Shown piece by piece: positions 1 through 64,000 of a stretch of DNA of 64,000 bases (position 1 is the first letter of the stretch; each line of letters opens with the position of its first letter). A model generated the notes under the pieces. It saw nothing but the letters and a program-made list of their open reading frames with translations, was not told the origin of the DNA and did not search any database. Source of the stretch: an uncultured Lachnospiraceae bacterium (lineage in GTDB: Bacteria; Bacillota; Clostridia; Christensenellales; UBA1242); assembly GCA_964368755.1 (NCBI GenBank), contig CAYJCR010000004.1:1886-65885 (forward strand), given 5' to 3'. A program made the position numbers and the translations under genes.

Positions 1-1101
1 GAAAAGAATGCAAATGATGACGATATCAAGTCTGCCTACCGTAAGTTAGCTAAACAATATCATCCCGATGTTAATAAGAGCCCTGACGCTGAAAAGAAGT
101 TCAAGGATATAAGCGAAGCATATGAAGTATTAAGTGATAGTACCAAGCGTAGTAACTATGACCAATATGGTAGTGCTAGTGGCAATCCAAATGACTTCTT
201 CAGAGGCGGTGGATTTGGCAATTATGGCTCGGGCAATGCAGGAGGATTTGGAGGATTTGAAGATATCTTCAGTATGTTCTCCAACTTTGGTGGCAATGGT
301 TCAAGAGCTCAGGCAGAAGTCCAAGGCGAAGACATTGTTGTCGGTGTGACATTATCTTTTGAAGAGGCAGCCTTTGGCTGTACCAAGGAAGTTAATATCA
401 GCCGTGTAGAGAAGTGTAGTTCTTGTAATGGTATTGGTGCTCGCAATGGCACAGCGTACGAGACTTGCCCAGATTGTAAAGGTACTGGTAGAGTCAAGTA
501 TGTCCAAGATACAATATTCGGTAGGGTTGTCAATACAGGTCCATGTAAGCGTTGTGATGGCCGTGGTAAGATTATTAAAGATAAATGCCCAGACTGTAAT
601 GGAAAAGGCTATAAGAAGGTAACTAAGGCTGTCAAGATCAAGATACCAGCAGGTATTGATGACGACCAAGTTATCACTATGCGTGGACAGGGTAGTTCAT
701 CATTCAATGGTGGTCCAGAAGGGGATCTTGTTGTAGAGGTCAAAGTATTGCCACACGCAATGCTCATAAGGGATAAGACTAACTTATATCTTGACCTTCC
801 ATTGCCATTCACTGTTGCATATCTTGGTGGTAAGGTCAATGTCCCTACACTCAATGGGTTGTATGAACTCAATATTCCACCTCTTACTCAACCAAACACA
901 ATATTCAAACTTAAAGGCAAAGGTATCAAAGTACTTAACAAAGATGCCTATGGCGACCTTATTGTTACGGCAAGAGTAGAGATGCCAAAGAATGCTACAA
1001 AGCAAGAGAAGGAACTTATATCCAAACTTGATGAATCTCACGAAGAGAACGATTATGCGAAGACAAAAGCTTATCGAGACAAACTAAGTAAGATAAAATA
1101 G
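1..1101 (+). CDS. dnaJ: Molecular chaperone DnaJ (5' end cut by window edge)
   Basis: Frame 1 is open from base 1. It reads ...[17 protein letters not shown] (J-domain HPD motif), a Gly/Phe linker [22 protein letters not shown], then four CxxCxGxG zinc-finger repeats ([32 protein letters not shown]). Track ORF 274..1101 is the in-frame tail. Confidence 0.95.
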
Positions 1102-1155
1102 ACTACATTGTAGCCTATTTTTTTTGTATATAATCTCTCAAATCTCTAATAACAA

Positions 1156-1184
1156 TTGATTGTTGATGAGTTTTTTGATACAAT
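1156..1184 (+). promoter_or_regulatory. Sigma-A type promoter directly abutting the rsmE start (leaderless candidate)
   Basis: TTGATT (1156-1161), 17 nt spacer, TACAAT (1179-1184) preceded by TGA (extended -10). The ATG at 1191 is only 6 nt after the -10 and has no Shine-Dalgarno. Confidence 0.55.
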
Positions 1185-1190
1185 ACTCAT

Positions 1191-1898
1191 ATGAATAGAT
1201 TTTTTGTAGAAAATGTTGGAAAAACCAACAAAATTGATATAGTGGGCGAAGAGTACAATCATCTTGCTAGAGTCCTTAGACTCAAAGTCGGAGATAGGGT
1301 TGAGTGTCTAGATGGAAGCAACTTGATCTATGAATGCGAACTTACTCTCATAGATAAGAGTCATGCAGAAGCACGTGTTGTATCTGCAAGAGCCAATGAA
1401 GCCAATCCTAAGTGTAGTGTGACATTATTCCAAGGCTTGCCTAAGGGAGACAAACTTGAACTTATTGTACAGAAAGTGTCTGAACTCGGAGTATCTTCGG
1501 TCATACCTTTTGAGTCGAAGTTTTGTATAGCCAAAAGCAATGACAACAAGATTGACAGAATCAATAAGATAGCAATAGGTGCTTGTAAGCAATGTGGCAG
1601 AAGTATTCCACTACAAGTATCGCCAACAATCTCATTCGATGAGATGATCAAGATTTTGTCTCAATATGATACTGTATTATTTGCGTATGAGAATGAGACT
1701 GGTTCTAGTCCTATCCAACCCGTGGGCAGAGTAGCGATCATTGTAGGTAGTGAGGGAGGCTTCAGTGAGCAAGAAAGTAGTAGACTCAAAGATGTCTCTA
1801 CTTGCATATCTTTGGGGTCAAGAATACTTAGGACTGAGACGGCGGCAATAGCACTCGCTAGTATCGTCCTCAATAAGATGGGAGAACTAGGCAGATGA
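1191..1898 (+). CDS. rsmE: 16S rRNA (uracil1498-N3)-methyltransferase RsmE
   Basis: 235 aa with MNRFFV... N-terminus, RLKVGD PUA-like region and IIVGSEGGFSEQE C-terminal SPOUT motif. Sits after dnaJ and before mtaB as in B. subtilis yqeU. Confidence 0.85.
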   Translation: MNRFFVENVGKTNKIDIVGEEYNHLARVLRLKVGDRVECLDGSNLIYECELTLIDKSHAEARVVSARANEANPKCSVTLFQGLPKGDKLELIVQKVSELGVSSVIPFESKFCIAKSNDNKIDRINKIAIGACKQCGRSIPLQVSPTISFDEMIKILSQYDTVLFAYENETGSSPIQPVGRVAIIVGSEGGFSEQESSRLKDVSTCISLGSRILRTETAAIALASIVLNKMGELGR

Positions 1899-3136
1899 AG
1901 ATATGCGTATTCAATCTTGGTTGCAAAGTCAATCAATACGAGAATGATGTGATAATACAACAACTAAGCAAACAACACGATATTGTTACCAATCTTGAAC
2001 CAGCAGACTACTATATTGTCAACACCTGTGCTGTAACTAATGAGGCTGAGAAGAAGAGTAGACAGATAGTCGCTAGGATAGCCAAACTCAATCCTCAAGC
2101 ACCAATATTTATGTGTGGCTGTGCTGTTGAGAAGAATCCAAAACAGTTCGCTGATAAACACAATGTTGTGGCTGTGTTGGGGACAGTTGGCAAGAATAAT
2201 ATACACAATCTAGTTGGTGAGCATGGTGACTTTGTCAAACCTCTTGATAAAGTATATGAAGAGGGACAGTCATTGTCGCTTAGGACTAGATCATATATCA
2301 AAGTACAAGATGGATGTAACAATTATTGTTCTTATTGTATTATTCCTTACTTGCGAGGTTATAGCAGGTCAAGGGAATTATGTGAAGTCCACAAAGAAGC
2401 AAGCAGACTATCAGAACACTCCAAGGAACTTGTTCTTGTTGGTATCAACTTGTCAGATTATAGAGTGGATAACAAACTTGCGCTTATTGACCTTATCGAG
2501 AGTCTGCAAGATATCCATAGCAGGATAAGGCTTGGCTCATTGGAAGTCAATGTTATTACTGAGGACTTCCTTGATAGATTGTCCAAGATTGCTAACTTCT
2601 GCCCACACTTTCATCTATCTCTTCAGAGTGGTAGTGATAATGTGTTAAAGAAGATGAATAGACACTATACAAGACAGGAATATATTGATAAATGCAAGAT
2701 GATATATAATACTTTTCCCAATGCGTCTATTACAACAGATATCATTGTTGGATTCCCATTGGAGACTGAAGAAGACTTTGAAGACACTCTAGATATAGTG
2801 AGACAAGTAGGATTTTTGTCAGTACATTACTTTGCTTATTCTTCACGTACGGGGACTGTTGCTAGTAGATACAAAGTTCTGCCTGGCGATGTTATCAAGG
2901 ATAGAGAACATAGGCTAGATGCTGTAGCTTCCAAGAGCCAGAATGATTACCTTATGGAGCATATCAACGAGCCACTTCAAGTCCTTGTTGAGGATAGAGA
3001 AGGCGAGTATATGGTCGGTTATAGTAGCAATTATATCAAATGCTACTTGCCACTTAGCTATAAGCCAAACACATTGTATAATGTAAGACCTATAAAAATA
3101 TTTGACGGCGGATATATTGCCGAATTGGAGGATTAA
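1895..3136 (+). CDS. mtaB: tRNA (t6A37) methylthiotransferase MtaB (MiaB-like radical SAM)
   Basis: N-terminal UPF0004 domain (KICVFNLGCKVNQYEND), radical-SAM CxxxCxxC (GCNNYCSYCIIPYLRG) and a C-terminal TRAM-like region. ATGA overlap with the rsmE stop. Confidence 0.8.
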   Translation: MKICVFNLGCKVNQYENDVIIQQLSKQHDIVTNLEPADYYIVNTCAVTNEAEKKSRQIVARIAKLNPQAPIFMCGCAVEKNPKQFADKHNVVAVLGTVGKNNIHNLVGEHGDFVKPLDKVYEEGQSLSLRTRSYIKVQDGCNNYCSYCIIPYLRGYSRSRELCEVHKEASRLSEHSKELVLVGINLSDYRVDNKLALIDLIESLQDIHSRIRLGSLEVNVITEDFLDRLSKIANFCPHFHLSLQSGSDNVLKKMNRHYTRQEYIDKCKMIYNTFPNASITTDIIVGFPLETEEDFEDTLDIVRQVGFLSVHYFAYSSRTGTVASRYKVLPGDVIKDREHRLDAVASKSQNDYLMEHINEPLQVLVEDREGEYMVGYSSNYIKCYLPLSYKPNTLYNVRPIKIFDGGYIAELED

Positions 3137-3138
3137 GT

Positions 3139-3540
3139 ATGTGTATATTTTGTAGTATAATAGAAGGGAAGATACCTTGTTATAAGATATATGAAGATGA
3201 CAAAGTACTTGCATTTTTGGATATCGCACAGGAGACTTGTGGACATACAGTAGTAGTGACCAAGAATCATTACAAAGATATGACAGAGATTCCTGATGAA
3301 GAATTGACCCATATGATAACGGTCGTTAAGAAGATCTCTCAGCATTATATTGGCGATCTTGCATATGATGGTGTTAATATTGTCAATAATTGCAAGCCTA
3401 GTGCAGGTCAAAGTGTAGATCATATACATTTTCATATATTGCCAAGAACGACAGGTGATAATAAGAAACTAGCGATCTCCCCAGTATCGACCTCAAAAGT
3501 TGATCTTCAAGCCATTCAGCAAAAGTTGAAGATGTTATAA
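3139..3540 (+). CDS. HIT-family (histidine triad) nucleotide hydrolase
   Basis: 133 aa with MCIFCSIIEGKIP N-terminus and histidine triad VDHIHFHILPR. Confidence 0.85.
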   Translation: MCIFCSIIEGKIPCYKIYEDDKVLAFLDIAQETCGHTVVVTKNHYKDMTEIPDEELTHMITVVKKISQHYIGDLAYDGVNIVNNCKPSAGQSVDHIHFHILPRTTGDNKKLAISPVSTSKVDLQAIQQKLKML

Positions 3541-3584
3541 GGGTTAGTAAGCAAAGTTTTGGCAAAGAAAATGTAATATTTTTC

Positions 3585-3613
3585 TTGACAAATGACGATA
3601 ATTGATATATTAT
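3585..3613 (+). promoter_or_regulatory. Sigma-A type promoter upstream of rpsU
   Basis: TTGACA (3585-3590), 17 nt spacer, TATTAT (3608-3613). Confidence 0.5.
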
Positions 3614-3672
3614 TTAGGAGCAAAAGAAAAATCTAAGTTTTTAATATCTATGCGGAAGGTGGTGAATAACAA

Positions 3673-3849
3673 ATGTCAACAGTTAAAGTTGGTGAGAACG
3701 AGAATCTTGAATCTGCTCTCAAGAGATTTAAGAGAAAGTGTCAAAAAGATGGCATTATCGGTGACCTTCGCAAGAAAGAGGCTTATGAGAAGCCAAGTGT
3801 TAAGAGAAAGAAGAAGGCAGAAGCAGCTCGTAAGAGAAATAGAAAATAA
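3673..3849 (+). CDS. rpsU: 30S ribosomal protein S21
   Basis: My own translation gives [58 protein letters not shown] (58 aa, below the ORF-track length cut-off). RBS GGTGGTGA lies upstream. The sequence is a typical S21. The overlapping track ORF 3602..3916 is in another frame and is rejected. Confidence 0.9.
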
Positions 3850-3856
3850 TAGAATT

Positions 3857-3884
3857 AGATGTTGGTTATCCAGCATCTTTTTTT
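3857..3884 (+). terminator. Intrinsic terminator after rpsU
   Basis: Stem AGATGTTGG / CCAGCATCT (one G-U pair), loop TTAT, followed by a T-run. Confidence 0.7.
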
Positions 3885-3916
3885 ATCAAATATATATTTT
3901 TTCATATCGTTTATGA

Positions 3917-3945
3917 TTGCAAAAAAATGGGCTTTTTGGTACAAT
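3917..3945 (+). promoter_or_regulatory. Sigma-A type promoter abutting the pcrA start (leaderless candidate)
   Basis: TTGCAA (3917-3922), 17 nt spacer, TGgTACAAT extended -10 (hexamer 3940-3945). The ATG at 3953 is 7 nt downstream with no SD. The TTG used as start by the ORF track is the -35 box. Confidence 0.55.
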
Positions 3946-3952
3946 CATACAT

Positions 3953-6169
3953 ATGAGCAAATACGACATAACCGAACTTAATAACGAGCAACTTGCACCC
4001 CTTCAACATACAGAAGGCCCCGTGCTTGTTACAGCAGGCGCTGGGAGTGGTAAGACCAGACTCCTCACGCACCGTATAGTATATCTTATCCAAGAGAAGG
4101 GTATACTTCCTAGCAATATCTTAGCAATAACCTTCACTAACAAAGCAGCCAACGAGATGAAAGAACGTATAGAGAGTATGGTAGAAGATGGCGATAAGAT
4201 ATGGATATCTACATTCCATTCTATGTGTTGTAAGATACTTAGGAAGAATATAAAGAATCTCGATGGGTTTGATTCCAATTTTAGTATATATTCTGAGAGT
4301 GACAAGGACAAAGCGATCAAGTCGATAATAGAGAAGATGGACTTGAGTGTAGAAGACTACAAGAACGAGGCTGGTTATCATATCTCCAATGCAAAGAATG
4401 AGAACTTATCACCTTGGGATTATCAGAAGTTTAATCAGTACACAAAAGATATAGACATCTATACCAAGATTTATGCTGCATATCAGCAGTATCTCAAGAG
4501 TAACAACTCTCTAGACTTCGATGACCTACTTGTCAAAGTCTATGAGTTATTTGTTAACTGCCCAGATATTCTTAGCCATTATCAGAATAGATTCGAGTAT
4601 ATCTTTGTAGATGAGTTCCAAGATACCAACACAATACAGTATTTGATAGTCAAACTCCTTGCTAGCAAATCACAGAATATCTTTGTGGTAGGAGATGAGG
4701 ATCAGTGTATCTACGGCTGGAGAGGAGCAAACATTAACAATATCTTGAGTTTCAAAAAAGATTTTCCTAATTGTAAGATATACAAGCTTGAACAGAACTA
4801 TCGTAGTACAAAACAGATTCTTAATGCTGGCAACAACCTTATCAAGAACAACTCTAGTAGGTTGCAGAAAGTACTTTGGACTTCCAACGTCGAAGGAGTC
4901 AAAGTTGACAACTTCCTTGCAAGCAACGAGAGTGATGAGGCTGAGTTTGTTGCCAATACTATCCATACACTAGTTGATAACAATGGCTACAAATATAGCG
5001 ATTTTGCCGTTCTTATGCGTCTTAATGCACTTACAAGACCTTTTGAGGAGGCCTTCCTCAAATACAATATTCCACATAGAATATTCGGTGGGTTCAAGTT
5101 CTTTGAACGTCAAGAGATCAAAGATATCATCGCTTACCTTAGAGTTTTCGTCAATCCTCAAGACTCAACATCGTTGTTCCGTATCATCAATGTGCCAAAG
5201 CGTGGTATAGGAGATGGGACAATAAGAGATCTTAACGAGCTTACTGAGATACACTCAGTATCTCCACTCAATCTTATATTCAATTGCGATGAGTTTATGC
5301 TAAGTGAGTCTTTTGTGCGTAAGATTTCTCCATTCAGAGATATATTGCAAGAACTAGATGAAGCTTATCACAAACTTCCACCCAAAGATTTTGTTGAACT
5401 TGTTATCAAACGTACTGGTATGAGAACAAGTTATGAGATGAACTCCGAGGATAATATCAACAAAGTACTCAACATTGATGCTTTTGTGCAATCGGTATCA
5501 GAGTACTTCGAAGCGAATCCGAATATGACTCTTGTTGATTACCTTGAGAGTATAACGCTTATTAGTGATATAGATAGTTACGATGACCAGAACAATGCAG
5601 TTGCTATTGCAACAGTCCATTCTGCTAAGGGACTTGAGTTCAGAGTAGTGTTCATTGTAGGTCTTGAAGAGAAGTATTTCCCAATAATGCGTAGCAATGG
5701 GTCTAGCGATATGGAAGAAGAGCGTAGGCTTATGTATGTTGCTATAACTAGAGCCAAAGAGAGATTGTATCTCACTCGATGTCGTACAAGATTTATGTAT
5801 GGTAAGCGTGACTATTGCGTTGATTCGAGATTCCTCAAAGAATGTGGTGCTCTTGAAGATAAGCCTGCTCGTAGTTATGATAGCAAACCTTATCAACAAG
5901 CCTTCCAGCCATTTGGGACCAAAGTCAGCTTCAGCCTTGACAATATGTCTCAATCTAAGCCTCAGGCAAATACACAAGGTACCAAGAATATTGAAGACTT
6001 TGGGGTAGGCAAGCAAGTCTTGCACACTAAGTTCGGTGTTGGTACTATCAAGTCAGTTGATACATTAGGTAGGTGTTTGACGGTGGATTTTGGTGGATAT
6101 GGTGCCAAGACACTTCTTATTGACTATGCTCCTATCAAAGTAATCAATGCAGAAGATGGAATTGAATAA
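3953..6169 (+). CDS. pcrA: ATP-dependent DNA helicase PcrA (UvrD family)
   Basis: Walker A AGAGSGKT, motif II DEFQDTN, VHSAKGLEF, and a C-terminal Tudor-like tail. Start chosen at MSKYDITELN (ATG 3953) instead of the track TTG at 3917. Followed by ligA as in Bacillus. Confidence 0.9.
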   Translation: MSKYDITELNNEQLAPLQHTEGPVLVTAGAGSGKTRLLTHRIVYLIQEKGILPSNILAITFTNKAANEMKERIESMVEDGDKIWISTFHSMCCKILRKNIKNLDGFDSNFSIYSESDKDKAIKSIIEKMDLSVEDYKNEAGYHISNAKNENLSPWDYQKFNQYTKDIDIYTKIYAAYQQYLKSNNSLDFDDLLVKVYELFVNCPDILSHYQNRFEYIFVDEFQDTNTIQYLIVKLLASKSQNIFVVGDEDQCIYGWRGANINNILSFKKDFPNCKIYKLEQNYRSTKQILNAGNNLIKNNSSRLQKVLWTSNVEGVKVDNFLASNESDEAEFVANTIHTLVDNNGYKYSDFAVLMRLNALTRPFEEAFLKYNIPHRIFGGFKFFERQEIKDIIAYLRVFVNPQDSTSLFRIINVPKRGIGDGTIRDLNELTEIHSVSPLNLIFNCDEFMLSESFVRKISPFRDILQELDEAYHKLPPKDFVELVIKRTGMRTSYEMNSEDNINKVLNIDAFVQSVSEYFEANPNMTLVDYLESITLISDIDSYDDQNNAVAIATVHSAKGLEFRVVFIVGLEEKYFPIMRSNGSSDMEEERRLMYVAITRAKERLYLTRCRTRFMYGKRDYCVDSRFLKECGALEDKPARSYDSKPYQQAFQPFGTKVSFSLDNMSQSKPQANTQGTKNIEDFGVGKQVLHTKFGVGTIKSVDTLGRCLTVDFGGYGAKTLLIDYAPIKVINAEDGIE

Positions 6170-6189
6170 ATAATTAAGGAGGTCGCATT

Positions 6190-8127
6190 ATGGATAGACA
6201 AGAATGGCTCGTAGACAAACTCAATGAGTATATTTATCATTACTATGTGTTAGACAAACCACTTGTACCTGATGCGACTTTTGATAAACTATATTATGAG
6301 CTAGTTGATATCGAGAAGAAGACTGGGGTTATATTGCCCAACTCTCCAACCCAAACTGTTGGAGCAGTAGTTGCCAAAGGTTTCAAGAAAGTTACCCATC
6401 AACAGAAGTTATATAGTCTAGACAAATGCAACAGCCTTGAAGAGTTGTCTAGTTGGTTAGATGGTATAGACAAGTATGGCAAGACAGACTTTACGTTAGA
6501 ATACAAGTTCGATGGGCTTAGACTTGCCCTTATATATCGAGATGGATACCTTGTCAATGCTGCTACGCGTGGCAATGGTGTAGTAGGAGAAGATGTTACA
6601 GCACAAGTAAGGACTATCAAGAGTGTGCCTAAGACTATTCCGTACAAAGGCAATCTCACGGTTCAGGGCGAGGGGCTTATTACAATTACCAACCTCAACA
6701 AATACAACAAGACGGCTACTGAGAAACTTAAGAATGCACGTAATGCGGCGGCAGGTGCTATAAGGAACCTTGATCCAAGTGTCACAGCAAGTCGTAACCT
6801 TGATATATGTTTTTATGATATCGTCGTATGTGATAGAGACTTTGAGTCTCAAGTAGAAGTTCATGAGTTCTTACATGACAACGGGTTCTTGACAAGCGAT
6901 TATTTTCATATAGTCCAAAATGACAAGCGCCTTCAAGACCTTATACGCGAGGTAGATAAGGTCAAGTCCAAACTTGATATCTTAATCGACGGTATGGTTA
7001 TCAAAGTCAACAAGATGCGTTTGCGTGACGAGATTGGGCATACAATCAAGTTTCCTAAATGGGCTATTGCATATAAGTTCGAAGCCCAAGAGACTGCTAG
7101 TATCCTAAGAGATGTATTGTGGCAGGTGGGTAGGACTGGTAAGATAACGCCTATTGCTGTCCTTGATCCGGTTGAGCTTGCTGGAGCAACAGTTACTCGT
7201 GCTACGCTTAACAATTATGAAGAGATACTTAAGAAGAAAGTAAGTATTGGGAGTTCGGTATTTGTTCGTAGAAGCAATGAGGTCATACCAGAAGTGCTTG
7301 GACTCGCAGAAGAATATCCCGAGTCTCGACCTGTTGATAAGATAGAGACTTGTCCTTGTTGTGGTGCAAAGCTTACAACGATAGGACCTAACCTATTCTG
7401 TTCCAACACTACTGGCTGTATAGATCAGATAGTTGGTCTTATCAGTTATTTTGCAACAAGAGACTGTATGAATATTGAGGGACTTAGCGATAAGACAATC
7501 GAGGTGTTGCACAAAGAATGTGGAGTGAATACCGTTGCTGACTTATACAAGTTGCAACCTAGCGATATGCAAGGGCTTGAAGGATTCAAAGATAAGAAGA
7601 TAACCAACTTGCTCCAATCAATAGACAAGTCTAAGACTCCAACGCTTGCGCACTTTATCTGTGCATTGAGTATTCCTGGTGTTGGCAAGAAAGCTTCTGC
7701 TGACTTAGCGAAGAAATTTGGCTCCCTAGATGCATTGAGGGGAGCAACAGTTGAAGAATTGGCAAGATTGCAAGATATAGGTCAGATAACTGCTAACAAT
7801 ATAGTTGAATATTTTGCAAGCCCTAAGAGTATCCAACTCATTCAAGAGTTGTTTGGTGCTGGAGTTGTTATTCAAAAAGGTGCTGTGGTTCAAAAAAGTG
7901 CATTTTCTAACCTCAAAGTTGTCCTTACTGGTTCTTTGACAAACTTCGGCAGAAGTGAGTTAACGGACAAGTTGACCTCGTTAGGTGCTGATGTTGTGAG
8001 CTCAGTGTCCAAGAATACAGACCTAGTTATTGCTGGGGAGTCTGCTGGATCCAAGCTCGACAAAGCCAAAGCGTTCGGTATCAAGATTATTGATGAAAAT
8101 CAGCTTTTGGAGATGCTCAATCAGTAA
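6190..8127 (+). CDS. ligA: NAD-dependent DNA ligase LigA
   Basis: Adenylation motif EYKFDGLRL (KxDG), Zn finger CPCCGAKL...C, HhH region and C-terminal BRCT (VVLTGSL...). RBS AAGGAGG. Confidence 0.95.
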   Translation: MDRQEWLVDKLNEYIYHYYVLDKPLVPDATFDKLYYELVDIEKKTGVILPNSPTQTVGAVVAKGFKKVTHQQKLYSLDKCNSLEELSSWLDGIDKYGKTDFTLEYKFDGLRLALIYRDGYLVNAATRGNGVVGEDVTAQVRTIKSVPKTIPYKGNLTVQGEGLITITNLNKYNKTATEKLKNARNAAAGAIRNLDPSVTASRNLDICFYDIVVCDRDFESQVEVHEFLHDNGFLTSDYFHIVQNDKRLQDLIREVDKVKSKLDILIDGMVIKVNKMRLRDEIGHTIKFPKWAIAYKFEAQETASILRDVLWQVGRTGKITPIAVLDPVELAGATVTRATLNNYEEILKKKVSIGSSVFVRRSNEVIPEVLGLAEEYPESRPVDKIETCPCCGAKLTTIGPNLFCSNTTGCIDQIVGLISYFATRDCMNIEGLSDKTIEVLHKECGVNTVADLYKLQPSDMQGLEGFKDKKITNLLQSIDKSKTPTLAHFICALSIPGVGKKASADLAKKFGSLDALRGATVEELARLQDIGQITANNIVEYFASPKSIQLIQELFGAGVVIQKGAVVQKSAFSNLKVVLTGSLTNFGRSELTDKLTSLGADVVSSVSKNTDLVIAGESAGSKLDKAKAFGIKIIDENQLLEMLNQ

Positions 8128-8268
8128 GATAAGTTCATTTGTAACCAATAATCCGATTGATTTGCAATAGCACATAATTATATTATTTATTAATATATAC
8201 TTGCATTTTGCGAATATGTGTGTTAAACTAACGGAGTCAAAAAAATATTTACATCGAGGTGTTAAAGT

Positions 8269-8481
8269 ATGTCAATGTTATATCCAGAGATTGAGAAATT
8301 GTCAGAGAAAGTTGGTAACGACTACATTCTTTCTTGTGTTGTAGGCAAGCGTGCCAAAGAACTTGAGAAGAAGATACCAGAAGTTATCGAGAACTCTCCA
8401 GACAAAGCTATATCAATCGCAGCCAAAGAGATTGCTGAAGGTAAGATTGTTCCATCCAATGTTGATGATAGCAATAATTAA
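8269..8481 (+). CDS. rpoZ: DNA-directed RNA polymerase subunit omega
   Basis: 70 aa, MSMLYPEIEKLSEKVGNDYILSCVVGKRAKEL..., typical Firmicute omega. Lies upstream of priA. Confidence 0.8.
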   Translation: MSMLYPEIEKLSEKVGNDYILSCVVGKRAKELEKKIPEVIENSPDKAISIAAKEIAEGKIVPSNVDDSNN

Positions 8482-8494
8482 ATAAAGGCAGAGT

Positions 8495-10678
8495 ATGATA
8501 GCCGAAGTAATAGTAGATATTCTAAGCAGTAATGTAGATAAGATTTACGATTATATTATGCCTGAGCACTCTACTATAACTGTTGGAAGTAGGGTGCTTG
8601 TTTCATTTGCTAATAGGAATATTGAAGGCTACGTTATATCTGTCAAAGATACTTCCAGCTATGACAATCACAAACTCAAAACAATCATTAAGTCACTTGA
8701 TGCCCAGCCCGTACTCAATCCTAGGATGGTAGAGCTGAGCTTTTTTATGAAAGAGAAGTTCCATTTGAGGCACGCAGATACTCTTCGCTTGTGTCTACCT
8801 CCTCAAGTAAGGTCTACCATGACCGTTAAGCAGAAACGTAATGTCAAACTATCTAATACTGCCGACATATCTGCGCTAAGGAAGAATGCTTTGGCACAGA
8901 TTGGTATTGTTCAATACTTGACTGACAAAGCCTCCGAAGATATTGTTGTTCTCAACGATAAGTTTGGTTCTTCCGCCGTCAAGAAGTTGTTGGAGATGAA
9001 CTTTGTTGAGATAGAAGAACAAGAAGTGTTCTCAAAGTTCAACAACGCTTTGACTCTCGAAGAGAAGAAGTTTGAACTTAATGATGGACAGAAGATGGCA
9101 ATATCAAGTATTCTTGCAAGCCAAGACACGTTCCTTTTGCACGGAGTTACAGGTAGTGGCAAGACAGAAGTATATATGAGATGCATATCCAAGGTTATAG
9201 CAGAAGGTAAGACAGCCATAATGCTTGTACCTGAGATATCTCTTACTCCACAGATGTTGGGGAGATTCCGCAATAGATTCGGAGATAATGTTGCAATACT
9301 TCATAGTATGCTATCTCCTAGACAAAGATATGATGAATGGTATAGACTCAAGACTGGCAAGGCTAAGATTGCTCTAGGTGCTAGGTCTTGCATATTCGCC
9401 CCATTAGATAATGTTGGAATAATCATTATCGACGAAGAGCATGATCAGAGTTATTATAGTGAGAATAATCCAAGATTCTTTACTCATGAAGTGGCAAGAT
9501 TCTTGTCTAGTATTCATCATTGTCCATTGGTTCTAGGTAGTGCAACTCCAAGTATAGAGAGTTATTACAAAGCTAAGACCAATGAGTATAAGTTGCTCGA
9601 ACTCCCAAAGAGAGCCAACGATAAAGACTTGCCTAAGGTTCAGATAGTAGATATGCTCAGCGAGATACAGAATGGCAACAGTGGAATCTTTTCAGTTGCA
9701 TTTCTTGACGCACTTAGTGAGTGCGTATCTAACAACAAGCAAGCAATGATATTCATCAATCGCAGAGGCTTCTCATCGTTTATGATGTGCAAAGAATGTG
9801 GCTATGTCCCTAAGTGTGAAGACTGCGATGTTTCGCTAGTTTATCACAAAGAAGATGACTTGCTCAAATGTCACTACTGTGGCAAGAAGTATAGAGCTTT
9901 GACCAAATGTCCACAATGTGGAAGTGAGAGTATTAGATTCGGTGCAGTCGGCACCCAGAGAGTTGTAGAAGAGTTGCGTAAGCTATTCCCACAAGTGACT
10001 ATCTTGAGGCTAGACAACGACTCTACGGCTTCGCAAGGATCATACATAGAGATATTGGAGAAGTTCAATAACACAACTCCTGCTATCCTTGTAGGGACTC
10101 AGATGATAGCTAAGGGTCACGACTTCGGTCAAGTAACGCTTGTCGGTATCATAGATGCAGATTTGAGTCTACATTTTAGTGATTTTCGTGCCACGGAGAG
10201 GACTTATCAACTTATTACACAAGTCTCAGGCAGAGCAGGTAGAAGCAAAGATGAGGGCAAGATAATACTCCAGACATATTATCCTAAGCATTATGTGTAT
10301 AGATGTGCCGCCAATTATGATTATGCAAGGTTCTATGCCAAAGAGATTAACTTGCGTGAGACTTCACATTTTCCACCATTTTCTAAGATACTACGTGTGC
10401 TTATCAGTAGTGAAAGTGATGGCTTAGCTTATGAGACAACAAGGGATATCTATGACAAAGTCAAGGCGATCAAAAAAGATTATTATTATGATTTCATATT
10501 CTTGCAAGCAATGAAGTGCCCAAAGAAGCGTATTCAGAACAAGTATAGATATGAAGTATTGATGAGATATTTGACAACGAATGAAGAGAATATCACAGCT
10601 CGTGTGTATGCTAGTGTTGTCAACAATTATAAGAATGTTAATGTATTTATTGAATCTAATCCACAAAATCTAAGTTAA
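8495..10678 (+). CDS. priA: Primosomal protein N' (replication restart helicase PriA)
   Basis: Walker A GVTGSGKTEVY, DEEHD box, and Cys-rich Zn module CKECGYVPKCEDCDVSLVYH...CHYCG...CPQCGS. Confidence 0.93.
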   Translation: MIAEVIVDILSSNVDKIYDYIMPEHSTITVGSRVLVSFANRNIEGYVISVKDTSSYDNHKLKTIIKSLDAQPVLNPRMVELSFFMKEKFHLRHADTLRLCLPPQVRSTMTVKQKRNVKLSNTADISALRKNALAQIGIVQYLTDKASEDIVVLNDKFGSSAVKKLLEMNFVEIEEQEVFSKFNNALTLEEKKFELNDGQKMAISSILASQDTFLLHGVTGSGKTEVYMRCISKVIAEGKTAIMLVPEISLTPQMLGRFRNRFGDNVAILHSMLSPRQRYDEWYRLKTGKAKIALGARSCIFAPLDNVGIIIIDEEHDQSYYSENNPRFFTHEVARFLSSIHHCPLVLGSATPSIESYYKAKTNEYKLLELPKRANDKDLPKVQIVDMLSEIQNGNSGIFSVAFLDALSECVSNNKQAMIFINRRGFSSFMMCKECGYVPKCEDCDVSLVYHKEDDLLKCHYCGKKYRALTKCPQCGSESIRFGAVGTQRVVEELRKLFPQVTILRLDNDSTASQGSYIEILEKFNNTTPAILVGTQMIAKGHDFGQVTLVGIIDADLSLHFSDFRATERTYQLITQVSGRAGRSKDEGKIILQTYYPKHYVYRCAANYDYARFYAKEINLRETSHFPPFSKILRVLISSESDGLAYETTRDIYDKVKAIKKDYYYDFIFLQAMKCPKKRIQNKYRYEVLMRYLTTNEENITARVYASVVNNYKNVNVFIESNPQNLS

Positions 10679-10697
10679 ACATAAAAGGACAAATATA

Positions 10698-11180
10698 ATG
10701 GCTATACGAAGAGTATTAACAAAAGAAGAAAATGAAGAGTTCTTGAGAAAGAAGAGTAAAGTTGTCATCAGTTTTGATGATAGTCTTGCTATGCTCCTAG
10801 ATGATATGAAAGAGACTCTCATAAAGTATGATGGACTCGGACTTGCCGCACCACAAGTAGGGGTACTCAAACGTATAGTTATAGTACAGGTAGATGATAT
10901 TTTGTATGAACTTATCAACCCTACAATACTTCATCAGGAAGGTTCTTTTACTAGAGGAGAAGGTTGTCTAAGCCTTCCAGGATTGTATGAGAAAGTTACT
11001 CGTCCAACACTCGTTGTTGTCAAAGCTCAAGATAGACAAGGTGAGTATCACGAATATACCGTTGAGAATATGACAGCAAGAGCATTTTGTCATGAGATTG
11101 ATCACTTAGATGGTGTACTATTTATCGACAAAATATGCAAAGACACAACCCCAAAATCTTCAAAGAAAAGGAGTAAATAG
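10698..11180 (+). CDS. def: Peptide deformylase
   Basis: All three motifs are present: GLAAPQVG, EGCLSLPG, HEIDHLDG. Confidence 0.95.
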   Translation: MAIRRVLTKEENEEFLRKKSKVVISFDDSLAMLLDDMKETLIKYDGLGLAAPQVGVLKRIVIVQVDDILYELINPTILHQEGSFTRGEGCLSLPGLYEKVTRPTLVVVKAQDRQGEYHEYTVENMTARAFCHEIDHLDGVLFIDKICKDTTPKSSKKRSK

Positions 11181-12122
11181 ATGAAAGTTATTTTTCTTGG
11201 TAGTCCAGAACTATCAGCAAGTATATTGCAAGACTTACTTAACAGTCATCATAAGGTTGTGGGGGTTGTTACTCAGCCAGACAAACCAACAGGTAGGGGA
11301 CACAAACTATGTGCAACACCTGTCAAGATGCTAGCCGAACAACATAATATCCCTGTGTATCAATTCCGTAAGATTAGACTCGAAGGCGATGTGCTCAAAG
11401 AACTCAAAGCCGATATTATGGTGACGGCGGCTTTTGGTCAAATACTATCACAAGATAATATTAATATTACTCCACATGGCATTATCAATGTACATGCTTC
11501 ATTACTTCCGAAGTATCGTGGTAGTTGTCCTATCAATTGGACAATCATCAATGGAGAGAAGACAACAGGCGTGACCATCATGAAGACAGATGTTGGTATC
11601 GATACTGGGGATATGCTTATCACCCAGAAGATAGATATTACCGATGAAGACAACGTAGAGTCTTTGAGTGATAAAGTAGCCAAAGTCGGTGGTCCATTGC
11701 TTGTCAAAGCTCTTGATATGATAGAGAGTGGCAAAGCGAAGTTTAAGCCACAAAACCATGACAATATGTCATATTTTCCTATGCTTAAGAAGGATATGGG
11801 CAAGATAGATTTTGGCAAGACTGCTTTTGAGATAGTTAGATGGGTCAACGGACTCAATCCATGGCCACTTGCATATATTTGTGTTAACAATCTTGACAAT
11901 GTGGTCAAAGTCTACAAAGCTCAGAAGATAGATTATTGTGGCGATGAGCCTAATGGTACAATACTATTCGCAAACAGCCGAGAAGGTCTTGTAGTAAAGT
12001 GCAAGAAAGGGGCAGTTAGACTTGCTTCTTTGCAGGCACCGAATAGCCGTGTTATGAGAGATGTTGAGTTCCTTAATGGTAGGAAAGTTGATGTTATTTG
12101 TAATCAAAAGATTGGAGAATAG
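11181..12122 (+). CDS. fmt: Methionyl-tRNA formyltransferase
   Basis: N-terminal MKVIFLGSPE, HASLLPKYRGSCPINW motif, immediately after def. Confidence 0.93.
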   Translation: MKVIFLGSPELSASILQDLLNSHHKVVGVVTQPDKPTGRGHKLCATPVKMLAEQHNIPVYQFRKIRLEGDVLKELKADIMVTAAFGQILSQDNINITPHGIINVHASLLPKYRGSCPINWTIINGEKTTGVTIMKTDVGIDTGDMLITQKIDITDEDNVESLSDKVAKVGGPLLVKALDMIESGKAKFKPQNHDNMSYFPMLKKDMGKIDFGKTAFEIVRWVNGLNPWPLAYICVNNLDNVVKVYKAQKIDYCGDEPNGTILFANSREGLVVKCKKGAVRLASLQAPNSRVMRDVEFLNGRKVDVICNQKIGE

Positions 12123-13400
12123 ATGAAGAATAGATATACACAATGTTTGGATGCCTTGTCTAGTATTTATATTGATGGCAAGTATATCGCACAGGCAATT
12201 GAGCCATATATGTCGGACTCCAACGCATCGATTATTACCAAAGTTGTATATGGCGTTGTTGAGAACGATATTCAACTTGACTATATTATCAATCAATTAG
12301 TTAAGAAGGTCAAAGACATACCTGTACGTATAGTACTCAAGATAGGGGCATATTCTCTTGGTCATCTTGATAATATTCCTGACTATGCCATTGTTAACGA
12401 TTGTGTCAATCTAGTCAAAAGTGTTGGCTTCGGCTCAGCAAGTGGGCTAGTTAATGCCGTACTTAAGAAGATATCTACTAGGGCATACAATATGCCCAAA
12501 GTAGGCGACAAAGATTACCTTAGTGTTACATATAGCATTCCACAATGGTTGGTAGATAGGCTTGTCATTGATTATGGAGAGACAGTGGTATCTATATTAT
12601 CAAGTGATAAGATTCCTTCAACTGTGAGAGTGAATAGACTCAAATCAACTGATACGGAGTTCAGAAGTCTTATGGACAACAACAATATAAGATACTTGGA
12701 GACTGTTCTTCCGAATTGCTTTGCAGTAGATTACAAAGCCCTTAATAAGAACAAATCTATAAGAGCATTATGTGTACCACAAGGACTTAGTTCGATGCTA
12801 GTCATTGATAGTTTTGATTGTCAACCAGATATGATAGCATTGGATTGCTGTGCAGCCCCAGGTGGCAAGAGTATATATCTTGCTGAGAAGTTGACTAATG
12901 GTCATGTAGAGTCGTGGGATATACATCCACATAGGGTCAAGCTTATCGAAGATTATTCTAAGTCTGTTGGTGCAACCAATGTGATTGCCAAAGTTCAAGA
13001 TTCAACGATTGTCGATCCAACATTATTCGACAAGTTCGACCTTGTACTATGCGATGTGCCTTGTAGTGGTATTGGTACAATGTTGTCCAAACCTGACGTA
13101 TTGCTTAACCGCAAAGAAGAAGATATAGATAGCCTTAATGCCATTCAGTTCAAGATATTGGAAGTATGCTCACAGTATGTCAAAGAGGGTGGTCAACTCA
13201 TATACAGTACATGCAGTATTCTCAAAGATGAGAATGAGAGGATCGTAAGTAGATTTCTTGATGGCCACAAAGACTATGCAATTAGTCCAATCACCCTTCC
13301 TGTTGAGTCAATTGAGGGTATTGGCAACACATTGCTTCCAGATATAAGCAGAACTGATGGGTTCTATATAGCGAGGATAAATAGATGCAAGATACATTGA
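12123..13400 (+). CDS. rsmB: 16S rRNA (cytosine967-C5)-methyltransferase RsmB
   Basis: NusB-like N-terminal domain, SAM site DCCAAPGGKS, catalytic Cys motifs CDVPCSGIG and YSTCS. Confidence 0.9.
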   Translation: MKNRYTQCLDALSSIYIDGKYIAQAIEPYMSDSNASIITKVVYGVVENDIQLDYIINQLVKKVKDIPVRIVLKIGAYSLGHLDNIPDYAIVNDCVNLVKSVGFGSASGLVNAVLKKISTRAYNMPKVGDKDYLSVTYSIPQWLVDRLVIDYGETVVSILSSDKIPSTVRVNRLKSTDTEFRSLMDNNNIRYLETVLPNCFAVDYKALNKNKSIRALCVPQGLSSMLVIDSFDCQPDMIALDCCAAPGGKSIYLAEKLTNGHVESWDIHPHRVKLIEDYSKSVGATNVIAKVQDSTIVDPTLFDKFDLVLCDVPCSGIGTMLSKPDVLLNRKEEDIDSLNAIQFKILEVCSQYVKEGGQLIYSTCSILKDENERIVSRFLDGHKDYAISPITLPVESIEGIGNTLLPDISRTDGFYIARINRCKIH

Positions 13401-14416
13401 GTTTAACAAAACAAGAGTGGGAACAGTTCCTTATAGACAATGGTCAACCGAAGTATAGGGTTAAGCAGATTTTTGCTGAACTCCATCGTGGTAAGAAACT
13501 AAGTGAGATTACAACTCTCCCAAAGGCTTTTGTAGAGACCTGTTATAAGACTATGGAAGACACATCTCTTGAGATATATAAGAAGATTGAATCTAATGGT
13601 ACAACCAAGTTCCTTTACAAACTCGGCGATAATAACATTATCGAAGGCGTGCTTATGGACTACAAGCACGGTAAGTCACTATGTGTCTCTACTCAAGTCG
13701 GTTGTAGAATGGGTTGTGCATTTTGTGCCTCAGGTCTTGATGGATTGGTACGCAATTTGACGGCGGGTGAGATACTGGCGCAAGTCGTTCAAGTCAATAA
13801 ATATCTTGGTGGTGACGAAAAGAATCGCAAGGTCATCAACTTAGTTCTTATGGGAAGTGGAGAGCCGTTAGACAACTATGACAATACTACAAGATTCCTT
13901 ACCAATGTCAATGATCCAGATGGTATCAATATAAGTCAAAGAAATATATCGCTAAGCTCTTGTGGACTTGCAGATAAGATACGCAAACTTGCCGATGAAG
14001 GATATTCGGTCAACTTGAGTCTATCGCTACACGCTAGTACTGACGAAATACGTCGCAAGATTATGCCAATCTCTAGGGCATATACTATTCAAGAAGTAAT
14101 CGATGCGTGCAAGTACTATTTCGACAAAACAGGAAGAAGATTCATCATAGAATATACTATGATCAAAGGTATCAATGATAGCCTTGCCGATGCAGATAGA
14201 TTGTCGAGCATTCTCAAAGGTCTCACTTGTCACGTCAACGTTATCAACCTCAATCCTGTCAAAGAAAAAGATTTTAAGTCCTGTAACAAACACGAAGTAT
14301 ACGCATTTGTGAATAGACTTGAGGCTAATGGTACATCAGCATCAGCTAGAAGAACACTTGGCGATGATATAGAAGGGGCTTGTGGTCAACTAAGAAGGAA
14401 AGTTCTCTCCAAATAA
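13385..14416 (+). CDS. rlmN: 23S rRNA/tRNA (adenine-C2)-methyltransferase RlmN (radical SAM)
   Basis: GQPKYRVKQIF N-terminus, radical-SAM cluster CRMGCAFCASG, C-terminal GACGQL. 16 nt overlap with rsmB. Confidence 0.93.
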   Translation: MQDTLSLTKQEWEQFLIDNGQPKYRVKQIFAELHRGKKLSEITTLPKAFVETCYKTMEDTSLEIYKKIESNGTTKFLYKLGDNNIIEGVLMDYKHGKSLCVSTQVGCRMGCAFCASGLDGLVRNLTAGEILAQVVQVNKYLGGDEKNRKVINLVLMGSGEPLDNYDNTTRFLTNVNDPDGINISQRNISLSSCGLADKIRKLADEGYSVNLSLSLHASTDEIRRKIMPISRAYTIQEVIDACKYYFDKTGRRFIIEYTMIKGINDSLADADRLSSILKGLTCHVNVINLNPVKEKDFKSCNKHEVYAFVNRLEANGTSASARRTLGDDIEGACGQLRRKVLSK

Positions 14417-14465
14417 TTGACTATTATCAAGTATTGAAGTACCCTATAACAAAAGGAAATAATAT

Positions 14466-15359
14466 ATGGAAGGTCTAGTTATCAAGAACATATCCAATAT
14501 CTATACTGTTAATAGTAAGGGATGTTTTTTTGATTGCTTGGGTAGTGGTAAGGTCAAACAAGACGGTAAGATACTTGTTGGAGACAAAGTCATATTCGAT
14601 GACTTAGGGTCGGGCAAAGGCGTGATAACACAGGTCTGTGCGAGAGCAAATAGCTTCTGTAGACCACCTGTTGCCAATATCAAGAACTTACTTATTGTCA
14701 TATCTCCAATCCCAGAACCCGATTATTACCTAGTAGACAAGCTTGTTATATTCTGTCTTATCAATCGTATAAAACCTATAATTTGTGTTAATAAAGATGA
14801 TATTGTAACCGACGAGTTCAAAAGTAGTATTATCAGCCAGTACAAAGATGTTGTCAAGAATATTGTATTTGTAAGTGCAAAGACAAGGGCAGGATTGGAT
14901 AGCTTGTGTAAGTTGCTTAAGAATAAGATAACTTCACTTGTTGGGCAATCTGCTGTTGGCAAATCTTCTATAGCCAATGCACTTCTTGGTACAAGCATTA
15001 TAGTTGGCGATGTTTCGACTAAGACTGGTAGAGGTAAGCAAACTACAAGACATACCGAATTGTATGTCAATGGCGACATATTACTAATTGATACTGCAGG
15101 ATTTAGCAGTCTTGATATAGAACTTAGTTATGAGAATCTAGCCTTGCTTTATCCAGATATATCCAAGTATGTAGGCAGATGCAAGTACCATATGTGCTCA
15201 CATACCAACGAAGGCACAAAAGATTGTTTTGTCAAACAAATGGTTGCTTGTGGCAAGATAGACAAGAATAGATATGATAGATATGTCAAACTCTATCGTG
15301 AACTAAAAGATGGCAAACCTCAGAAGATAAATATGAAGAATGCGACAAGGAGGAAGTAA
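14466..15359 (+). CDS. rsgA: Ribosome small-subunit-dependent GTPase RsgA
   Basis: Circularly permuted GTPase with NKDD-like CVNKDD, G1 GQSAVGKSS, DTAGF, and C-terminal Zn knuckle CKYHMCSHTNEGTKDC. Confidence 0.9.
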   Translation: MEGLVIKNISNIYTVNSKGCFFDCLGSGKVKQDGKILVGDKVIFDDLGSGKGVITQVCARANSFCRPPVANIKNLLIVISPIPEPDYYLVDKLVIFCLINRIKPIICVNKDDIVTDEFKSSIISQYKDVVKNIVFVSAKTRAGLDSLCKLLKNKITSLVGQSAVGKSSIANALLGTSIIVGDVSTKTGRGKQTTRHTELYVNGDILLIDTAGFSSLDIELSYENLALLYPDISKYVGRCKYHMCSHTNEGTKDCFVKQMVACGKIDKNRYDRYVKLYRELKDGKPQKINMKNATRRK

Positions 15360-15363
15360 TAAT

Positions 15364-16017
15364 ATGGTCAAACTATCAGTATCCACCAATCCAGCACCTC
15401 AGGATCAACTCATCGATTATATTGCAGAACTCAATGACTTAGATATAGACTATATCCATTGTGATGTTATGGATGGTAAGTTTGTCTCAGCTAAGACATA
15501 TGGACCTAAGATGATCAAACTTATCAAAGCTAACACAAACTACCCATTAGACGTCCACCTTATGACCAAGAGTAGCCGTATTGTCAAGCGTTTTATCAAA
15601 GCGGGAGCAGACATCGTGACAGTTCATTATGAGATATTTGGGAGTGTTGCAAAGGCAGAAAAAGCACTTTTGCACATAGGTAAATGTGGGGCAGTCCCAG
15701 GGCTTGCTATCAATCCATATACGCCAGTTGAACTTATATATCCATTGTTGCCATATGTCAAAGTTTTGCTCGTTATGAGTGTAGTCCCTGGAGCAAGTGG
15801 ACAGAAGTTCATCGAAGAGACATATGACAGGATAACTAATATCCAAGCACAACTCGATATGCTCGAGATTGATGACACTATTATATCTGTTGATGGAGGT
15901 ATCAACCCAACCAATGCACCAAAACTCAAAAAACTCGGAGTCAAGATGCTAGCCTTGGGTAGTTGTATCTATAACGCATCTGATAGGGCAGATATCATAA
16001 ATTCACTCAAGTCATAG
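15364..16017 (+). CDS. rpe: Ribulose-phosphate 3-epimerase
   Basis: IHCDVMDGKFV, DVHLM and VDGGI motifs. Start moved to ATG 15364 (MVKLSVS), which has RBS AAGGAGGA upstream. Confidence 0.9.
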   Translation: MVKLSVSTNPAPQDQLIDYIAELNDLDIDYIHCDVMDGKFVSAKTYGPKMIKLIKANTNYPLDVHLMTKSSRIVKRFIKAGADIVTVHYEIFGSVAKAEKALLHIGKCGAVPGLAINPYTPVELIYPLLPYVKVLLVMSVVPGASGQKFIEETYDRITNIQAQLDMLEIDDTIISVDGGINPTNAPKLKKLGVKMLALGSCIYNASDRADIINSLKS

Positions 16018-16068
16018 TAACATTTTGACCAACTCAACTCATATATACTACCAAAAGGTAGGTTTCAT

Positions 16069-16152
16069 ATGAAAATATATTGTTTTAAGTCGCCGAAATG
16101 TCTTAGGGTATTGTTGAGACTATTATTCAGGAAAAATTATATCAAACTCTAA
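16069..16152 (+). CDS. Candidate 27-aa cationic small protein (unannotated sORF)
   Basis: My translation is MKIYCFKSPKCLRVLLRLLFRKNYIKL. AGGTAGG lies 6 nt upstream of the ATG, and a clean terminator follows 20 nt after the stop. No homology is recognisable to me. Confidence 0.3.
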   Translation: MKIYCFKSPKCLRVLLRLLFRKNYIKL

Positions 16153-16173
16153 TGCAAGTATAATTATTGTTGC

Positions 16174-16203
16174 AGTCACTTTTTTCTAGAGTGACTTTTT
16201 TAT
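16174..16203 (+). terminator. Intrinsic terminator (rpe / sORF unit)
   Basis: Stem AGTCACT / AGTGACT, 9-nt loop, then T-run. Confidence 0.7.
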
Positions 16204-16251
16204 TATAGTAAATAATAATGCATAAAATATGACAAAAGATATATTTTTGTT

Positions 16252-16280
16252 TGCATTTTGTGTTTGTTTGTAGTAAAATC
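16252..16280 (+). promoter_or_regulatory. Sigma-A type promoter for yloU-yloV-like operon
   Basis: TTGCAT (16252-16257), 17 nt spacer, TAAAAT (16275-16280). Implies a 5' UTR of about 85 nt. Confidence 0.45.
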
Positions 16281-16368
16281 ATTACATCAAATGTAGTATA
16301 AGGCTTGTGCTTATAACGAGTCTTTGCTTGTGATTATCTAACAAATATATAATAAAGGTTTGGGTATT

Positions 16369-16719
16369 ATGTCAGTCAAAACTTCCAATGCATATGGTGA
16401 TATAACTATTACCGATGAGGCTATTGCTGTCGTCGCAGGTTTTACTGCGCTTGATTGTTATGGTGTTGTTGACCTAGTCAACAAGAAAGCGACTGACAAC
16501 TTTCCTGAGCTTTTTAATAGACAGTCACTTGGACGTGGTATCAAACTTACAACATTGGGCAATCGTATTACAATTGACTTATCAGTTATACTTAAGTATG
16601 GAGTATCTATCAACGCAGTCGCTGACTCGCTTAAGAAATCCGTTAAGTATAGTGTAGAGAAGTTTACTGGTATGATTGTTGATGCTGTCAACGTACAAGT
16701 CATTGGCGTAAGAGTATAG
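16369..16719 (+). CDS. Asp23/Gls24-family envelope stress protein (YloU-like)
   Basis: MSVKTSNAYGDITITDEAIAVVAGFTALDCYGVV... is a typical Asp23 N-terminus. Start set at ATG 16369 (RBS AAAGG). Paired with a DAK2 protein as in yloU-yloV. Confidence 0.85.
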   Translation: MSVKTSNAYGDITITDEAIAVVAGFTALDCYGVVDLVNKKATDNFPELFNRQSLGRGIKLTTLGNRITIDLSVILKYGVSINAVADSLKKSVKYSVEKFTGMIVDAVNVQVIGVRV

Positions 16720-16749
16720 ATAAGTAGACCTTTTTTTGTCGGAGGAAAG

Positions 16750-18387
16750 ATGATTAAAAGTGTAAATGGTGCTACTTTCAGGAAAATGATTGTGGCGGCA
16801 GCCAACCTTTTAGAAGAGAATAAGAAGTTTGTTGACGCATTGAATGTGTTCCCAGTACCAGATGGTGATACGGGTACCAATATGTGTCTTACATTCAAAT
16901 CTGCAACCAAGGAAGTTAACAACTGCCTTAATAATAATATGGATGCTTTGGGCGAAGCTTTGACCAAAGGAGCATTGCGTGGTGCTAGAGGTAACTCTGG
17001 TGTTATTTTGTCGCAGATACTCAAAGGTATGGCTTCGGTATTAGTACAATATTCAGAGTTCAATACTAAGGCATTTGCCAAAGCCCTCAAAGAAGGCTCA
17101 GATGTTGCCTATCAAGCAGTCACAAAGCCTAAGGAAGGCACAATCTTGACTGTTATCAGAACAATGGCTGAATGTGCTCTCAATGCTTGTAAGAAGCACT
17201 CAGATTTTGAGACATTCCTCAAAGTAGTGTTAGACAAAGGTGAAGAGATATTGCAACAGACCCCTGAGATGTTACCAGTACTTAAGAAAGCTGGCGTTGT
17301 CGATGCAGGTGGTAGAGGACTTGTTATACTCTTTACTGGTTTTTATAAAGTTATCATTAATGACGAGTCTATGAAGTTCGAGTTCGCAGATACTGCAGCT
17401 ACTATGGACAAAGTTAATGAGTTCCATGCTCACCTTGTTGATCTTGCGGAGATACAATTTGCTTATTGCACAGAGTTTATGATCATCAACTTATTCAAGA
17501 AGACAACTGAGAGCGATATTGACAAACTCCGTGTTAGATTAATGGAGATAGGAGACTCTGTCATCTGTATTGGTGACCTTCAATTAGTCAAAGTTCATGT
17601 TCATACCAATACTCCTAACGTTGCATTGGGCTATGCACTTGAGCTTGGCGAACTTACCAATATGAAGATAGAGAATATGCTTGAACAGAACAGAGAGTTG
17701 CTCAAAGCTACCAACAAGACCGAGCCACTCAAACAGTATGGTATGGTTGCAGTAGCGGCTGGAACTGGTATCAGTACAATATTCAAAGACCTTACAGTTG
17801 ACTATGTCATCGAAGGTGGACAGACAATGAACCCAAGTGCTAACGATATCGCTGGTGCTGTGGATAGGGTGAATGCACAGAATGTGTTTGTATTCCCAAA
17901 TAATAAGAATATCATCTTGGCTGCTGAACAAGCACAAGCTCTAACCAATAAGAATATCGTAGTCATTCCTACTAAGAGTGTGCCAGAAGGTATATCTGCT
18001 TGTCTTGCATTCAATGAAGAAGCAAGTGTAGAAGACAACTTGGAGACGATGACAGATTCTATCAACAATGTTAAGTCTGGAGCAGTCACATATGCAGTAA
18101 GAGATACTCACGTTGATGGTTTTGATTTGTCAATAGGAGAAATTATCGGACTCGACAATAAGGCTATTTTGGCTAAAGGCAAGACTGTTGCCCCAACCGT
18201 AGAGGCATTACTTGATAAGATGGTAGATAACAATACTGTTAATATTAGCTTGTTTTATGGAGAAGATATCAAACAGGAAGAGGCTGAGAAGCTTAATAAT
18301 GTGCTTGCAGAGAAATATCCTGCATGTGAAGTCTCAGTATTATTTGGTGGACAACCAGTTTATTATTACATTATTTCTGTTGAATAA
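16750..18387 (+). CDS. DAK2 (DhaL) domain fusion protein, YloV family
   Basis: N-terminal DhaL domain with DGDTGTNM and GARGNSG motifs. The C-terminal half resembles DegV/FakA-type folds. 545 aa, as for B. subtilis YloV. Confidence 0.85.
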   Translation: MIKSVNGATFRKMIVAAANLLEENKKFVDALNVFPVPDGDTGTNMCLTFKSATKEVNNCLNNNMDALGEALTKGALRGARGNSGVILSQILKGMASVLVQYSEFNTKAFAKALKEGSDVAYQAVTKPKEGTILTVIRTMAECALNACKKHSDFETFLKVVLDKGEEILQQTPEMLPVLKKAGVVDAGGRGLVILFTGFYKVIINDESMKFEFADTAATMDKVNEFHAHLVDLAEIQFAYCTEFMIINLFKKTTESDIDKLRVRLMEIGDSVICIGDLQLVKVHVHTNTPNVALGYALELGELTNMKIENMLEQNRELLKATNKTEPLKQYGMVAVAAGTGISTIFKDLTVDYVIEGGQTMNPSANDIAGAVDRVNAQNVFVFPNNKNIILAAEQAQALTNKNIVVIPTKSVPEGISACLAFNEEASVEDNLETMTDSINNVKSGAVTYAVRDTHVDGFDLSIGEIIGLDNKAILAKGKTVAPTVEALLDKMVDNNTVNISLFYGEDIKQEEAEKLNNVLAEKYPACEVSVLFGGQPVYYYIISVE

Positions 18388-18449
18388 TATATGTTAAAAT
18401 AATTATTAGATTTTTTTAATAAAAACTTCAAAAAAATCAAAAAAATATG

Positions 18450-18478
18450 TTGACTTGCAATTAATATTTTGCTATATT
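18450..18478 (+). promoter_or_regulatory. Sigma-A type promoter of tRNA operon
   Basis: TTGACT (18450-18455), 17 nt spacer, TATATT (18473-18478), preceded by an A-rich UP-like tract. Confidence 0.6.
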
Positions 18479-18514
18479 TATAGAGCATTCTTATTAAGGG
18501 TGCTTATAGCATAT

Positions 18515-18590
18515 GGGAGCATAGCTCAGTTGGGAGAGCATCTGCCTTACAAGCAGAGGGTCATAGGTTCGAGCCCTATTGTTCCCACCA
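18515..18590 (+). tRNA. tRNA-Val (anticodon TAC), CCA encoded
   Basis: GGGAGCATAGCTCAGTTGGGAGAGCATCTGCCTTACAAGCAGAGGGTCATAGGTTCGAGCCCTATTGTTCCCACCA. Acceptor GGGAGCA/TGTTCCC, anticodon loop CTTACAA, T-loop GGTTCGAGCC. Confidence 0.93.
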
Positions 18591-18671
18591 TATACATAAT
18601 TGCTCAGGAGTCTCCCGAGCAATTGTTGTATAAAGTGTCCTTTTATGTTCAATACTCATATATAACTATAT

Positions 18672-18711
18672 GCGGGAGTGGCTATAGACGGTAGAGCGTT
18701 GCCTTGCCAAG
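18672..18711 (+). pseudogene. Truncated 5'-half copy of tRNA-Gly(GCC)
   Basis: GCGGGAGTGGCTATAGACGGTAGAGCGTTGCCTTGCCAAG matches the first ~38 nt of the intact gene at 18760, apart from a disrupted D-loop. Similarity is lost after the anticodon loop, and there is no T-arm or 3' acceptor strand. Confidence 0.8.
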
Positions 18712-18759
18712 ACAGAATGAGCATTGTACCAAGATAGACATAATAGAGTATATATTTAT

Positions 18760-18834
18760 GCGGGAGTGGCTCAGTGGTAGAGCGTTGCCTTGCCAAGGCA
18801 AATGTCGCGAGTTCGAATCTCGTCTTCCGCTCCA
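18760..18834 (+). tRNA. tRNA-Gly (anticodon GCC), CCA encoded
   Basis: GCGGGAGTGGCTCAGTGGTAGAGCGTTGCCTTGCCAAGGCAAATGTCGCGAGTTCGAATCTCGTCTTCCGCTCCA. It has a full cloverleaf and anticodon loop CTTGCCAAG. Confidence 0.93.
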
Positions 18835-19002
18835 GAAGTTTTACTTCGATTATTATGGTTGAGAGTTCCTTTGATTATTGCGACATTTGCAATTGGGGAC
18901 CCCAAATAAGTATTTGTGTAACAAAACTTTTTGGGGAGCGAAAGGATATATTGAAGCGTTGCAACTTTTTTAAAAAGTGCTTGCGAGATATAGAATTGAG
19001 CC

Positions 19003-19051
19003 GTCGCGAGTTCGTTTCTCTTTCCGCTCCAGAAGTTTTACTTCGATTATT
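19003..19051 (+). repeat. Duplicated 3' half of tRNA-Gly plus 20 nt of its downstream flank
   Basis: GTCGCGAGTTCGTTTCTCTTTCCGCTCCAGAAGTTTTACTTCGATTATT compares with GTCGCGAGTTCGAATCTCGTCTTCCGCTCCAGAAGTTTTACTTCGATTATT at 18804-18854. The T-loop is degraded (GAATC to GTTTC, one base lost). The spacer after it also resembles the spacer after the intact gene. Confidence 0.85.
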
Positions 19052-19101
19052 TGTGGACATTGTTCATATACAGAAGATTTTTGCGACTATTGTTTGATTG
19101 T

Positions 19102-19176
19102 GGCACCATCGCCAAGTGGTAAGGCAAAGGTCTGCAAAACCTTTATTCCCCGGTTCAAATCCGGGTGGTGCCTCCA
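19102..19176 (+). tRNA. tRNA-Cys (anticodon GCA), CCA encoded
   Basis: GGCACCATCGCCAAGTGGTAAGGCAAAGGTCTGCAAAACCTTTATTCCCCGGTTCAAATCCGGGTGGTGCCTCCA. Acceptor GGCACCA/TGGTGCC, anticodon loop CTGCAAA. Confidence 0.92.
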
Positions 19177-19186
19177 AACAATACAT

Positions 19187-19236
19187 ACCACCCTCGCTTG
19201 GGCCTATAGGAATAGGTAAGTGTAGGGTGGTGTTTT
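19187..19236 (+). terminator. Two-tier hairpin + short T-run between tRNA-Cys and tRNA-Leu (partial terminator or processing structure)
   Basis: Outer stem ACCACCCT / AGGGTGGT, inner stem CCTAT / ATAGG, followed by GTTTT. Confidence 0.35.
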
Positions 19237-19343
19237 AATTAACAAAGCAGTACATAATAGACCAATTATTTCAATTAACTATTACATAGGATATTCAACT
19301 TAATTAATTATTCCAACTTTTATCTACATAATATATTCATCAC

Positions 19344-19429
19344 GCCGTTGTGGTGGAATGGCAGACACAAGGGACTTAAAATCCCTCGGGGGCGACTCCG
19401 TGCCGGTTCGAGTCCGGCCAACGGCACCA
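19344..19429 (+). tRNA. tRNA-Leu (anticodon TAA), class II, CCA encoded
   Basis: GCCGTTGTGGTGGAATGGCAGACACAAGGGACTTAAAATCCCTCGGGGGCGACTCCGTGCCGGTTCGAGTCCGGCCAACGGCACCA. It has a long variable arm, anticodon loop CTTAAAA and acceptor GCCGTTG/CAACGGC. Confidence 0.92.
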
Positions 19430-19434
19430 AAAAG

Positions 19435-19463
19435 AATCTTAAAGTATTTTTAAGATTTTTTTT
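19435..19463 (+). terminator. Intrinsic terminator of tRNA operon
   Basis: Stem AATCTTAAA / TTTAAGATT, 5-nt loop, T-run. Confidence 0.7.
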
Positions 19464-19605
19464 ATATAAGTCAGAAGTAGTGGCTTATATCAATTCCATT
19501 ATTTACGTTAACTTCGTATATCATCATTAATATGAAAGATATTTTTTAAATTATACTTTAAATTCATATAAAAATATGTTATAATATACTTACGGAGAAA
19601 ACAAT

Positions 19606-20688
19606 ATGAATATTAGTGATATTAAGAAACTTCCAAAAATTGATTTGCATTTACATTTGCTTGGAAGTTTTTCGCGCAAAGATTTGTGGATTTTGTGTCA
19701 AAAATATCGTCCTGAATTGTCAAAAGAAGAGTTCAATAATATTTTTTCATATGAAGACTTTAATGACTTTTCTCGTGCTTGGAAGTTTAAAAACTCACTA
19801 ATAAAAACCTACGATGATTTTGAGTTTATTATGCAAGGATTTGTATCTGAGCTAAAAAAAGATAATATCATATATATTGAACCAGCCATCGCATTGTTTG
19901 AACTAAAAGACTTGGAACCGTTAAAACTTCTTAAGATTGCCTATGATGAGTTTAAAAAGAATGGAATTGAATTTTCTTTTATTATGGATTTGATAAGAGG
20001 CGATGGATTTGAAGAACTTTCCAAGCAATATGACTTTTACAAAAAGAATGCAAAAGAATACAACATAAGAGGCGTAGGATTAGCTGGAAACGAAGAAAAA
20101 CATGGACTTAGTGATGAGTTGTTGCCTATATTTAAACAAGCAAAAAAAGATGGCTTTGGGATAACCATTCATGCTGGGGAAGATTATGACGTTGATAATA
20201 TTGAAAAAGCAATTACTCAATTTGGAGCAGATAGACTTGGGCATGGGAATTTGATAAGAAGCTTTTATTCAGAAAAATACTATGACCTAATTGTTCAGAA
20301 TGGAGTCTGCGTTGAAGTATGTCCGTCAACGTATAATTCTTTTTACTGTAAAGGTTCATTAGTGAAAAATTACGGATATTTAACGAAAGGAACAGAACTG
20401 AATGACGTTTTGAACTCAAAAGAAAAATATAAAGTTTGCATTAACTCTGATGACAGAGGAATGTTCGGTGACAGTATGTGTGATATATTAGAAAAAATGA
20501 CAAGCACAGAAGGTTCAAATTGGTTGTATTACAAGCCAACGGGTTGTCAAATTGATATAAATGGATTGATTAAAATACAACAAATGGCAGTTGATTCGTC
20601 GTTTGCTACAAACGAAGTGAAAACAAAATTACATGAAAATATTAACGCGTATGAACAGAGTTTGCTCAGCCACAACCAAGATTGTTAA
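19606..20688 (+). CDS. Adenosine/adenine-deaminase-family metallohydrolase (divergent)
   Basis: ADA-family signature residues appear in order: KIDLHLHLLGS (HxH), ITIHAGE, RLGHGN, EVCPSTYNS, INSDDRGMF. Own extended -10 promoter (TGtTATAAT about 25 nt upstream). Visibly more AT-rich than the core genes. Confidence 0.65.
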   Translation: MNISDIKKLPKIDLHLHLLGSFSRKDLWILCQKYRPELSKEEFNNIFSYEDFNDFSRAWKFKNSLIKTYDDFEFIMQGFVSELKKDNIIYIEPAIALFELKDLEPLKLLKIAYDEFKKNGIEFSFIMDLIRGDGFEELSKQYDFYKKNAKEYNIRGVGLAGNEEKHGLSDELLPIFKQAKKDGFGITIHAGEDYDVDNIEKAITQFGADRLGHGNLIRSFYSEKYYDLIVQNGVCVEVCPSTYNSFYCKGSLVKNYGYLTKGTELNDVLNSKEKYKVCINSDDRGMFGDSMCDILEKMTSTEGSNWLYYKPTGCQIDINGLIKIQQMAVDSSFATNEVKTKLHENINAYEQSLLSHNQDC

Positions 20689-20999
20689 AGAAACATTATA
20701 GGTCAAGCATTACCTTATTCTGCTTTTACAGATATTGAGATTGATAAGTTAAGCAAATACGGAGTTCCTAGCATAAACTTATTTTCTTGCTTATCAGTAT
20801 TTAGATTTCTAGTAAAAACATCAAGAGATGTTACACTTTGCCAAGTTGTGCATAAAGAATAATCCTATGTATTATTTCATTTTGAATATTGAGACAGATT
20901 GATCTGTCAAAAGTTGAATGGGTTGATATTAACAAACATGCGATATTTTGTTGCACGATGAACTGGCAAAATGATATACTCAAATTGTGGAGAGAAGTT

Positions 21000-21320
21000 A
21001 TGGTTGGTAAGTTCAAAGTTATCACATTGTGTGGTAGTACAAGATTCAAAGATGATTTTTTTCGTGAGCAGAAGAGGTTGACATTGGAGGGAAATATTGT
21101 CATATCTGTGGGATTGTTTGGACACTCAGGTGACAATGAAGTATGGACTGAGGGCACCAAGGAGATGCTTGATGATATGCACAAGAGGAAGATCGATATG
21201 GCTGATGCGATTTTTGTCATCAACAAAGATGGATATGTCGGTTCTAGCACTAGGTCAGAGATAGAATATGCTAAGTCAACCAATAAGGAAGTATTATATA
21301 TGGAGCCAATTAACCAATAA
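21000..21320 (+). CDS. Small Rossmann-like protein, possibly nucleoside 2-deoxyribosyltransferase-like fold
   Basis: 106 aa from ATG 21000 (RBS GGAGAG; extended -10 TGaTATACT upstream). KVITLCGSTRF N-terminal strand-loop and YVGSSTRSEIEYA near the C-terminus resemble the phosphate-loop and catalytic-Glu motifs of the NDT/DNPH1 clan. The assignment is from memory of motif patterns only. Confidence 0.3.
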   Translation: MVGKFKVITLCGSTRFKDDFFREQKRLTLEGNIVISVGLFGHSGDNEVWTEGTKEMLDDMHKRKIDMADAIFVINKDGYVGSSTRSEIEYAKSTNKEVLYMEPINQ

Positions 21321-21357
21321 TAGCCTATTGTAGTTTAGTTCCAAAAAAGTTATATTA

Positions 21358-21383
21358 AGGCACATAGATTGTGTCTTTTTTTG
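21358..21383 (+). terminator. Intrinsic terminator
   Basis: Stem AGGCACA / TGTGTCT (one G-U pair), 5-nt loop, T-run. Confidence 0.6.
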
Positions 21384-21448
21384 TTAATTGTTGTATTTTA
21401 TAGACTAAAAATAATTTTTGTTGTATGATAAATATCAGGAGTAAATAT

Positions 21449-21805
21449 ATGAACGAAGAATATCTTGGTAAGGTTGTCCATGTAGTCATGGATAGACCTA
21501 TGGGAACCAAACACCCAAAACACAATTATCACTATCCAGTAAACTATGGCTACATACCAGGTACTGTGTCGGGCGATGGAGAAGAATTAGATGTCTATCT
21601 TCTTGGGGTATACAAACCTGTTGAGAGTTATGATGGCAAAGTCCTTGCGATTATACATAGAACTGATGATAATGAAGATAAGCTTGTGGTCGCTCCTGAA
21701 GGGAAGAATTATACCGATGAGCAGATTATGGCGATTACTGAGTTTCAAGAGCAGTACTTTGAGAGTCAGATAATAAGATCTGATTCGTTGCCAAAACTTG
21801 ATTAA
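21449..21805 (+). CDS. Truncated family-I inorganic pyrophosphatase-like protein
   Basis: 118 aa from ATG 21449 (RBS AGGAG). YPVNYGYIPGTVSGDGEELDVYLLG aligns with the E. coli PPase core [23 protein letters not shown], and KLVVAP with KLVAVP. It lacks roughly the N-terminal third of a canonical PPase. Confidence 0.6.
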   Translation: MNEEYLGKVVHVVMDRPMGTKHPKHNYHYPVNYGYIPGTVSGDGEELDVYLLGVYKPVESYDGKVLAIIHRTDDNEDKLVVAPEGKNYTDEQIMAITEFQEQYFESQIIRSDSLPKLD

Positions 21806-21819
21806 GTGGAGAAACAATT

Positions 21820-22596
21820 ATGAGATTTTTTGCACCATCATCGTATTATAATGCAAATGCACCTTATATATTCAATTGGGAGCATATATTACTTATAGTG
21901 ATCTCAGTTGCGTTAATAACACTGTTGGGTATTTTTATTCGCAAATCTAGTGACAAAACCGTCAAGAACTGGCTTATATCATTATGGGTTATTGAGGTGT
22001 TTTTTGAGTTTTTGAAAATAGGAATTAAGATATCCTATGATGGCTTTGGGGTCCTTATGACCAACACCCCTGTACATCTTAGTAGTTGGTTTATGTATGT
22101 TATGCCATTTGCAATATGGGGTAAGGGAAGAATCAAACACTATGCCTATGCAGTATTATCGACAATTATGCTGTTTGGTGGGCTCGTCAACTTTATCATT
22201 CCAAGCACATTATATGATTATCCTGCATTAACTTCTTTCTTCGGATTACATACGATGCTATATCATGTTATTATGGTTGCTACTGCAGTTATTATATGGG
22301 TCAAGTTGTATAAACCTGCAAAGTACGATTTTCTTGCCGTTATGGTAGCATTATGTATTATTAGTATTCCAGCGCTTATTTTTGACCTTATTACTGGTGC
22401 TGATTATATGTTTTTCTCGACTGGAGAGTCGACACCTCTTACTATTCTCAGTAATGTGATATTACCAAGGAAATGGTTGTGGATAATAATAATGTTTTTA
22501 CTATATTTTTTGCTAATAATAGTGATTTATGCGATTATATGGTCGGTACATTATGTTATCAATAAAATTAAATCTCGTAGTATCAAAAAAGCCTAA
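21820..22596 (+). CDS. Polytopic membrane protein (about 7 TM), possibly YwaF/TIGR02206-like
   Basis: 258 aa, hydrophobic throughout. The N-terminal pattern ...FNWEHILLIVISVALITLLGIF is reminiscent of the YwaF family. Translationally close to the PPase-like gene (RBS GTGGAG). Confidence 0.4.
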   Translation: MRFFAPSSYYNANAPYIFNWEHILLIVISVALITLLGIFIRKSSDKTVKNWLISLWVIEVFFEFLKIGIKISYDGFGVLMTNTPVHLSSWFMYVMPFAIWGKGRIKHYAYAVLSTIMLFGGLVNFIIPSTLYDYPALTSFFGLHTMLYHVIMVATAVIIWVKLYKPAKYDFLAVMVALCIISIPALIFDLITGADYMFFSTGESTPLTILSNVILPRKWLWIIIMFLLYFLLIIVIYAIIWSVHYVINKIKSRSIKKA

Positions 22597-22604
22597 TTAT
22601 TTGT

Positions 22605-22652
22605 ATAAAAAATACCCTTATTGACACTGTTATGTCATAGGGTATTTTTTTG
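22605..22652. terminator. Bidirectional intrinsic terminator
   Basis: A-run, outer stem AATACCCT / AGGGTATT, inner stem TGACA / TGTCA, T-run. It serves the + strand membrane gene and the - strand sORF. Confidence 0.65.
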
Positions 22653-22664
22653 TTATAAATAAAT

Positions 22665-22760
22665 TTAATTACAGCCTTTTGTAACTTTGCTACCACAATT
22701 TGAGCAGTTTCTGGTAGAAGTTTTTGCTTTTGCCGAGCTACTTGTTTGTTTGTTTCTCAT
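22665..22760 (-). CDS. Candidate 31-aa basic, Cys-containing small protein
   Basis: Minus-strand translation is MRNKQTSSSAKAKTSTRNCSNCGSKVTKGCN. Strong RBS GGAGGT lies 7 nt upstream, and the ORF ends just before the bidirectional terminator. Below the ORF-track length threshold. Confidence 0.4.
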   Translation of the reverse strand: MRNKQTSSSAKAKTSTRNCSNCGSKVTKGCN

Positions 22761-23074
22761 AGTATTACCTCCTTTGTGATTAGTTTTGCATATATTCAGC
22801 ACCTTATGCTTCACATTGAGTGGTAATAAATAACAATGGGATAATAATTAATATATAAAAAAATGTATTTATACAATACTTTTTGTAGTATATTCGTTTT
22901 ACAAAATATTATATTTATCGTATAATATACACATAGTATATTCATAGTGATAATATATACCAAAATATTATTTGCTATACAATCACTTATCCCATGGTTC
23001 ATCTATTGGCGCAACTTGTGTTGATCAGGGATGAATACAACTTACGACAAATAAATTATAAGGGAAGTAGTACC

Positions 23075-25108
23075 GTGAAGAAGAAGATTATAATTTTTTC
23101 ATCAATATTTGCAGTATTGATTGCTGGCATTACATGTTTGCTTGTATTTTTGTTGCCATCAAAAGGTGATGGAGATAATGGCAATAATAGTAGTGGTGGA
23201 GAAGTAATCGTAGATCCTGGGACAAAGCCAAATAATAACATTAAGTATGACGTGTATACTTCTGAGAATAAAGGATACTTTTTGAACCAAGTTGAAGATG
23301 TATTCAATGTTTCTCCAGAGACGCTATATCCTGGCTCAACTTCTTCTTGGAAAAAGAATTATTATAAGTCAAGTCTTGCTGGGCTTGTCAATGCATTTGA
23401 ACTTGCCGATGTTGATTTGGGGAAGTTTAAGAATCTTACAGATTTTATTGCAGAATATCCAACACTTATCGAAGACATCAACTTTAGTCTAAAAGGTATG
23501 ATAAATAGTGAGAATGTATCATTCTTGCAAGTAATGGAGATATTGTCAAGATTAGAGAATATCAACGGAATTTATCGTATTGTTACTGCATTCTACGATA
23601 CTGGCATAACAAATGAAGACATAGCCAATGTATTGTACTATTATATGCAGAATGAGTTGTCTCTACTTAATGAGTATAGACTAGACCTATATATGTCTCT
23701 TACTGAGTTCTATGATTCCCTTGGAGGATCTGTTAACTCGTTCTTGTATTCGACATTGTATGATATACTTCCTGCAATGTATTCAGGATTGCTTGATTCT
23801 GGCAAAGAAGAGTTTGTTGATATTACAATTGAAGTCCTTGATACAATCAATGTCTTTATGGAGATATACAAAGATTATAATTTCTACTCAATTGTCAATA
23901 TACTTACACTCATCAAGAATGGTGATCTTAAGCCTGAAGAATTGACTGTAATGACTCACGAGTTAGAGATTACAATTGATAGTATGATTGATAAAGAAAC
24001 TGGCAAAGCATTCAATATATCTAACAAAGTATTCACAATGGTATATTCTATTGCAAGCAAATTACCACTTGTACTCAATGTTGTATCTGAACTTGCAGGG
24101 TTGCCTAACATGACAGAAGTATTACCATATCTTGCGAACTCAATTAGTTCATCAGAAGAGTTCCTTAACCGTGCAGTGGTAGGACTAAAGAATGTTTTGT
24201 CTATGATTAACAATGAAGAGACAATATTTGTTAGAGATAGCGAAGGCAATGTAACAAAGAAGTTGTCTATGGCGCAAGCTTTATCAGAGCATTTGGCAAG
24301 TGTTGCTAGTGGAGAGAATGTTAATGCTAATAGCGATACGGTCATTCTTATTTCCAAAGTTTTGGCTCCAATGTTCAGAGACAACGCGTTGAACTCAACA
24401 TTCCTTAACAAGTTTATGACCGATGGCGGTGGAATATTTAGCTCAATGATAGGTCTTTTGGAAGCTTTTGGTTATCAGCCAGAAGAAGGACAAGAGATGA
24501 TAACTCGTACAGAGTTCGATAGCAATTATGCTACTTTCAAGGATGTCATAATATCCTTTGCTGACGTCATTACGATATATGCAAGTTATGACTTGGGAGT
24601 TTCTGAAGATGTGCTTATAGATATATCTCCATCGTATGTAATACTTGAGTCATACATCAGCAAATATCTAGTTGCTATTGTCAATGAAGATTTTGCATCG
24701 TTTGCGACATTGAGTTATCTATTAACAGTTGTTGTTGCGACTCCGTTACTCATAACAGCGACTCCATTGTTGTTGGCAGCAACTGTTGTTGCAGCCCCAA
24801 TATTTGCAGTATATAGTGCAGTTATTATCACTAAGGATTTTTCAGGAAGTGACGGGACAGCATCGTTTGGAACAGCGTTGACATCTGTATTTGCAGGTAT
24901 GTTTGGAAGAGCCAAAGATGAAGATGGCAACTATATTGCAGATAGTGAAGAGTTTGCACGACTCGGAGAGAGGTTATCTGAACAATTCGCAGGCATTATG
25001 CAAAGTTTAAGCTTGAAGAGGATTTTCCCAACGATAATCAATGCTTTTAGTGATACAGTTGAGAATGTCTTAGAGAAAATTATGTATTTTGAGTATGATA
25101 GAAGGTAA
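23075..25108 (+). CDS. Large membrane-anchored protein of unknown family, paralog 1 of 3
   Basis: Likely GTG start at 23075 (VKKKIIIFSSIFAVLIAGITCLLVFLL, an N-terminal TM anchor; RBS AGGGAAG); track start 22994 is possible but less likely. Long non-hydrophobic middle region, then a 45-aa hydrophobic block (LSYLLTVVVATPLLITATPLLLAATVVAAPIFAVYSAVII) and a 110-aa tail. Homologous over its full length to the next two genes. Confidence 0.75.
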   Translation: MKKKIIIFSSIFAVLIAGITCLLVFLLPSKGDGDNGNNSSGGEVIVDPGTKPNNNIKYDVYTSENKGYFLNQVEDVFNVSPETLYPGSTSSWKKNYYKSSLAGLVNAFELADVDLGKFKNLTDFIAEYPTLIEDINFSLKGMINSENVSFLQVMEILSRLENINGIYRIVTAFYDTGITNEDIANVLYYYMQNELSLLNEYRLDLYMSLTEFYDSLGGSVNSFLYSTLYDILPAMYSGLLDSGKEEFVDITIEVLDTINVFMEIYKDYNFYSIVNILTLIKNGDLKPEELTVMTHELEITIDSMIDKETGKAFNISNKVFTMVYSIASKLPLVLNVVSELAGLPNMTEVLPYLANSISSSEEFLNRAVVGLKNVLSMINNEETIFVRDSEGNVTKKLSMAQALSEHLASVASGENVNANSDTVILISKVLAPMFRDNALNSTFLNKFMTDGGGIFSSMIGLLEAFGYQPEEGQEMITRTEFDSNYATFKDVIISFADVITIYASYDLGVSEDVLIDISPSYVILESYISKYLVAIVNEDFASFATLSYLLTVVVATPLLITATPLLLAATVVAAPIFAVYSAVIITKDFSGSDGTASFGTALTSVFAGMFGRAKDEDGNYIADSEEFARLGERLSEQFAGIMQSLSLKRIFPTIINAFSDTVENVLEKIMYFEYDRR

Positions 25109-25119
25109 TTAACCTGCAG

Positions 25120-25152
25120 AGACCATCAGCAAGTAATATTGTATGGTGGTCT
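25120..25152 (+). other. Intercistronic hairpin without T-run (mRNA processing or stability element?)
   Basis: Stem AGACCATCA / TGGTGGTCT (9 bp, one G-U pair), 15-nt loop, between paralog 1 and paralog 2. Confidence 0.3.
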
Positions 25153-25178
25153 TACTGTAGTATAACAGAGGAAATTGT

Positions 25179-27296
25179 ATGGCAAACAAAAAAATAGTCG
25201 TATTATCTATAATAACACTACTATTATTCACGGCAGCACTTGCTATGGTGATTTTTCTTGCTATCAACAATTCAAAAAAAGACGATGATAACCCAGTTAT
25301 TGAGGATATAGTACAGTATTCTGATTACAACAAAGACAACAAAGATGTATTTGTCAAATGTATGGAGCAGTTGTTACAAATCAAATATTCTGACGATGAA
25401 ACTCAGTATAATGATGTATGGAAAGATGACTTGATCAAAGAAACATTTACTAACCTTGTTGATGCTTTTGAAACTGCAGAAATTGATATTGATGTTTTCT
25501 ATGAAGTATCAAAGTTTGTATATGATTTGCCCGAACAAATAAAAGGTATGTCATTTGATCTTGGAGAAGGAATAGAGAATACGACATTATCATTGGGTGA
25601 CCTTTACAATGTTTTTTCCAAAGTCAATAATATCAACAAAATCGTTGATTTGTACAACCGATTTTATGCGACGGGTTTAACTGATGATGATATTGCTCTT
25701 ATTCTTTGGCATTTTTGCCAAAGCGAAGCAGAAACATTATCAGAGAATGCATTATTCTTCAATCTTATGCTTAATGTAGATGTTGAGAATGAATATGGTA
25801 CATATGCAGAACTTGCAAAACTACTTATGATCGATGCAATACCATACATTCAACCGTTATTAGATAATATGGGCAAAGATAATTTCATTATTAATGTTAA
25901 GCAAATTCTTTCTCAGTTACGAGAGATTACAGTTGAGGTAAAATCTTATTCTGTTATTAGCTTTTCGCAAATAATTGTCGATATTATTGATGGAACCAGA
26001 GATTACAATGATCTGTTAGAGTATTCTAAGAGCATCAATACTTCGCTTAAGAATAGATTAGATGAAGACGGCAAATTTCTTGATTATTCAGGCATTTCTT
26101 ATCCGGTCCTTTCTATTATTACTAAGACTCCATTTTTGATAAGATTCTTGAATGAGCATATGCATTTTGGTGATGAATGGATAGCTTTTGGACTAGACAT
26201 CAATACATTTTTTACCTCATGTGTCAAAACTCTCAATTCTATCGAGGACCTTACCAACGCAGCAGTTAATGGTATTATCAATGTAACAGAGTATTTGTCT
26301 GAGAATAAATCTGTTCTTGTTAGAGATGAGACAGGTGTCATTGTTGATCAGATCAGTATAGTAGAGGCACTAGCAGACAATATGAGCAATGCTTTTGATG
26401 GTGAGTCATTCAATGCAAATGCAGATACGGTAGTTATTTTCTGTAAGATATTTGCTAAGATGTTCGATGGGGTAGGCTTGACATATGAAACGATTACCAC
26501 TCTTGGCAAAGAACTTGTCGAATCTTTTATGCTTGCTCTTGTTGCGTATAGTGCTGGTACTGACAGTGATATTGATGTCAACGATGAAGATGTTGGCAAT
26601 GCTGCTGGCAATTTAATAATATTTTTTAGAAGTGACTATATGGACGATTTGATGGATACAATATTTGATTATATTGGCGAGTCGATCGGTGTTATTACAG
26701 AGATATCTAAGCTTGACTTGGGTGCGAGTGAGAGAGATTTGTACGATATATCTAGTAATATTATGGTACTTAAAGATTCAATCAATATTACGTTGAATGC
26801 TTTATATAATGGTGAGTTTATCACGGCTGATCATGCAGCTACATGGGTTGCGACCTATGTGTTACAAAAATTCTTTGTTTCTCAATATGACTATTATCAA
26901 GACAATTGGAAAAGCGATGTAAAAACGATATTGGGAGAAGAGTTTAGCAAAATGTTAGGATTGCCAGCTGGTGCTTCTATGTTACTTCATGGGCTATCTA
27001 CGTTGACTATTGTGATTGATATGTCCAAATTGTTATTTGGTGTTGATCTTACAACATTCTCTGCCGATTCGATTATCAAAGAGGGTGATACTGAAGAGGC
27101 AATTAACTATAAACGACAAATTGCAAAATACGTACGTGAGATGGCAAATCTTGCAGATGATTTTGACAAATATATGATGTATGCAACGTGGCCAGTCACT
27201 GCATTATTTGAGAAAGTGTTCTTGACTAGCTGGAATACTTCAGTTCAAATACCAGAGTATATAACCAATATTTTCTATCCTGGACGAAAGAAATGA
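25179..27296 (+). CDS. Large membrane-anchored protein of unknown family, paralog 2 of 3
   Basis: MANKKIVVLSIITLLLFTAALAMVIFLAI forms an N-terminal TM anchor. 705 aa. Shares blocks with paralog 1 (e.g. FYATGLTDDDIALILWHF vs FYDTGITNEDIANVLYYY; VRDETGVIVDQISIVEALADNM vs VRDSEGNVTKKLSMAQALSEHL). Confidence 0.8.
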   Translation: MANKKIVVLSIITLLLFTAALAMVIFLAINNSKKDDDNPVIEDIVQYSDYNKDNKDVFVKCMEQLLQIKYSDDETQYNDVWKDDLIKETFTNLVDAFETAEIDIDVFYEVSKFVYDLPEQIKGMSFDLGEGIENTTLSLGDLYNVFSKVNNINKIVDLYNRFYATGLTDDDIALILWHFCQSEAETLSENALFFNLMLNVDVENEYGTYAELAKLLMIDAIPYIQPLLDNMGKDNFIINVKQILSQLREITVEVKSYSVISFSQIIVDIIDGTRDYNDLLEYSKSINTSLKNRLDEDGKFLDYSGISYPVLSIITKTPFLIRFLNEHMHFGDEWIAFGLDINTFFTSCVKTLNSIEDLTNAAVNGIINVTEYLSENKSVLVRDETGVIVDQISIVEALADNMSNAFDGESFNANADTVVIFCKIFAKMFDGVGLTYETITTLGKELVESFMLALVAYSAGTDSDIDVNDEDVGNAAGNLIIFFRSDYMDDLMDTIFDYIGESIGVITEISKLDLGASERDLYDISSNIMVLKDSINITLNALYNGEFITADHAATWVATYVLQKFFVSQYDYYQDNWKSDVKTILGEEFSKMLGLPAGASMLLHGLSTLTIVIDMSKLLFGVDLTTFSADSIIKEGDTEEAINYKRQIAKYVREMANLADDFDKYMMYATWPVTALFEKVFLTSWNTSVQIPEYITNIFYPGRKK

Positions 27297-27369
27297 TAAC
27301 TCAACTATTGTACAATTGCTTAATTTTGTAATAAAACAGTTAAATTAGTATAAAAGACAAGTATTTTGT

Positions 27370-27398
27370 TTTACATTTGGATATAAAATAAGTATAAT
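27370..27398 (+). promoter_or_regulatory. Sigma-A type promoter for paralog 3
   Basis: TTTACA (27370-27375), 17 nt spacer, TATAAT (27393-27398). Confidence 0.5.
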
Positions 27399-27496
27399 AA
27401 TATCATACTAGATATATAATAGATCTCTGTATGCGAAGGATGTGTATTATTCGCTTACATAGGAAGTAATTGAAAATACAAAAAGAGGAAATGAAT

Positions 27497-29968
27497 ATGG
27501 CAGAAACTACAAAAACAAAAAAGCCAACTACAAGCAAAGCAACAACAAAAACTGTTGCAAAGCCTGCTGCAAAGGCAACTGTTACGAAGAAAGTCGCTAC
27601 TTCAACTAAAGCAAAAGCTCCTGTGAAGAAGACTGTATCGTCGTCAGTATCAAGAACAACAGTTAAGACTGTAGCAAAGGCAAAGTCAACTTCAGTTAAG
27701 CCAAGAGCAACTACAAAGAGAGTAGTTAAACCTTCAATTGCACCTGTACAAGCAGTTGAGGATTTTGGCGCACAAGACGTTGTCTCTACAGCAAATGTGG
27801 AAGCCCCTGTATCTTCAGTTGCTCCTGATGTAGTAGAAGTTGCACCAGTTGAAGTAACTCCTGTTCCAGCAAATACAGTATTGTATGAAGCTCCAATAGA
27901 GAATCCAAATGTCATTGAATCAACACAAGTTGAACATAACACTATTAAGGCGCAAGATGTCAAAGTTAAGACACATAACAAATCTGGCATTATGAACAAA
28001 CTTGTATGGGCTATGCTTGTCGTAGCACTATGCTTATTCATTGCAGCTGCAACTTTACTCATTATTACCGTAGTCAAAGACAAGAAGGATGATAACCAAG
28101 GTGGTGGTAGTTCTTCTATTGTAGATACGGGATCAAGTGGTGGAACTGATGATCCAGTTGAACCCATTACATACACTTCAGAACTTAAGTCAACAATAGG
28201 TTCTGCATTCAACTCATTGTTTGATGTCAACACTTCATCTCTTGATGATAAAGATGTTCTCAAAAAGCAACTTATAGGAGTTCTTCCATCAGCATTAGAG
28301 TATGCACAAGTTCCAATTGCTGTTGCAGAAGATATAGTAGAGTTCCTTCCAACGATCACAACAACACTTGATAGCATCAATGTTGATTGGGACAAATTAT
28401 TGGGCTTTGAGGGAGAACAGCAAATAGCAGACTTCCTTGATGAAATAATTAAAGCGAAAGATTATGAGAAGATCCTCAAACTTGTACAAGATTTCTTCAA
28501 GACAGGTATTACTACTGATCAAGCTTCAAAGATGCTATATAAAGTTATTTCTTCTCAATCTTCAGTTATAATTGACAATTCCTATATGTTATCTCAAGCA
28601 TTACTTGATATGCAAGAGAGAACAGAAGATGCAGGTGATGTCGCATCAAGTATGCAATATCTTGTACTTGGTTTGATATTTGATATCGCTCCAGGAGCTG
28701 TTCAATCATTCATTGATAATGCAGATAACGAGGCGATTATCGAGAACACACTCAAAGAATTGTGTGATTTCGTACAAGGATTTGCTAATGCTTACTTTGA
28801 TAGTGGAATCTCAGAGTTCCTTGAACTTATCGAAGGTGTTATCAAAGGCGAAGTCAATGGCGAAGCATTAAAAGATGCTGCTGACAAAGTATACAAAGCT
28901 ATTGATAGCTTAAAAGATAAAGAATCTGGCAAATATATTGAGATAAGCAATAAGTTCAAAGCAAAGATTAACAGTTCGATTTTGTATATCAATTCTTTGG
29001 TACAAATTGCTTCCAACGCTATGAGCGATGAGCAAAAAGAGATAGTTAATTATTACGTAGGTATCTTTAACAAATTCTTGAAGAGTATCAATTCTGTAGA
29101 TACATTCTTCAATGGTGCTATAGATTTCGTTGCTAAGTTCTTCCAAGGTTTCACTAAAGAAATAAATATCATTGTTGTAGGTGGGCAAACTGAAAAAACA
29201 ACTGTTGCAGAAGCCTTTGCAAATAACTTAACTAATCCAGATGTAAGAATAGTTGATCCATCAGATGAATCTAGTTATTATTTCCAACCTAACCTTGATA
29301 CAATCATTATATTGTCTAATTTACTAGAAGGTTCGTTGACTCAAGCAAAAGCTACTTTCTCTGAATCATTCTTCAATACTATTATATCATTAACAACCGT
29401 TATACCAGGTAGCGATGAAAACATGATCGAGCAGGTTAATGCAATGATTGACAACACTCAAATGATTTTGAATCTCGTAGCTACATTTAGTAAGAAGATT
29501 ATAAATATTCCATTGGGTGCAGATATTAATGATCCAGAATATGCACAGTATCTATCTTGCCAGATTGTTGTCAAAGAGATGGTAGATCATGATGAAGATC
29601 CATCAACTCCAGATGTTGAACAAGAATTTGAGATTACGATGTCTTATGAGACTTTTGAGACAATAATCGAAGATTATTTGAACTCAATACTTGCATCAGC
29701 ATTGCCAGCAGGAACTGGATCTATTAAAGATATAATAATTGTTCCAACTGCATTCATTATGGTTGCTGCTATGACTCCATCTACTGTAGTCCTATATGCA
29801 GTAACTCAACCAATAATATTGTTACTCAACAACTATGCAGGACTTGAGTTAGATGCTGGAGTATTTGATATCCAGAATATGCTTGAGAACTATTATGCTA
29901 AGTATAGTACAGTTATCAGCGATTGGCTTGATGATATGCTAGAAGGCACAACAAGACAAGCAGGTTAA
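27497..29968 (+). CDS. Large membrane protein of unknown family, paralog 3 of 3, with Lys/Thr/Ala/Val-rich N-terminal extension
   Basis: Start chosen at ATG 27497 (MAETTKTKKPTT...) for better spacing from AGAGGA. About 180 aa of basic low-complexity sequence precede the TM helix LVWAMLVVALCLFIAAATLLIITVV. The remainder is homologous to paralogs 1 and 2 (FFKTGITTDQASKMLYKV; DKESGKYIEISNKFK). Confidence 0.8.
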   Translation: MAETTKTKKPTTSKATTKTVAKPAAKATVTKKVATSTKAKAPVKKTVSSSVSRTTVKTVAKAKSTSVKPRATTKRVVKPSIAPVQAVEDFGAQDVVSTANVEAPVSSVAPDVVEVAPVEVTPVPANTVLYEAPIENPNVIESTQVEHNTIKAQDVKVKTHNKSGIMNKLVWAMLVVALCLFIAAATLLIITVVKDKKDDNQGGGSSSIVDTGSSGGTDDPVEPITYTSELKSTIGSAFNSLFDVNTSSLDDKDVLKKQLIGVLPSALEYAQVPIAVAEDIVEFLPTITTTLDSINVDWDKLLGFEGEQQIADFLDEIIKAKDYEKILKLVQDFFKTGITTDQASKMLYKVISSQSSVIIDNSYMLSQALLDMQERTEDAGDVASSMQYLVLGLIFDIAPGAVQSFIDNADNEAIIENTLKELCDFVQGFANAYFDSGISEFLELIEGVIKGEVNGEALKDAADKVYKAIDSLKDKESGKYIEISNKFKAKINSSILYINSLVQIASNAMSDEQKEIVNYYVGIFNKFLKSINSVDTFFNGAIDFVAKFFQGFTKEINIIVVGGQTEKTTVAEAFANNLTNPDVRIVDPSDESSYYFQPNLDTIIILSNLLEGSLTQAKATFSESFFNTIISLTTVIPGSDENMIEQVNAMIDNTQMILNLVATFSKKIINIPLGADINDPEYAQYLSCQIVVKEMVDHDEDPSTPDVEQEFEITMSYETFETIIEDYLNSILASALPAGTGSIKDIIIVPTAFIMVAAMTPSTVVLYAVTQPIILLLNNYAGLELDAGVFDIQNMLENYYAKYSTVISDWLDDMLEGTTRQAG

Positions 29969-29989
29969 TAATAAGATTAAGATTGAGAC

Positions 29990-30019
29990 TTGGGGCATTG
30001 ATTTAATGCCCCAAATTTT
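29990..30019 (+). terminator. Strong hairpin with short T-tract (terminator or attenuator between paralog 3 and the ABC genes)
   Basis: 10-bp stem TTGGGGCATT / AATGCCCCAA, 5-nt loop, then ATTTTA. Confidence 0.55.
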
Positions 30020-30035
30020 ATAAAAGGAAAGGTTT

Positions 30036-30728
30036 ATGGGAGTAGTACTTAGTTGCAACAAACTTGTTAAAGATTTCTTAGTAGCGGGCAAGCAAACGCG
30101 TGTTATTAATGGTATTTCTTGTGAATTTAACGAAGGTGAGTTTGTATCTATCATGGGCCCAAGTGGTAGTGGTAAGAGCACATTTCTTTATCTACTCAGT
30201 GGTATTGAGCGCAAGACAAGTGGTAGCGTACAGATCCTTGGTAAAGAGATTGATTCATACTCTAACAAGGATATAAGTAAGCTTCGTTCGACTGATATTA
30301 GTTTTGTATTCCAAGCGTATAACCTTATCACTAACTTTACAGTATACGAGAATGTCATTACACCACTTCTTATAAGCAAACGCAAGATTGTCGAAAGTGA
30401 AGTTGATAATGTATTGCAAAGTGTTGGACTTCTTAAGTACAAACATAGTGCAGTTACAATGCTATCTGGTGGAGAACAGCAGAGAGTTGCTATTGCAAGA
30501 GCTCTAATTACAAGACCAAAGATATTGTTTGCCGATGAAGCAACAGGTAACCTTGATAGTAAGACTGTTGTATCTGTAATGAAATTGTTGCAAAAAATCA
30601 ATGAAGTTACGCATATTACGATAATACAAGTAACACACTCAGAGCAATGTGCCTTGTATGGACATAGGACTATTAGACTTCTAGATGGCAATATAGTTAA
30701 GGATGAAAAAGTAACAAAGAGATTGTAG
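30036..30728 (+). CDS. ABC transporter ATP-binding protein, MacB/LolD/FtsE-like
   Basis: Walker A GPSGSGKST, Q-loop, signature LSGGEQQRVAIARAL, Walker B ILFADEATGNLD, H-loop VTHS. Confidence 0.93.
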   Translation: MGVVLSCNKLVKDFLVAGKQTRVINGISCEFNEGEFVSIMGPSGSGKSTFLYLLSGIERKTSGSVQILGKEIDSYSNKDISKLRSTDISFVFQAYNLITNFTVYENVITPLLISKRKIVESEVDNVLQSVGLLKYKHSAVTMLSGGEQQRVAIARALITRPKILFADEATGNLDSKTVVSVMKLLQKINEVTHITIIQVTHSEQCALYGHRTIRLLDGNIVKDEKVTKRL

Positions 30729-30748
30729 GATATACATATAGGACAAAT

Positions 30749-33280
30749 ATGAGAATAATACTAAAGTTTGCCAAATCTAATATAAAAAATGCCAAAGCTA
30801 AAGTAATAGTTTTGGTTCTTTGTGTTGCAATAAGCTGTTTCATATTTGCGGCATCCATATGCGTACCAATGTTTATCAGGCAATACAATGTAGATCTCGC
30901 ACGTTCGTTTTATGGCGACTCTGATGCTTATATGGCACCAGAAGACTTCGGGACACAAAGGTATTCTTCGATGTCATATGTGCCACAAGAGACCAAAGAC
31001 AAATGCGAATATATATATACAATGTTTGCATATCAAGATTATGTAACAATGAATGATGAAAATCTTCTTTATAATATTATTGGCGTTAACTATGATGAGC
31101 TTATGAACTTCAATAATACTATTAAGTTGAACACAAAATTGACTTCACTTGGCGAACTCGAAATAATAATAAGCGAGAAGATGGCGAAGAAGTATAACTT
31201 GTCGACAGGTAGCATTGTCAAATTGTCTACCTACAAGTATTCTGCCAAAGTTGTTGCCGTAGCTAAGCCAACAGGATACTTCACTGATGGACAGAATATT
31301 TTTACCTCTAAGCAAACTTTGATAAAACTTATGAAAGCAAGTGGAGCATCTTTGCTCACCAAAGCTAATAAGGATACAATATTTAACTTAGCTGTTATGA
31401 AGTTTAAACCAGATATTGATGCCGACCAGACTAGGGACGAGTTTGACGATTACCTAAAAAATATTTCTGTTACACAAACTGTTGATGAAGAAGCAATACA
31501 AGGATATATCGACTTTATTATTGGACCATTCTTGTTTGTTGCTAGCATAGTAATGGTGTTCTGTGTATTTATAATACTCCTTATATGTAATATCATATTC
31601 ACTGAGAGGCTTAAAGAGTTTGCTACTCTCAAATCACTTGGCGCAACCAATGGGCATCTAGTGGGAAGCTTGGTTCTTGAGAGTGGAACATACGGTGGCG
31701 TAGGTGGAGTGTTTGGTGCATTATTTGTATTCCTACTAGAAGTAATATTACAACATATTGGTATGACATATATCAGAGGCATACCTGTATTGTACTTTGT
31801 TTACTTTGTATTGTTTGGCGTTGGATTTAGTATTATAAGTGCTCTTATACCAGCTATAATACATAGTAGAAAAAGTATTAGACAGACAATGATATTATCC
31901 TCGAAGAGTAAGTTATTTAACTACATTTGGAGCATTGGTGGCGCTACACTTGGAGTATTTGCTGTTATATCGGCAATACTAGTTGATCCAATGGAAAGAA
32001 ATATTTTCCCTATACTTACCATTGCTTGTGCTTTGCTTTCGATCATAATGTTATCGCCATATATTATATATGGAATAGTTCAATTATTCTATATTGTGTT
32101 TAGAAAAGTTGGTGGCTTTGCTTCGGTTTATGTCAAAAATAATACTTTAACATCTTCGGTATCGATGATGATAAGACTTACGACATTTGGATTGGCTATA
32201 TTTTTGTTGCTTAATATATTGCCATCACTTGTAAAAACAGCCGTTAACTCTGAGGTGTCAAGAACGGTGTATGATATTCAACTAAGATACGTAGACGATG
32301 ACAAAGATGCAATAGTTGATTATCTTAATGGAATAGATGAAGTATCATATGTATATAAGACATATGATAGTAGAAGTGAAAAAGAATACAGTTATGATTT
32401 TGATATCAATAAACTATGTGGTTTTACATATGATACTATTGTAACAGCTTATGGCAATACAATAGTAGGCAACAAAGAAGAAGTGCTCAACAAACTAAAA
32501 GATGAAGAGCATCCATACATTCTTGTTGGTCAACAATTCGCAATATTTAACGATCTTGAAATCGGAGATATCGTAAGCTTTGATATTACAATTGACGAAG
32601 ATGCCGAAGATAAAGAAGATCGTGTCTCAAGAACGTCATTTGTTATAGCTGGATTTACAAATGCTATGCAACAAGTTAATAGTATAATGGTGTTTAATGT
32701 CGAGTATATAAATAAAGCATACAACAAAGAGTTGTCTAATGCCATAGAAGTCAAACTTAAGTCTATGAATGATTACCAGAAAGTATATGATGCGATTAAA
32801 TCCAATCCACTATGTGCTTCTGCAGATATTTACAACGTTACTGGCAAGACTAATGATCTAATTTTTGCTCTAGATGGAGCATTCTTGATAGTTAATGGAT
32901 ATTCATATATGGTTATGGGACTAAGTTTTATTGCAATAGCGATAGCTATGATATTGTCACTTAAGAACAATATTCAACAGCATAAAATAATGTCGTTGCT
33001 CGGTATGAGTAAAAAAATGTATTTACGTAACTTTTTCTTCCTAATGCTTTGTATTATCCTTATTGGAGCACCTTTGGGTATAGCTTGTACGGCTATTGTA
33101 TTTGGTCTACTTACCAATGCTCTAGTATTCTTTGGGGCATATCTACTGTTTACTATGAGTTATGTGAGGTTATTTGTTTCTTGTGCTATAGCTATGGTTC
33201 TGTTGATGGTGATAAGTATGTGGATTGCCAACTCGGGTTACAAAGATTTTGTTCCAAAAATGATAGTAGAAGAAGGATAA
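30749..33280 (+). CDS. ABC transporter permease with two FtsX-type modules (MacB superfamily)
   Basis: 843 aa. TM1 is followed by a soluble domain of about 200 aa, then a TM cluster (residues about 265-500). A second soluble domain of about 200 aa and a C-terminal 3-TM FtsX-like cluster follow. KEFATLKSLGATNGHL is a typical FtsX-domain motif. Confidence 0.85.
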   Translation: MRIILKFAKSNIKNAKAKVIVLVLCVAISCFIFAASICVPMFIRQYNVDLARSFYGDSDAYMAPEDFGTQRYSSMSYVPQETKDKCEYIYTMFAYQDYVTMNDENLLYNIIGVNYDELMNFNNTIKLNTKLTSLGELEIIISEKMAKKYNLSTGSIVKLSTYKYSAKVVAVAKPTGYFTDGQNIFTSKQTLIKLMKASGASLLTKANKDTIFNLAVMKFKPDIDADQTRDEFDDYLKNISVTQTVDEEAIQGYIDFIIGPFLFVASIVMVFCVFIILLICNIIFTERLKEFATLKSLGATNGHLVGSLVLESGTYGGVGGVFGALFVFLLEVILQHIGMTYIRGIPVLYFVYFVLFGVGFSIISALIPAIIHSRKSIRQTMILSSKSKLFNYIWSIGGATLGVFAVISAILVDPMERNIFPILTIACALLSIIMLSPYIIYGIVQLFYIVFRKVGGFASVYVKNNTLTSSVSMMIRLTTFGLAIFLLLNILPSLVKTAVNSEVSRTVYDIQLRYVDDDKDAIVDYLNGIDEVSYVYKTYDSRSEKEYSYDFDINKLCGFTYDTIVTAYGNTIVGNKEEVLNKLKDEEHPYILVGQQFAIFNDLEIGDIVSFDITIDEDAEDKEDRVSRTSFVIAGFTNAMQQVNSIMVFNVEYINKAYNKELSNAIEVKLKSMNDYQKVYDAIKSNPLCASADIYNVTGKTNDLIFALDGAFLIVNGYSYMVMGLSFIAIAIAMILSLKNNIQQHKIMSLLGMSKKMYLRNFFFLMLCIILIGAPLGIACTAIVFGLLTNALVFFGAYLLFTMSYVRLFVSCAIAMVLLMVISMWIANSGYKDFVPKMIVEEG

Positions 33281-33369
33281 TTTACTTAAATAACATATTT
33301 TCAAATATTTTGTTTTGGACTGATAAAATACATAATTCTGCATAGAATAACTCTTGATAAGGGGGCTCT

Positions 33370-34137
33370 ATGTGGGATTTTTGTTTGGTAATACCTAGAG
33401 AATATGGCAGAATAGCATATATAATCAAAGATATTGTTAAGGCGAACGCAAGGCAAGCTTATGTGCAGACAATCGTTGAGGAAGAATATACTTACAGATA
33501 TATTCTCTCTATGCAATTATCTGACAAGAGCTTAATATATCCGTTGATATTTGATTGTATTGTTAGCAGTTCTGTTTGGTATTACAAGAAAAGCTATATT
33601 ATTAACAATCTCAAATATGACTTTGGCAATGGGCTCAAAGAACAAGCATTTTTGAAAGCGTTATTTTGCTTTGACTTGCATATAGATGTTGAAGAAGTTT
33701 CCAAAAAAATGCGTGGGGATACTTTGTATGTTGATTCTGTATATAAGTTTGGACTTAAAAATTTGACTCGCAGATGGAAAGAACTAGTAAGCCTCGCAAA
33801 TGACAATTATTTCTATGTCAAAAATGATGATTCTTTTCTTCAACTCTTGAAGTTCCTTATAAGCAATATTGACTATAGAACAAGTATCGTGAATGTATAT
33901 AAGACTAACAATCGATATACGTTCCATGATAACAACAACAAAGTTATTGATGATTATTTGCTTGATTTTCCTAATGACAAGATTAACTTTTTGATTAACT
34001 CGCTTATTATTCTTAACCCGCAGATAATAGTTTTGCATTTTGATACAGATGATTATGAAGAAAAAACCATTCTTTTAGATTTGTTTGAAGATCGCATAAA
34101 GAGTAATTATAAATGTGTTGACAACAAAATTAACTAG
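33370..34137 (+). CDS. Hypothetical protein, possibly YtxC-like
   Basis: 255 aa directly upstream of thrS, the position ytxC holds in B. subtilis. The segment DDSFLQLLKFLISNIDYRTSIVNVY resembles my recollection of the YtxC F..LLkyFv...ep...vhv block. No other motif. Confidence 0.4.
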   Translation: MWDFCLVIPREYGRIAYIIKDIVKANARQAYVQTIVEEEYTYRYILSMQLSDKSLIYPLIFDCIVSSSVWYYKKSYIINNLKYDFGNGLKEQAFLKALFCFDLHIDVEEVSKKMRGDTLYVDSVYKFGLKNLTRRWKELVSLANDNYFYVKNDDSFLQLLKFLISNIDYRTSIVNVYKTNNRYTFHDNNNKVIDDYLLDFPNDKINFLINSLIILNPQIIVLHFDTDDYEEKTILLDLFEDRIKSNYKCVDNKIN

Positions 34138-34146
34138 TGTTATAAT
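34118..34146 (+). promoter_or_regulatory. Consensus sigma-A promoter of thrS leader
   Basis: TTGACA (34118-34123), 17 nt spacer, TATAAT (34141-34146). It overlaps the stop codon of the upstream gene. Confidence 0.75.
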
Positions 34147-34149
34147 TAC

Positions 34150-34384
34150 AACATAATACATGATGCATTAGCAGACAAGTAGGCACAGAGAGTTGTTCAC
34201 AGAGAGTATGAGATTGGTGTGACTCATATAGCAATACTGTTAACCGAAACCACTGTTATTCATGCGAGGGAGAATGCGTTAGTTTCTTTACAAACGAGTG
34301 GTTGAGGATTATTCCTCAATAACAAAGGTGGAACCGCGGAATAGTTATTTCGTCCTTTGACTGATTAGTCATAGGATTTTTTTA
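34150..34384 (+). ncRNA. T-box riboswitch leader (threonine specificity)
   Basis: Stem I AGAGAG elements (34187-34206). Candidate specifier GAA-ACC-A (ACC at 34249-34251; second ACC at 34243-34245). Conserved T-box AAAGGTGGAACCGCGG (34324-34339). Terminator TCCTTTGACT / AGTCATAGGA (34353-34376) plus T-run. Confidence 0.85.
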
Positions 34385-34515
34385 TTTTTTGGAGGAAGTA
34401 TGGTGTCTGTATCAATGATTGCTATCTATAAGTTAACAACAACCCGCAAGGGTTAAGGATTTTTTATGCAACAAATTGATAACAGAAATATTTAATAAAA
34501 TAAGGGAAAATAATT

Positions 34516-36270
34516 ATGGAAAAAGAAAAATTAGAAATGTATAGACATAGTATGAGTCATGTCCTTGCAAAGGCCGTAGGCGAGTTGTACAAAGATGTTA
34601 AGTTTGCCATTGGACCTTGTGTTGACAATGGATTCTACTATGATTTTGATATCCCAGAGAACCTCAAACCTGAGGACTGGGGCAAGATTGAACAAAAGAT
34701 GAGAGAGATCATCAATAGAGATGAGCCTTTTGTTCGCAAAGAGATTACTAGGGCAGAAGCTTTGAAGTTATTTGCTGAGCAACCATACAAAGTTGAACTT
34801 ATCAATGACCTTCCAGAAGATTCAATCATATCCATGTACTATCTTGGAGATGATTGGTTCGATTTGTGTCGTGGACCTCACGTTGAGAGCACAAAGTATT
34901 TGAGAGGTTTTGCATTCGAACTCAATCGTATTAGTGGTGCTTATTGGAGAGGAAGTGAGAAGAATAAGATGCTCCAAAGAGTGTATTGCTACGGATTTGC
35001 TGACAAACAAGAACTCAAAGACTACAAACATATGATAGAAGAGGCTCTAATGCGTGATCACAACAAGTTGGGTAGAGAACTCGAGTTATTTACCACTGTT
35101 GATGAAATAGGTCAAGGGCTACCTATTATGCTCCCAAAAGGCACGAAGATAATACAACTATTGCAGAGATTTGTCGAAGATGAAGAAGCAAAAAGAGGCT
35201 GGCAATTAACAAAGACTCCACTTATGGCAAAGAGTGATTTGTACAAGCGTTCTGGACACTGGGATCACTATCAAGATGGTATGTTCATTATGGGACAGGA
35301 AGGCAAAGATGAAGAAGTATTCGCACTTCGTCCTATGACTTGCCCATTCCAATATCAATGTTTCTTGAATAGACCTAGATCATATAGGGATCTTCCACTT
35401 AGGTATGACGAGACTTCGACGTTGTTTAGGAATGAAGCAAGTGGTGAGATGCATGGGCTTATCCGCGTAAGACAATTTACGATATCAGAAGGACACTTGA
35501 TGTGTACTCCTGACCAACTTGAAGATGAATTCAAGAGTTGTCTTGAGCTTGCTATATTTATGTTGAAAACTCTTGGTTTGTATGAAGATGCCTCGTATAG
35601 ATTCTCTCAATGGGATCCTAATGATAAAGCTAAGTACATTGGTACGGCTGAACAATGGAATGAAGCACAAGGCACAATGTATAAGATATTGGATCACCTC
35701 AAAGTTCCATATGTAGTAGGTGTCGGAGAAGCAGCATTCTATGGACCAAAACTTGACATTCAGATCAAGAATGTATGGGGCAAAGAAGATACTTTGATCA
35801 CAATACAGATTGACCAAATGCTTGCAGAGAAGTTCGATATGGAGTATGTTGACAAAGACGGAGTAAAACGTAATCCATATATCATACACAGAACGAGTAT
35901 TGGTTGTTACGAAAGGACTCTTGCATATCTTATCGAGAAATATGCTGGTGCATTCCCAATGTGGCTTGCTCCTGTTCAAATCAAGGTTATGAATATATCA
36001 GAGAACTCAGAAAAGTATGCAATGAAGATTTATGAGCAACTATTTGCCAAAGGCTATAGAGTTGAACTTGATAACAGAAATGAGAAGATTGGCAGGAAGA
36101 TAAGAGAAGCCCAACTTATGAAGATACCTTATATGCTTGTTGTTGGTGACAAAGAGATGCAAGATAAGACTGTCGCTGTTCGTAGTAGAAGAGATGGAGA
36201 TAAGGGTGTTATGAAACTCGCAGCTTTTGTCAAAGATATACAGAAAGAGATAGATTCAAAAGCAAGATAA
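34516..36270 (+). CDS. thrS: Threonine--tRNA ligase (short form lacking the N-terminal TGS domain)
   Basis: Begins at MEKEKLEMYRHSMSHVLAKAV, the HxxxH editing-domain motif that sits near residue 74 of B. subtilis ThrS. Class II motifs are present (FRNEASGEMHGLIRVRQFT, GEAAFYGPKLD), Zn ligands are conserved (TCP, EGH, IIHR), and there is a C-terminal anticodon-binding domain. Confidence 0.92.
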   Translation: MEKEKLEMYRHSMSHVLAKAVGELYKDVKFAIGPCVDNGFYYDFDIPENLKPEDWGKIEQKMREIINRDEPFVRKEITRAEALKLFAEQPYKVELINDLPEDSIISMYYLGDDWFDLCRGPHVESTKYLRGFAFELNRISGAYWRGSEKNKMLQRVYCYGFADKQELKDYKHMIEEALMRDHNKLGRELELFTTVDEIGQGLPIMLPKGTKIIQLLQRFVEDEEAKRGWQLTKTPLMAKSDLYKRSGHWDHYQDGMFIMGQEGKDEEVFALRPMTCPFQYQCFLNRPRSYRDLPLRYDETSTLFRNEASGEMHGLIRVRQFTISEGHLMCTPDQLEDEFKSCLELAIFMLKTLGLYEDASYRFSQWDPNDKAKYIGTAEQWNEAQGTMYKILDHLKVPYVVGVGEAAFYGPKLDIQIKNVWGKEDTLITIQIDQMLAEKFDMEYVDKDGVKRNPYIIHRTSIGCYERTLAYLIEKYAGAFPMWLAPVQIKVMNISENSEKYAMKIYEQLFAKGYRVELDNRNEKIGRKIREAQLMKIPYMLVVGDKEMQDKTVAVRSRRDGDKGVMKLAAFVKDIQKEIDSKAR

Positions 36271-36288
36271 AATTTTTGTAAAAATGTG

Positions 36289-36317
36289 TTGACAATATTA
36301 TCGCAACGTGATATTAT
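36289..36317 (+). promoter_or_regulatory. Sigma-A promoter of infC-rpmI-rplT operon
   Basis: TTGACA (36289-36294), 17 nt spacer, TATTAT (36312-36317). Confidence 0.7.
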
Positions 36318-36456
36318 GTTGTCATGTAAGTAGAAGTATCCACTTCTCACCGTGCGGCGAATCGTGCTAGCAATGGTTGTTATTAGGTTTTTTGAGTGAT
36401 ATTGAGTCACTCTTGAACATATATACGTGGATACTTAACTTAGTATCCACTTTTTT
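36318..36456 (+). ncRNA. L20-type ribosomal-protein leader with transcription attenuator
   Basis: The terminator is GTGGATACT / AGTATCCAC (36427-36450) plus T6. A second upstream copy of AGTATCCAC (about 36335-36343) can pair alternatively with GTGGATACT. This matches the Firmicute infC leader architecture. Confidence 0.65.
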
Positions 36457-36508
36457 ATTCAAGTGGGGACAAGAGTTATTTCTAATACGATAAAGGGGGA
36501 ATACCACT

Positions 36509-37015
36509 ATTAAAGACCAATTAATTAATCACGAAATTAATTTGCCTAGTATCCGTCTTGTAGGCGAGAATGGCGAACAACTTGGAATTGTTTCTTCATC
36601 AGAAGGCAACAGAATAGCAGATGAGCAAGAGCTTGACCTTGTGTTGATCTCTCCAGCCGCTAATCCACCTGTATGCAAACTTATGAATTATGGCAAGTTT
36701 AAGTTCGAACAAGCCAAGAAACTCAAAGAGCAGAAGAAAGCTCAGAAGATCACAGAGATCAAGGAGTTGCAGTTGTCTATGACTATCGAGAAGCACGATA
36801 TCGAAGTTAGAGTCAAGCAAGCAAAGAAGTTCCTTGATGCTGACAATAAGGTTAAACTAACCATCAGAATGCACGGAAGACAACAAGCTAGACCAGAAGC
36901 TGGCGTAGAAGTAATGAATAATTTCTTTGAGCAAGTAAGTGATTGTAGCGTTATTGAGAAGCCTGCTGAAATAATGGGTAGGAATATCACAATGGTTTTG
37001 GGACCAAAAAAATAA
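36509..37015 (+). CDS. infC: Translation initiation factor IF-3 (non-canonical ATT start)
   Basis: The reading frame is open from 36494. ATT at 36509 lies 9 nt after GGGGG and yields IKDQLINHEINLPSIRLVGENGEQLGIV, a typical IF-3 N-terminus. The track TTG start at 36542 would remove conserved residues. Confidence 0.85.
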   Translation: MKDQLINHEINLPSIRLVGENGEQLGIVSSSEGNRIADEQELDLVLISPAANPPVCKLMNYGKFKFEQAKKLKEQKKAQKITEIKELQLSMTIEKHDIEVRVKQAKKFLDADNKVKLTIRMHGRQQARPEAGVEVMNNFFEQVSDCSVIEKPAEIMGRNITMVLGPKK

Positions 37016-37038
37016 TATTTATTTAAGGAGAAATTATC

Positions 37039-37233
37039 ATGCCTAAGCAAAAAACAAACAGTTCTGCAAAGAAAAGATTTACTGTAAAGAAATCTGGTAT
37101 CATCAAAGGCTCACATCAGGGCAGAAGACACATTCTAACAAAGAAAACAACAAAGCGTAAACGCGATTTGAGAAAAGGTGCATATGTAGCCCCAACTCAA
37201 GCAAAAACTATCAAGAAATTGGTACAAGGTTAA
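37039..37233 (+). CDS. rpmI: 50S ribosomal protein L35
   Basis: [36 protein letters not shown]..., a typical L35. RBS AAGGAG. Confidence 0.95.
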
Positions 37234-37248
37234 AAAGGAGAGACAACG

Positions 37249-37602
37249 ATGAGAATAAAGAGAAGCGTTAACGCATTAAAGAAACGTAGAAGTATACTTA
37301 AAGCAGCCAAAGGTTATAGAGGCTCTAAGTCAAAGTTATATAGAGTTGCAACTGAGCAAGTAATGAAGAGTGGACAATACGCCTTCGCTGGAAGAAAACT
37401 TAAGAAGAGAGATTTCCGTAGCCTATGGATTGCTCGTATCAATGCAGCTTGCAGACTTAATGATATATCTTACAGTAAGTTTATGCATGGCTTGAAGAGT
37501 GCCAATATTACTCTTAACCGCAAAGTACTTGCAGAGATGGCTATTAGTGATCCATCTGCATTCGCTACTTTGGCAGAAACTGCTAAGAAATCAGCAAAGT
37601 AA
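37249..37602 (+). CDS. rplT: 50S ribosomal protein L20
   Basis: [34 protein letters not shown]..., a typical L20. Confidence 0.95.
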
Positions 37603-37615
37603 TTATTCAAAACTT

Positions 37616-37643
37616 TGACAAGTCAATTGACTTGTCATTTTTT
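37616..37643 (+). terminator. Intrinsic terminator after rplT
   Basis: Stem TGACAAGTC / GACTTGTCA, loop AATT, T6. Confidence 0.75.
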
Positions 37644-37668
37644 GGTATAAAGAAGAGGAGTCTTTTGT

Positions 37669-38409
37669 ATGAAAAAAATCACTTCTGTTACAAATCCAAT
37701 AATCAAAGAAGTACTTGACCAGAAATCTGGCAAGTCGGACTATATCATAGTCGATGGAATCAAACTCATCACAGATGCTATCAACAATGGCATCATGATA
37801 GAGAAGTTGTTCATTAGCTCTGATAATTGTAGTAAGTACTTATACTTAACGAAGTGTGCTAAAGAGTCGTATGAGATATCTGATAATGTACTATCCAAAC
37901 TATCTTACACGAACTCTCCACAAGGTATTATGGCTCAAATTGTGGCAAGAAAGTGTGATTTTTGCCACCCTATTGGTAATTGCATAGTACTTGACCATAT
38001 ACAAGACCCAGGCAACCTTGGGACTATTATTCGTACTGCATTAGCAGCCAATTATACCGACGTTATTTGTATTGACTGTGCAAGTCACAAGTCAGACAAA
38101 GTAGTAAGGGCAAGCGCAGGCGCTATAATGAATATCAATGTTGTAGCAGTAACAAAAGAGACTTTCTGCAAGACATACAGTGCTTGGGGATTGCCATTAT
38201 ATTGTGCTGATATGGATGGTAAGGATATATACGACTTTGTTCCAGCCAAGCAGTATGGGATTGTTATTGGCAATGAAGGACAGGGTGTATCTTGTGAGAT
38301 ACAAGCACTTGCAACGGACAGGATTTCTATCCCAATGAATAGCAAGATCGAATCGTTGAATGCAGGTGTAAGTGCAAGTATAATCATGTATTTACTTGCA
38401 AGCAAATAA
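37669..38409 (+). CDS. TrmH/SpoU-family RNA 2'-O-methyltransferase (YsgA-like)
   Basis: SPOUT motifs LDHIQDPGNLGTIIRTA, GNEGQGVS and IPMNSKIESLNAGVSASIIMY. Same position after rplT as B. subtilis ysgA. Confidence 0.85.
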   Translation: MKKITSVTNPIIKEVLDQKSGKSDYIIVDGIKLITDAINNGIMIEKLFISSDNCSKYLYLTKCAKESYEISDNVLSKLSYTNSPQGIMAQIVARKCDFCHPIGNCIVLDHIQDPGNLGTIIRTALAANYTDVICIDCASHKSDKVVRASAGAIMNINVVAVTKETFCKTYSAWGLPLYCADMDGKDIYDFVPAKQYGIVIGNEGQGVSCEIQALATDRISIPMNSKIESLNAGVSASIIMYLLASK

Positions 38410-38488
38410 TATTTTGTATCAAAATATTTGCATTATGATATATAATTGTGTAAAATTACAGTAACTAATATAGAGGAGAATTATTTAG

Positions 38489-39235
38489 ATGTCAGGACAT
38501 AGCAAATGGGCGAACATTAGAAGAACCAAAGGCAAGAATGATGCAGCACGTGGGCAAGTATTCACAAAAATAGGTAGAGAATTGGCAGTAGCTGTCAAGC
38601 AAGGTGGACCTGACCCTGCATCTAACTCACGTCTTCGTGATTGTATAGCAAAGGCAAAGCAGAATAATATGCCTAATGATACAATTACTAGGAGTATAAA
38701 GAAGGCAAGTGGCGAACTTGGCAACATCAACTATGAAGAGATAACATACGAAGGTTATGGTATTGGTGGTAGTGCTGTTATAGTCAAATGTCTTACTGAC
38801 AATAAGAATCGTACAGCAGGAGATGTTAGACACTCTTTTGACAAACTCGGTGGTAGTCTAGGCTCAACTGGTTGCGTATCATATCTATTTGATAACAAAG
38901 GTATGCTCGAGTTGCCAAAACCTATTAAGATGGATGAAGATGAGTTCATTATGACTTGTCTTGAAGCAGAAGCTGATGATGTTGTTGATGAGGAAGATTG
39001 CTATACAATCATTACTTCACCATCGAACTATTCTTCAGTTAAAGAGACTCTTGAAGGCAAAGGTTTTGTATTCGATGCAGCAGAAGTTAGACTTATTCCA
39101 CAGAGTTATCTTGATTTGACGCAAGAACAAGAAGGCACTTTCTTGAAGCTTATTGACAAACTTGAAGAGCTTGATGATGTCCAAGAAGTATACCACAATG
39201 TCAACATTCGTTTTGATGAAGGTGATGATGAATAA
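38489..39235 (+). CDS. yebC: YebC/PmpR-family DNA-binding regulator
   Basis: Canonical N-terminus MSGHSKWANIRRTKGKNDAARGQVFTK. 248 aa. Confidence 0.93.
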   Translation: MSGHSKWANIRRTKGKNDAARGQVFTKIGRELAVAVKQGGPDPASNSRLRDCIAKAKQNNMPNDTITRSIKKASGELGNINYEEITYEGYGIGGSAVIVKCLTDNKNRTAGDVRHSFDKLGGSLGSTGCVSYLFDNKGMLELPKPIKMDEDEFIMTCLEAEADDVVDEEDCYTIITSPSNYSSVKETLEGKGFVFDAAEVRLIPQSYLDLTQEQEGTFLKLIDKLEELDDVQEVYHNVNIRFDEGDDE

Positions 39236-39241
39236 AAAAAA

Positions 39242-39292
39242 CTACTAGTCAAGAGGCTAGTAGCCAAACACAGATTTGTTCTGTGTTTTTTT
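39242..39292. terminator. Back-to-back convergent terminators (yebC on +, orphan operon on -)
   Basis: Hairpin 1 is CTACTAG / CTAGTAG preceded by A8, which reads as a T-run on the minus strand. Hairpin 2 is AACACAG / CTGTGTT followed by T7 on the plus strand. Confidence 0.7.
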
Positions 39293-39842
39293 ATTGTTCT
39301 TCAGCAGGGAAGTAGAATGATACATTATTCTCATCAAGTGGGTATGGATAGATGGTGTCTCTGAGTGAAGTATTCCTTACATTCTTTCTAAGGTATGGAG
39401 AAGCTTCTTCAAGAGTTTTGTACTCACAATCTTCACCTAAGAATCCACAACCATTGAGTTCATTAGAAGTTTTGTTAGCTGCTTCAATCAGTTTTTGCTC
39501 AATTATTTTGAGTTCTTCGTGAGAATATATAACATTATTCTCATTTGGGTTTCTTTTGTAAATCTGATAGATTGATTGTAGAATCTTCTCATCTTCGATT
39601 CTCTGTTGTTTGATATCATTTTCTCCATTGATTTTTGCTTGTTGTGCGCGATATTGTTTAAGATTCTCCGCAATGATATCTTTTGAATACAATTCCCAGG
39701 AGTTCTCTGGTTGATGTGTTGATGGGTCAGTATATTCTTCGAGATACATGAACATATTACTCAACGAACCTTTATAATACTCATCTGGTACTTCACCAAA
39801 CATTTCTATCAAACATCTTTCAAAATATGACAACTCGTCCAT
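39291..39842 (-). CDS. Hypothetical acidic protein (183 aa), second gene of orphan minus-strand operon
   Basis: RBS AGGAGAAAG lies 5 nt upstream, 11 nt after the stop of the upstream gene. No TM segment and no motif I recognise (MDELSYFERCLIEMFGEVPDEYYKG...). Confidence 0.7.
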   Translation of the reverse strand: MDELSYFERCLIEMFGEVPDEYYKGSLSNMFMYLEEYTDPSTHQPENSWELYSKDIIAENLKQYRAQQAKINGENDIKQQRIEDEKILQSIYQIYKRNPNENNVIYSHEELKIIEQKLIEAANKTSNELNGCGFLGEDCEYKTLEEASPYLRKNVRNTSLRDTIYPYPLDENNVSFYFPAEEQ

Positions 39843-39853
39843 AATTCTTTCTC

Positions 39854-40867
39854 CTATTCTTCATCTTGTGCAATCGCTTTATCAAAGTGATCATCAGTTT
39901 TGTCTACGGCGTATTTGAGACTGACATCTTCGATAGAAGATTCGTCTTCACAACCACTAGCTTGGAATATTTGTATAGCCTGTTTCATAGCTGATTTGTA
40001 ATCCCCGAACTTTGTTCTATCAGGATCTAAAGGAAGCTGGCCTCTGATTGAAAGTAATTGGTTGGTGCAAGTAACATAATTCTTCATTACATCTGGTATC
40101 TCGGCTTTAACTCCATCTATTGTGTACAAAGCCTCTTTGTTCTGTTTGTATTCGTTCAAAGCCTCAATATAAGTATCGTTGTTTGCTTCGATGTCTTCGT
40201 TAACAATAGCGATTGCAGATATTGTCTCGTCAAGTAGGTAGGTATCTTTGTCATCAAGTTCGCTTGCAAGGCCGGTGACTTTGCCGAATGTTGATTGTCC
40301 ATTCTTGTATGATAGCAAAGTGTCTTGGATAGCACCCAAAGCTTCGATTGCAGAGATGTCAGATGTTCTCATCAATTCTGCTTGCTTGTCAAATAATCTG
40401 ATTACTTCTATCTTAAATGGAGAAAATTCAAATCTCGTGTTAAATAGTGGTGTTACAAATCTATCTCTAACAATGTGCACTGTACTAGGAGTTTTTGTTA
40501 CATCACACATAGCGTGATTGGATGAACTTAATTGTAGATATAGACTTTTTGTCTCCTTCTCAGCGATATTCAAAAGTCTTGTAAGAGTCTTATCTGTTGA
40601 TGACAAACTAATCGGAGTAATTGTCTTCTTGTAATAGTCTTTGATTATATTCTTTGATTGTTCAATCTGATATTTGATTGTTGATAATGTCAAGTACTTC
40701 GATGATGTTGTCTGTTGTATTGCATTCTTTCGATAATTAATAATCTGAGTTATCAAATCTTTTTTCTTAGTTGTGATCTGTGTAGGTACGAGGCCGTCGT
40801 ATGGGTCGGAGGAGGTGCCGCTATCCTCACTACTGCTATTTGTCCACCAATAATTATTCGAGCTCAT
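39854..40867 (-). CDS. Hypothetical acidic protein (337 aa), first gene of orphan minus-strand operon
   Basis: RBS GGAGGT lies 6 nt upstream of the ATG and a near-consensus promoter lies upstream. Ser-rich N-terminus (MSSNNYWWTNSSSEDSGTSSDPYDG), no TM segment, no recognisable catalytic motif. Confidence 0.7.
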   Translation of the reverse strand: MSSNNYWWTNSSSEDSGTSSDPYDGLVPTQITTKKKDLITQIINYRKNAIQQTTSSKYLTLSTIKYQIEQSKNIIKDYYKKTITPISLSSTDKTLTRLLNIAEKETKSLYLQLSSSNHAMCDVTKTPSTVHIVRDRFVTPLFNTRFEFSPFKIEVIRLFDKQAELMRTSDISAIEALGAIQDTLLSYKNGQSTFGKVTGLASELDDKDTYLLDETISAIAIVNEDIEANNDTYIEALNEYKQNKEALYTIDGVKAEIPDVMKNYVTCTNQLLSIRGQLPLDPDRTKFGDYKSAMKQAIQIFQASGCEDESSIEDVSLKYAVDKTDDHFDKAIAQDEE

Positions 40868-40897
40868 CTACAAACCTCCAACACTATAATTTGAGTT

Positions 40898-40926
40898 ATT
40901 ATACAATATAAAGTCGTTTATTGCAA
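40898..40926 (-). promoter_or_regulatory. Near-consensus sigma-A promoter of the orphan minus-strand operon
   Basis: On the minus strand: TTGCAA (40926-40921), 17 nt spacer, TATAAT (40903-40898). Confidence 0.7.
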
Positions 40927-40961
40927 CCCCAATTTTTATTTTTTGTATCAGAGATATTGAT

Positions 40962-40990
40962 TTGACTAACTTTCTAATAGTGTGTACAAT
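40962..40990 (+). promoter_or_regulatory. Sigma-A promoter of ruvCAB-queA-tgt operon
   Basis: TTGACT (40962-40967), 17 nt spacer, TACAAT (40985-40990). Divergent from the minus-strand promoter. Confidence 0.65.
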
Positions 40991-41018
40991 ATTCTTATAC
41001 TAATGTGAAGGAGTATCG

Positions 41019-41510
41019 ATGATAATATTAGGTATCGACCCAGGTCTTGCAACAATAGGCTATGGTGTCATTGAGAAAAATAATTGTGGTATCAAAGTCA
41101 TTGATTACGGCACAATTGACACGCCCAAGACTGAACGGATTGCAACTAGACTTGCAATGATATATGACGGTATGGTGGCTTTGATTGACAAATTTAAGCC
41201 AGATTGTGTTGCTATCGAAGAGTTGTTCTTCTTTCGCAACCAGACTACTATTATTCCAGTTGGACAAGCAAGGGGCGTTATTGTGCTTGCTTGCATTCAA
41301 CGTATGGGTAATTTGTTTGAATATACTCCGTTGCAGATAAAACAAGCACTCACAGGTAATGGAAGGGCTGAGAAGAAGCAAGTGCAATATATGGTGCAGA
41401 CGATTTTGGGTCTTGCAAAGATGCCCAAGCCTGATGATGCAGCCGATGCTCTTGCTGTAGCAATAACTCATAGTCAGACGAATAACAAGATAAGTAACAA
41501 TCAGATATAG
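41019..41510 (+). CDS. ruvC: Crossover junction endodeoxyribonuclease RuvC
   Basis: MIILGIDPGLATIGYGVI (catalytic Asp), EELFF, and DAADALAVAITH C-terminal catalytic motif. Confidence 0.93.
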   Translation: MIILGIDPGLATIGYGVIEKNNCGIKVIDYGTIDTPKTERIATRLAMIYDGMVALIDKFKPDCVAIEELFFFRNQTTIIPVGQARGVIVLACIQRMGNLFEYTPLQIKQALTGNGRAEKKQVQYMVQTILGLAKMPKPDDAADALAVAITHSQTNNKISNNQI

Positions 41511-41519
41511 GAGAGAATT

Positions 41520-42107
41520 ATGTTCGCATACATGATAGGAACAATAGAATACAAGAAAGACAATCTTTTGATACTTGAGAACAATGGCATTGGCTATGAG
41601 CTTACTGTATCCAACAATACTCTTGCTAGTCTTCCAGCTGAGCATGAAGAGATAAAGGTCTACACTTATATGCAAGTGAGGGAAGATGGCATATCTATTT
41701 ATGGCTTTGAATCTTTGGAAGAAAAGGATTTGTTCCTCAAACTTATATCTGTTACGGGTGTTGGCCCAAAGGCAGCAATATCAATTCTATCAGGAGTTGC
41801 ATTAACAGACCTTAGTGTGGCAATAGCCAAAGAAGATATCAAGACTTTGTCCAATATCAAAGGTATTGGTCGTAAGACAGCAGAGCGTATAATACTTGAA
41901 TTGAAAGATAAGATTGATATACTTGGAACAATAGGTGTGACTCAAGAGGCGATCGTTGATACTCCTGCTATCGAAGACGCAATCAATGTATTGAGTAGTC
42001 TAGGTATCAACAAGAATGAGGCTCTCAAGCTAGCACGAAACAATGCCAAACCTAACAGCACTGCTGAGCAGATCATTGCCTTGGCTTTAAGGGGGCTCAA
42101 TAACTAA
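41520..42107 (+). CDS. ruvA: Holliday junction branch migration complex subunit RuvA
   Basis: MFAYMIGTI..., HhH motifs ([17 protein letters not shown]; [13 protein letters not shown]), C-terminal domain III. Confidence 0.92.
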
Positions 42108-43168
42108 TGGAAGATATGGATAACAGATTGTTTACAAGCACAAAGAATTTAACAGATGCTGAAGTAGAGAATACATTAAGACCAACAACACTTGATGATT
42201 ATGTTGGCCAGAAGAAGATTGTGTCCAACTTGAGAGTATATATTCAGGCTGCGAAGAATAGAAAGGAAGCACTTGATCACGTACTACTATATGGACCACC
42301 AGGATTAGGCAAGACAACCCTTGCTCACATCATAGCTAATGAACTTGGTAGTCAGATCAAGATAGTGTCAGGACCAACTATTGAGCACGCAGCAGACCTA
42401 GCAGCAATACTAACCAATCTTAACAAAAATGATGTATTGTTCGTAGATGAGATACATAGACTCAACCGTACTGTAGAAGAGATACTTTATCCTGCTATGG
42501 AAGACTATGCTCTTGACTTTATAGTGGGCAAGGGCCCATCTGCTCGTAATATGAGACTTAAGATACAACCATTTACTTTGGTAGGTGCTACTACAAGGGC
42601 TGGTAATCTTACTTCACCATTGAGAGATAGATTCGGTATAATATCTAGACTTGAATTGTATGATACAAGTGAGTTGGCTGTTATAATAACTAGAAGTGCA
42701 AGTATCCTCAATATAGAGATAGATGCACAAGCTGTTAACGAACTAGCTAAGCGTAGTCGTGGCACTCCACGTATAGCCAATAGATTGCTCAAACGTGTAA
42801 GAGATTTTGCTGAAGTCAAAGGCGATGGCAATATCAGTCTTAGTCTTGCCAAAGAAGCTCTTAATCTTATGGATATAGACGAATTGGGACTTGACTTTAT
42901 TGATAGACGTATTATACTTGCTATCATCAATAAGTTTGGTGGTGGACCAGTTGGACTTGATACTTTGGCGGCGGCTACGGGAGAAGAAGGCGTTACTATC
43001 GAAGACGTATACGAACCATATCTTCTTCAACTAGGATTTATAGCTCGTACTCCAAGGGGCAGAATAGCTCTTCCTGCCTGTTATAAGCATCTTGGGATTG
43101 CTCTTGATGAGAACAAATTACAATTGATTAACAATATGACAAAAGGCACAAATAATGGAATTAACTAA
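42107..43168 (+). CDS. ruvB: Holliday junction ATP-dependent DNA helicase RuvB
   Basis: [12 protein letters not shown], Walker [12 protein letters not shown], Walker [22 protein letters not shown]. Confidence 0.95.
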
Positions 43169-44183
43169 AAGATCATCATATAACTACAATTTACTTGAAG
43201 AGCTTATTGCCCAGACTCCACTTTTTCATCGTGATGAAGCTAGGCTCCTTGTATGTAACAAAGCAACAGGCGAGGTTGAGCATAAGCATTTTTTTGATAT
43301 TATCGATTATCTCAATGCGGGAGATGTGCTTGTTATCAATGATACGAAGGTTATACCTTGTAGGCTCATTGGACACAAAGAAGGCTCATTTGGTGCAGTC
43401 GAAGTGTTCTTGCTTAAGCGTATTGATCTATATACATGGGAGGCCCTTGTCAAGCCTGGCAAAAGACTCAAAGTAGGAGCAAAGATTATATTCGACCCAA
43501 GGTTGTCTTGTGAGGTAGTGGACAACACAGACTTTGGTGGAAGAATTGTTAAGTTCGCTTTTGACGGTGTATTTGAAGAAATATTGGACCAGTTGGGTCA
43601 GATGCCACTTCCACCTTATATCAAAGCTAAGCTTGAAGATAAGAATATGTACCAGACAGTTTATTGCAAGCATTTGGGTTCTAGTGCAGCTCCAACAGCT
43701 GGGCTACACTTTACAGATGAGTTGCTACGTAGAATAGAAGCCAAAGGTATCAAGATTGTAAGAGTATTGTTACATGTTGGACTTGGTACTTTTAGACCAG
43801 TCAAAGAAGACGATATCACTAAGCATCCTATGCATAGTGAGTATTATGAGGTATCTGAACAAGCAGCAGATACTATCAATGAAGCCAAAGCCTCTGGGCA
43901 CCGAGTGATAGCAGTTGGTACAACAAGTGTTAGGACGTTAGAAAGTGCAAATGATGGGACAAAAGTAGTAGCAAAGAAAGGCGATACAAACATATTTATT
44001 TATCCACCATATAAGATGAAAATTGTCGATGCTATTATTACCAACTTCCATTTGCCAGAGAGTACTCTTATAATGCTTGTGTCTGCTTACCTTGGATATG
44101 AGAACACAATGAATATGTATAAGCTTGCCGTAGAAGAGAAGTATCGATTCTTTTCTTTTGGCGATGCTTGTTATTTGTATTGA
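43155..44183 (+). CDS. queA: S-adenosylmethionine:tRNA ribosyltransferase-isomerase QueA
   Basis: [15 protein letters not shown]-terminus, [42 protein letters not shown]. Confidence 0.93.
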
Positions 44184-44212
44184 TGCATAGTCTTAAGAAT
44201 TATATAATATAA

Positions 44213-45343
<1,131 letters not shown>

Positions 45344-45432
45344 AACATTTGCATAAAAATATTTTTTTGGGTAAAATCTTTTGCTATATCCAAAAAATAA
45401 TGTTATAGTGTGCATATTGAAGGAGATTTATT

Positions 45433-45960
45433 ATGAAAAAAGACCAATTAATAGCTGCATTTAACTTTGCTACATCTTGGCCATGGCTTCTACTTATAGT
45501 TGCACTTATCGCGTACATGGTTGTTATGATTGTTATGCGTAAGAAGTCAGATAATAAGGTAGTTGATTTGCAGAACTCACTTAAAGTTGGAGACAAAGTT
45601 GTTACTAGCTCCGGTATTTATGGTGAGATCATAAGTATGCAAGAGACCACTGTTGGTAAGATTGCTGTTATTAAGACTGGTGAGGGCAAGGATGCAAGTT
45701 TTATTACTGTCCATAGCTCTGTTATATATGGTATTGATGATAAGCAAGAAGTTGTTCTTGACAAAGATGGCAATCCTATTATGCCAGAAGTAGATAAGGT
45801 ATTGGAGCCTCAAGTGGATAAAGCTCAAGCAGATAAGCCAAAAGCTGATGAAATACTTGACCAGATCTACGAAGATGCAAAGAAAGAAGCTGCAGCTCCT
45901 GCTGAAAAAAAGAAGAGAACTACAACTCCAAAGAAGAAAACTACAACAAGCAATAAGTAA
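45433..45960 (+). CDS. yajC: Preprotein translocase subunit YajC with extended Lys/Thr-rich C-terminal tail
   Basis: Single TM helix plus LKVGDKVVTSSGIYGEIISMQE core (YajC signature). It then continues about 70 aa beyond usual YajC length, ending AAAPAEKKKRTTTPKKKTTTSNK. Confidence 0.8.
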   Translation: MKKDQLIAAFNFATSWPWLLLIVALIAYMVVMIVMRKKSDNKVVDLQNSLKVGDKVVTSSGIYGEIISMQETTVGKIAVIKTGEGKDASFITVHSSVIYGIDDKQEVVLDKDGNPIMPEVDKVLEPQVDKAQADKPKADEILDQIYEDAKKEAAAPAEKKKRTTTPKKKTTTSNK

Positions 45961-45982
45961 CTTATTTTATTATTGATTTTTG

Positions 45983-46013
45983 TCTTGCAACAACTGTTGC
46001 AAGATTTTTTTTT
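45983..46013 (+). terminator. Intrinsic terminator after yajC
   Basis: Stem TCTTGCAAC / GTTGCAAGA, loop AACT, T9. Confidence 0.8.
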
Positions 46014-46093
46014 GCCGAAAAATGTTATTAATGATACCTAATTCATATTTGAGAAGTTTGATGCATATTGTTCTATAAAGGAAGGGGAAAAGT

Positions 46094-46483
46094 ATGGATA
46101 CAACTATTTCAACAAAACCAAAATCGGCTATACTATATATCATCAAGGGAGCAATAATTTCGCTTATATTCTCGATAATACTTGTGCTAGGATTTGCAGT
46201 AGTATTGAGGTTTGTTGATATGTCCGATAGTATCATCAAGATTATCAATCAAGTTATCAAAGCGTTGAGTATATTCTTAGGCTGTTTGTTAGGCCTCAAA
46301 AAAAGCAAAGAACATGGATTATATAAGGGTATAGTTCTTGGCTTGATATATACTGTAGTTGCTTTCTTAATGTTCTCATTGCTTGATGGTTCTTTTGCAT
46401 TCAGCGGGAGTGTTATGATAGACTTGTGTTATGGAGGAATAGTCGGAGGATTGTGTGGAATTATCAATTCTTCAATTAGGTAA
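46094..46483 (+). CDS. Small 4-TM membrane protein, TIGR04086/YrzE-like
   Basis: 129 aa. The FLGCLLGLKKSKEHGLYKGIVLGLIY pattern fits the GG..aGkk..kGw..G consensus I recall for this family. Confidence 0.5.
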   Translation: MDTTISTKPKSAILYIIKGAIISLIFSIILVLGFAVVLRFVDMSDSIIKIINQVIKALSIFLGCLLGLKKSKEHGLYKGIVLGLIYTVVAFLMFSLLDGSFAFSGSVMIDLCYGGIVGGLCGIINSSIR

Positions 46484-46501
46484 AAATATTTAGATTTTTG
46501 G

Positions 46502-46524
46502 ACTAGCTTTGCTAGTTTTTTTTA
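46502..46524 (+). terminator. Intrinsic terminator
   Basis: Stem ACTAGC / GCTAGT, loop TTT, T8. Confidence 0.6.
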
Positions 46525-46604
46525 TTGCAAAATTGGCTTATTCCGATTAAAAACTTTTATATTGGAGAGTATATTATTATTTTTTGTAAGTTAGAAAAAA
46601 GTAA

Positions 46605-46633
46605 TTGACTATTTTATATTATTAATATATAAT
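46605..46633 (+). promoter_or_regulatory. Consensus-like sigma-A promoter of secDF
   Basis: TTGACT (46605-46610), 17 nt spacer, TATAAT (46628-46633). Confidence 0.65.
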
Positions 46634-46718
46634 CAAACAATGTAATGAAATATTGTCGGCTTGTTCCAATTTTTTTGGGAATATGTCGCTTATAGTACAG
46701 GTTTTAAGGAGTGATTTA

Positions 46719-48026
46719 ATGAGCAAACGTAGGTCAAGGATAAGATTCACATTCTTAGGGATAATTGCTGTTATTGGTATCCTACTTACTTGTTTTAGTT
46801 TCCGCATACCTTTCACTACCACAACATTCAAGGGTTTTGCCAATGCAATATCTCTTGGACTTGATATCAAGGGTGGTGTTGTTGCTGTATACGAAGCAAG
46901 TGTTGAACCAGAGTATTCAGATGAATTATCTACAAGAGTAGAAGCTACAATCACAAGACTTGAGCAGTTCCTTACAGATAAAGGTTATACTGAAGCAACT
47001 GTATCTAAGCAAGGTGATAACAAGATAAGAATAGAGGTTCCAGATATTGATGATCCACAAGAAGTATTCGATATCATCGGCGAGCCAGCATCTTTAACAA
47101 TTCAGAGAGATAGTACACTTGAGGCTGACAAAGTAACAGGTGATGATGTAAGAGAAGCTTATGCTTATCAACAGAAAGATGAGACAAGTGGTGAGTATGT
47201 ATGGGGTGTTATTGTTAAATTCAATAATGCTGGAGCATCAAAGTTCGCGACACTTACTAGTGAAGCTGCAAGTGACAGCTCTGATAAGAGCGTAGATATT
47301 TATATTGGTGGAGAGTTATATTCTTCTCCTACTTGTGAAGAATCTATTACTGGTGGAGTAACATTCATTAGTGGTACTATGGATTCTCAAGAAGATGCAG
47401 AAGAGTATGCAATGAAGATACTTAGTGGTACTTTCTCTACCAAATTGACTGTTGTATCTAACTCTGTAGTTAGTGCTACATTGGGCAAGAACGCATTGTT
47501 CTATGGACTTATTGCTGGAGCAATAGGACTATTGTTTATATTTGTATTTATGATCGCTGTCTATGGTGTTATGGGAGTCCTAGCTGACTTTGCACTTGTA
47601 TTCTATTTGATTATATATGCATTCATATTACAGGCTGTACCTCTTGTACAGTTGACATTGCCAGGTATTGCAGGTATTATCCTAAGCTTAGGTATGGCTG
47701 TCGATGCCAATGTCATTATATTCGAGAGAATCAAAGAAGAGTATAGAGCAGGCAAGAAGATACCTGCAAGTATCAATGCAGGATTTAAGAACGCATTGTC
47801 ATCAATACTCGACAGTAACATTACAACTATCATTGCATCTGTTGTATTGTATTTGCTTGGAACAAGCACTATCAAAGGTTTTGCAATTACATTATTCTTT
47901 GGTATTGTGATATCGATGTTTACTTCACTTGTTGTTACAAGAGGATTAATCAAATCATATCTTCCACTTAATAGTACCAATCCTAAGCCTTATCGTTTGA
48001 GAAGAGAGGTGAAGAAGAATGGTTAA
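46719..48026 (+). CDS. secD: Protein translocase subunit SecD
   Basis: Start moved to ATG 46719 (MSKRRSRIRFTFLGIIAV; RBS AAGGAG). LGLDIKGGV motif, periplasmic domain, and a C-terminal 5-TM bundle with GMAVDANVIIFERIKEE. Confidence 0.92.
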   Translation: MSKRRSRIRFTFLGIIAVIGILLTCFSFRIPFTTTTFKGFANAISLGLDIKGGVVAVYEASVEPEYSDELSTRVEATITRLEQFLTDKGYTEATVSKQGDNKIRIEVPDIDDPQEVFDIIGEPASLTIQRDSTLEADKVTGDDVREAYAYQQKDETSGEYVWGVIVKFNNAGASKFATLTSEAASDSSDKSVDIYIGGELYSSPTCEESITGGVTFISGTMDSQEDAEEYAMKILSGTFSTKLTVVSNSVVSATLGKNALFYGLIAGAIGLLFIFVFMIAVYGVMGVLADFALVFYLIIYAFILQAVPLVQLTLPGIAGIILSLGMAVDANVIIFERIKEEYRAGKKIPASINAGFKNALSSILDSNITTIIASVVLYLLGTSTIKGFAITLFFGIVISMFTSLVVTRGLIKSYLPLNSTNPKPYRLRREVKKNG

Positions 48027-49116
48027 GAAGATGAAAAATAATAAGAACAAACCATCATTTAATGAGAAGATAACTAACAGTAAGTTTGATTTTGTTAAGA
48101 ATCTAAAATGGTTCTTTGCAGCATCATGTGCTTTGATTGTTGCTGGTATATTTGTAATAATATTTGCTGGATTCAATCTTGGAATAGACTTCACTGGTGG
48201 TACAGTATTACAGATAGAACTTGGCGATACTATATCAACAACAGAGGGATATAATAATTCATTAAATACAATTAAGAATATCTTGTCAGATAATAAGTTG
48301 AAGCTTTCTACTTCACAGAAAGGTGGAGAGGCAGAGTCTCAATATATATCTATCAAGTATCAGGATATCAAAGGTCATAGCGAAGAAGAAATGGGCGAGG
48401 TTACACTTGCTGTTAGACAAGCTATCAATGAAGCCTTTGATGTAGAGAACTTCGTAGAAGTTGGTGATGACTTCGATATCACGGAAGGTACAGAACGTAT
48501 TAGTGCTACGGCAAGAAATGAGTTATTGTTCAATGCTTTGGTTGCAATTATTGTATCAATGACTTTGATACTTGTGTATATCGCATTTAGATTTGAGCCA
48601 CTTAGTGGTATCGCATCAATTCTTGGATTGTTACATGACGTCCTTATCACCCTTGCACTTGTTGCAATATTCAGAATACAGATCAATACTGCATTCGTAG
48701 CGGCTATTATTACCGTTATTGGATATTCGATTAACAATACTATAGTTGTATTTGACAGATTGAGAGAGAACTCGAAGAAGCCATCTTTGACTGATAAGAC
48801 AAACAAAGAACTTGTTAATATTTCACTCAAACAGACTTTGGTCCGTTCGATAAATACAGCAGTGACAACATTGTTTGCAATAGTTGCTTTGTGTGTGCTT
48901 GGTGTTCCTTCTATTAGAGAGTTCGTTATAGCAATAATCTTTGGTCTTGTTGCAGGAACTTATTCTTCATTGTTCCTTGTTGGACCTTTCTGGGCTATTG
49001 TTAACAAACAGAGGAAGCTTACTAAGCCTAAGACACAATCAACCAATATTGAGGAAGATCAAACTGAGAACTTAGTTGATAGCAATGCACCGATTGTCGA
49101 GATTGAAGATAAATAG
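48019..49116 (+). CDS. secF: Protein translocase subunit SecF
   Basis: GIDFTGGTVLQI motif and 6 TM segments with GYSINNTIVVFDRLREN. 8-nt overlap with secD. Confidence 0.92.
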   Translation: MVKKMKNNKNKPSFNEKITNSKFDFVKNLKWFFAASCALIVAGIFVIIFAGFNLGIDFTGGTVLQIELGDTISTTEGYNNSLNTIKNILSDNKLKLSTSQKGGEAESQYISIKYQDIKGHSEEEMGEVTLAVRQAINEAFDVENFVEVGDDFDITEGTERISATARNELLFNALVAIIVSMTLILVYIAFRFEPLSGIASILGLLHDVLITLALVAIFRIQINTAFVAAIITVIGYSINNTIVVFDRLRENSKKPSLTDKTNKELVNISLKQTLVRSINTAVTTLFAIVALCVLGVPSIREFVIAIIFGLVAGTYSSLFLVGPFWAIVNKQRKLTKPKTQSTNIEEDQTENLVDSNAPIVEIEDK

Positions 49117-49122
49117 TAGATG

Positions 49123-49156
49123 AGTCTTCCAGAATAATTTGGAAGACTTGTTTTTT
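49123..49156 (+). terminator. Intrinsic terminator after secF
   Basis: Stem AGTCTTCCA / TGGAAGACT, 8-nt loop, then TGTTTTTT. Confidence 0.75.
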
Positions 49157-49169
49157 ATAAAAGGACATT

Positions 49170-51542
49170 ATGTATAATAAAGAAAAAGTAGAGTATTATG
49201 CCCACAAATATAATCTGAGCCCAATAGTTATTGAGTTGATTTTTGCACGTGGCATTGACGAGAATGACATTGACAAATACCTTAGTCCATCACTTGCTAA
49301 CTTACATGACCCATATCTTCTCAATGATATGAAAGAGTTTGTTAGCCGTGTTGAGAAGGCTATTGCGTCTAAAGAAAAAGTTCTAATCTTCGGAGATTAT
49401 GATGTTGACGGAGTCAGCGCAAGCGCTATACTTATCAAATATTTTTCGAGCAGGAACTTCTATGTTGATTATTATTTGCCTAATAGATATATAGACGGAT
49501 ACGGACTCACAAACGAAGTCATTGATAAGATTAAGTTACAATACAACCCATCACTTATTATAACCGTTGACTGTGGCATATCTTGTCATGAAGAAGTTGA
49601 GTATGCAAAGAAAGTTGGCATAGAGATAATCATAAGTGATCACCACGATATACCAGAGATAGTTCCAAAGACTTTGGTTATTAACCCAAAACTTCCTAAT
49701 CAGAAATATCCTTTTAGTCAATTGTGTGGCACGGGAGTTGCTTTTAAGATTGTACAAGCGCTTGGTGGGCTCGATGAAGCGAAGAAGTTCCTTGGCATAT
49801 GCGCAATAGCAACAATAGCCGATATTGTTCCACTTATTGATGAGAATAGAATAATTGTTAGTTGTGGACTTAGAGTCTTGGATAGAACTCTTCCAACTGG
49901 CATCAAGGCCCTTATGCGAGAGAACAAACTTGCGTTAGAACAAGTAACAGCAAGCGATATCGCATACAAACTATCTCCTAAGATAAATGCCGCAGGAAGG
50001 ATGGGAGATGCTTCTGTTGCGCTTAAGTTGTATCTAGAAGAGAATAAGCAGATCATTGCAGATACTATCCAGAATCTCAATGATATGAATATTGCAAGAC
50101 AAGCTTTGTGCAATAAGATTTATGATGAAGCCAAAGATCGTTTGTCAAAAATTAACATATCCAATTACTTTTCTTTAGTTCTTTCATCCAAAGATTGGGA
50201 TGCCGGTGTATTAGGTATAGTTGCTGCAAAAATTGCAGGCGAGTTCAATCGTCCAACTGTGCTATTCTCTCAGGTAGGAGATGAACTCAAAGGTTCTGCT
50301 AGGAGTGTCAATGATATCAATATATTCGACACAATTACTAGTATCAAAGAAGTAGTTGAAGCATTTGGTGGGCATAAGATGGCAGCTGGGCTTACTATTA
50401 AGGCAAAGAATTACAAGAACTTTATTAACAGCCTCAATGCGGCTCTCAAAGCCAAATATACTATGTTTGACCTCGTTCCAAGAGATGACTACGATTATGA
50501 GATCAACCCTGATCAAATAACCAACAAACTTGTCAATGATCTTAATCTACTCGAGCCATATGGTGTTGGTAACGAGAAGCCAACTTTTGCTATATCTACA
50601 AACAAGGTATACGCAGCATCAATGAATAACTATATCAATCACCTTAATATTACTGCCGATAACTTCAATATTGTAGCATTCAATAGTTTCAAATACCTTC
50701 ATATGCTCAAGAATACTGAATCTCAGCAGATACTATTTGAATTGCAGAAGAACGAATACAAAGGTAAGTCTTATACCAAGGGCATAGCCAAGAAGATAAA
50801 AACAGGTATTATTATCAAACCAAAAGAGGACTTGCTGTATGGTCAGTACTTGAAACAATTGTCATATACCAATGCCGATTGTTTGATCAAAGAGTATGCT
50901 GCAAATGAACTTGACAAACTAGTTGACACAGCTATACAGATGCCTTTTGGCAATTTGTTCATTGCCAATAATTATCAGACATATATGGACTTTGTCAAAC
51001 GTGCAAATACGAAGAATCTCAAGCTTGTTAATGATTTGTTATTTGTATCTCAGAACAATGGACTCAATACTATTTTGCTTGGCCCAATCGGGAACAAAGA
51101 CTTTAGTTCTTTTAACAAAATTGTATTCCTTGATGCAATATTGGACAAGAGTTATCTTGGTAGGATATCTAAGGATACAAAAGCAAAGATTTTTATTCCA
51201 AAGGATAAGAAGTTTCCACGAGAGTTATTCGATAATCTTGTTGATGATAGGCAAGTGTTCGGAGAATATTTTAAGGGATTTAGTACTCTTGCTAGCAAGC
51301 GATTGTCATACCTTGATGAGTTCGATATATATAAGCAATACAAGATACATTTCCCAGACAAAAAAGTCAATTACAAGCAGTTTGTATATTGTCTATATAC
51401 ATTTATCGAGCTTGGAATATTTGATCTTATTGAGGATAATGATTACCTTATTATCAAAGAAAACGAGAAGGTTTTTGCACCACTTAACAATTCTACATTC
51501 TACAATAGAGTGAGCTTTTTGCTCAAAGCTGCAGGAAAATGA
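49170..51542 (+). CDS. recJ: Single-stranded-DNA-specific exonuclease RecJ (long form)
   Basis: DHH motifs GDYDVDGVSA, TVDCG, ISDHHD; DHHA1 GGHKMAAG. Extended C-terminal region (790 aa). Confidence 0.92.
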   Translation: MYNKEKVEYYAHKYNLSPIVIELIFARGIDENDIDKYLSPSLANLHDPYLLNDMKEFVSRVEKAIASKEKVLIFGDYDVDGVSASAILIKYFSSRNFYVDYYLPNRYIDGYGLTNEVIDKIKLQYNPSLIITVDCGISCHEEVEYAKKVGIEIIISDHHDIPEIVPKTLVINPKLPNQKYPFSQLCGTGVAFKIVQALGGLDEAKKFLGICAIATIADIVPLIDENRIIVSCGLRVLDRTLPTGIKALMRENKLALEQVTASDIAYKLSPKINAAGRMGDASVALKLYLEENKQIIADTIQNLNDMNIARQALCNKIYDEAKDRLSKINISNYFSLVLSSKDWDAGVLGIVAAKIAGEFNRPTVLFSQVGDELKGSARSVNDINIFDTITSIKEVVEAFGGHKMAAGLTIKAKNYKNFINSLNAALKAKYTMFDLVPRDDYDYEINPDQITNKLVNDLNLLEPYGVGNEKPTFAISTNKVYAASMNNYINHLNITADNFNIVAFNSFKYLHMLKNTESQQILFELQKNEYKGKSYTKGIAKKIKTGIIIKPKEDLLYGQYLKQLSYTNADCLIKEYAANELDKLVDTAIQMPFGNLFIANNYQTYMDFVKRANTKNLKLVNDLLFVSQNNGLNTILLGPIGNKDFSSFNKIVFLDAILDKSYLGRISKDTKAKIFIPKDKKFPRELFDNLVDDRQVFGEYFKGFSTLASKRLSYLDEFDIYKQYKIHFPDKKVNYKQFVYCLYTFIELGIFDLIEDNDYLIIKENEKVFAPLNNSTFYNRVSFLLKAAGK

Positions 51543-52903
51543 TGAAGACAAATCTAGAAAGTTATGAAAGTGATTTTAACGAAATAGTTGTATTGTTTGA
51601 TAACACCAAACAATTGCCAATAGTCGCTAACTTTGAAGACAAGGCTGGCGAGCTTTGTTGTGCGATTGATATTTTGGACAAACATTATGATATTGTCAAA
51701 AAGAACTTGACTAATCTGCCTCAAGAGAAGTTTATCAAACGTTTTGCAAAAATCAGTTTGTATCAAGCATTGTCTGATTATTACAACAAATCTATGCCTT
51801 GGGGTGCTTTGACAGGAGTACATCCATCGGCTATCGCTCATGAGTATTACAATCGCAATAATAATTATAATACGACTAGGAGAGAGTTGATAAGAGATTT
51901 TTTACTCTCAGAAGCTAAGGCTGACCTTGTTATTGATATAATAAAGAATCAAAGGTGTATCATTAACAACCCAAAGGATATAGATATATATGTACATATA
52001 CCTTTCTGCAATGGAAGATGCACATATTGCACCTTCTTCAGCAATGACATCAACAAATGTAGTTCTTCAGTAGATGCGTATATAGAGGCATTGATTGTAG
52101 AGTTAGAAGCTGTCAAGGAGATGGTAGCAAGTAAGTTCTATGTTGTCAGGAGTATCTATATAGGTGGAGGGACGCCTACTGCTTTAACTGCTCAACAACT
52201 ACGCAAGATACTTGCTTGTCTCAAATATCATACAACTGAGTTCACAGTAGAATGTGGTAGAGCAGATAGTATTACGGAGGAAAAACTCCAAGTCCTCAAA
52301 GATGCAGGAGTGACCAGAATATCTATCAATCCACAGACTTTTTGTGACAAAACACTCAAATTGATAGGAAGAAGACATACAGTAAGTCAAGTCATAGAGG
52401 CATACAAACTAGCACTCAAATACAACTTTGATATCAATATGGATTTGATTGCTGGGTTGCCAAATGAAACTATGCGTAATTTCAAAAAATCTATTGATAT
52501 GGCTGTTGAGTTCGCTCCGGCTAACATTACAGTACATACTTTATCTCTCAAACGTGGCAACCTGATAGATGAGACTACTATTCAAGTAGATGAAGTTGGC
52601 AAAATGGTTGACTATGCAAGTACGACACTTAGGGCTAATGACTATCAACCATACTACTTGTATAGGCAAAAAAGAATAAGTGGTGGACACGAAAATGTTG
52701 GGTATTGTAAGTCAGGTAAGGCATGTATTTATAATATAGACAGCATTGAAGAATCATCATCAATTATCGCTGTTGGCAGTGGTGCAATATCCAAAAAAGT
52801 TGGGGCAAATGGCAATATAGTTAGACAATCCAACTCAAAGGATCTATTAGATTACATATATAGAGTAAGTGAGTATATTGCTAAGAAAACAGAAATATTC
52901 TAA
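51539..52903 (+). CDS. HemZ-like oxygen-independent coproporphyrinogen-III-oxidase-family radical SAM protein
   Basis: Radical-SAM cluster HIPFCNGRCTYCTF lies about 155 aa from the N-terminus (the HemZ-type N-terminal extension), followed by IYIGGGTPT. ATGA overlap with recJ. Confidence 0.75.
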   Translation: MMKTNLESYESDFNEIVVLFDNTKQLPIVANFEDKAGELCCAIDILDKHYDIVKKNLTNLPQEKFIKRFAKISLYQALSDYYNKSMPWGALTGVHPSAIAHEYYNRNNNYNTTRRELIRDFLLSEAKADLVIDIIKNQRCIINNPKDIDIYVHIPFCNGRCTYCTFFSNDINKCSSSVDAYIEALIVELEAVKEMVASKFYVVRSIYIGGGTPTALTAQQLRKILACLKYHTTEFTVECGRADSITEEKLQVLKDAGVTRISINPQTFCDKTLKLIGRRHTVSQVIEAYKLALKYNFDINMDLIAGLPNETMRNFKKSIDMAVEFAPANITVHTLSLKRGNLIDETTIQVDEVGKMVDYASTTLRANDYQPYYLYRQKRISGGHENVGYCKSGKACIYNIDSIEESSSIIAVGSGAISKKVGANGNIVRQSNSKDLLDYIYRVSEYIAKKTEIF

Positions 52904-52929
52904 TATATATATTACTTTAACAAAAACAC

Positions 52930-52958
52930 TTTACAAATGAAGAATTGTGTGTTACAAT
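52930..52958 (+). promoter_or_regulatory. Sigma-A promoter of rpsO
   Basis: TTTACA (52930-52935), 17 nt spacer, TACAAT (52953-52958) preceded by TGt. Confidence 0.6.
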
Positions 52959-53043
52959 GCAACACGTACCTAGGACAAGGTTTTTCCGATTTAACTCCAC
53001 GATTTGCTTTGTTCTTGGCGAATAATAATAAAGGAGAATAACT

Positions 53044-53304
53044 ATGAATAAGGATAAGAAGAAAGAGATTATCACAAGCTTTGCTACCAAAGAAGGCGAC
53101 ACTGGTTCAACAGAAGTCCAAGTAGCATTACTTACTGAGAGAATCAATCACTTAACTGAGCATCTTAAGGTCAATCAGAATGACAAGCACTCAAGAAGAG
53201 GTTTGCTTCAAATGGTTGGTACAAGAAAAGGTTTGCTCAAATACCTTGAGAGCAAGGATATCGAAAGATACCGTGAGCTTAAGAAAAAATTAAACATCAG
53301 ATAA
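53044..53304 (+). CDS. rpsO: 30S ribosomal protein S15
   Basis: 86 aa with [38 protein letters not shown], a canonical S15. Confidence 0.95.
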
Positions 53305-53399
53305 TTTAATAGCGGGGGAAATTGTTAGGATTTTTCTCGCTATTTCATTTATAGGGACGAATTATATATCCCTAGTACAAATTAACAAGGAGAAAATAA

Positions 53400-55487
53400 A
53401 TGAAAAAAGGTAGTATTTTTGAAACTACAGTTGGCGGAAGAAAGCTCACTGTAGAGATCGGTAAGTACGCAGAGCAAGCCAATGGTTCATGTTTCGTTCG
53501 TTGTGGAGAAACTGTTGTTCAAGCCAACGTTACTATGGCCAAAGACCCAAGACCTGGCATTGATTTCTTCCCACTCGGAGTTGACTTCGAAGAGAAGATG
53601 TATGCCGTAGGTAAGATCCCTGGTGGATTTAAGAAGAGAGAAGGAAGACCAAGTGATAAAGCAATACTTACATCACGTCTTATTGATAGACCATTAAGAC
53701 CATTGTTCCCAAAAGGATTTTACAATGATGTCGCTGTTGTAACTACTGCATTGTCAGTAGATAGCAATATCGCTCCAGAGCCACTTGCTATGATAGCATC
53801 ATCAGTAGCATTGTCTATATCAGACATTCCATTTGCTGGTCCAACAGGATCTGTTGCAGTTGGTCTTATTGATGGCAAATATATCATCAACCCAGACAAC
53901 GAGCAGAGAGAAAAGAGCGAGATGTATGTATACGTAAGTGGTACATCAGAAGCAATACTTATGGTTGAGGCTGGTGCAAAAGAAGTTAGCGAGAAACAAA
54001 TGCTTGGCGCTATAATGTTTGCTCATGAAGAGATCAAGAAGATTGTTGAGTTCCAGAACAAGATTGTTAAGAAGATTGGCAAAGATAAGAATACCAAAGT
54101 TAAGATTATGTTGCCAGATGAGAAGATTAACAGTGATGTTAGAGAGTTCAGCACCAAGTTGTTAGAGAAAGTTTATAGCAACTATGATAGAGATAAGAGA
54201 AAGGCAGCTCAAGAAGAAGCAGAAGAGAAGATTTTTGAGCATTTTGCAGACATCTATCCAGAAGATACTAAGACTATTGGAGAGATCCTTAATAAGTTAG
54301 CCAAAGAGATCGTAAGAGAGAAGATCCTAACTAAGGGTGTTCGTCCAGATGGAAGAAAGCTCGACGAGATTAGACCTATTTGGTGTGAAGTTGGTATCTT
54401 ACCAAGAGTACACGGTAGTGCTGTATTTACTCGTGGTCAGACACAAGCCCTCACTACATGTACTTTGGGTACAATAAGTGAAGTGCAGAAACTTGAAGGT
54501 CTTGATGATGAAGACGCAAAGAGATACATTCACCATTACAATATGCCTCCTTATGCTACTGGCGAAGCTAGACAGCTTAAGAGCCCAGGACGTAGAGAGA
54601 TAGGTCATGGTGCATTGGCAGAAAGAGCCCTAGAGCCAGTTATACCAAGTGAGGAAGAGTTCCCATATGCACTTAGACTTGTATCAGAAGTTTTGTCTTC
54701 TAACGGTTCTTCTTCTATGGCTAGTACTTGTGGTTCAACACTCGCTCTTATGGATGCAGGTGTTCCAATCAAAGCTCCAGTTGCTGGTATTGCAATGGGA
54801 CTTATCAAAGATCCAAACTCTAAGAAAGTAGCAGTTCTAAGTGATATTCAAGGTCTTGAAGATTTTTATGGCGATATGGACTTCAAAGTAACTGGTACTG
54901 AGAAAGGTATCACAGCTATCCAGATGGATATTAAGATCAAAGGTATCGATGAGAATATCCTAAAGACAGCTTTGGAACAAGCTAGACTTGGTAGAATGCA
55001 TATCCTAGGCATTATGCTCAAGACTATCAAAGAGCCACGCAAAGAGTTATCAAAATATGCTCCTAAGATCATATCTTTCAACATTGACCCTGATAAGATC
55101 AGAGATGTCATTGGTACTGGTGGTAAGGTAATCAACAAGATTATCGAAGAAACAGGTGTTAAGATTGATATTGATGACAATGGACTAGTATTCATCGCAT
55201 CAATTGATGACAAGATGGCTGCTAAGGCAAAGAGTATTATCCTTGGTATTACAGAAGATCTTGAAGCAGGTAAGACTTACGAAGGCAAAGTTGTAAGAAT
55301 AATGCAATTTGGCGCTTTTGTTGAAGTTGCTCCTGGCAAAGATGGAATGATACATATATCTAAGCTCGCTAAAGAAAGAGTAGAGAAAGTAACTGATATT
55401 GTTAATATTGGCGATACAGTTAAGGTCGAAGTTCTCAAAGTTGACGAGAAAGGTAGAGTAGACTTCAAACTTGTTAAGAAACTATAA
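53400..55487 (+). CDS. pnp: Polyribonucleotide nucleotidyltransferase (PNPase)
   Basis: Two RNase PH domains (GRREIGHGALAERAL), a KH domain (VIGTGGKVINKIIEETG) and a C-terminal S1 domain (YEGKVVRIMQFGAFVEV). Confidence 0.96.
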   Translation: MKKGSIFETTVGGRKLTVEIGKYAEQANGSCFVRCGETVVQANVTMAKDPRPGIDFFPLGVDFEEKMYAVGKIPGGFKKREGRPSDKAILTSRLIDRPLRPLFPKGFYNDVAVVTTALSVDSNIAPEPLAMIASSVALSISDIPFAGPTGSVAVGLIDGKYIINPDNEQREKSEMYVYVSGTSEAILMVEAGAKEVSEKQMLGAIMFAHEEIKKIVEFQNKIVKKIGKDKNTKVKIMLPDEKINSDVREFSTKLLEKVYSNYDRDKRKAAQEEAEEKIFEHFADIYPEDTKTIGEILNKLAKEIVREKILTKGVRPDGRKLDEIRPIWCEVGILPRVHGSAVFTRGQTQALTTCTLGTISEVQKLEGLDDEDAKRYIHHYNMPPYATGEARQLKSPGRREIGHGALAERALEPVIPSEEEFPYALRLVSEVLSSNGSSSMASTCGSTLALMDAGVPIKAPVAGIAMGLIKDPNSKKVAVLSDIQGLEDFYGDMDFKVTGTEKGITAIQMDIKIKGIDENILKTALEQARLGRMHILGIMLKTIKEPRKELSKYAPKIISFNIDPDKIRDVIGTGGKVINKIIEETGVKIDIDDNGLVFIASIDDKMAAKAKSIILGITEDLEAGKTYEGKVVRIMQFGAFVEVAPGKDGMIHISKLAKERVEKVTDIVNIGDTVKVEVLKVDEKGRVDFKLVKKL

Positions 55488-55496
55488 TAGATGAAT

Positions 55497-55524
55497 AAAA
55501 CACCAGCTATCTGGTGTTTTTTTT
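55497..55524 (+). terminator. Intrinsic terminator after pnp
   Basis: Stem ACACCAG / CTGGTGT, loop CTAT, T8. Confidence 0.8.
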
Positions 55525-55590
55525 ATGCAAATAACGAGAACTGTCTCATAATTTGATATCAAATTACATAGAATGTAAGGGAGAAGAATT

Positions 55591-56319
55591 ATGAAAGTTT
55601 TTGTAATAAATAAAAAAAGTTTTTTCTATACTATATCTACGATTGTGATTGTTGTGGTACTTGCGATAACCGGTATTGTCGCTTTTGTATCTCCAATCCA
55701 AGTTGTAAGTGCAAGCAATTCTTTGGGTGCAATATACAAAGGCGATGAAAGTACCAACAATGTCTCGATTATGATCAATGTATATTGGGGTAATGAATAT
55801 ATCGAACCCATCTTAGATATTCTTGATCAAAACAATGTCAAAGCGACATTCTTCGTAGGTGGTAGTTGGGTAGCAAGAAATAATGATGTGTTACAAGCAA
55901 TATTTAATCGTGGACACGAAATCGGCAATCATGGATATAATCATCTTGACCATACTACACTTGGCGATGCTATCCAAAAGAAAGAGATTGAATCGAACCA
56001 TTCGTTAGTAAAAGAACTGATAGGTGTAGATATGACGGTATTTGCACCACCATCTGGTGCGTATAATAAGAAAACAGTAGAGATTGCCACTAGTCTAGGT
56101 TATAGTACCATTATGTGGAGTAAGGATACGATCGATTGGAGAGATAAAGACAGCACTTTGATATATTCTAGAGCTGTTAAGGATATCTCTAATGGAGACT
56201 TAATACTTATGCATCCAACAGAGAAGACTGTTGAGGCATTGCCTGATATTATCAAGACAATTAAGAATAACGGCTACAATCTTGTAACTGTAAGTCAAAA
56301 TATAAATATTAGTATATAA
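55591..56319 (+). CDS. Polysaccharide deacetylase (NodB domain), YlxY-like
   Basis: N-terminal TM anchor and NodB motifs TFFVGGSW, HEIGNHGYNH, LILMHP. Same position after pnp as B. subtilis ylxY. Confidence 0.85.
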   Translation: MKVFVINKKSFFYTISTIVIVVVLAITGIVAFVSPIQVVSASNSLGAIYKGDESTNNVSIMINVYWGNEYIEPILDILDQNNVKATFFVGGSWVARNNDVLQAIFNRGHEIGNHGYNHLDHTTLGDAIQKKEIESNHSLVKELIGVDMTVFAPPSGAYNKKTVEIATSLGYSTIMWSKDTIDWRDKDSTLIYSRAVKDISNGDLILMHPTEKTVEALPDIIKTIKNNGYNLVTVSQNINISI

Positions 56320-56389
56320 TTGTGTAAATCGTTTAATAATAGTTTTCGTTTGTGATAAAATAACTATTGAAAAACATCTAAGGGAGCAT

Positions 56390-57661
56390 ATGATGACTGC
56401 TATTCTAAAAACATTAAAGACAGGGTTGAGAGTAATCAACGAATATGATGCCAACAAGGCAGGAGCAAGTGTGTTGATACATATCAAAGCCGGTTCTATG
56501 TATGAGACTGATGCAAATAGTGGCATATCTCACTTGATAGAACATATGCTATTCAAAGGTACAACTGCACGAACTAGCCAACAGATAACTGAGGAGTTCG
56601 AGAATATCGGCGCAAGCATTAACGCATATACAAAGTCAGAAAGTACGTGTTTTTATGCCACAGCACTTGAAGAGAATATCGAGAAGTGTTGTGAGATATT
56701 CGCTGATATGATATATAATTCTTCCTTTGATGAGAATGAACTTGCCAAAGAGAAGAAGGTAGTCTATGAAGAGATGGCTATGTACAATGATGACCCAGGA
56801 AGTGTTGCGTTTGACGAGTTTCAGAGATTGTTCTACAAAGGCACATATCTCGAAAGACCAATTATCGGTAATAAAAAGAGCGTATCTGCTATTACCTCCG
56901 AAGATTGTAAATCATATACTAGCAAATACTATGTTGAGCCTAATATAATTATTTCTTTTGCAGGTGGCGTAACTGATGAAAAAGCCATGAAGTTAGCCAA
57001 AAAATACTTTAATAAGTCCAAGGTTAATCAATCACCCAATATTGCCGTGTCTACTGATAGAACATTGTTGTCACCCAAGATGGCTTTTTCTGCTAAGAAA
57101 AAAGATGTCAATCAAGCATGGGTTGTCATTGGATTCCCTGCACATAACAACCTATCTGGGCTCAAATCAACATACTCTCTTATAGACTTTGTCCTTGGTG
57201 AAGGTATGAGTTCAAAGTTATTCCAGAAAGTTAGGGAAGAGCTTGGACTTGTGTATAGTATACATGCATACACCGAACAAAGTGCTATTGGGGGAGCAAT
57301 GATGATACTATTTGGTACCAACAACGATAGTGCTGGCAAGGCCATTCAGACAGTAAAGAATGTGCTAGATGACATTGTTGCCAATGGCATATCTCAGACA
57401 GAATATGAGAGGGCTCGTACATACAAGAAGACTTCGGTAGTTTTCTCATCAGAGACGACTATCAACATAGCAAGAAAAAATGCAGATTATGTCGCAATAT
57501 ATAACAGGACATATGACGTCCAGAGTAGAATAGAAGATCTAGAAAAAGTTTCAATTAAGCAAATAAATAACACCATTGCTGATATATTCAACACAAAAAA
57601 TATTTGTGGAGCGATAGTAAGTAATGCTCCTAAGTTGAAGGTATTTGAACCATTAAAGTAA
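56390..57661 (+). CDS. M16-family zinc peptidase (MlpA/YmxG-like)
   Basis: Inverted zinc motif GISHLIEHMLFKGT (HxxEH) and a downstream E in EMAMY. 423 aa. Confidence 0.88.
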   Translation: MMTAILKTLKTGLRVINEYDANKAGASVLIHIKAGSMYETDANSGISHLIEHMLFKGTTARTSQQITEEFENIGASINAYTKSESTCFYATALEENIEKCCEIFADMIYNSSFDENELAKEKKVVYEEMAMYNDDPGSVAFDEFQRLFYKGTYLERPIIGNKKSVSAITSEDCKSYTSKYYVEPNIIISFAGGVTDEKAMKLAKKYFNKSKVNQSPNIAVSTDRTLLSPKMAFSAKKKDVNQAWVVIGFPAHNNLSGLKSTYSLIDFVLGEGMSSKLFQKVREELGLVYSIHAYTEQSAIGGAMMILFGTNNDSAGKAIQTVKNVLDDIVANGISQTEYERARTYKKTSVVFSSETTINIARKNADYVAIYNRTYDVQSRIEDLEKVSIKQINNTIADIFNTKNICGAIVSNAPKLKVFEPLK

Positions 57662-57677
57662 CACTTATATCATAATG

Positions 57678-57706
57678 CTGAAGAGATTTTTCTCTTCAGT
57701 TTTTTT
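57678..57706 (+). terminator. Intrinsic terminator after M16 peptidase gene
   Basis: Stem CTGAAGAGA / TCTCTTCAG, loop TTTT, T7. Confidence 0.8.
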
Positions 57707-57824
57707 ATTATCAATTTATCTTTTGTTAAATAATAGTAAATTATTGAAGGCATTTTGTTTGTATTATAATTATATAATATGGTATACTTATTGTAGCAAT
57801 TAAGGATATAAAAGGGGTAGACTC

Positions 57825-60593
57825 TTGAGTAAACAATCGTTGAGTTCTAGATTATCAAAAGGTCAAATAGTTGGGATTGTTCTTCTTGCGATTTCGATTG
57901 CTGTATTACTATTCTCGATCTTCAATTTTTTACCAATTCTTAATAAGTTTTTTCTTGGCACATTTGGTGCTGTATTGTATCCTGCAATGGCATTCTTGAT
58001 ACTTATTTCTATTGCATTGCTTATGAAGAAACATTTTGTATATTCAATTAAGTATGTCCTATACTTGATTGGTGCTTTTGTATGCATATTAGCAATTATT
58101 CATACTATTGTGACAGCCAAGTGGGCTGGGTTAAATTATGGCGATTATTTAGTTAATTGCTATGACTTTAAGTATACTCCTGGTGGATTGATACTTGGTA
58201 TTATTACATTTCCAATAATGAGTCTTCTTAATAGTGTAGCAGGCTGTGTATTCTACGCAATTGCACTTGCGATATTTGTAGCACTTATTATTGATTATCT
58301 CTACGCAGTCAAACAGTTCGCCAAATTGAATGCTCCTATTGTCGTCGATACTCAGAGCGAACCAGTTATTGATACATTACCACAACCAATCGAAGTGGAG
58401 ACAGAGAGTTCTGCCTTTGATTTTTCGGCACTTCAGAAGAATGAATATTCACAAAAAACGAATGAACCCTTACAACAAAATCAAGACAATATTCTTGTCA
58501 AAAAGAAGCTTGGGCTTATCAAAGATGATCCAAGCGATATAATTATACCAAGCAGGAAGGATAAAACTCGTAATCTAACTCCATCTGAACAATTATTTGG
58601 AGCCAAAGAAGAAGTCAAGCAAGAATGGCTTAACAAGACTATATCTATGCCTAAGCAAGAGCCTAAACAAGTACCTAAGCAAGACGATAAGAATGTTAAG
58701 TTGAGAGAGTTCCTTCAAGCTACTGGTTATCAATCCAACAATAACATTGATCCTATTATTACCAATACGAACATATCGACTCAAACTCCTTCACAAGAGA
58801 TAGAAGATCTTCCTAAGATAGAGAATGCCGGCGATAACTCACAATACAAGCCAAAGAAATTGGTTGAAGAGAATATAAACAACCAAAGGTATATATCGCC
58901 TGATATGGGCAAGAGTTTGATACAGCCTAAGACTAATAACAATAACTTTACATCTCGTATGGAAGAGAACGAGAAAGATAAGGTTCTTGGTCAACAGTCA
59001 AAGGTCGAGAGTTCTTTGAATAAGAACTATGGCATAGGTCCATCTAAGCCAAAGAACAATTTCGAGCAGATACAGATGATTGGTGCTGAGAAGAATAAAA
59101 AACCTCTTCCACCAATAATGGCTAAGGCACTCAATTATAAGAGACCACCTGTAGAATTGTTGAATAAAGTAGAAGTTGATTATCAAGAGTTTGCAACTGA
59201 ACAAGCAGAGAAATCTGCCGTTATTGAGAAGACTCTCGACAACTTCAAGATTCCTGTCCAAGTACAAGCTGTCAGAAGAGGTGCTGCTGTCACTCGATAT
59301 GAACTCAAGATGCCTACTGGTATACCTGTCAAGAAGATTAACAACCATTGCGAAGACATAGAACTTGCTTTAGCTTCAAAGGGTAGTATACGTATAGAGA
59401 CTCCTATCCGCGGCAAGAGTGCCGTAGGTATAGAAGTACCAAATGACAAGATAGATATGGTAACATTGCGTGATATTGTCGAATCCAAAGAATTTAATGC
59501 TAACCAATCTCCACTTGCGTTTGCTTTGGGCAAAGATGTCGATGGTAAAGTATTTACTTGTAATCTTGCCAAGATGCCACACTTACTTGTTGCTGGTGCT
59601 ACCAACTCTGGTAAGAGTGTGTGCCTCAATGCTTTGCTAATCAGTTTGATATATAGAACAGCACCAGAGGATTTGAGATTGATCTTGATTGATCCTAAGC
59701 GTGTTGAGTTCACAAGTTACAATGATCTACCTCATTTGATTTTGCCTAAAGTCATCACCGAGCCACAGAAGGCAATCAATGCTTTTGATTGGCTTATAAA
59801 TGAGATGGAGAGGCGTTATGGGGTATTCGAAGAGAACTGCGTAGTCAATATCTCCGGATACAATTCGTTACCAGGTGTTGTCAATGGCACAATGGTCAAG
59901 ATGGGATATATAGTTATGGTAGTCGATGAACTTGCTGACCTAATGGCATCTGGCAACAAAAAGGAACTTGAGAACAAGATCGTACGTTTGGTTCAGAAAG
60001 CTAGAGCTGCGGGTATCCATATTGTCCTTGCAACTCAAAGACCATCAGTTGATGTCATTACAGGTACTATCAAAGCCAATCTTCCTTCAAGAATTGCTTT
60101 TGCTGTCACTAACTATATTGACTCCAAGACAATACTTGACCAAGGTGGTGCAGAGAAGCTTCTTGGTCGTGGTGATATGTTGTATTCTCCAAGTGATAGT
60201 GAGCCTACAAGAGTTCAAGGTGCATACGTATCCAATGAAGAAGTGCAAGCAGTAGTCGAATATATCAAGGCGAACAACTCAACTATATACGATGAGAGTA
60301 TTGCCAATGCAATCAACAAAGAAGGTACTGATGGCGTGAGTGCTGGCAGTGCTGGTGGAGCAAGTCAGGATCTTGATCCATTATTCGTAGATTGTCTAAG
60401 GCTTGTTGTAGAGACTGGTCAAGTATCTATATCAATGCTACAGAGGAGATTCTCATTAGGATTTTCGAGAGCTGCACGTATTGTTGACCAAATGGAACTT
60501 GCGAAGTTTATATCCCCATCAGAGGGTGGCAAACCACGTAATGTCTATATGACAAAAGAAGAATTTGAATCTGCATATGGAGGTCAAGATTGA
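57825..60593 (+). CDS. ftsK: DNA translocase FtsK/SpoIIIE (TTG start)
   Basis: N-terminal 4-5 TM domain and a roughly 250-aa Gln/Asn/Pro/Lys-rich linker. Motor domain with Walker A GATNSGKSV and Walker B VVDELADLM. C-terminal gamma domain ISMLQRRFSLGFSRAARIVDQME. Confidence 0.93.
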   Translation: MSKQSLSSRLSKGQIVGIVLLAISIAVLLFSIFNFLPILNKFFLGTFGAVLYPAMAFLILISIALLMKKHFVYSIKYVLYLIGAFVCILAIIHTIVTAKWAGLNYGDYLVNCYDFKYTPGGLILGIITFPIMSLLNSVAGCVFYAIALAIFVALIIDYLYAVKQFAKLNAPIVVDTQSEPVIDTLPQPIEVETESSAFDFSALQKNEYSQKTNEPLQQNQDNILVKKKLGLIKDDPSDIIIPSRKDKTRNLTPSEQLFGAKEEVKQEWLNKTISMPKQEPKQVPKQDDKNVKLREFLQATGYQSNNNIDPIITNTNISTQTPSQEIEDLPKIENAGDNSQYKPKKLVEENINNQRYISPDMGKSLIQPKTNNNNFTSRMEENEKDKVLGQQSKVESSLNKNYGIGPSKPKNNFEQIQMIGAEKNKKPLPPIMAKALNYKRPPVELLNKVEVDYQEFATEQAEKSAVIEKTLDNFKIPVQVQAVRRGAAVTRYELKMPTGIPVKKINNHCEDIELALASKGSIRIETPIRGKSAVGIEVPNDKIDMVTLRDIVESKEFNANQSPLAFALGKDVDGKVFTCNLAKMPHLLVAGATNSGKSVCLNALLISLIYRTAPEDLRLILIDPKRVEFTSYNDLPHLILPKVITEPQKAINAFDWLINEMERRYGVFEENCVVNISGYNSLPGVVNGTMVKMGYIVMVVDELADLMASGNKKELENKIVRLVQKARAAGIHIVLATQRPSVDVITGTIKANLPSRIAFAVTNYIDSKTILDQGGAEKLLGRGDMLYSPSDSEPTRVQGAYVSNEEVQAVVEYIKANNSTIYDESIANAINKEGTDGVSAGSAGGASQDLDPLFVDCLRLVVETGQVSISMLQRRFSLGFSRAARIVDQMELAKFISPSEGGKPRNVYMTKEEFESAYGGQD

Positions 60594-61891
60594 ACAAAAG
60601 ATACATAAGTCTAATCAGCCTTGGCTGTGACAAGAATAGAGTTGATGCAGAATATATCCTAGGTAATCTCAAAAGTAATGGATTTGTTATCACAAATGAC
60701 TTAGAACAAGCTCAGATAATAATAGTTAATACATGTGCTTTCTTAGCATCAGCTAGGGAAGAGTCAATAGATACTATACTTGATTGTATTAAATACAAGT
60801 CAAACAAACTCGAGAAGTTGATAGTAACTGGATGTTTGAGTCAACTTGGTATTGAAGAATTAAAATCAGCGCTCCCAGAAGTAGATGCCTTTGTCCCAAT
60901 CGATGATAATGACAAGATAGTGGAGATAATCAATAAACTTTATGGTGAGACAAATCTTCCTAAGGCCGTCCATAACAGAATACTTAGCACTCCCAAGCAT
61001 TATGCATACCTTAAGATTGCCGATGGTTGTAACAATTTTTGTACTTATTGCAAAATACCGTATATAAGAGGTAGGTATTATTCAATACCGATGGAGCAGA
61101 TTGTTGCTGAGGCAACAGATCTAGTAGCGCAAGGAGTCAAAGAACTGATAGTAGTTGCTCAAGATGTAACAAATTACGGTCAAGATCTATACTCGAAGCC
61201 AATGCTTGTTCAACTTCTTCGCAAACTAAGTGAGATTGATGGTATTGAATGGATACGATTACATTATTGTTACCCTGACAAAATAACTGAAGAACTGATT
61301 GATGAGATAGCCCATAACGATAAGATAGTAAAGTATATAGATATGCCTTTGCAACATATATCTGACAATATATTGTCTAAGATGGGTAGACATATCTTCT
61401 CACAACAGATACAAGAATTGATAGATAATATAAGAGCAAAGATACCTGACATTGTCATACGTACAACTCTAATGGTAGGTTTTCCAAATGAGAAACATAA
61501 TGACTTTGTCAGATTATGTGATTTCTTAAAAAGTAACAAACTTGAGCTTGTTGGATTCTTTGCATATAGCAGAGAAGAAGGTACACGTTCTTATCAGATG
61601 AGACATCAAGTACCTACGATAGTCAAAAAGTTAAGACTTAAGAAGATAGAAAAGTTACAAGAATCCATATCTCATAACAATCTCGTGAATATGCTAGATA
61701 ATACATATAAAGTGCTAGTTGATAGGTTTGATGACCAAACAAATCAGTACTTTGGCAGGAATTATATGTTTTCACCAAATGTTGATTACGAAATATGTTT
61801 CTATTCGGACAAAAAAGTCAAGATAGGAAGTTTCGTGAACATAAAAATTACACAAATAAACAAAAATTATTTAATAGGAGAAAAAGTATGA
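60590..61891 (+). CDS. rimO: Ribosomal protein S12 methylthiotransferase RimO (TTG start, TTGA overlap with ftsK)
   Basis: ISLISLGCDKNRVDAE N-terminal domain, radical-SAM CNNFCTYCKIPYIRG, C-terminal TRAM domain. Confidence 0.88.
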   Translation: MNKRYISLISLGCDKNRVDAEYILGNLKSNGFVITNDLEQAQIIIVNTCAFLASAREESIDTILDCIKYKSNKLEKLIVTGCLSQLGIEELKSALPEVDAFVPIDDNDKIVEIINKLYGETNLPKAVHNRILSTPKHYAYLKIADGCNNFCTYCKIPYIRGRYYSIPMEQIVAEATDLVAQGVKELIVVAQDVTNYGQDLYSKPMLVQLLRKLSEIDGIEWIRLHYCYPDKITEELIDEIAHNDKIVKYIDMPLQHISDNILSKMGRHIFSQQIQELIDNIRAKIPDIVIRTTLMVGFPNEKHNDFVRLCDFLKSNKLELVGFFAYSREEGTRSYQMRHQVPTIVKKLRLKKIEKLQESISHNNLVNMLDNTYKVLVDRFDDQTNQYFGRNYMFSPNVDYEICFYSDKKVKIGSFVNIKITQINKNYLIGEKV

Positions 61892-62466
61892 ACACACCAA
61901 ACAAAATTTCATTAACAAGAATAATAGGTATCCCAGTAATGGTATTTTTCTATCTTGCTTCATTTGTCCCTTATGGCAAAGCTATAGCATTAGTTGTCTT
62001 TTCTTTGACTGCATTGACAGATTTTCTTGATGGATATCTTGCTAGGAAGAACAATCAAGTTACAGATTTGGGCAAGTTCCTTGACCCAATCGCAGACAAG
62101 TTGTTGATGGCAACGGGTTTGTTATTAATATTGGCTGACGGCACTATGGTTAATCCATATGGCATAATAATGGTCATTATCATTATCGCAAGAGAGTTCA
62201 TGGTAAGTGCTTTGAGACAAATTGCTGCAACTAAAAAAATTGTTATGGCAGCAGATATGTGGGGAAAGGTTAAAGCAAACTTCCAACCAGTAGCAGTTGC
62301 TATGTTTATGATGCTTGCAGTACATAATATGTATCCTTTCTTAGGTGGATTCACATTCGCATACACAGTAATATGTTATGTATTTATGGGCATTGCAACA
62401 GCACTTACAATTATTTCAGGTGTTAATTATTTGGTTAAGAATAGAGAAGTATTTAAGGAAAAATAA
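61888..62466 (+). CDS. pgsA: CDP-diacylglycerol--glycerol-3-phosphate 3-phosphatidyltransferase
   Basis: Start at ATG 61888 (MNTPNKISLTRI; RBS AGGAGAAAAAG), giving an ATGA overlap with rimO. CDP-alcohol motif DFLDGYLARKNNQVTDLGKFLDPIADK. Confidence 0.9.
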   Translation: MNTPNKISLTRIIGIPVMVFFYLASFVPYGKAIALVVFSLTALTDFLDGYLARKNNQVTDLGKFLDPIADKLLMATGLLLILADGTMVNPYGIIMVIIIIAREFMVSALRQIAATKKIVMAADMWGKVKANFQPVAVAMFMMLAVHNMYPFLGGFTFAYTVICYVFMGIATALTIISGVNYLVKNREVFKEK

Positions 62467-63719
62467 TGCAAATATCAGTACTAGTCATCAGTAATAATGA
62501 ATTGATTGCTACCAAGAAGAATGATAGCTGTTTTGATATCCTCTCCAACCTACACAAGAACGGGTTCATTATCAACTCGCAAGAGTATATCAAGATAGAT
62601 TATTCTAACATTTGCAATAGGATACTGAATGGTCTGTCTCAGAATGACTGTATACTTCTTTTAGTAGAGAATCAGATTGAGGCTAGCTTTGTTACAAAGA
62701 AAGCAATTGCAAAGCTTTTGTCTGATGAACTTGCTATCAATGAGTATGCAAAAAATAATATTGATGAATACTTCAAAGTGAACAATCTTCCTTATACCAA
62801 AGAAGGTAATACAGAGAGCTTCATGCCAAGAAAGGGTAGATGTATTACCAATCCTCTAGGTATAATGCAAGGTGGATTGTACGAGATAGATGGCAACAAA
62901 CAGATTATTATGATGCCACTTGAACATATGCAATTGCACAATATGTTCGTAAGTTCGGTGCTTCCATATCTTCTTGCTCAAGCCAATCAGAATGCTAATA
63001 CCTATATTTTCAAGACATTTGGACTAACGCAAGCTGAGATACTTTCTTTGTTGAAAGAAATGCGTAAGAATAAGCACAAGATCAATATTATTTGTAATGA
63101 GAAGCTTCTTGATGGTGAGATAATTATCGAGAATAATCCTAGAGTCAAGCAAGAGAATACTGATAGTATAGTTAGAGGAGTATTTTCTAGACTTGCAAAT
63201 AACGTATATTCAGAAGGTGATTATTCACTTACTGAGGTTACAAAAGATTTGTTGTTACTCAACAAATACACCTTTTCTACAGCAGAAGACATAACGGCTG
63301 GAAGAGTTGCTTCGGAGTTCTACAAGAACAACGATGAGTCGAGATTGTTATTACCAGAAGGATATATAGCAACAACCAATTTGGCAAAGACAAAACTACT
63401 TGGTGTGGACAAGCAGACCCTTGCAAGGACTAATAGCTTTGCGGACATTGGTTATGAGATGGCACTGGGTGCTTTAGAGAACTCAGGAACAGATTTTGTA
63501 GTATCAACAACAGGCTGTTTGGACAAAAATAATATAGATGAATATGGCCATTGTGCTATATGTGTTGGAAACATCAAGGGAATAAATGTATATAAGCATA
63601 TTTTCTCTGGTAGTAGGGATGAAATAATAGACAAAGCAACCAATGCTGCGTTTTTCCATTTAATAAAAAAGATGAAACAAAAAGATTTTCATTTTGACAA
63701 AACAAGTGATATAATCTAA
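62466..63719 (+). CDS. cinA: CinA-like protein (divergent MoCF-type N-domain + CinA/PncC-like C-domain)
   Basis: 417 aa between pgsA and recA, the position cinA holds in Bacillus. Overall layout fits. The C-domain motif reads STAEDITAGRVAS where canonical CinA has AESCTGG, so the assignment rests partly on synteny. Confidence 0.6.
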   Translation: MQISVLVISNNELIATKKNDSCFDILSNLHKNGFIINSQEYIKIDYSNICNRILNGLSQNDCILLLVENQIEASFVTKKAIAKLLSDELAINEYAKNNIDEYFKVNNLPYTKEGNTESFMPRKGRCITNPLGIMQGGLYEIDGNKQIIMMPLEHMQLHNMFVSSVLPYLLAQANQNANTYIFKTFGLTQAEILSLLKEMRKNKHKINIICNEKLLDGEIIIENNPRVKQENTDSIVRGVFSRLANNVYSEGDYSLTEVTKDLLLLNKYTFSTAEDITAGRVASEFYKNNDESRLLLPEGYIATTNLAKTKLLGVDKQTLARTNSFADIGYEMALGALENSGTDFVVSTTGCLDKNNIDEYGHCAICVGNIKGINVYKHIFSGSRDEIIDKATNAAFFHLIKKMKQKDFHFDKTSDII

Positions 63720-63759
63720 TAGTAATATTGTTATATAAATAAATCATAGGAGAAGTATT

Positions 63760-64000
63760 ATGGACGATAAACAAAAATTAATTGAACAAGCTATGCTACA
63801 GATTGAGAAACAATTCGGCAAAGGTTCTATTATGAAACTTGGCAGTGAGACCAAACAAAATGTAGCAGTTATCCCAACCGGTTGTCTTGTCCTCGACAAT
63901 GCATTAGGTATCGGTGGAGTTCCACGTGGCAGAGTCGTAGAGATATATGGACCAGAGTCTTCTGGTAAGACAACAGTATCTTTGCATATCATAGCTGAGG
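63760..64000 (+). CDS. recA: Recombinase RecA (3' end beyond window)
   Basis: [29 protein letters not shown]...[21 protein letters not shown] (Walker A). RBS AGGAGAAG. Confidence 0.95.

Follow-up and report, generated by a model that had tools for sequence, protein, structure and literature searches.

Three adjacent genes in the 64-kb stretch of DNA that we analyzed (the window) encode members of a protein family that is genuinely undescribed and taxonomically narrow. We will call the proteins W1, W2, and W3. We propose that they are a new type of extracytoplasmic partner for a type VII ABC transporter, and we give this a probability of about 40%. The mechanism, including contact with the transporter, mechanotransmission, and the task performed, is only proposed.

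All three open reading frames are on the forward strand, where the original prediction placed them: W1 (677 amino acids) at 23075..25108, W2 (705 amino acids) at 25179..27296, and W3 (823 amino acids) at 27497..29968. The peptide blocks that it quoted are all found in their translations. The GTG start of W1, which is preceded by the Shine-Dalgarno-like sequence AAGGGAAG, agrees with the N-termini of its homologs; W3 starts with ATG and has AAGAGGA upstream. The three proteins were thought to be paralogs, and in BLASTP their similarity is far above chance (W1 and W2: 26% identity over 568 amino acids, E = 3e-41; W1 and W3: 24% over 453 amino acids, E = 7e-20; W2 and W3: 22% over 473 amino acids, E = 2e-9). 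At the DNA level, we found no repeats or similarity between the three genes, which implies that the paralogs have long been retained.

In W1, which represents type A, an N-in signal anchor (residues ~4-27) and a linker of Gly, Ser, Asn, and Asp precede an acidic, all-helical ectodomain (~60-540). This is followed by a proline-containing hydrophobic block (540-589), with room for two transmembrane helices, and a tail of ~90 amino acids. W2 represents type B, the sister group of type A; its N-terminal anchor and ectodomain are as in W1, and its C-terminal hydrophobic block is degenerate. W3 (type C) begins with a basic tail of 165 amino acids that is enriched in K, T, A, V, and P, carries a net charge of +13, and is probably cytoplasmic and disordered. 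Next come a transmembrane helix (~166-190) and the homologous ectodomain, and W3 then ends with a weakly hydrophobic segment (741-770) and a short tail. Hydropathy analysis agrees with the claim of a single strong hydrophobic helix in the N-terminal part of each protein, and also with a C-terminal block that varies in strength: it is strong in W1, weaker in W3, and below the threshold in W2. Each of the acidic, helical ectodomains has about 480-500 amino acids. The proteins have pIs of 4.2-4.5 and few cysteines (1 in W1, 4 in W2, and 3 in W3). The AF2 model is all-helical except for one beta hairpin at 383-398, with moderate confidence (pLDDT 59, pTM 0.62). Only three residues (Tyr61, Gly177, and Gly283) are invariant across 13 sequences and there is no enzyme signature, which points to a role in structure or binding.

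That the proteins belong to no recognizable family held up against Pfam, NCBIfam, PHROGs, PADLOC, sequence profiles from the PDB, and Foldseek. W1-W3 had no match at E ≤ 0.1-1, and across 13 family members, no YhgE/Pip, EsaA, or adhesin model from Pfam or NCBIfam matched at E ≤ 10. Comparing the predicted structure to PDB and BFVD with Foldseek gave no fold match. PHROGs gave insignificant matches only, no PADLOC model matched the family, and a tblastn search of phage and plasmid sequences with W1 found nothing, so these searches do not identify a phage-borne, plasmid-borne, or defense-system protein. Similarly, a regular-expression scan of 15 members found neither a lipobox ([LVI][ASTVI][GAS]C near the N-terminus) nor a C-terminal LPXTG, as would be expected for a lipoprotein or a sortase-anchored surface protein. 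When 1.84 billion representative proteins were searched exhaustively with HMMER, just 12 members were found, from a few low-GC metagenome contigs, including a metagenome-assembled genome labeled "uncultured Clostridia". With so few representatives, the practical impact of the family is limited.

The gross plan of type A (an N-terminal transmembrane helix, a long helical ectodomain, and C-terminal transmembrane helices) is like that of YhgE/Pip, YueB, and EsaA, which are phage receptors or parts of a secretion apparatus. Those proteins also evolve rapidly and are dispensable, and as discussed below, our family evolves fast and can lose a paralog at the strain level. But we think it improbable that W1-W3 are distant analogs or relatives of these proteins: besides the absence of any Pfam or NCBIfam match, there is no match to a PDB sequence or fold, and the ectodomain is shorter. 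Judging from hydropathy, the C-terminal block of type A (45-70 amino acids) fits only ~2-3 helices, not a bundle of about five, and it is weak or absent in types B, C, and C'. Also, EssC, EsxA, and other type VII secretion genes, which would be expected near an EsaA, are not among the annotated open reading frames of the window. The neighbors with Pfam annotations are housekeeping genes and an ABC transporter.

This ABC transporter is encoded by two genes on the forward strand (30036-33280). The ATPase (30036..30728; ABC_tran in Pfam, E = 2e-35) is of the LolD/MacB/BceA/FtsE/YtrE type, and its best matches in the PDB are LolD (E = 5e-46), BceA (8e-43), and YtrE (6e-41), followed by MacB and FtsE. 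The permease (30749..33280; 843 amino acids) is a duplicated FtsX-type protein (FtsX in Pfam, E = 1.3e-18), in which residues 53-234 form a MacB-like periplasmic core domain and FtsX domains lie at 263-376 and at the C-terminal end. The matches to FtsX and ABC_tran are above Pfam's cut-offs, while the match to MacB_PCD (E = 4.6e-5, 24.2 bits) is slightly under the cut-off of 27 bits. The permease also has a poorly conserved region (~500-715) that may be a second extracytoplasmic domain. To judge from these domains, the pair is a type VII (MacB/FtsX-fold) ABC transporter. BceAB and YtrEF from Firmicutes have closely related ATPases, and their permeases have extra transmembrane helices and large extracytoplasmic domains; YtrF is the only match of our permease to a PDB sequence. 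However, that match is weak (E = 8e-5), no two-component system adjoins the pair among the annotated neighbors, and neither BceAB nor YtrEF has partners that resemble W1-W3. Type VII ABC transporters perform mechanical work on extracytoplasmic partners (for reviews, see for instance PMC5985334 and PMC6705773).

A link between W1-W3 and the ABC pair had been suggested before, and operon-like spacing and a conserved promoter support it. The type C gene is the immediate upstream neighbor of the ATPase gene, on the same strand, in each of the five loci that extend to this point (the window and the related loci L002, L004, L005, and L007). In L002, L005, and L007, the two genes are separated by 30 nucleotides with neither a hairpin nor a promoter, which implies that the C'-type gene and the ATPase gene are co-transcribed. 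In the window and in L004, the gap is 67-69 nucleotides and is occupied by a hairpin whose T tract is poor, without a promoter consensus. The hairpin in the window (29990..30014, forward strand) is G+C-rich, has 11 base pairs, and precedes an imperfect T tract. It probably acts as a partial terminator or attenuator, and we found no promoter consensus between it and the start of the ATPase gene. Still, a terminator-like hairpin in two of the five loci counts against a partnership with the transporter.

Upstream of W3 is a near-consensus promoter, TTTACA-17-TATAAT (27370..27398, forward strand). The type C genes of L001, L004, L005, and L007 have the identical promoter, with the same hexamers and spacing in the same place, and in each locus it is the sole or almost the sole match of its kind. 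W1 has its own near-consensus sigma-70-type promoter, also TTTACA-17-TATAAT (22898..22926, forward strand; 11/12 matches), which is one of only three matches to TT[TG]ACA-N16-18-TATAAT on the forward strand of the window.

The separate strong promoters of W1 and W3, and the hairpin 3' of W3, would also be expected if the proteins act independently of the transporter. They could be abundant, fast-evolving surface proteins (for example, coat proteins, adhesins, or targets that phages or a host recognize), which present their acidic helical ectodomains on the cell surface and whose paralogs are gained and lost under diversifying pressure. The adjacency to the ABC genes would then be inherited synteny: all of the known members come from one narrow clade, in which synteny is conserved from TMEM164 to thrS. 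The lack of conserved residues that hint at catalysis fits this explanation as well. On the other hand, the 30-nucleotide promoterless gap in three loci implies co-transcription, and the family members have neither adhesin-type repeats nor a wall anchor or lipobox. We consider independent surface proteins to be the main alternative to our proposal, possible but somewhat unlikely.

The evolution of the family bears on both explanations. The homologs do not occur singly without conserved neighbors; they occur in arrays with conserved neighbors. But the idea of a retained triplet did not hold, as the loci contain 2, 3, or 2+1 copies. Each locus has one or two A/B-type genes and one C-type gene, and the conserved set is one A-type and one C-type gene beside the transporter. 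In the phylogenetic tree, duplications of type A appear to be lineage-specific. One extra A-type copy (P0010) is cleanly deleted in a strain with 97% DNA identity, which shows that at least this paralog is dispensable. Together, the variable copy number, the lineage-specific duplications, and the deletion make an obligate hetero-trimer of the three paralogs unlikely. They are also what we would expect for independent surface proteins, and P0010, which lies ~5 kb from the transporter, is evidence against a role as its partner.

Divergence is also much faster in the family (22-50% identity) than in the neighboring ATPase (78-82%) or ThrS (75%), as expected for surface proteins. However, the divergence of the permease (35-38%) is similar to that of the family. 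Between strains, pN/pS is 0.12 for the C'-type gene and 0.14 for the permease, so purifying selection acts on the C'-type gene as it does on the permease. For this gene, at least, selection between strains is of the ordinary purifying kind rather than diversifying.

These data effectively refute the idea that the genes are decaying or spurious reading frames, left over from amplification and without a function. The loss of the C-terminal hydrophobic block in types B and C, and the A-type copy that was deleted in one strain, could be viewed as decay. But the three reading frames are intact (677-823 amino acids), L001 has an equally intact triplet with 1:1:1 orthologs of W1-W3 (31-50% identity), and ribosome binding sites and promoters are present. 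A pN/pS of 0.12 and the age of the paralogs, as indicated by their lack of DNA-level similarity, also argue against decay.

Returning to our proposal of partners for the transporter, it is suggested by the adjacency of the type C gene to the ATPase gene, the 30-nucleotide spacing, the identical promoter, and the type VII class of the transporter. It is also consistent with the similar divergence of the family and the permease, with their similar pN/pS, and with the absence of an enzyme signature; the moderate confidence of the structural model is a point against it. The family would consist of lineage-specific cell-surface membrane proteins, each with an N-in signal anchor, an acidic all-helical ectodomain, and no conserved residues of a catalytic type, and type A would be held by a second membrane anchor at its C-terminal end. 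There would be two functional classes: type A/B, with one or two copies and its own strong promoter, and type C, with a single copy whose gene would head a transcription unit that runs on into the type VII (MacB/FtsX/LolCDE-like) transporter. The ectodomains would dock onto the duplicated FtsX permease at its extracytoplasmic domains, and ATP hydrolysis in the cytoplasm would be transmitted mechanically to the helical assembly outside the membrane. The likely task would be an envelope function, perhaps the removal or expulsion of an amphipathic or lipid-linked compound, or remodeling of the surface.

A more specific version seems rather doubtful to us: the two classes might assemble on both extracytoplasmic domains of the fused double-FtsX permease, to form a new ATP-driven mechanotransmission complex with a new fold. 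Its components would be strongly expressed helical proteins, with type A anchored at both ends and type C bearing a basic cytoplasmic tail, and the machine would be restricted to one lineage of uncultured Clostridia.

ATP-driven mechanical transmission is known from FtsEX, which acts on PcsB, CwlO, or EnvC, and from MacB, which acts on MacA. FtsEX is also a type VII transporter with an FtsX-fold permease, a LolD/FtsE-like ATPase, and helix-rich partners outside the membrane (PcsB, CwlO, EnvC, and RipC, with the cofactors SweC/SweD), which are often encoded beside it. However, those partners either contain a peptidoglycan hydrolase domain (CHAP, NlpC/P60, or LytM) or regulate one. No member of our family contains such a domain, so they are not coiled-coil hydrolases or activators of the FtsEX type, and they show no sequence or fold similarity to the FtsEX partners. 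Furthermore, our proteins are themselves anchored in the membrane (type A at both ends), and the permease, with its 843 amino acids, is a fused double FtsX instead of an FtsX with four transmembrane helices. MacAB and the MacB-like pumps of Gram-positives (such as YknXYZ) share the gene order of adaptor, ATPase, and FtsX/MacB permease. Their adaptors, which are membrane-fusion proteins, have an N-terminal transmembrane anchor and an extracytoplasmic helical region, and their permeases contain MacB_PCD. In contrast, our family lacks HlyD, biotinyl-lipoyl, and beta-barrel domains, and it has two classes with variable copy number. With no HlyD match in Pfam, an all-alpha AF2 model apart from the one hairpin, and no match in Foldseek, the proteins do not qualify as HlyD/MacA/YknX adaptors.

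With each newly found class of type VII partner (EnvC, PcsB, CwlO, MacA, and BceS), a new envelope function has come to light. The candidate class described here has no detectable relatives in sequence or fold, is encoded beside an unusual fused double-FtsX permease, and comes from a poorly known lineage of uncultured low-GC Clostridia. If the link to the transporter is correct, then it would widen the range of what type VII transporters drive and would add a new helical fold. If not, the family would be a clean case of lineage-specific, strongly expressed, and fast-evolving surface proteins with gain and loss at the strain level.

The original prediction also described the locus as AT-rich and as sitting in a synteny break. 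Both the AT-richness and the island-like arguments are weak. The difference in G+C content is marginal (0.349 for the locus and 0.366 for the whole window); the ABC pair is about equal to the locus (0.343), and add (0.319) and ytxC (0.306) are below it. Nor does the break reflect a recent insertion, as the relatives share the order TMEM164 - array - ABC - ytxC - thrS.

As originally predicted, the window contains three consecutive ORFs on the + strand, which encode W1 (23075-25108, 677 aa), W2 (25179-27296, 705 aa), and W3 (27497-29968, 823 aa). The GTG start codon of W1 is preceded by AAGGGAAG, and the N-termini of all of the homologs agree with this start; a longer alternative ORF that would begin at ATG 22994 lacks a ribosome-binding site. 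W3 begins at ATG 27497, with AAGAGGA before the start. The three proteins were expected to be homologous along their full lengths but strongly diverged, and BLASTP shows that this is real, old paralogy: W1 is 26% identical to W2 over 568 amino acids (E = 3e-41) and 24% identical to W3 over 453 amino acids (E = 7e-20), and W2 is 22% identical to W3 over 473 amino acids (E = 2e-9). The shared peptide blocks that had been listed are all found in the translations. We rejected a recent amplification or recombination of these genes, as there is no DNA-level similarity or repeat between the copies. The 5' part of W3 is of low complexity and is overlapped by an antisense ORF of 330 amino acids (27403-28395, - strand), which most likely results from the biased codon composition there and is not a gene.

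By hydropathy, W1, W2, and W3 have one strong N-terminal helix each. All three had also been thought to have a C-terminal hydrophobic block. This is strong in W1 (residues 540-589; 50 amino acids, including proline) and weaker in W3 (residues 741-770), but in W2, nothing exceeds the threshold. The proteins are acidic (pI 4.2-4.5) and, as had been noticed, nearly free of cysteine (1, 4, and 3 in W1, W2, and W3, respectively). None of them has a lipobox, which was also expected, or an LPXTG motif. The N-terminal tail of W3 (165 amino acids with many K, T, A, V, and P residues; net charge +13) would be cytoplasmic by the positive-inside rule.

The confidence of AlphaFold2 rose with alignment depth, from a pLDDT of 51 with 4 sequences to a pLDDT of 59 (and a pTM of 0.62) with 13 sequences. 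Most of the modeled ectodomain (approximately residues 60-540) has a pLDDT of 65-90. The ectodomain comprises about 25 helices and just one beta hairpin (383-398), which fits the helical appearance of the soluble region. The ectodomain has no internal repeats by segment-against-segment comparison with hhalign. Across the 13 aligned sequences, Tyr61, Gly177, and Gly283 are the only invariant residues; Ala111, Thr179, Gly370, and Ala402 come close. No His, Cys, Ser, Asp, or Glu is conserved in this alignment, so these proteins are unlikely to be enzymes.

W1-W3 had been described as belonging to no recognizable family, and indeed, Pfam, NCBIfam, PHROGs, and PADLOC yielded nothing for them. When all 13 aligned members were compared singly to Pfam and NCBIfam (E <= 10), no family was matched by more than one member. 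Among the sequences in the PDB, we found no hits with W1 alone, and the 13-sequence profile gave nothing significant (best E = 0.19). Foldseek found no match in the PDB (best E = 0.18-0.31, with 0.31 for the 13-sequence model; TM <= 0.15) or in BFVD (best E = 0.037, TM = 0.08). In short, profile searches (including Pfam) and AlphaFold models with Foldseek matched no characterized family or fold. This family has not been described before, and neither its sequence nor its predicted fold reveals any relatives. A role like that of Pip, YueB, or EsaA is very improbable: only the gross plan is in common with those proteins, and every membership test that we ran came out negative.

The family is restricted to a handful of uncultured genomes. 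Using exhaustive HMMER with the family profile against 1.84 billion cluster representatives, we found 12 proteins, all with E <= 1e-10. Two of these are W2 and W3, and the others are encoded on five or six metagenome contigs, whose sources are Logan, ENA, and one MAG from NCBI. Word-indexed searches with W1 or with alignments returned only W1 and one ortholog; it was the exhaustive search that revealed the family. When the family alignment was used for a pattern scan of GTDB genomes, there were no hits, and a scan of 185,579 GTDB species genomes with an alignment of the permease that is encoded downstream of W3 (see below) found one locus. This locus (L007) is from a MAG labelled "uncultured Clostridia bacterium" and contains two family genes as well. 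The permease alignment had no hits in JGI metagenomes, and phage and plasmid collections contained no match to W1.

In the window, the gene order is TMEM164 - W1 - W2 - W3 - ATPase - permease - ytxC - thrS, where the ATPase (30036-30728) and the permease (30749-33280) form an ABC transporter. We compared this to the loci of relatives. L001 has TMEM164 and three family genes, followed by the end of the contig; these genes are 1:1:1 orthologs of W1, W2, and W3 (50%, 31%, and 35% identity). The order in L004 is P0007 - P0009 - P0013 - ATPase - permease - ytxC - thrS, and in L005 it is TMEM164 - P0008 - P0012 - ATPase - permease. In L007, genes for family proteins of 657 and 525 amino acids are followed by ATPase - permease - ytxC - thrS. 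L002 has a P0012-like gene, then ATPase - permease - ytxC - thrS and, further along, yebC - P0010.

In a neighbor-joining tree, W1 and most of the other members form type A, all of which have a C-terminal hydrophobic block of 45-70 amino acids, with room for 2-3 helices. Type B (W2 and its L001 ortholog) is the sister of type A and has a degenerate C-terminal block. Type C includes W3, its L001 ortholog, and P0013. The C-like proteins P0012 and L007_2 (~520 amino acids), which we will call type C', lack the C-terminal part. The gene adjoining the ATPase is always of type C or C'. In the same tree, the two A-type genes of L004 are each other's closest relatives, so type A has been duplicated more than once. 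Given these gene orders and classes, the conserved unit is not a retained triplet, as the original prediction had it; rather, it is at least one A-type gene, one C-type gene, and the transporter.

The ATPase is most similar to LolD (5e-46), followed by the structures of BceA, YtrE, MacB, and FtsE. In the permease (843 amino acids), residues 53-234 are a MacB-like periplasmic core domain and there are two FtsX domains; the protein's only match among PDB sequences is a weak one to YtrF. Its N-terminus and FtsX segments are highly conserved. Residues ~500-715 are poorly conserved and are predicted to form a second extracytoplasmic domain. There is no adjacent two-component system among the annotated neighbors. 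Also, the permease and the W1-W3 family are not related to each other.

The neighboring transporter is a type VII ABC transporter. Transporters of this type spend ATP on moving extracytoplasmic domains and act upon partner proteins (for reviews, see PMC5985334, PMC6705773, and PMC7828314). We tentatively propose, with a probability of roughly 0.4, that W1-W3 and their homologs are extracytoplasmic partners of the adjoining transporter. If so, they would be a variation on a known system, namely a type VII ABC transporter with extracytoplasmic partners. The double-FtsX permease would exert mechanotransmission onto a helical surface assembly. We speculate that the two extracytoplasmic domains of the permease match the two classes of proteins in number.

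Under this proposal, the type C protein would be made from the transporter's own transcript, while types A and B would be supplied from a neighboring strong promoter. TT[TG]ACA-N16-18-TATAAT occurs at only three sites on the + strand of the entire 64-kb window: 22898, upstream of W1; 27370, upstream of W3; and 34118, a perfect TTGACA-17-TATAAT upstream of the thrS T-box leader. The sequence upstream of W3, TTTACA-17-TATAAT, recurs ahead of the C-type genes of L001, L004, L005, and L007, and at several loci, the gene preceding the C-type gene is followed by a hairpin and a T tract. From the C-type gene to the ATPase gene, the gap is 30 nt in L002, L005, and L007, with only a ribosome-binding site. 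In the window and in L004, the gap is 67-69 nt and contains a G+C-rich hairpin (29990-30014, + strand, in the window) whose T tract is poor; no promoter consensus is present there. On the simplest reading, one transcription unit would comprise both the C-type gene and the transporter. In the two lineages with the hairpin, it would attenuate transcription, which would keep expression of the transporter below that of the C-type protein.

Four contigs from four sequencing runs (L008-L011) encode W3 at 100% identity and end at 27401-27417, which is 81-97 nt upstream of the W3 start, in the very AT-rich W2-W3 spacer. We found no convincing inverted repeats that would flank an invertible promoter, so these breaks are probably due to loss of coverage in the spacer. 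The only riboswitch or leader RNA at the locus is the T-box upstream of thrS (34163-34360, + strand), whose score of 85 bits is just under Rfam's gathering score of 93.

Relative to the window, the relatives' proteins are 78-82% identical for the ABC ATPase, 75% for ThrS, 69% for InfC, 54% for the TMEM164-like protein, 46% for YtxC, 35-38% for the FtsX permease, and 22-50% for the family. In the main alternative, which we consider somewhat less probable than the partner proposal, the family would comprise autonomous, abundant, fast-evolving surface proteins that are adjacent to the transporter by inherited synteny. The proposal that these proteins are partners of the transporter is weakened above all by the fact that all of the known loci belong to a single syntenic clade. 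Because the relatives are syntenic, the synteny break that had been suggested here is not borne out. That the locus is AT-richer is a weak argument, as the G+C content is 0.349 in the triplet, 0.366 in the window, 0.343 in the ABC pair, 0.319 in add, and 0.306 in ytxC. (The relatives have 28-36% G+C.) With such a marginal gap and with synteny in the relatives, we rejected a genomic island.

L002 and L007 are 97% identical at the DNA level over 10 kb, so they are from the same species. Comparing the two gives pN/pS values of 0.12 (C' gene), 0.14 (permease), and 0.02 (ATPase). The C' gene is under ordinary purifying selection. Conservation and pN/pS exclude decay or an artefact, and the finding is real and clean. 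L002 has an extra A-type gene, P0010 (10001-11941), between yebC and the next gene. P0010 was cleanly deleted from L007 (~13020-13100), where only its first ~66 nt and last ~14 nt are left, joined at a TTCAA microhomology. This implies that this paralog is dispensable and that copy number differs between strains.

The yebC-ruvC position is also occupied by genes in L002 and L007. In the window, it holds two genes on the - strand (39291-40867; 183 and 337 amino acids) with no match in Pfam or PADLOC; hhalign found no kinship between the family and the unassigned gene at 39854-40867 (- strand).

The housekeeping backbone of the window is ordinary for Clostridia: priA-def-fmt-rsmB-rlmN-rsgA-rpe, fakA, ruvABC-queA-tgt-yajC-secDF, pnp, and ftsK. 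In many Firmicutes, the rlmN-rsgA position is occupied by a pair of genes for a PP2C phosphatase and a PASTA kinase. In the window, rlmN (13385-14416) is directly followed by rsgA (14466-15359), and the missing pair may reflect a reduced genome. Between the TMEM164-like gene and W1 lies a 31-codon ORF, MRNKQTSSSAKAKTSTRNCSNCGSKVTKGCN (22667-22762, - strand), with a strong AAAGGAGG ribosome-binding site. L001 (1061-1168) and L004 (4681-4791) also have small basic ORFs there on the - strand, and their sequences are not alike. Finally, a 126-amino-acid ORF (21425-21805) matches only part of the inorganic pyrophosphatase profile (positions 30-112 of 153) and may be truncated.
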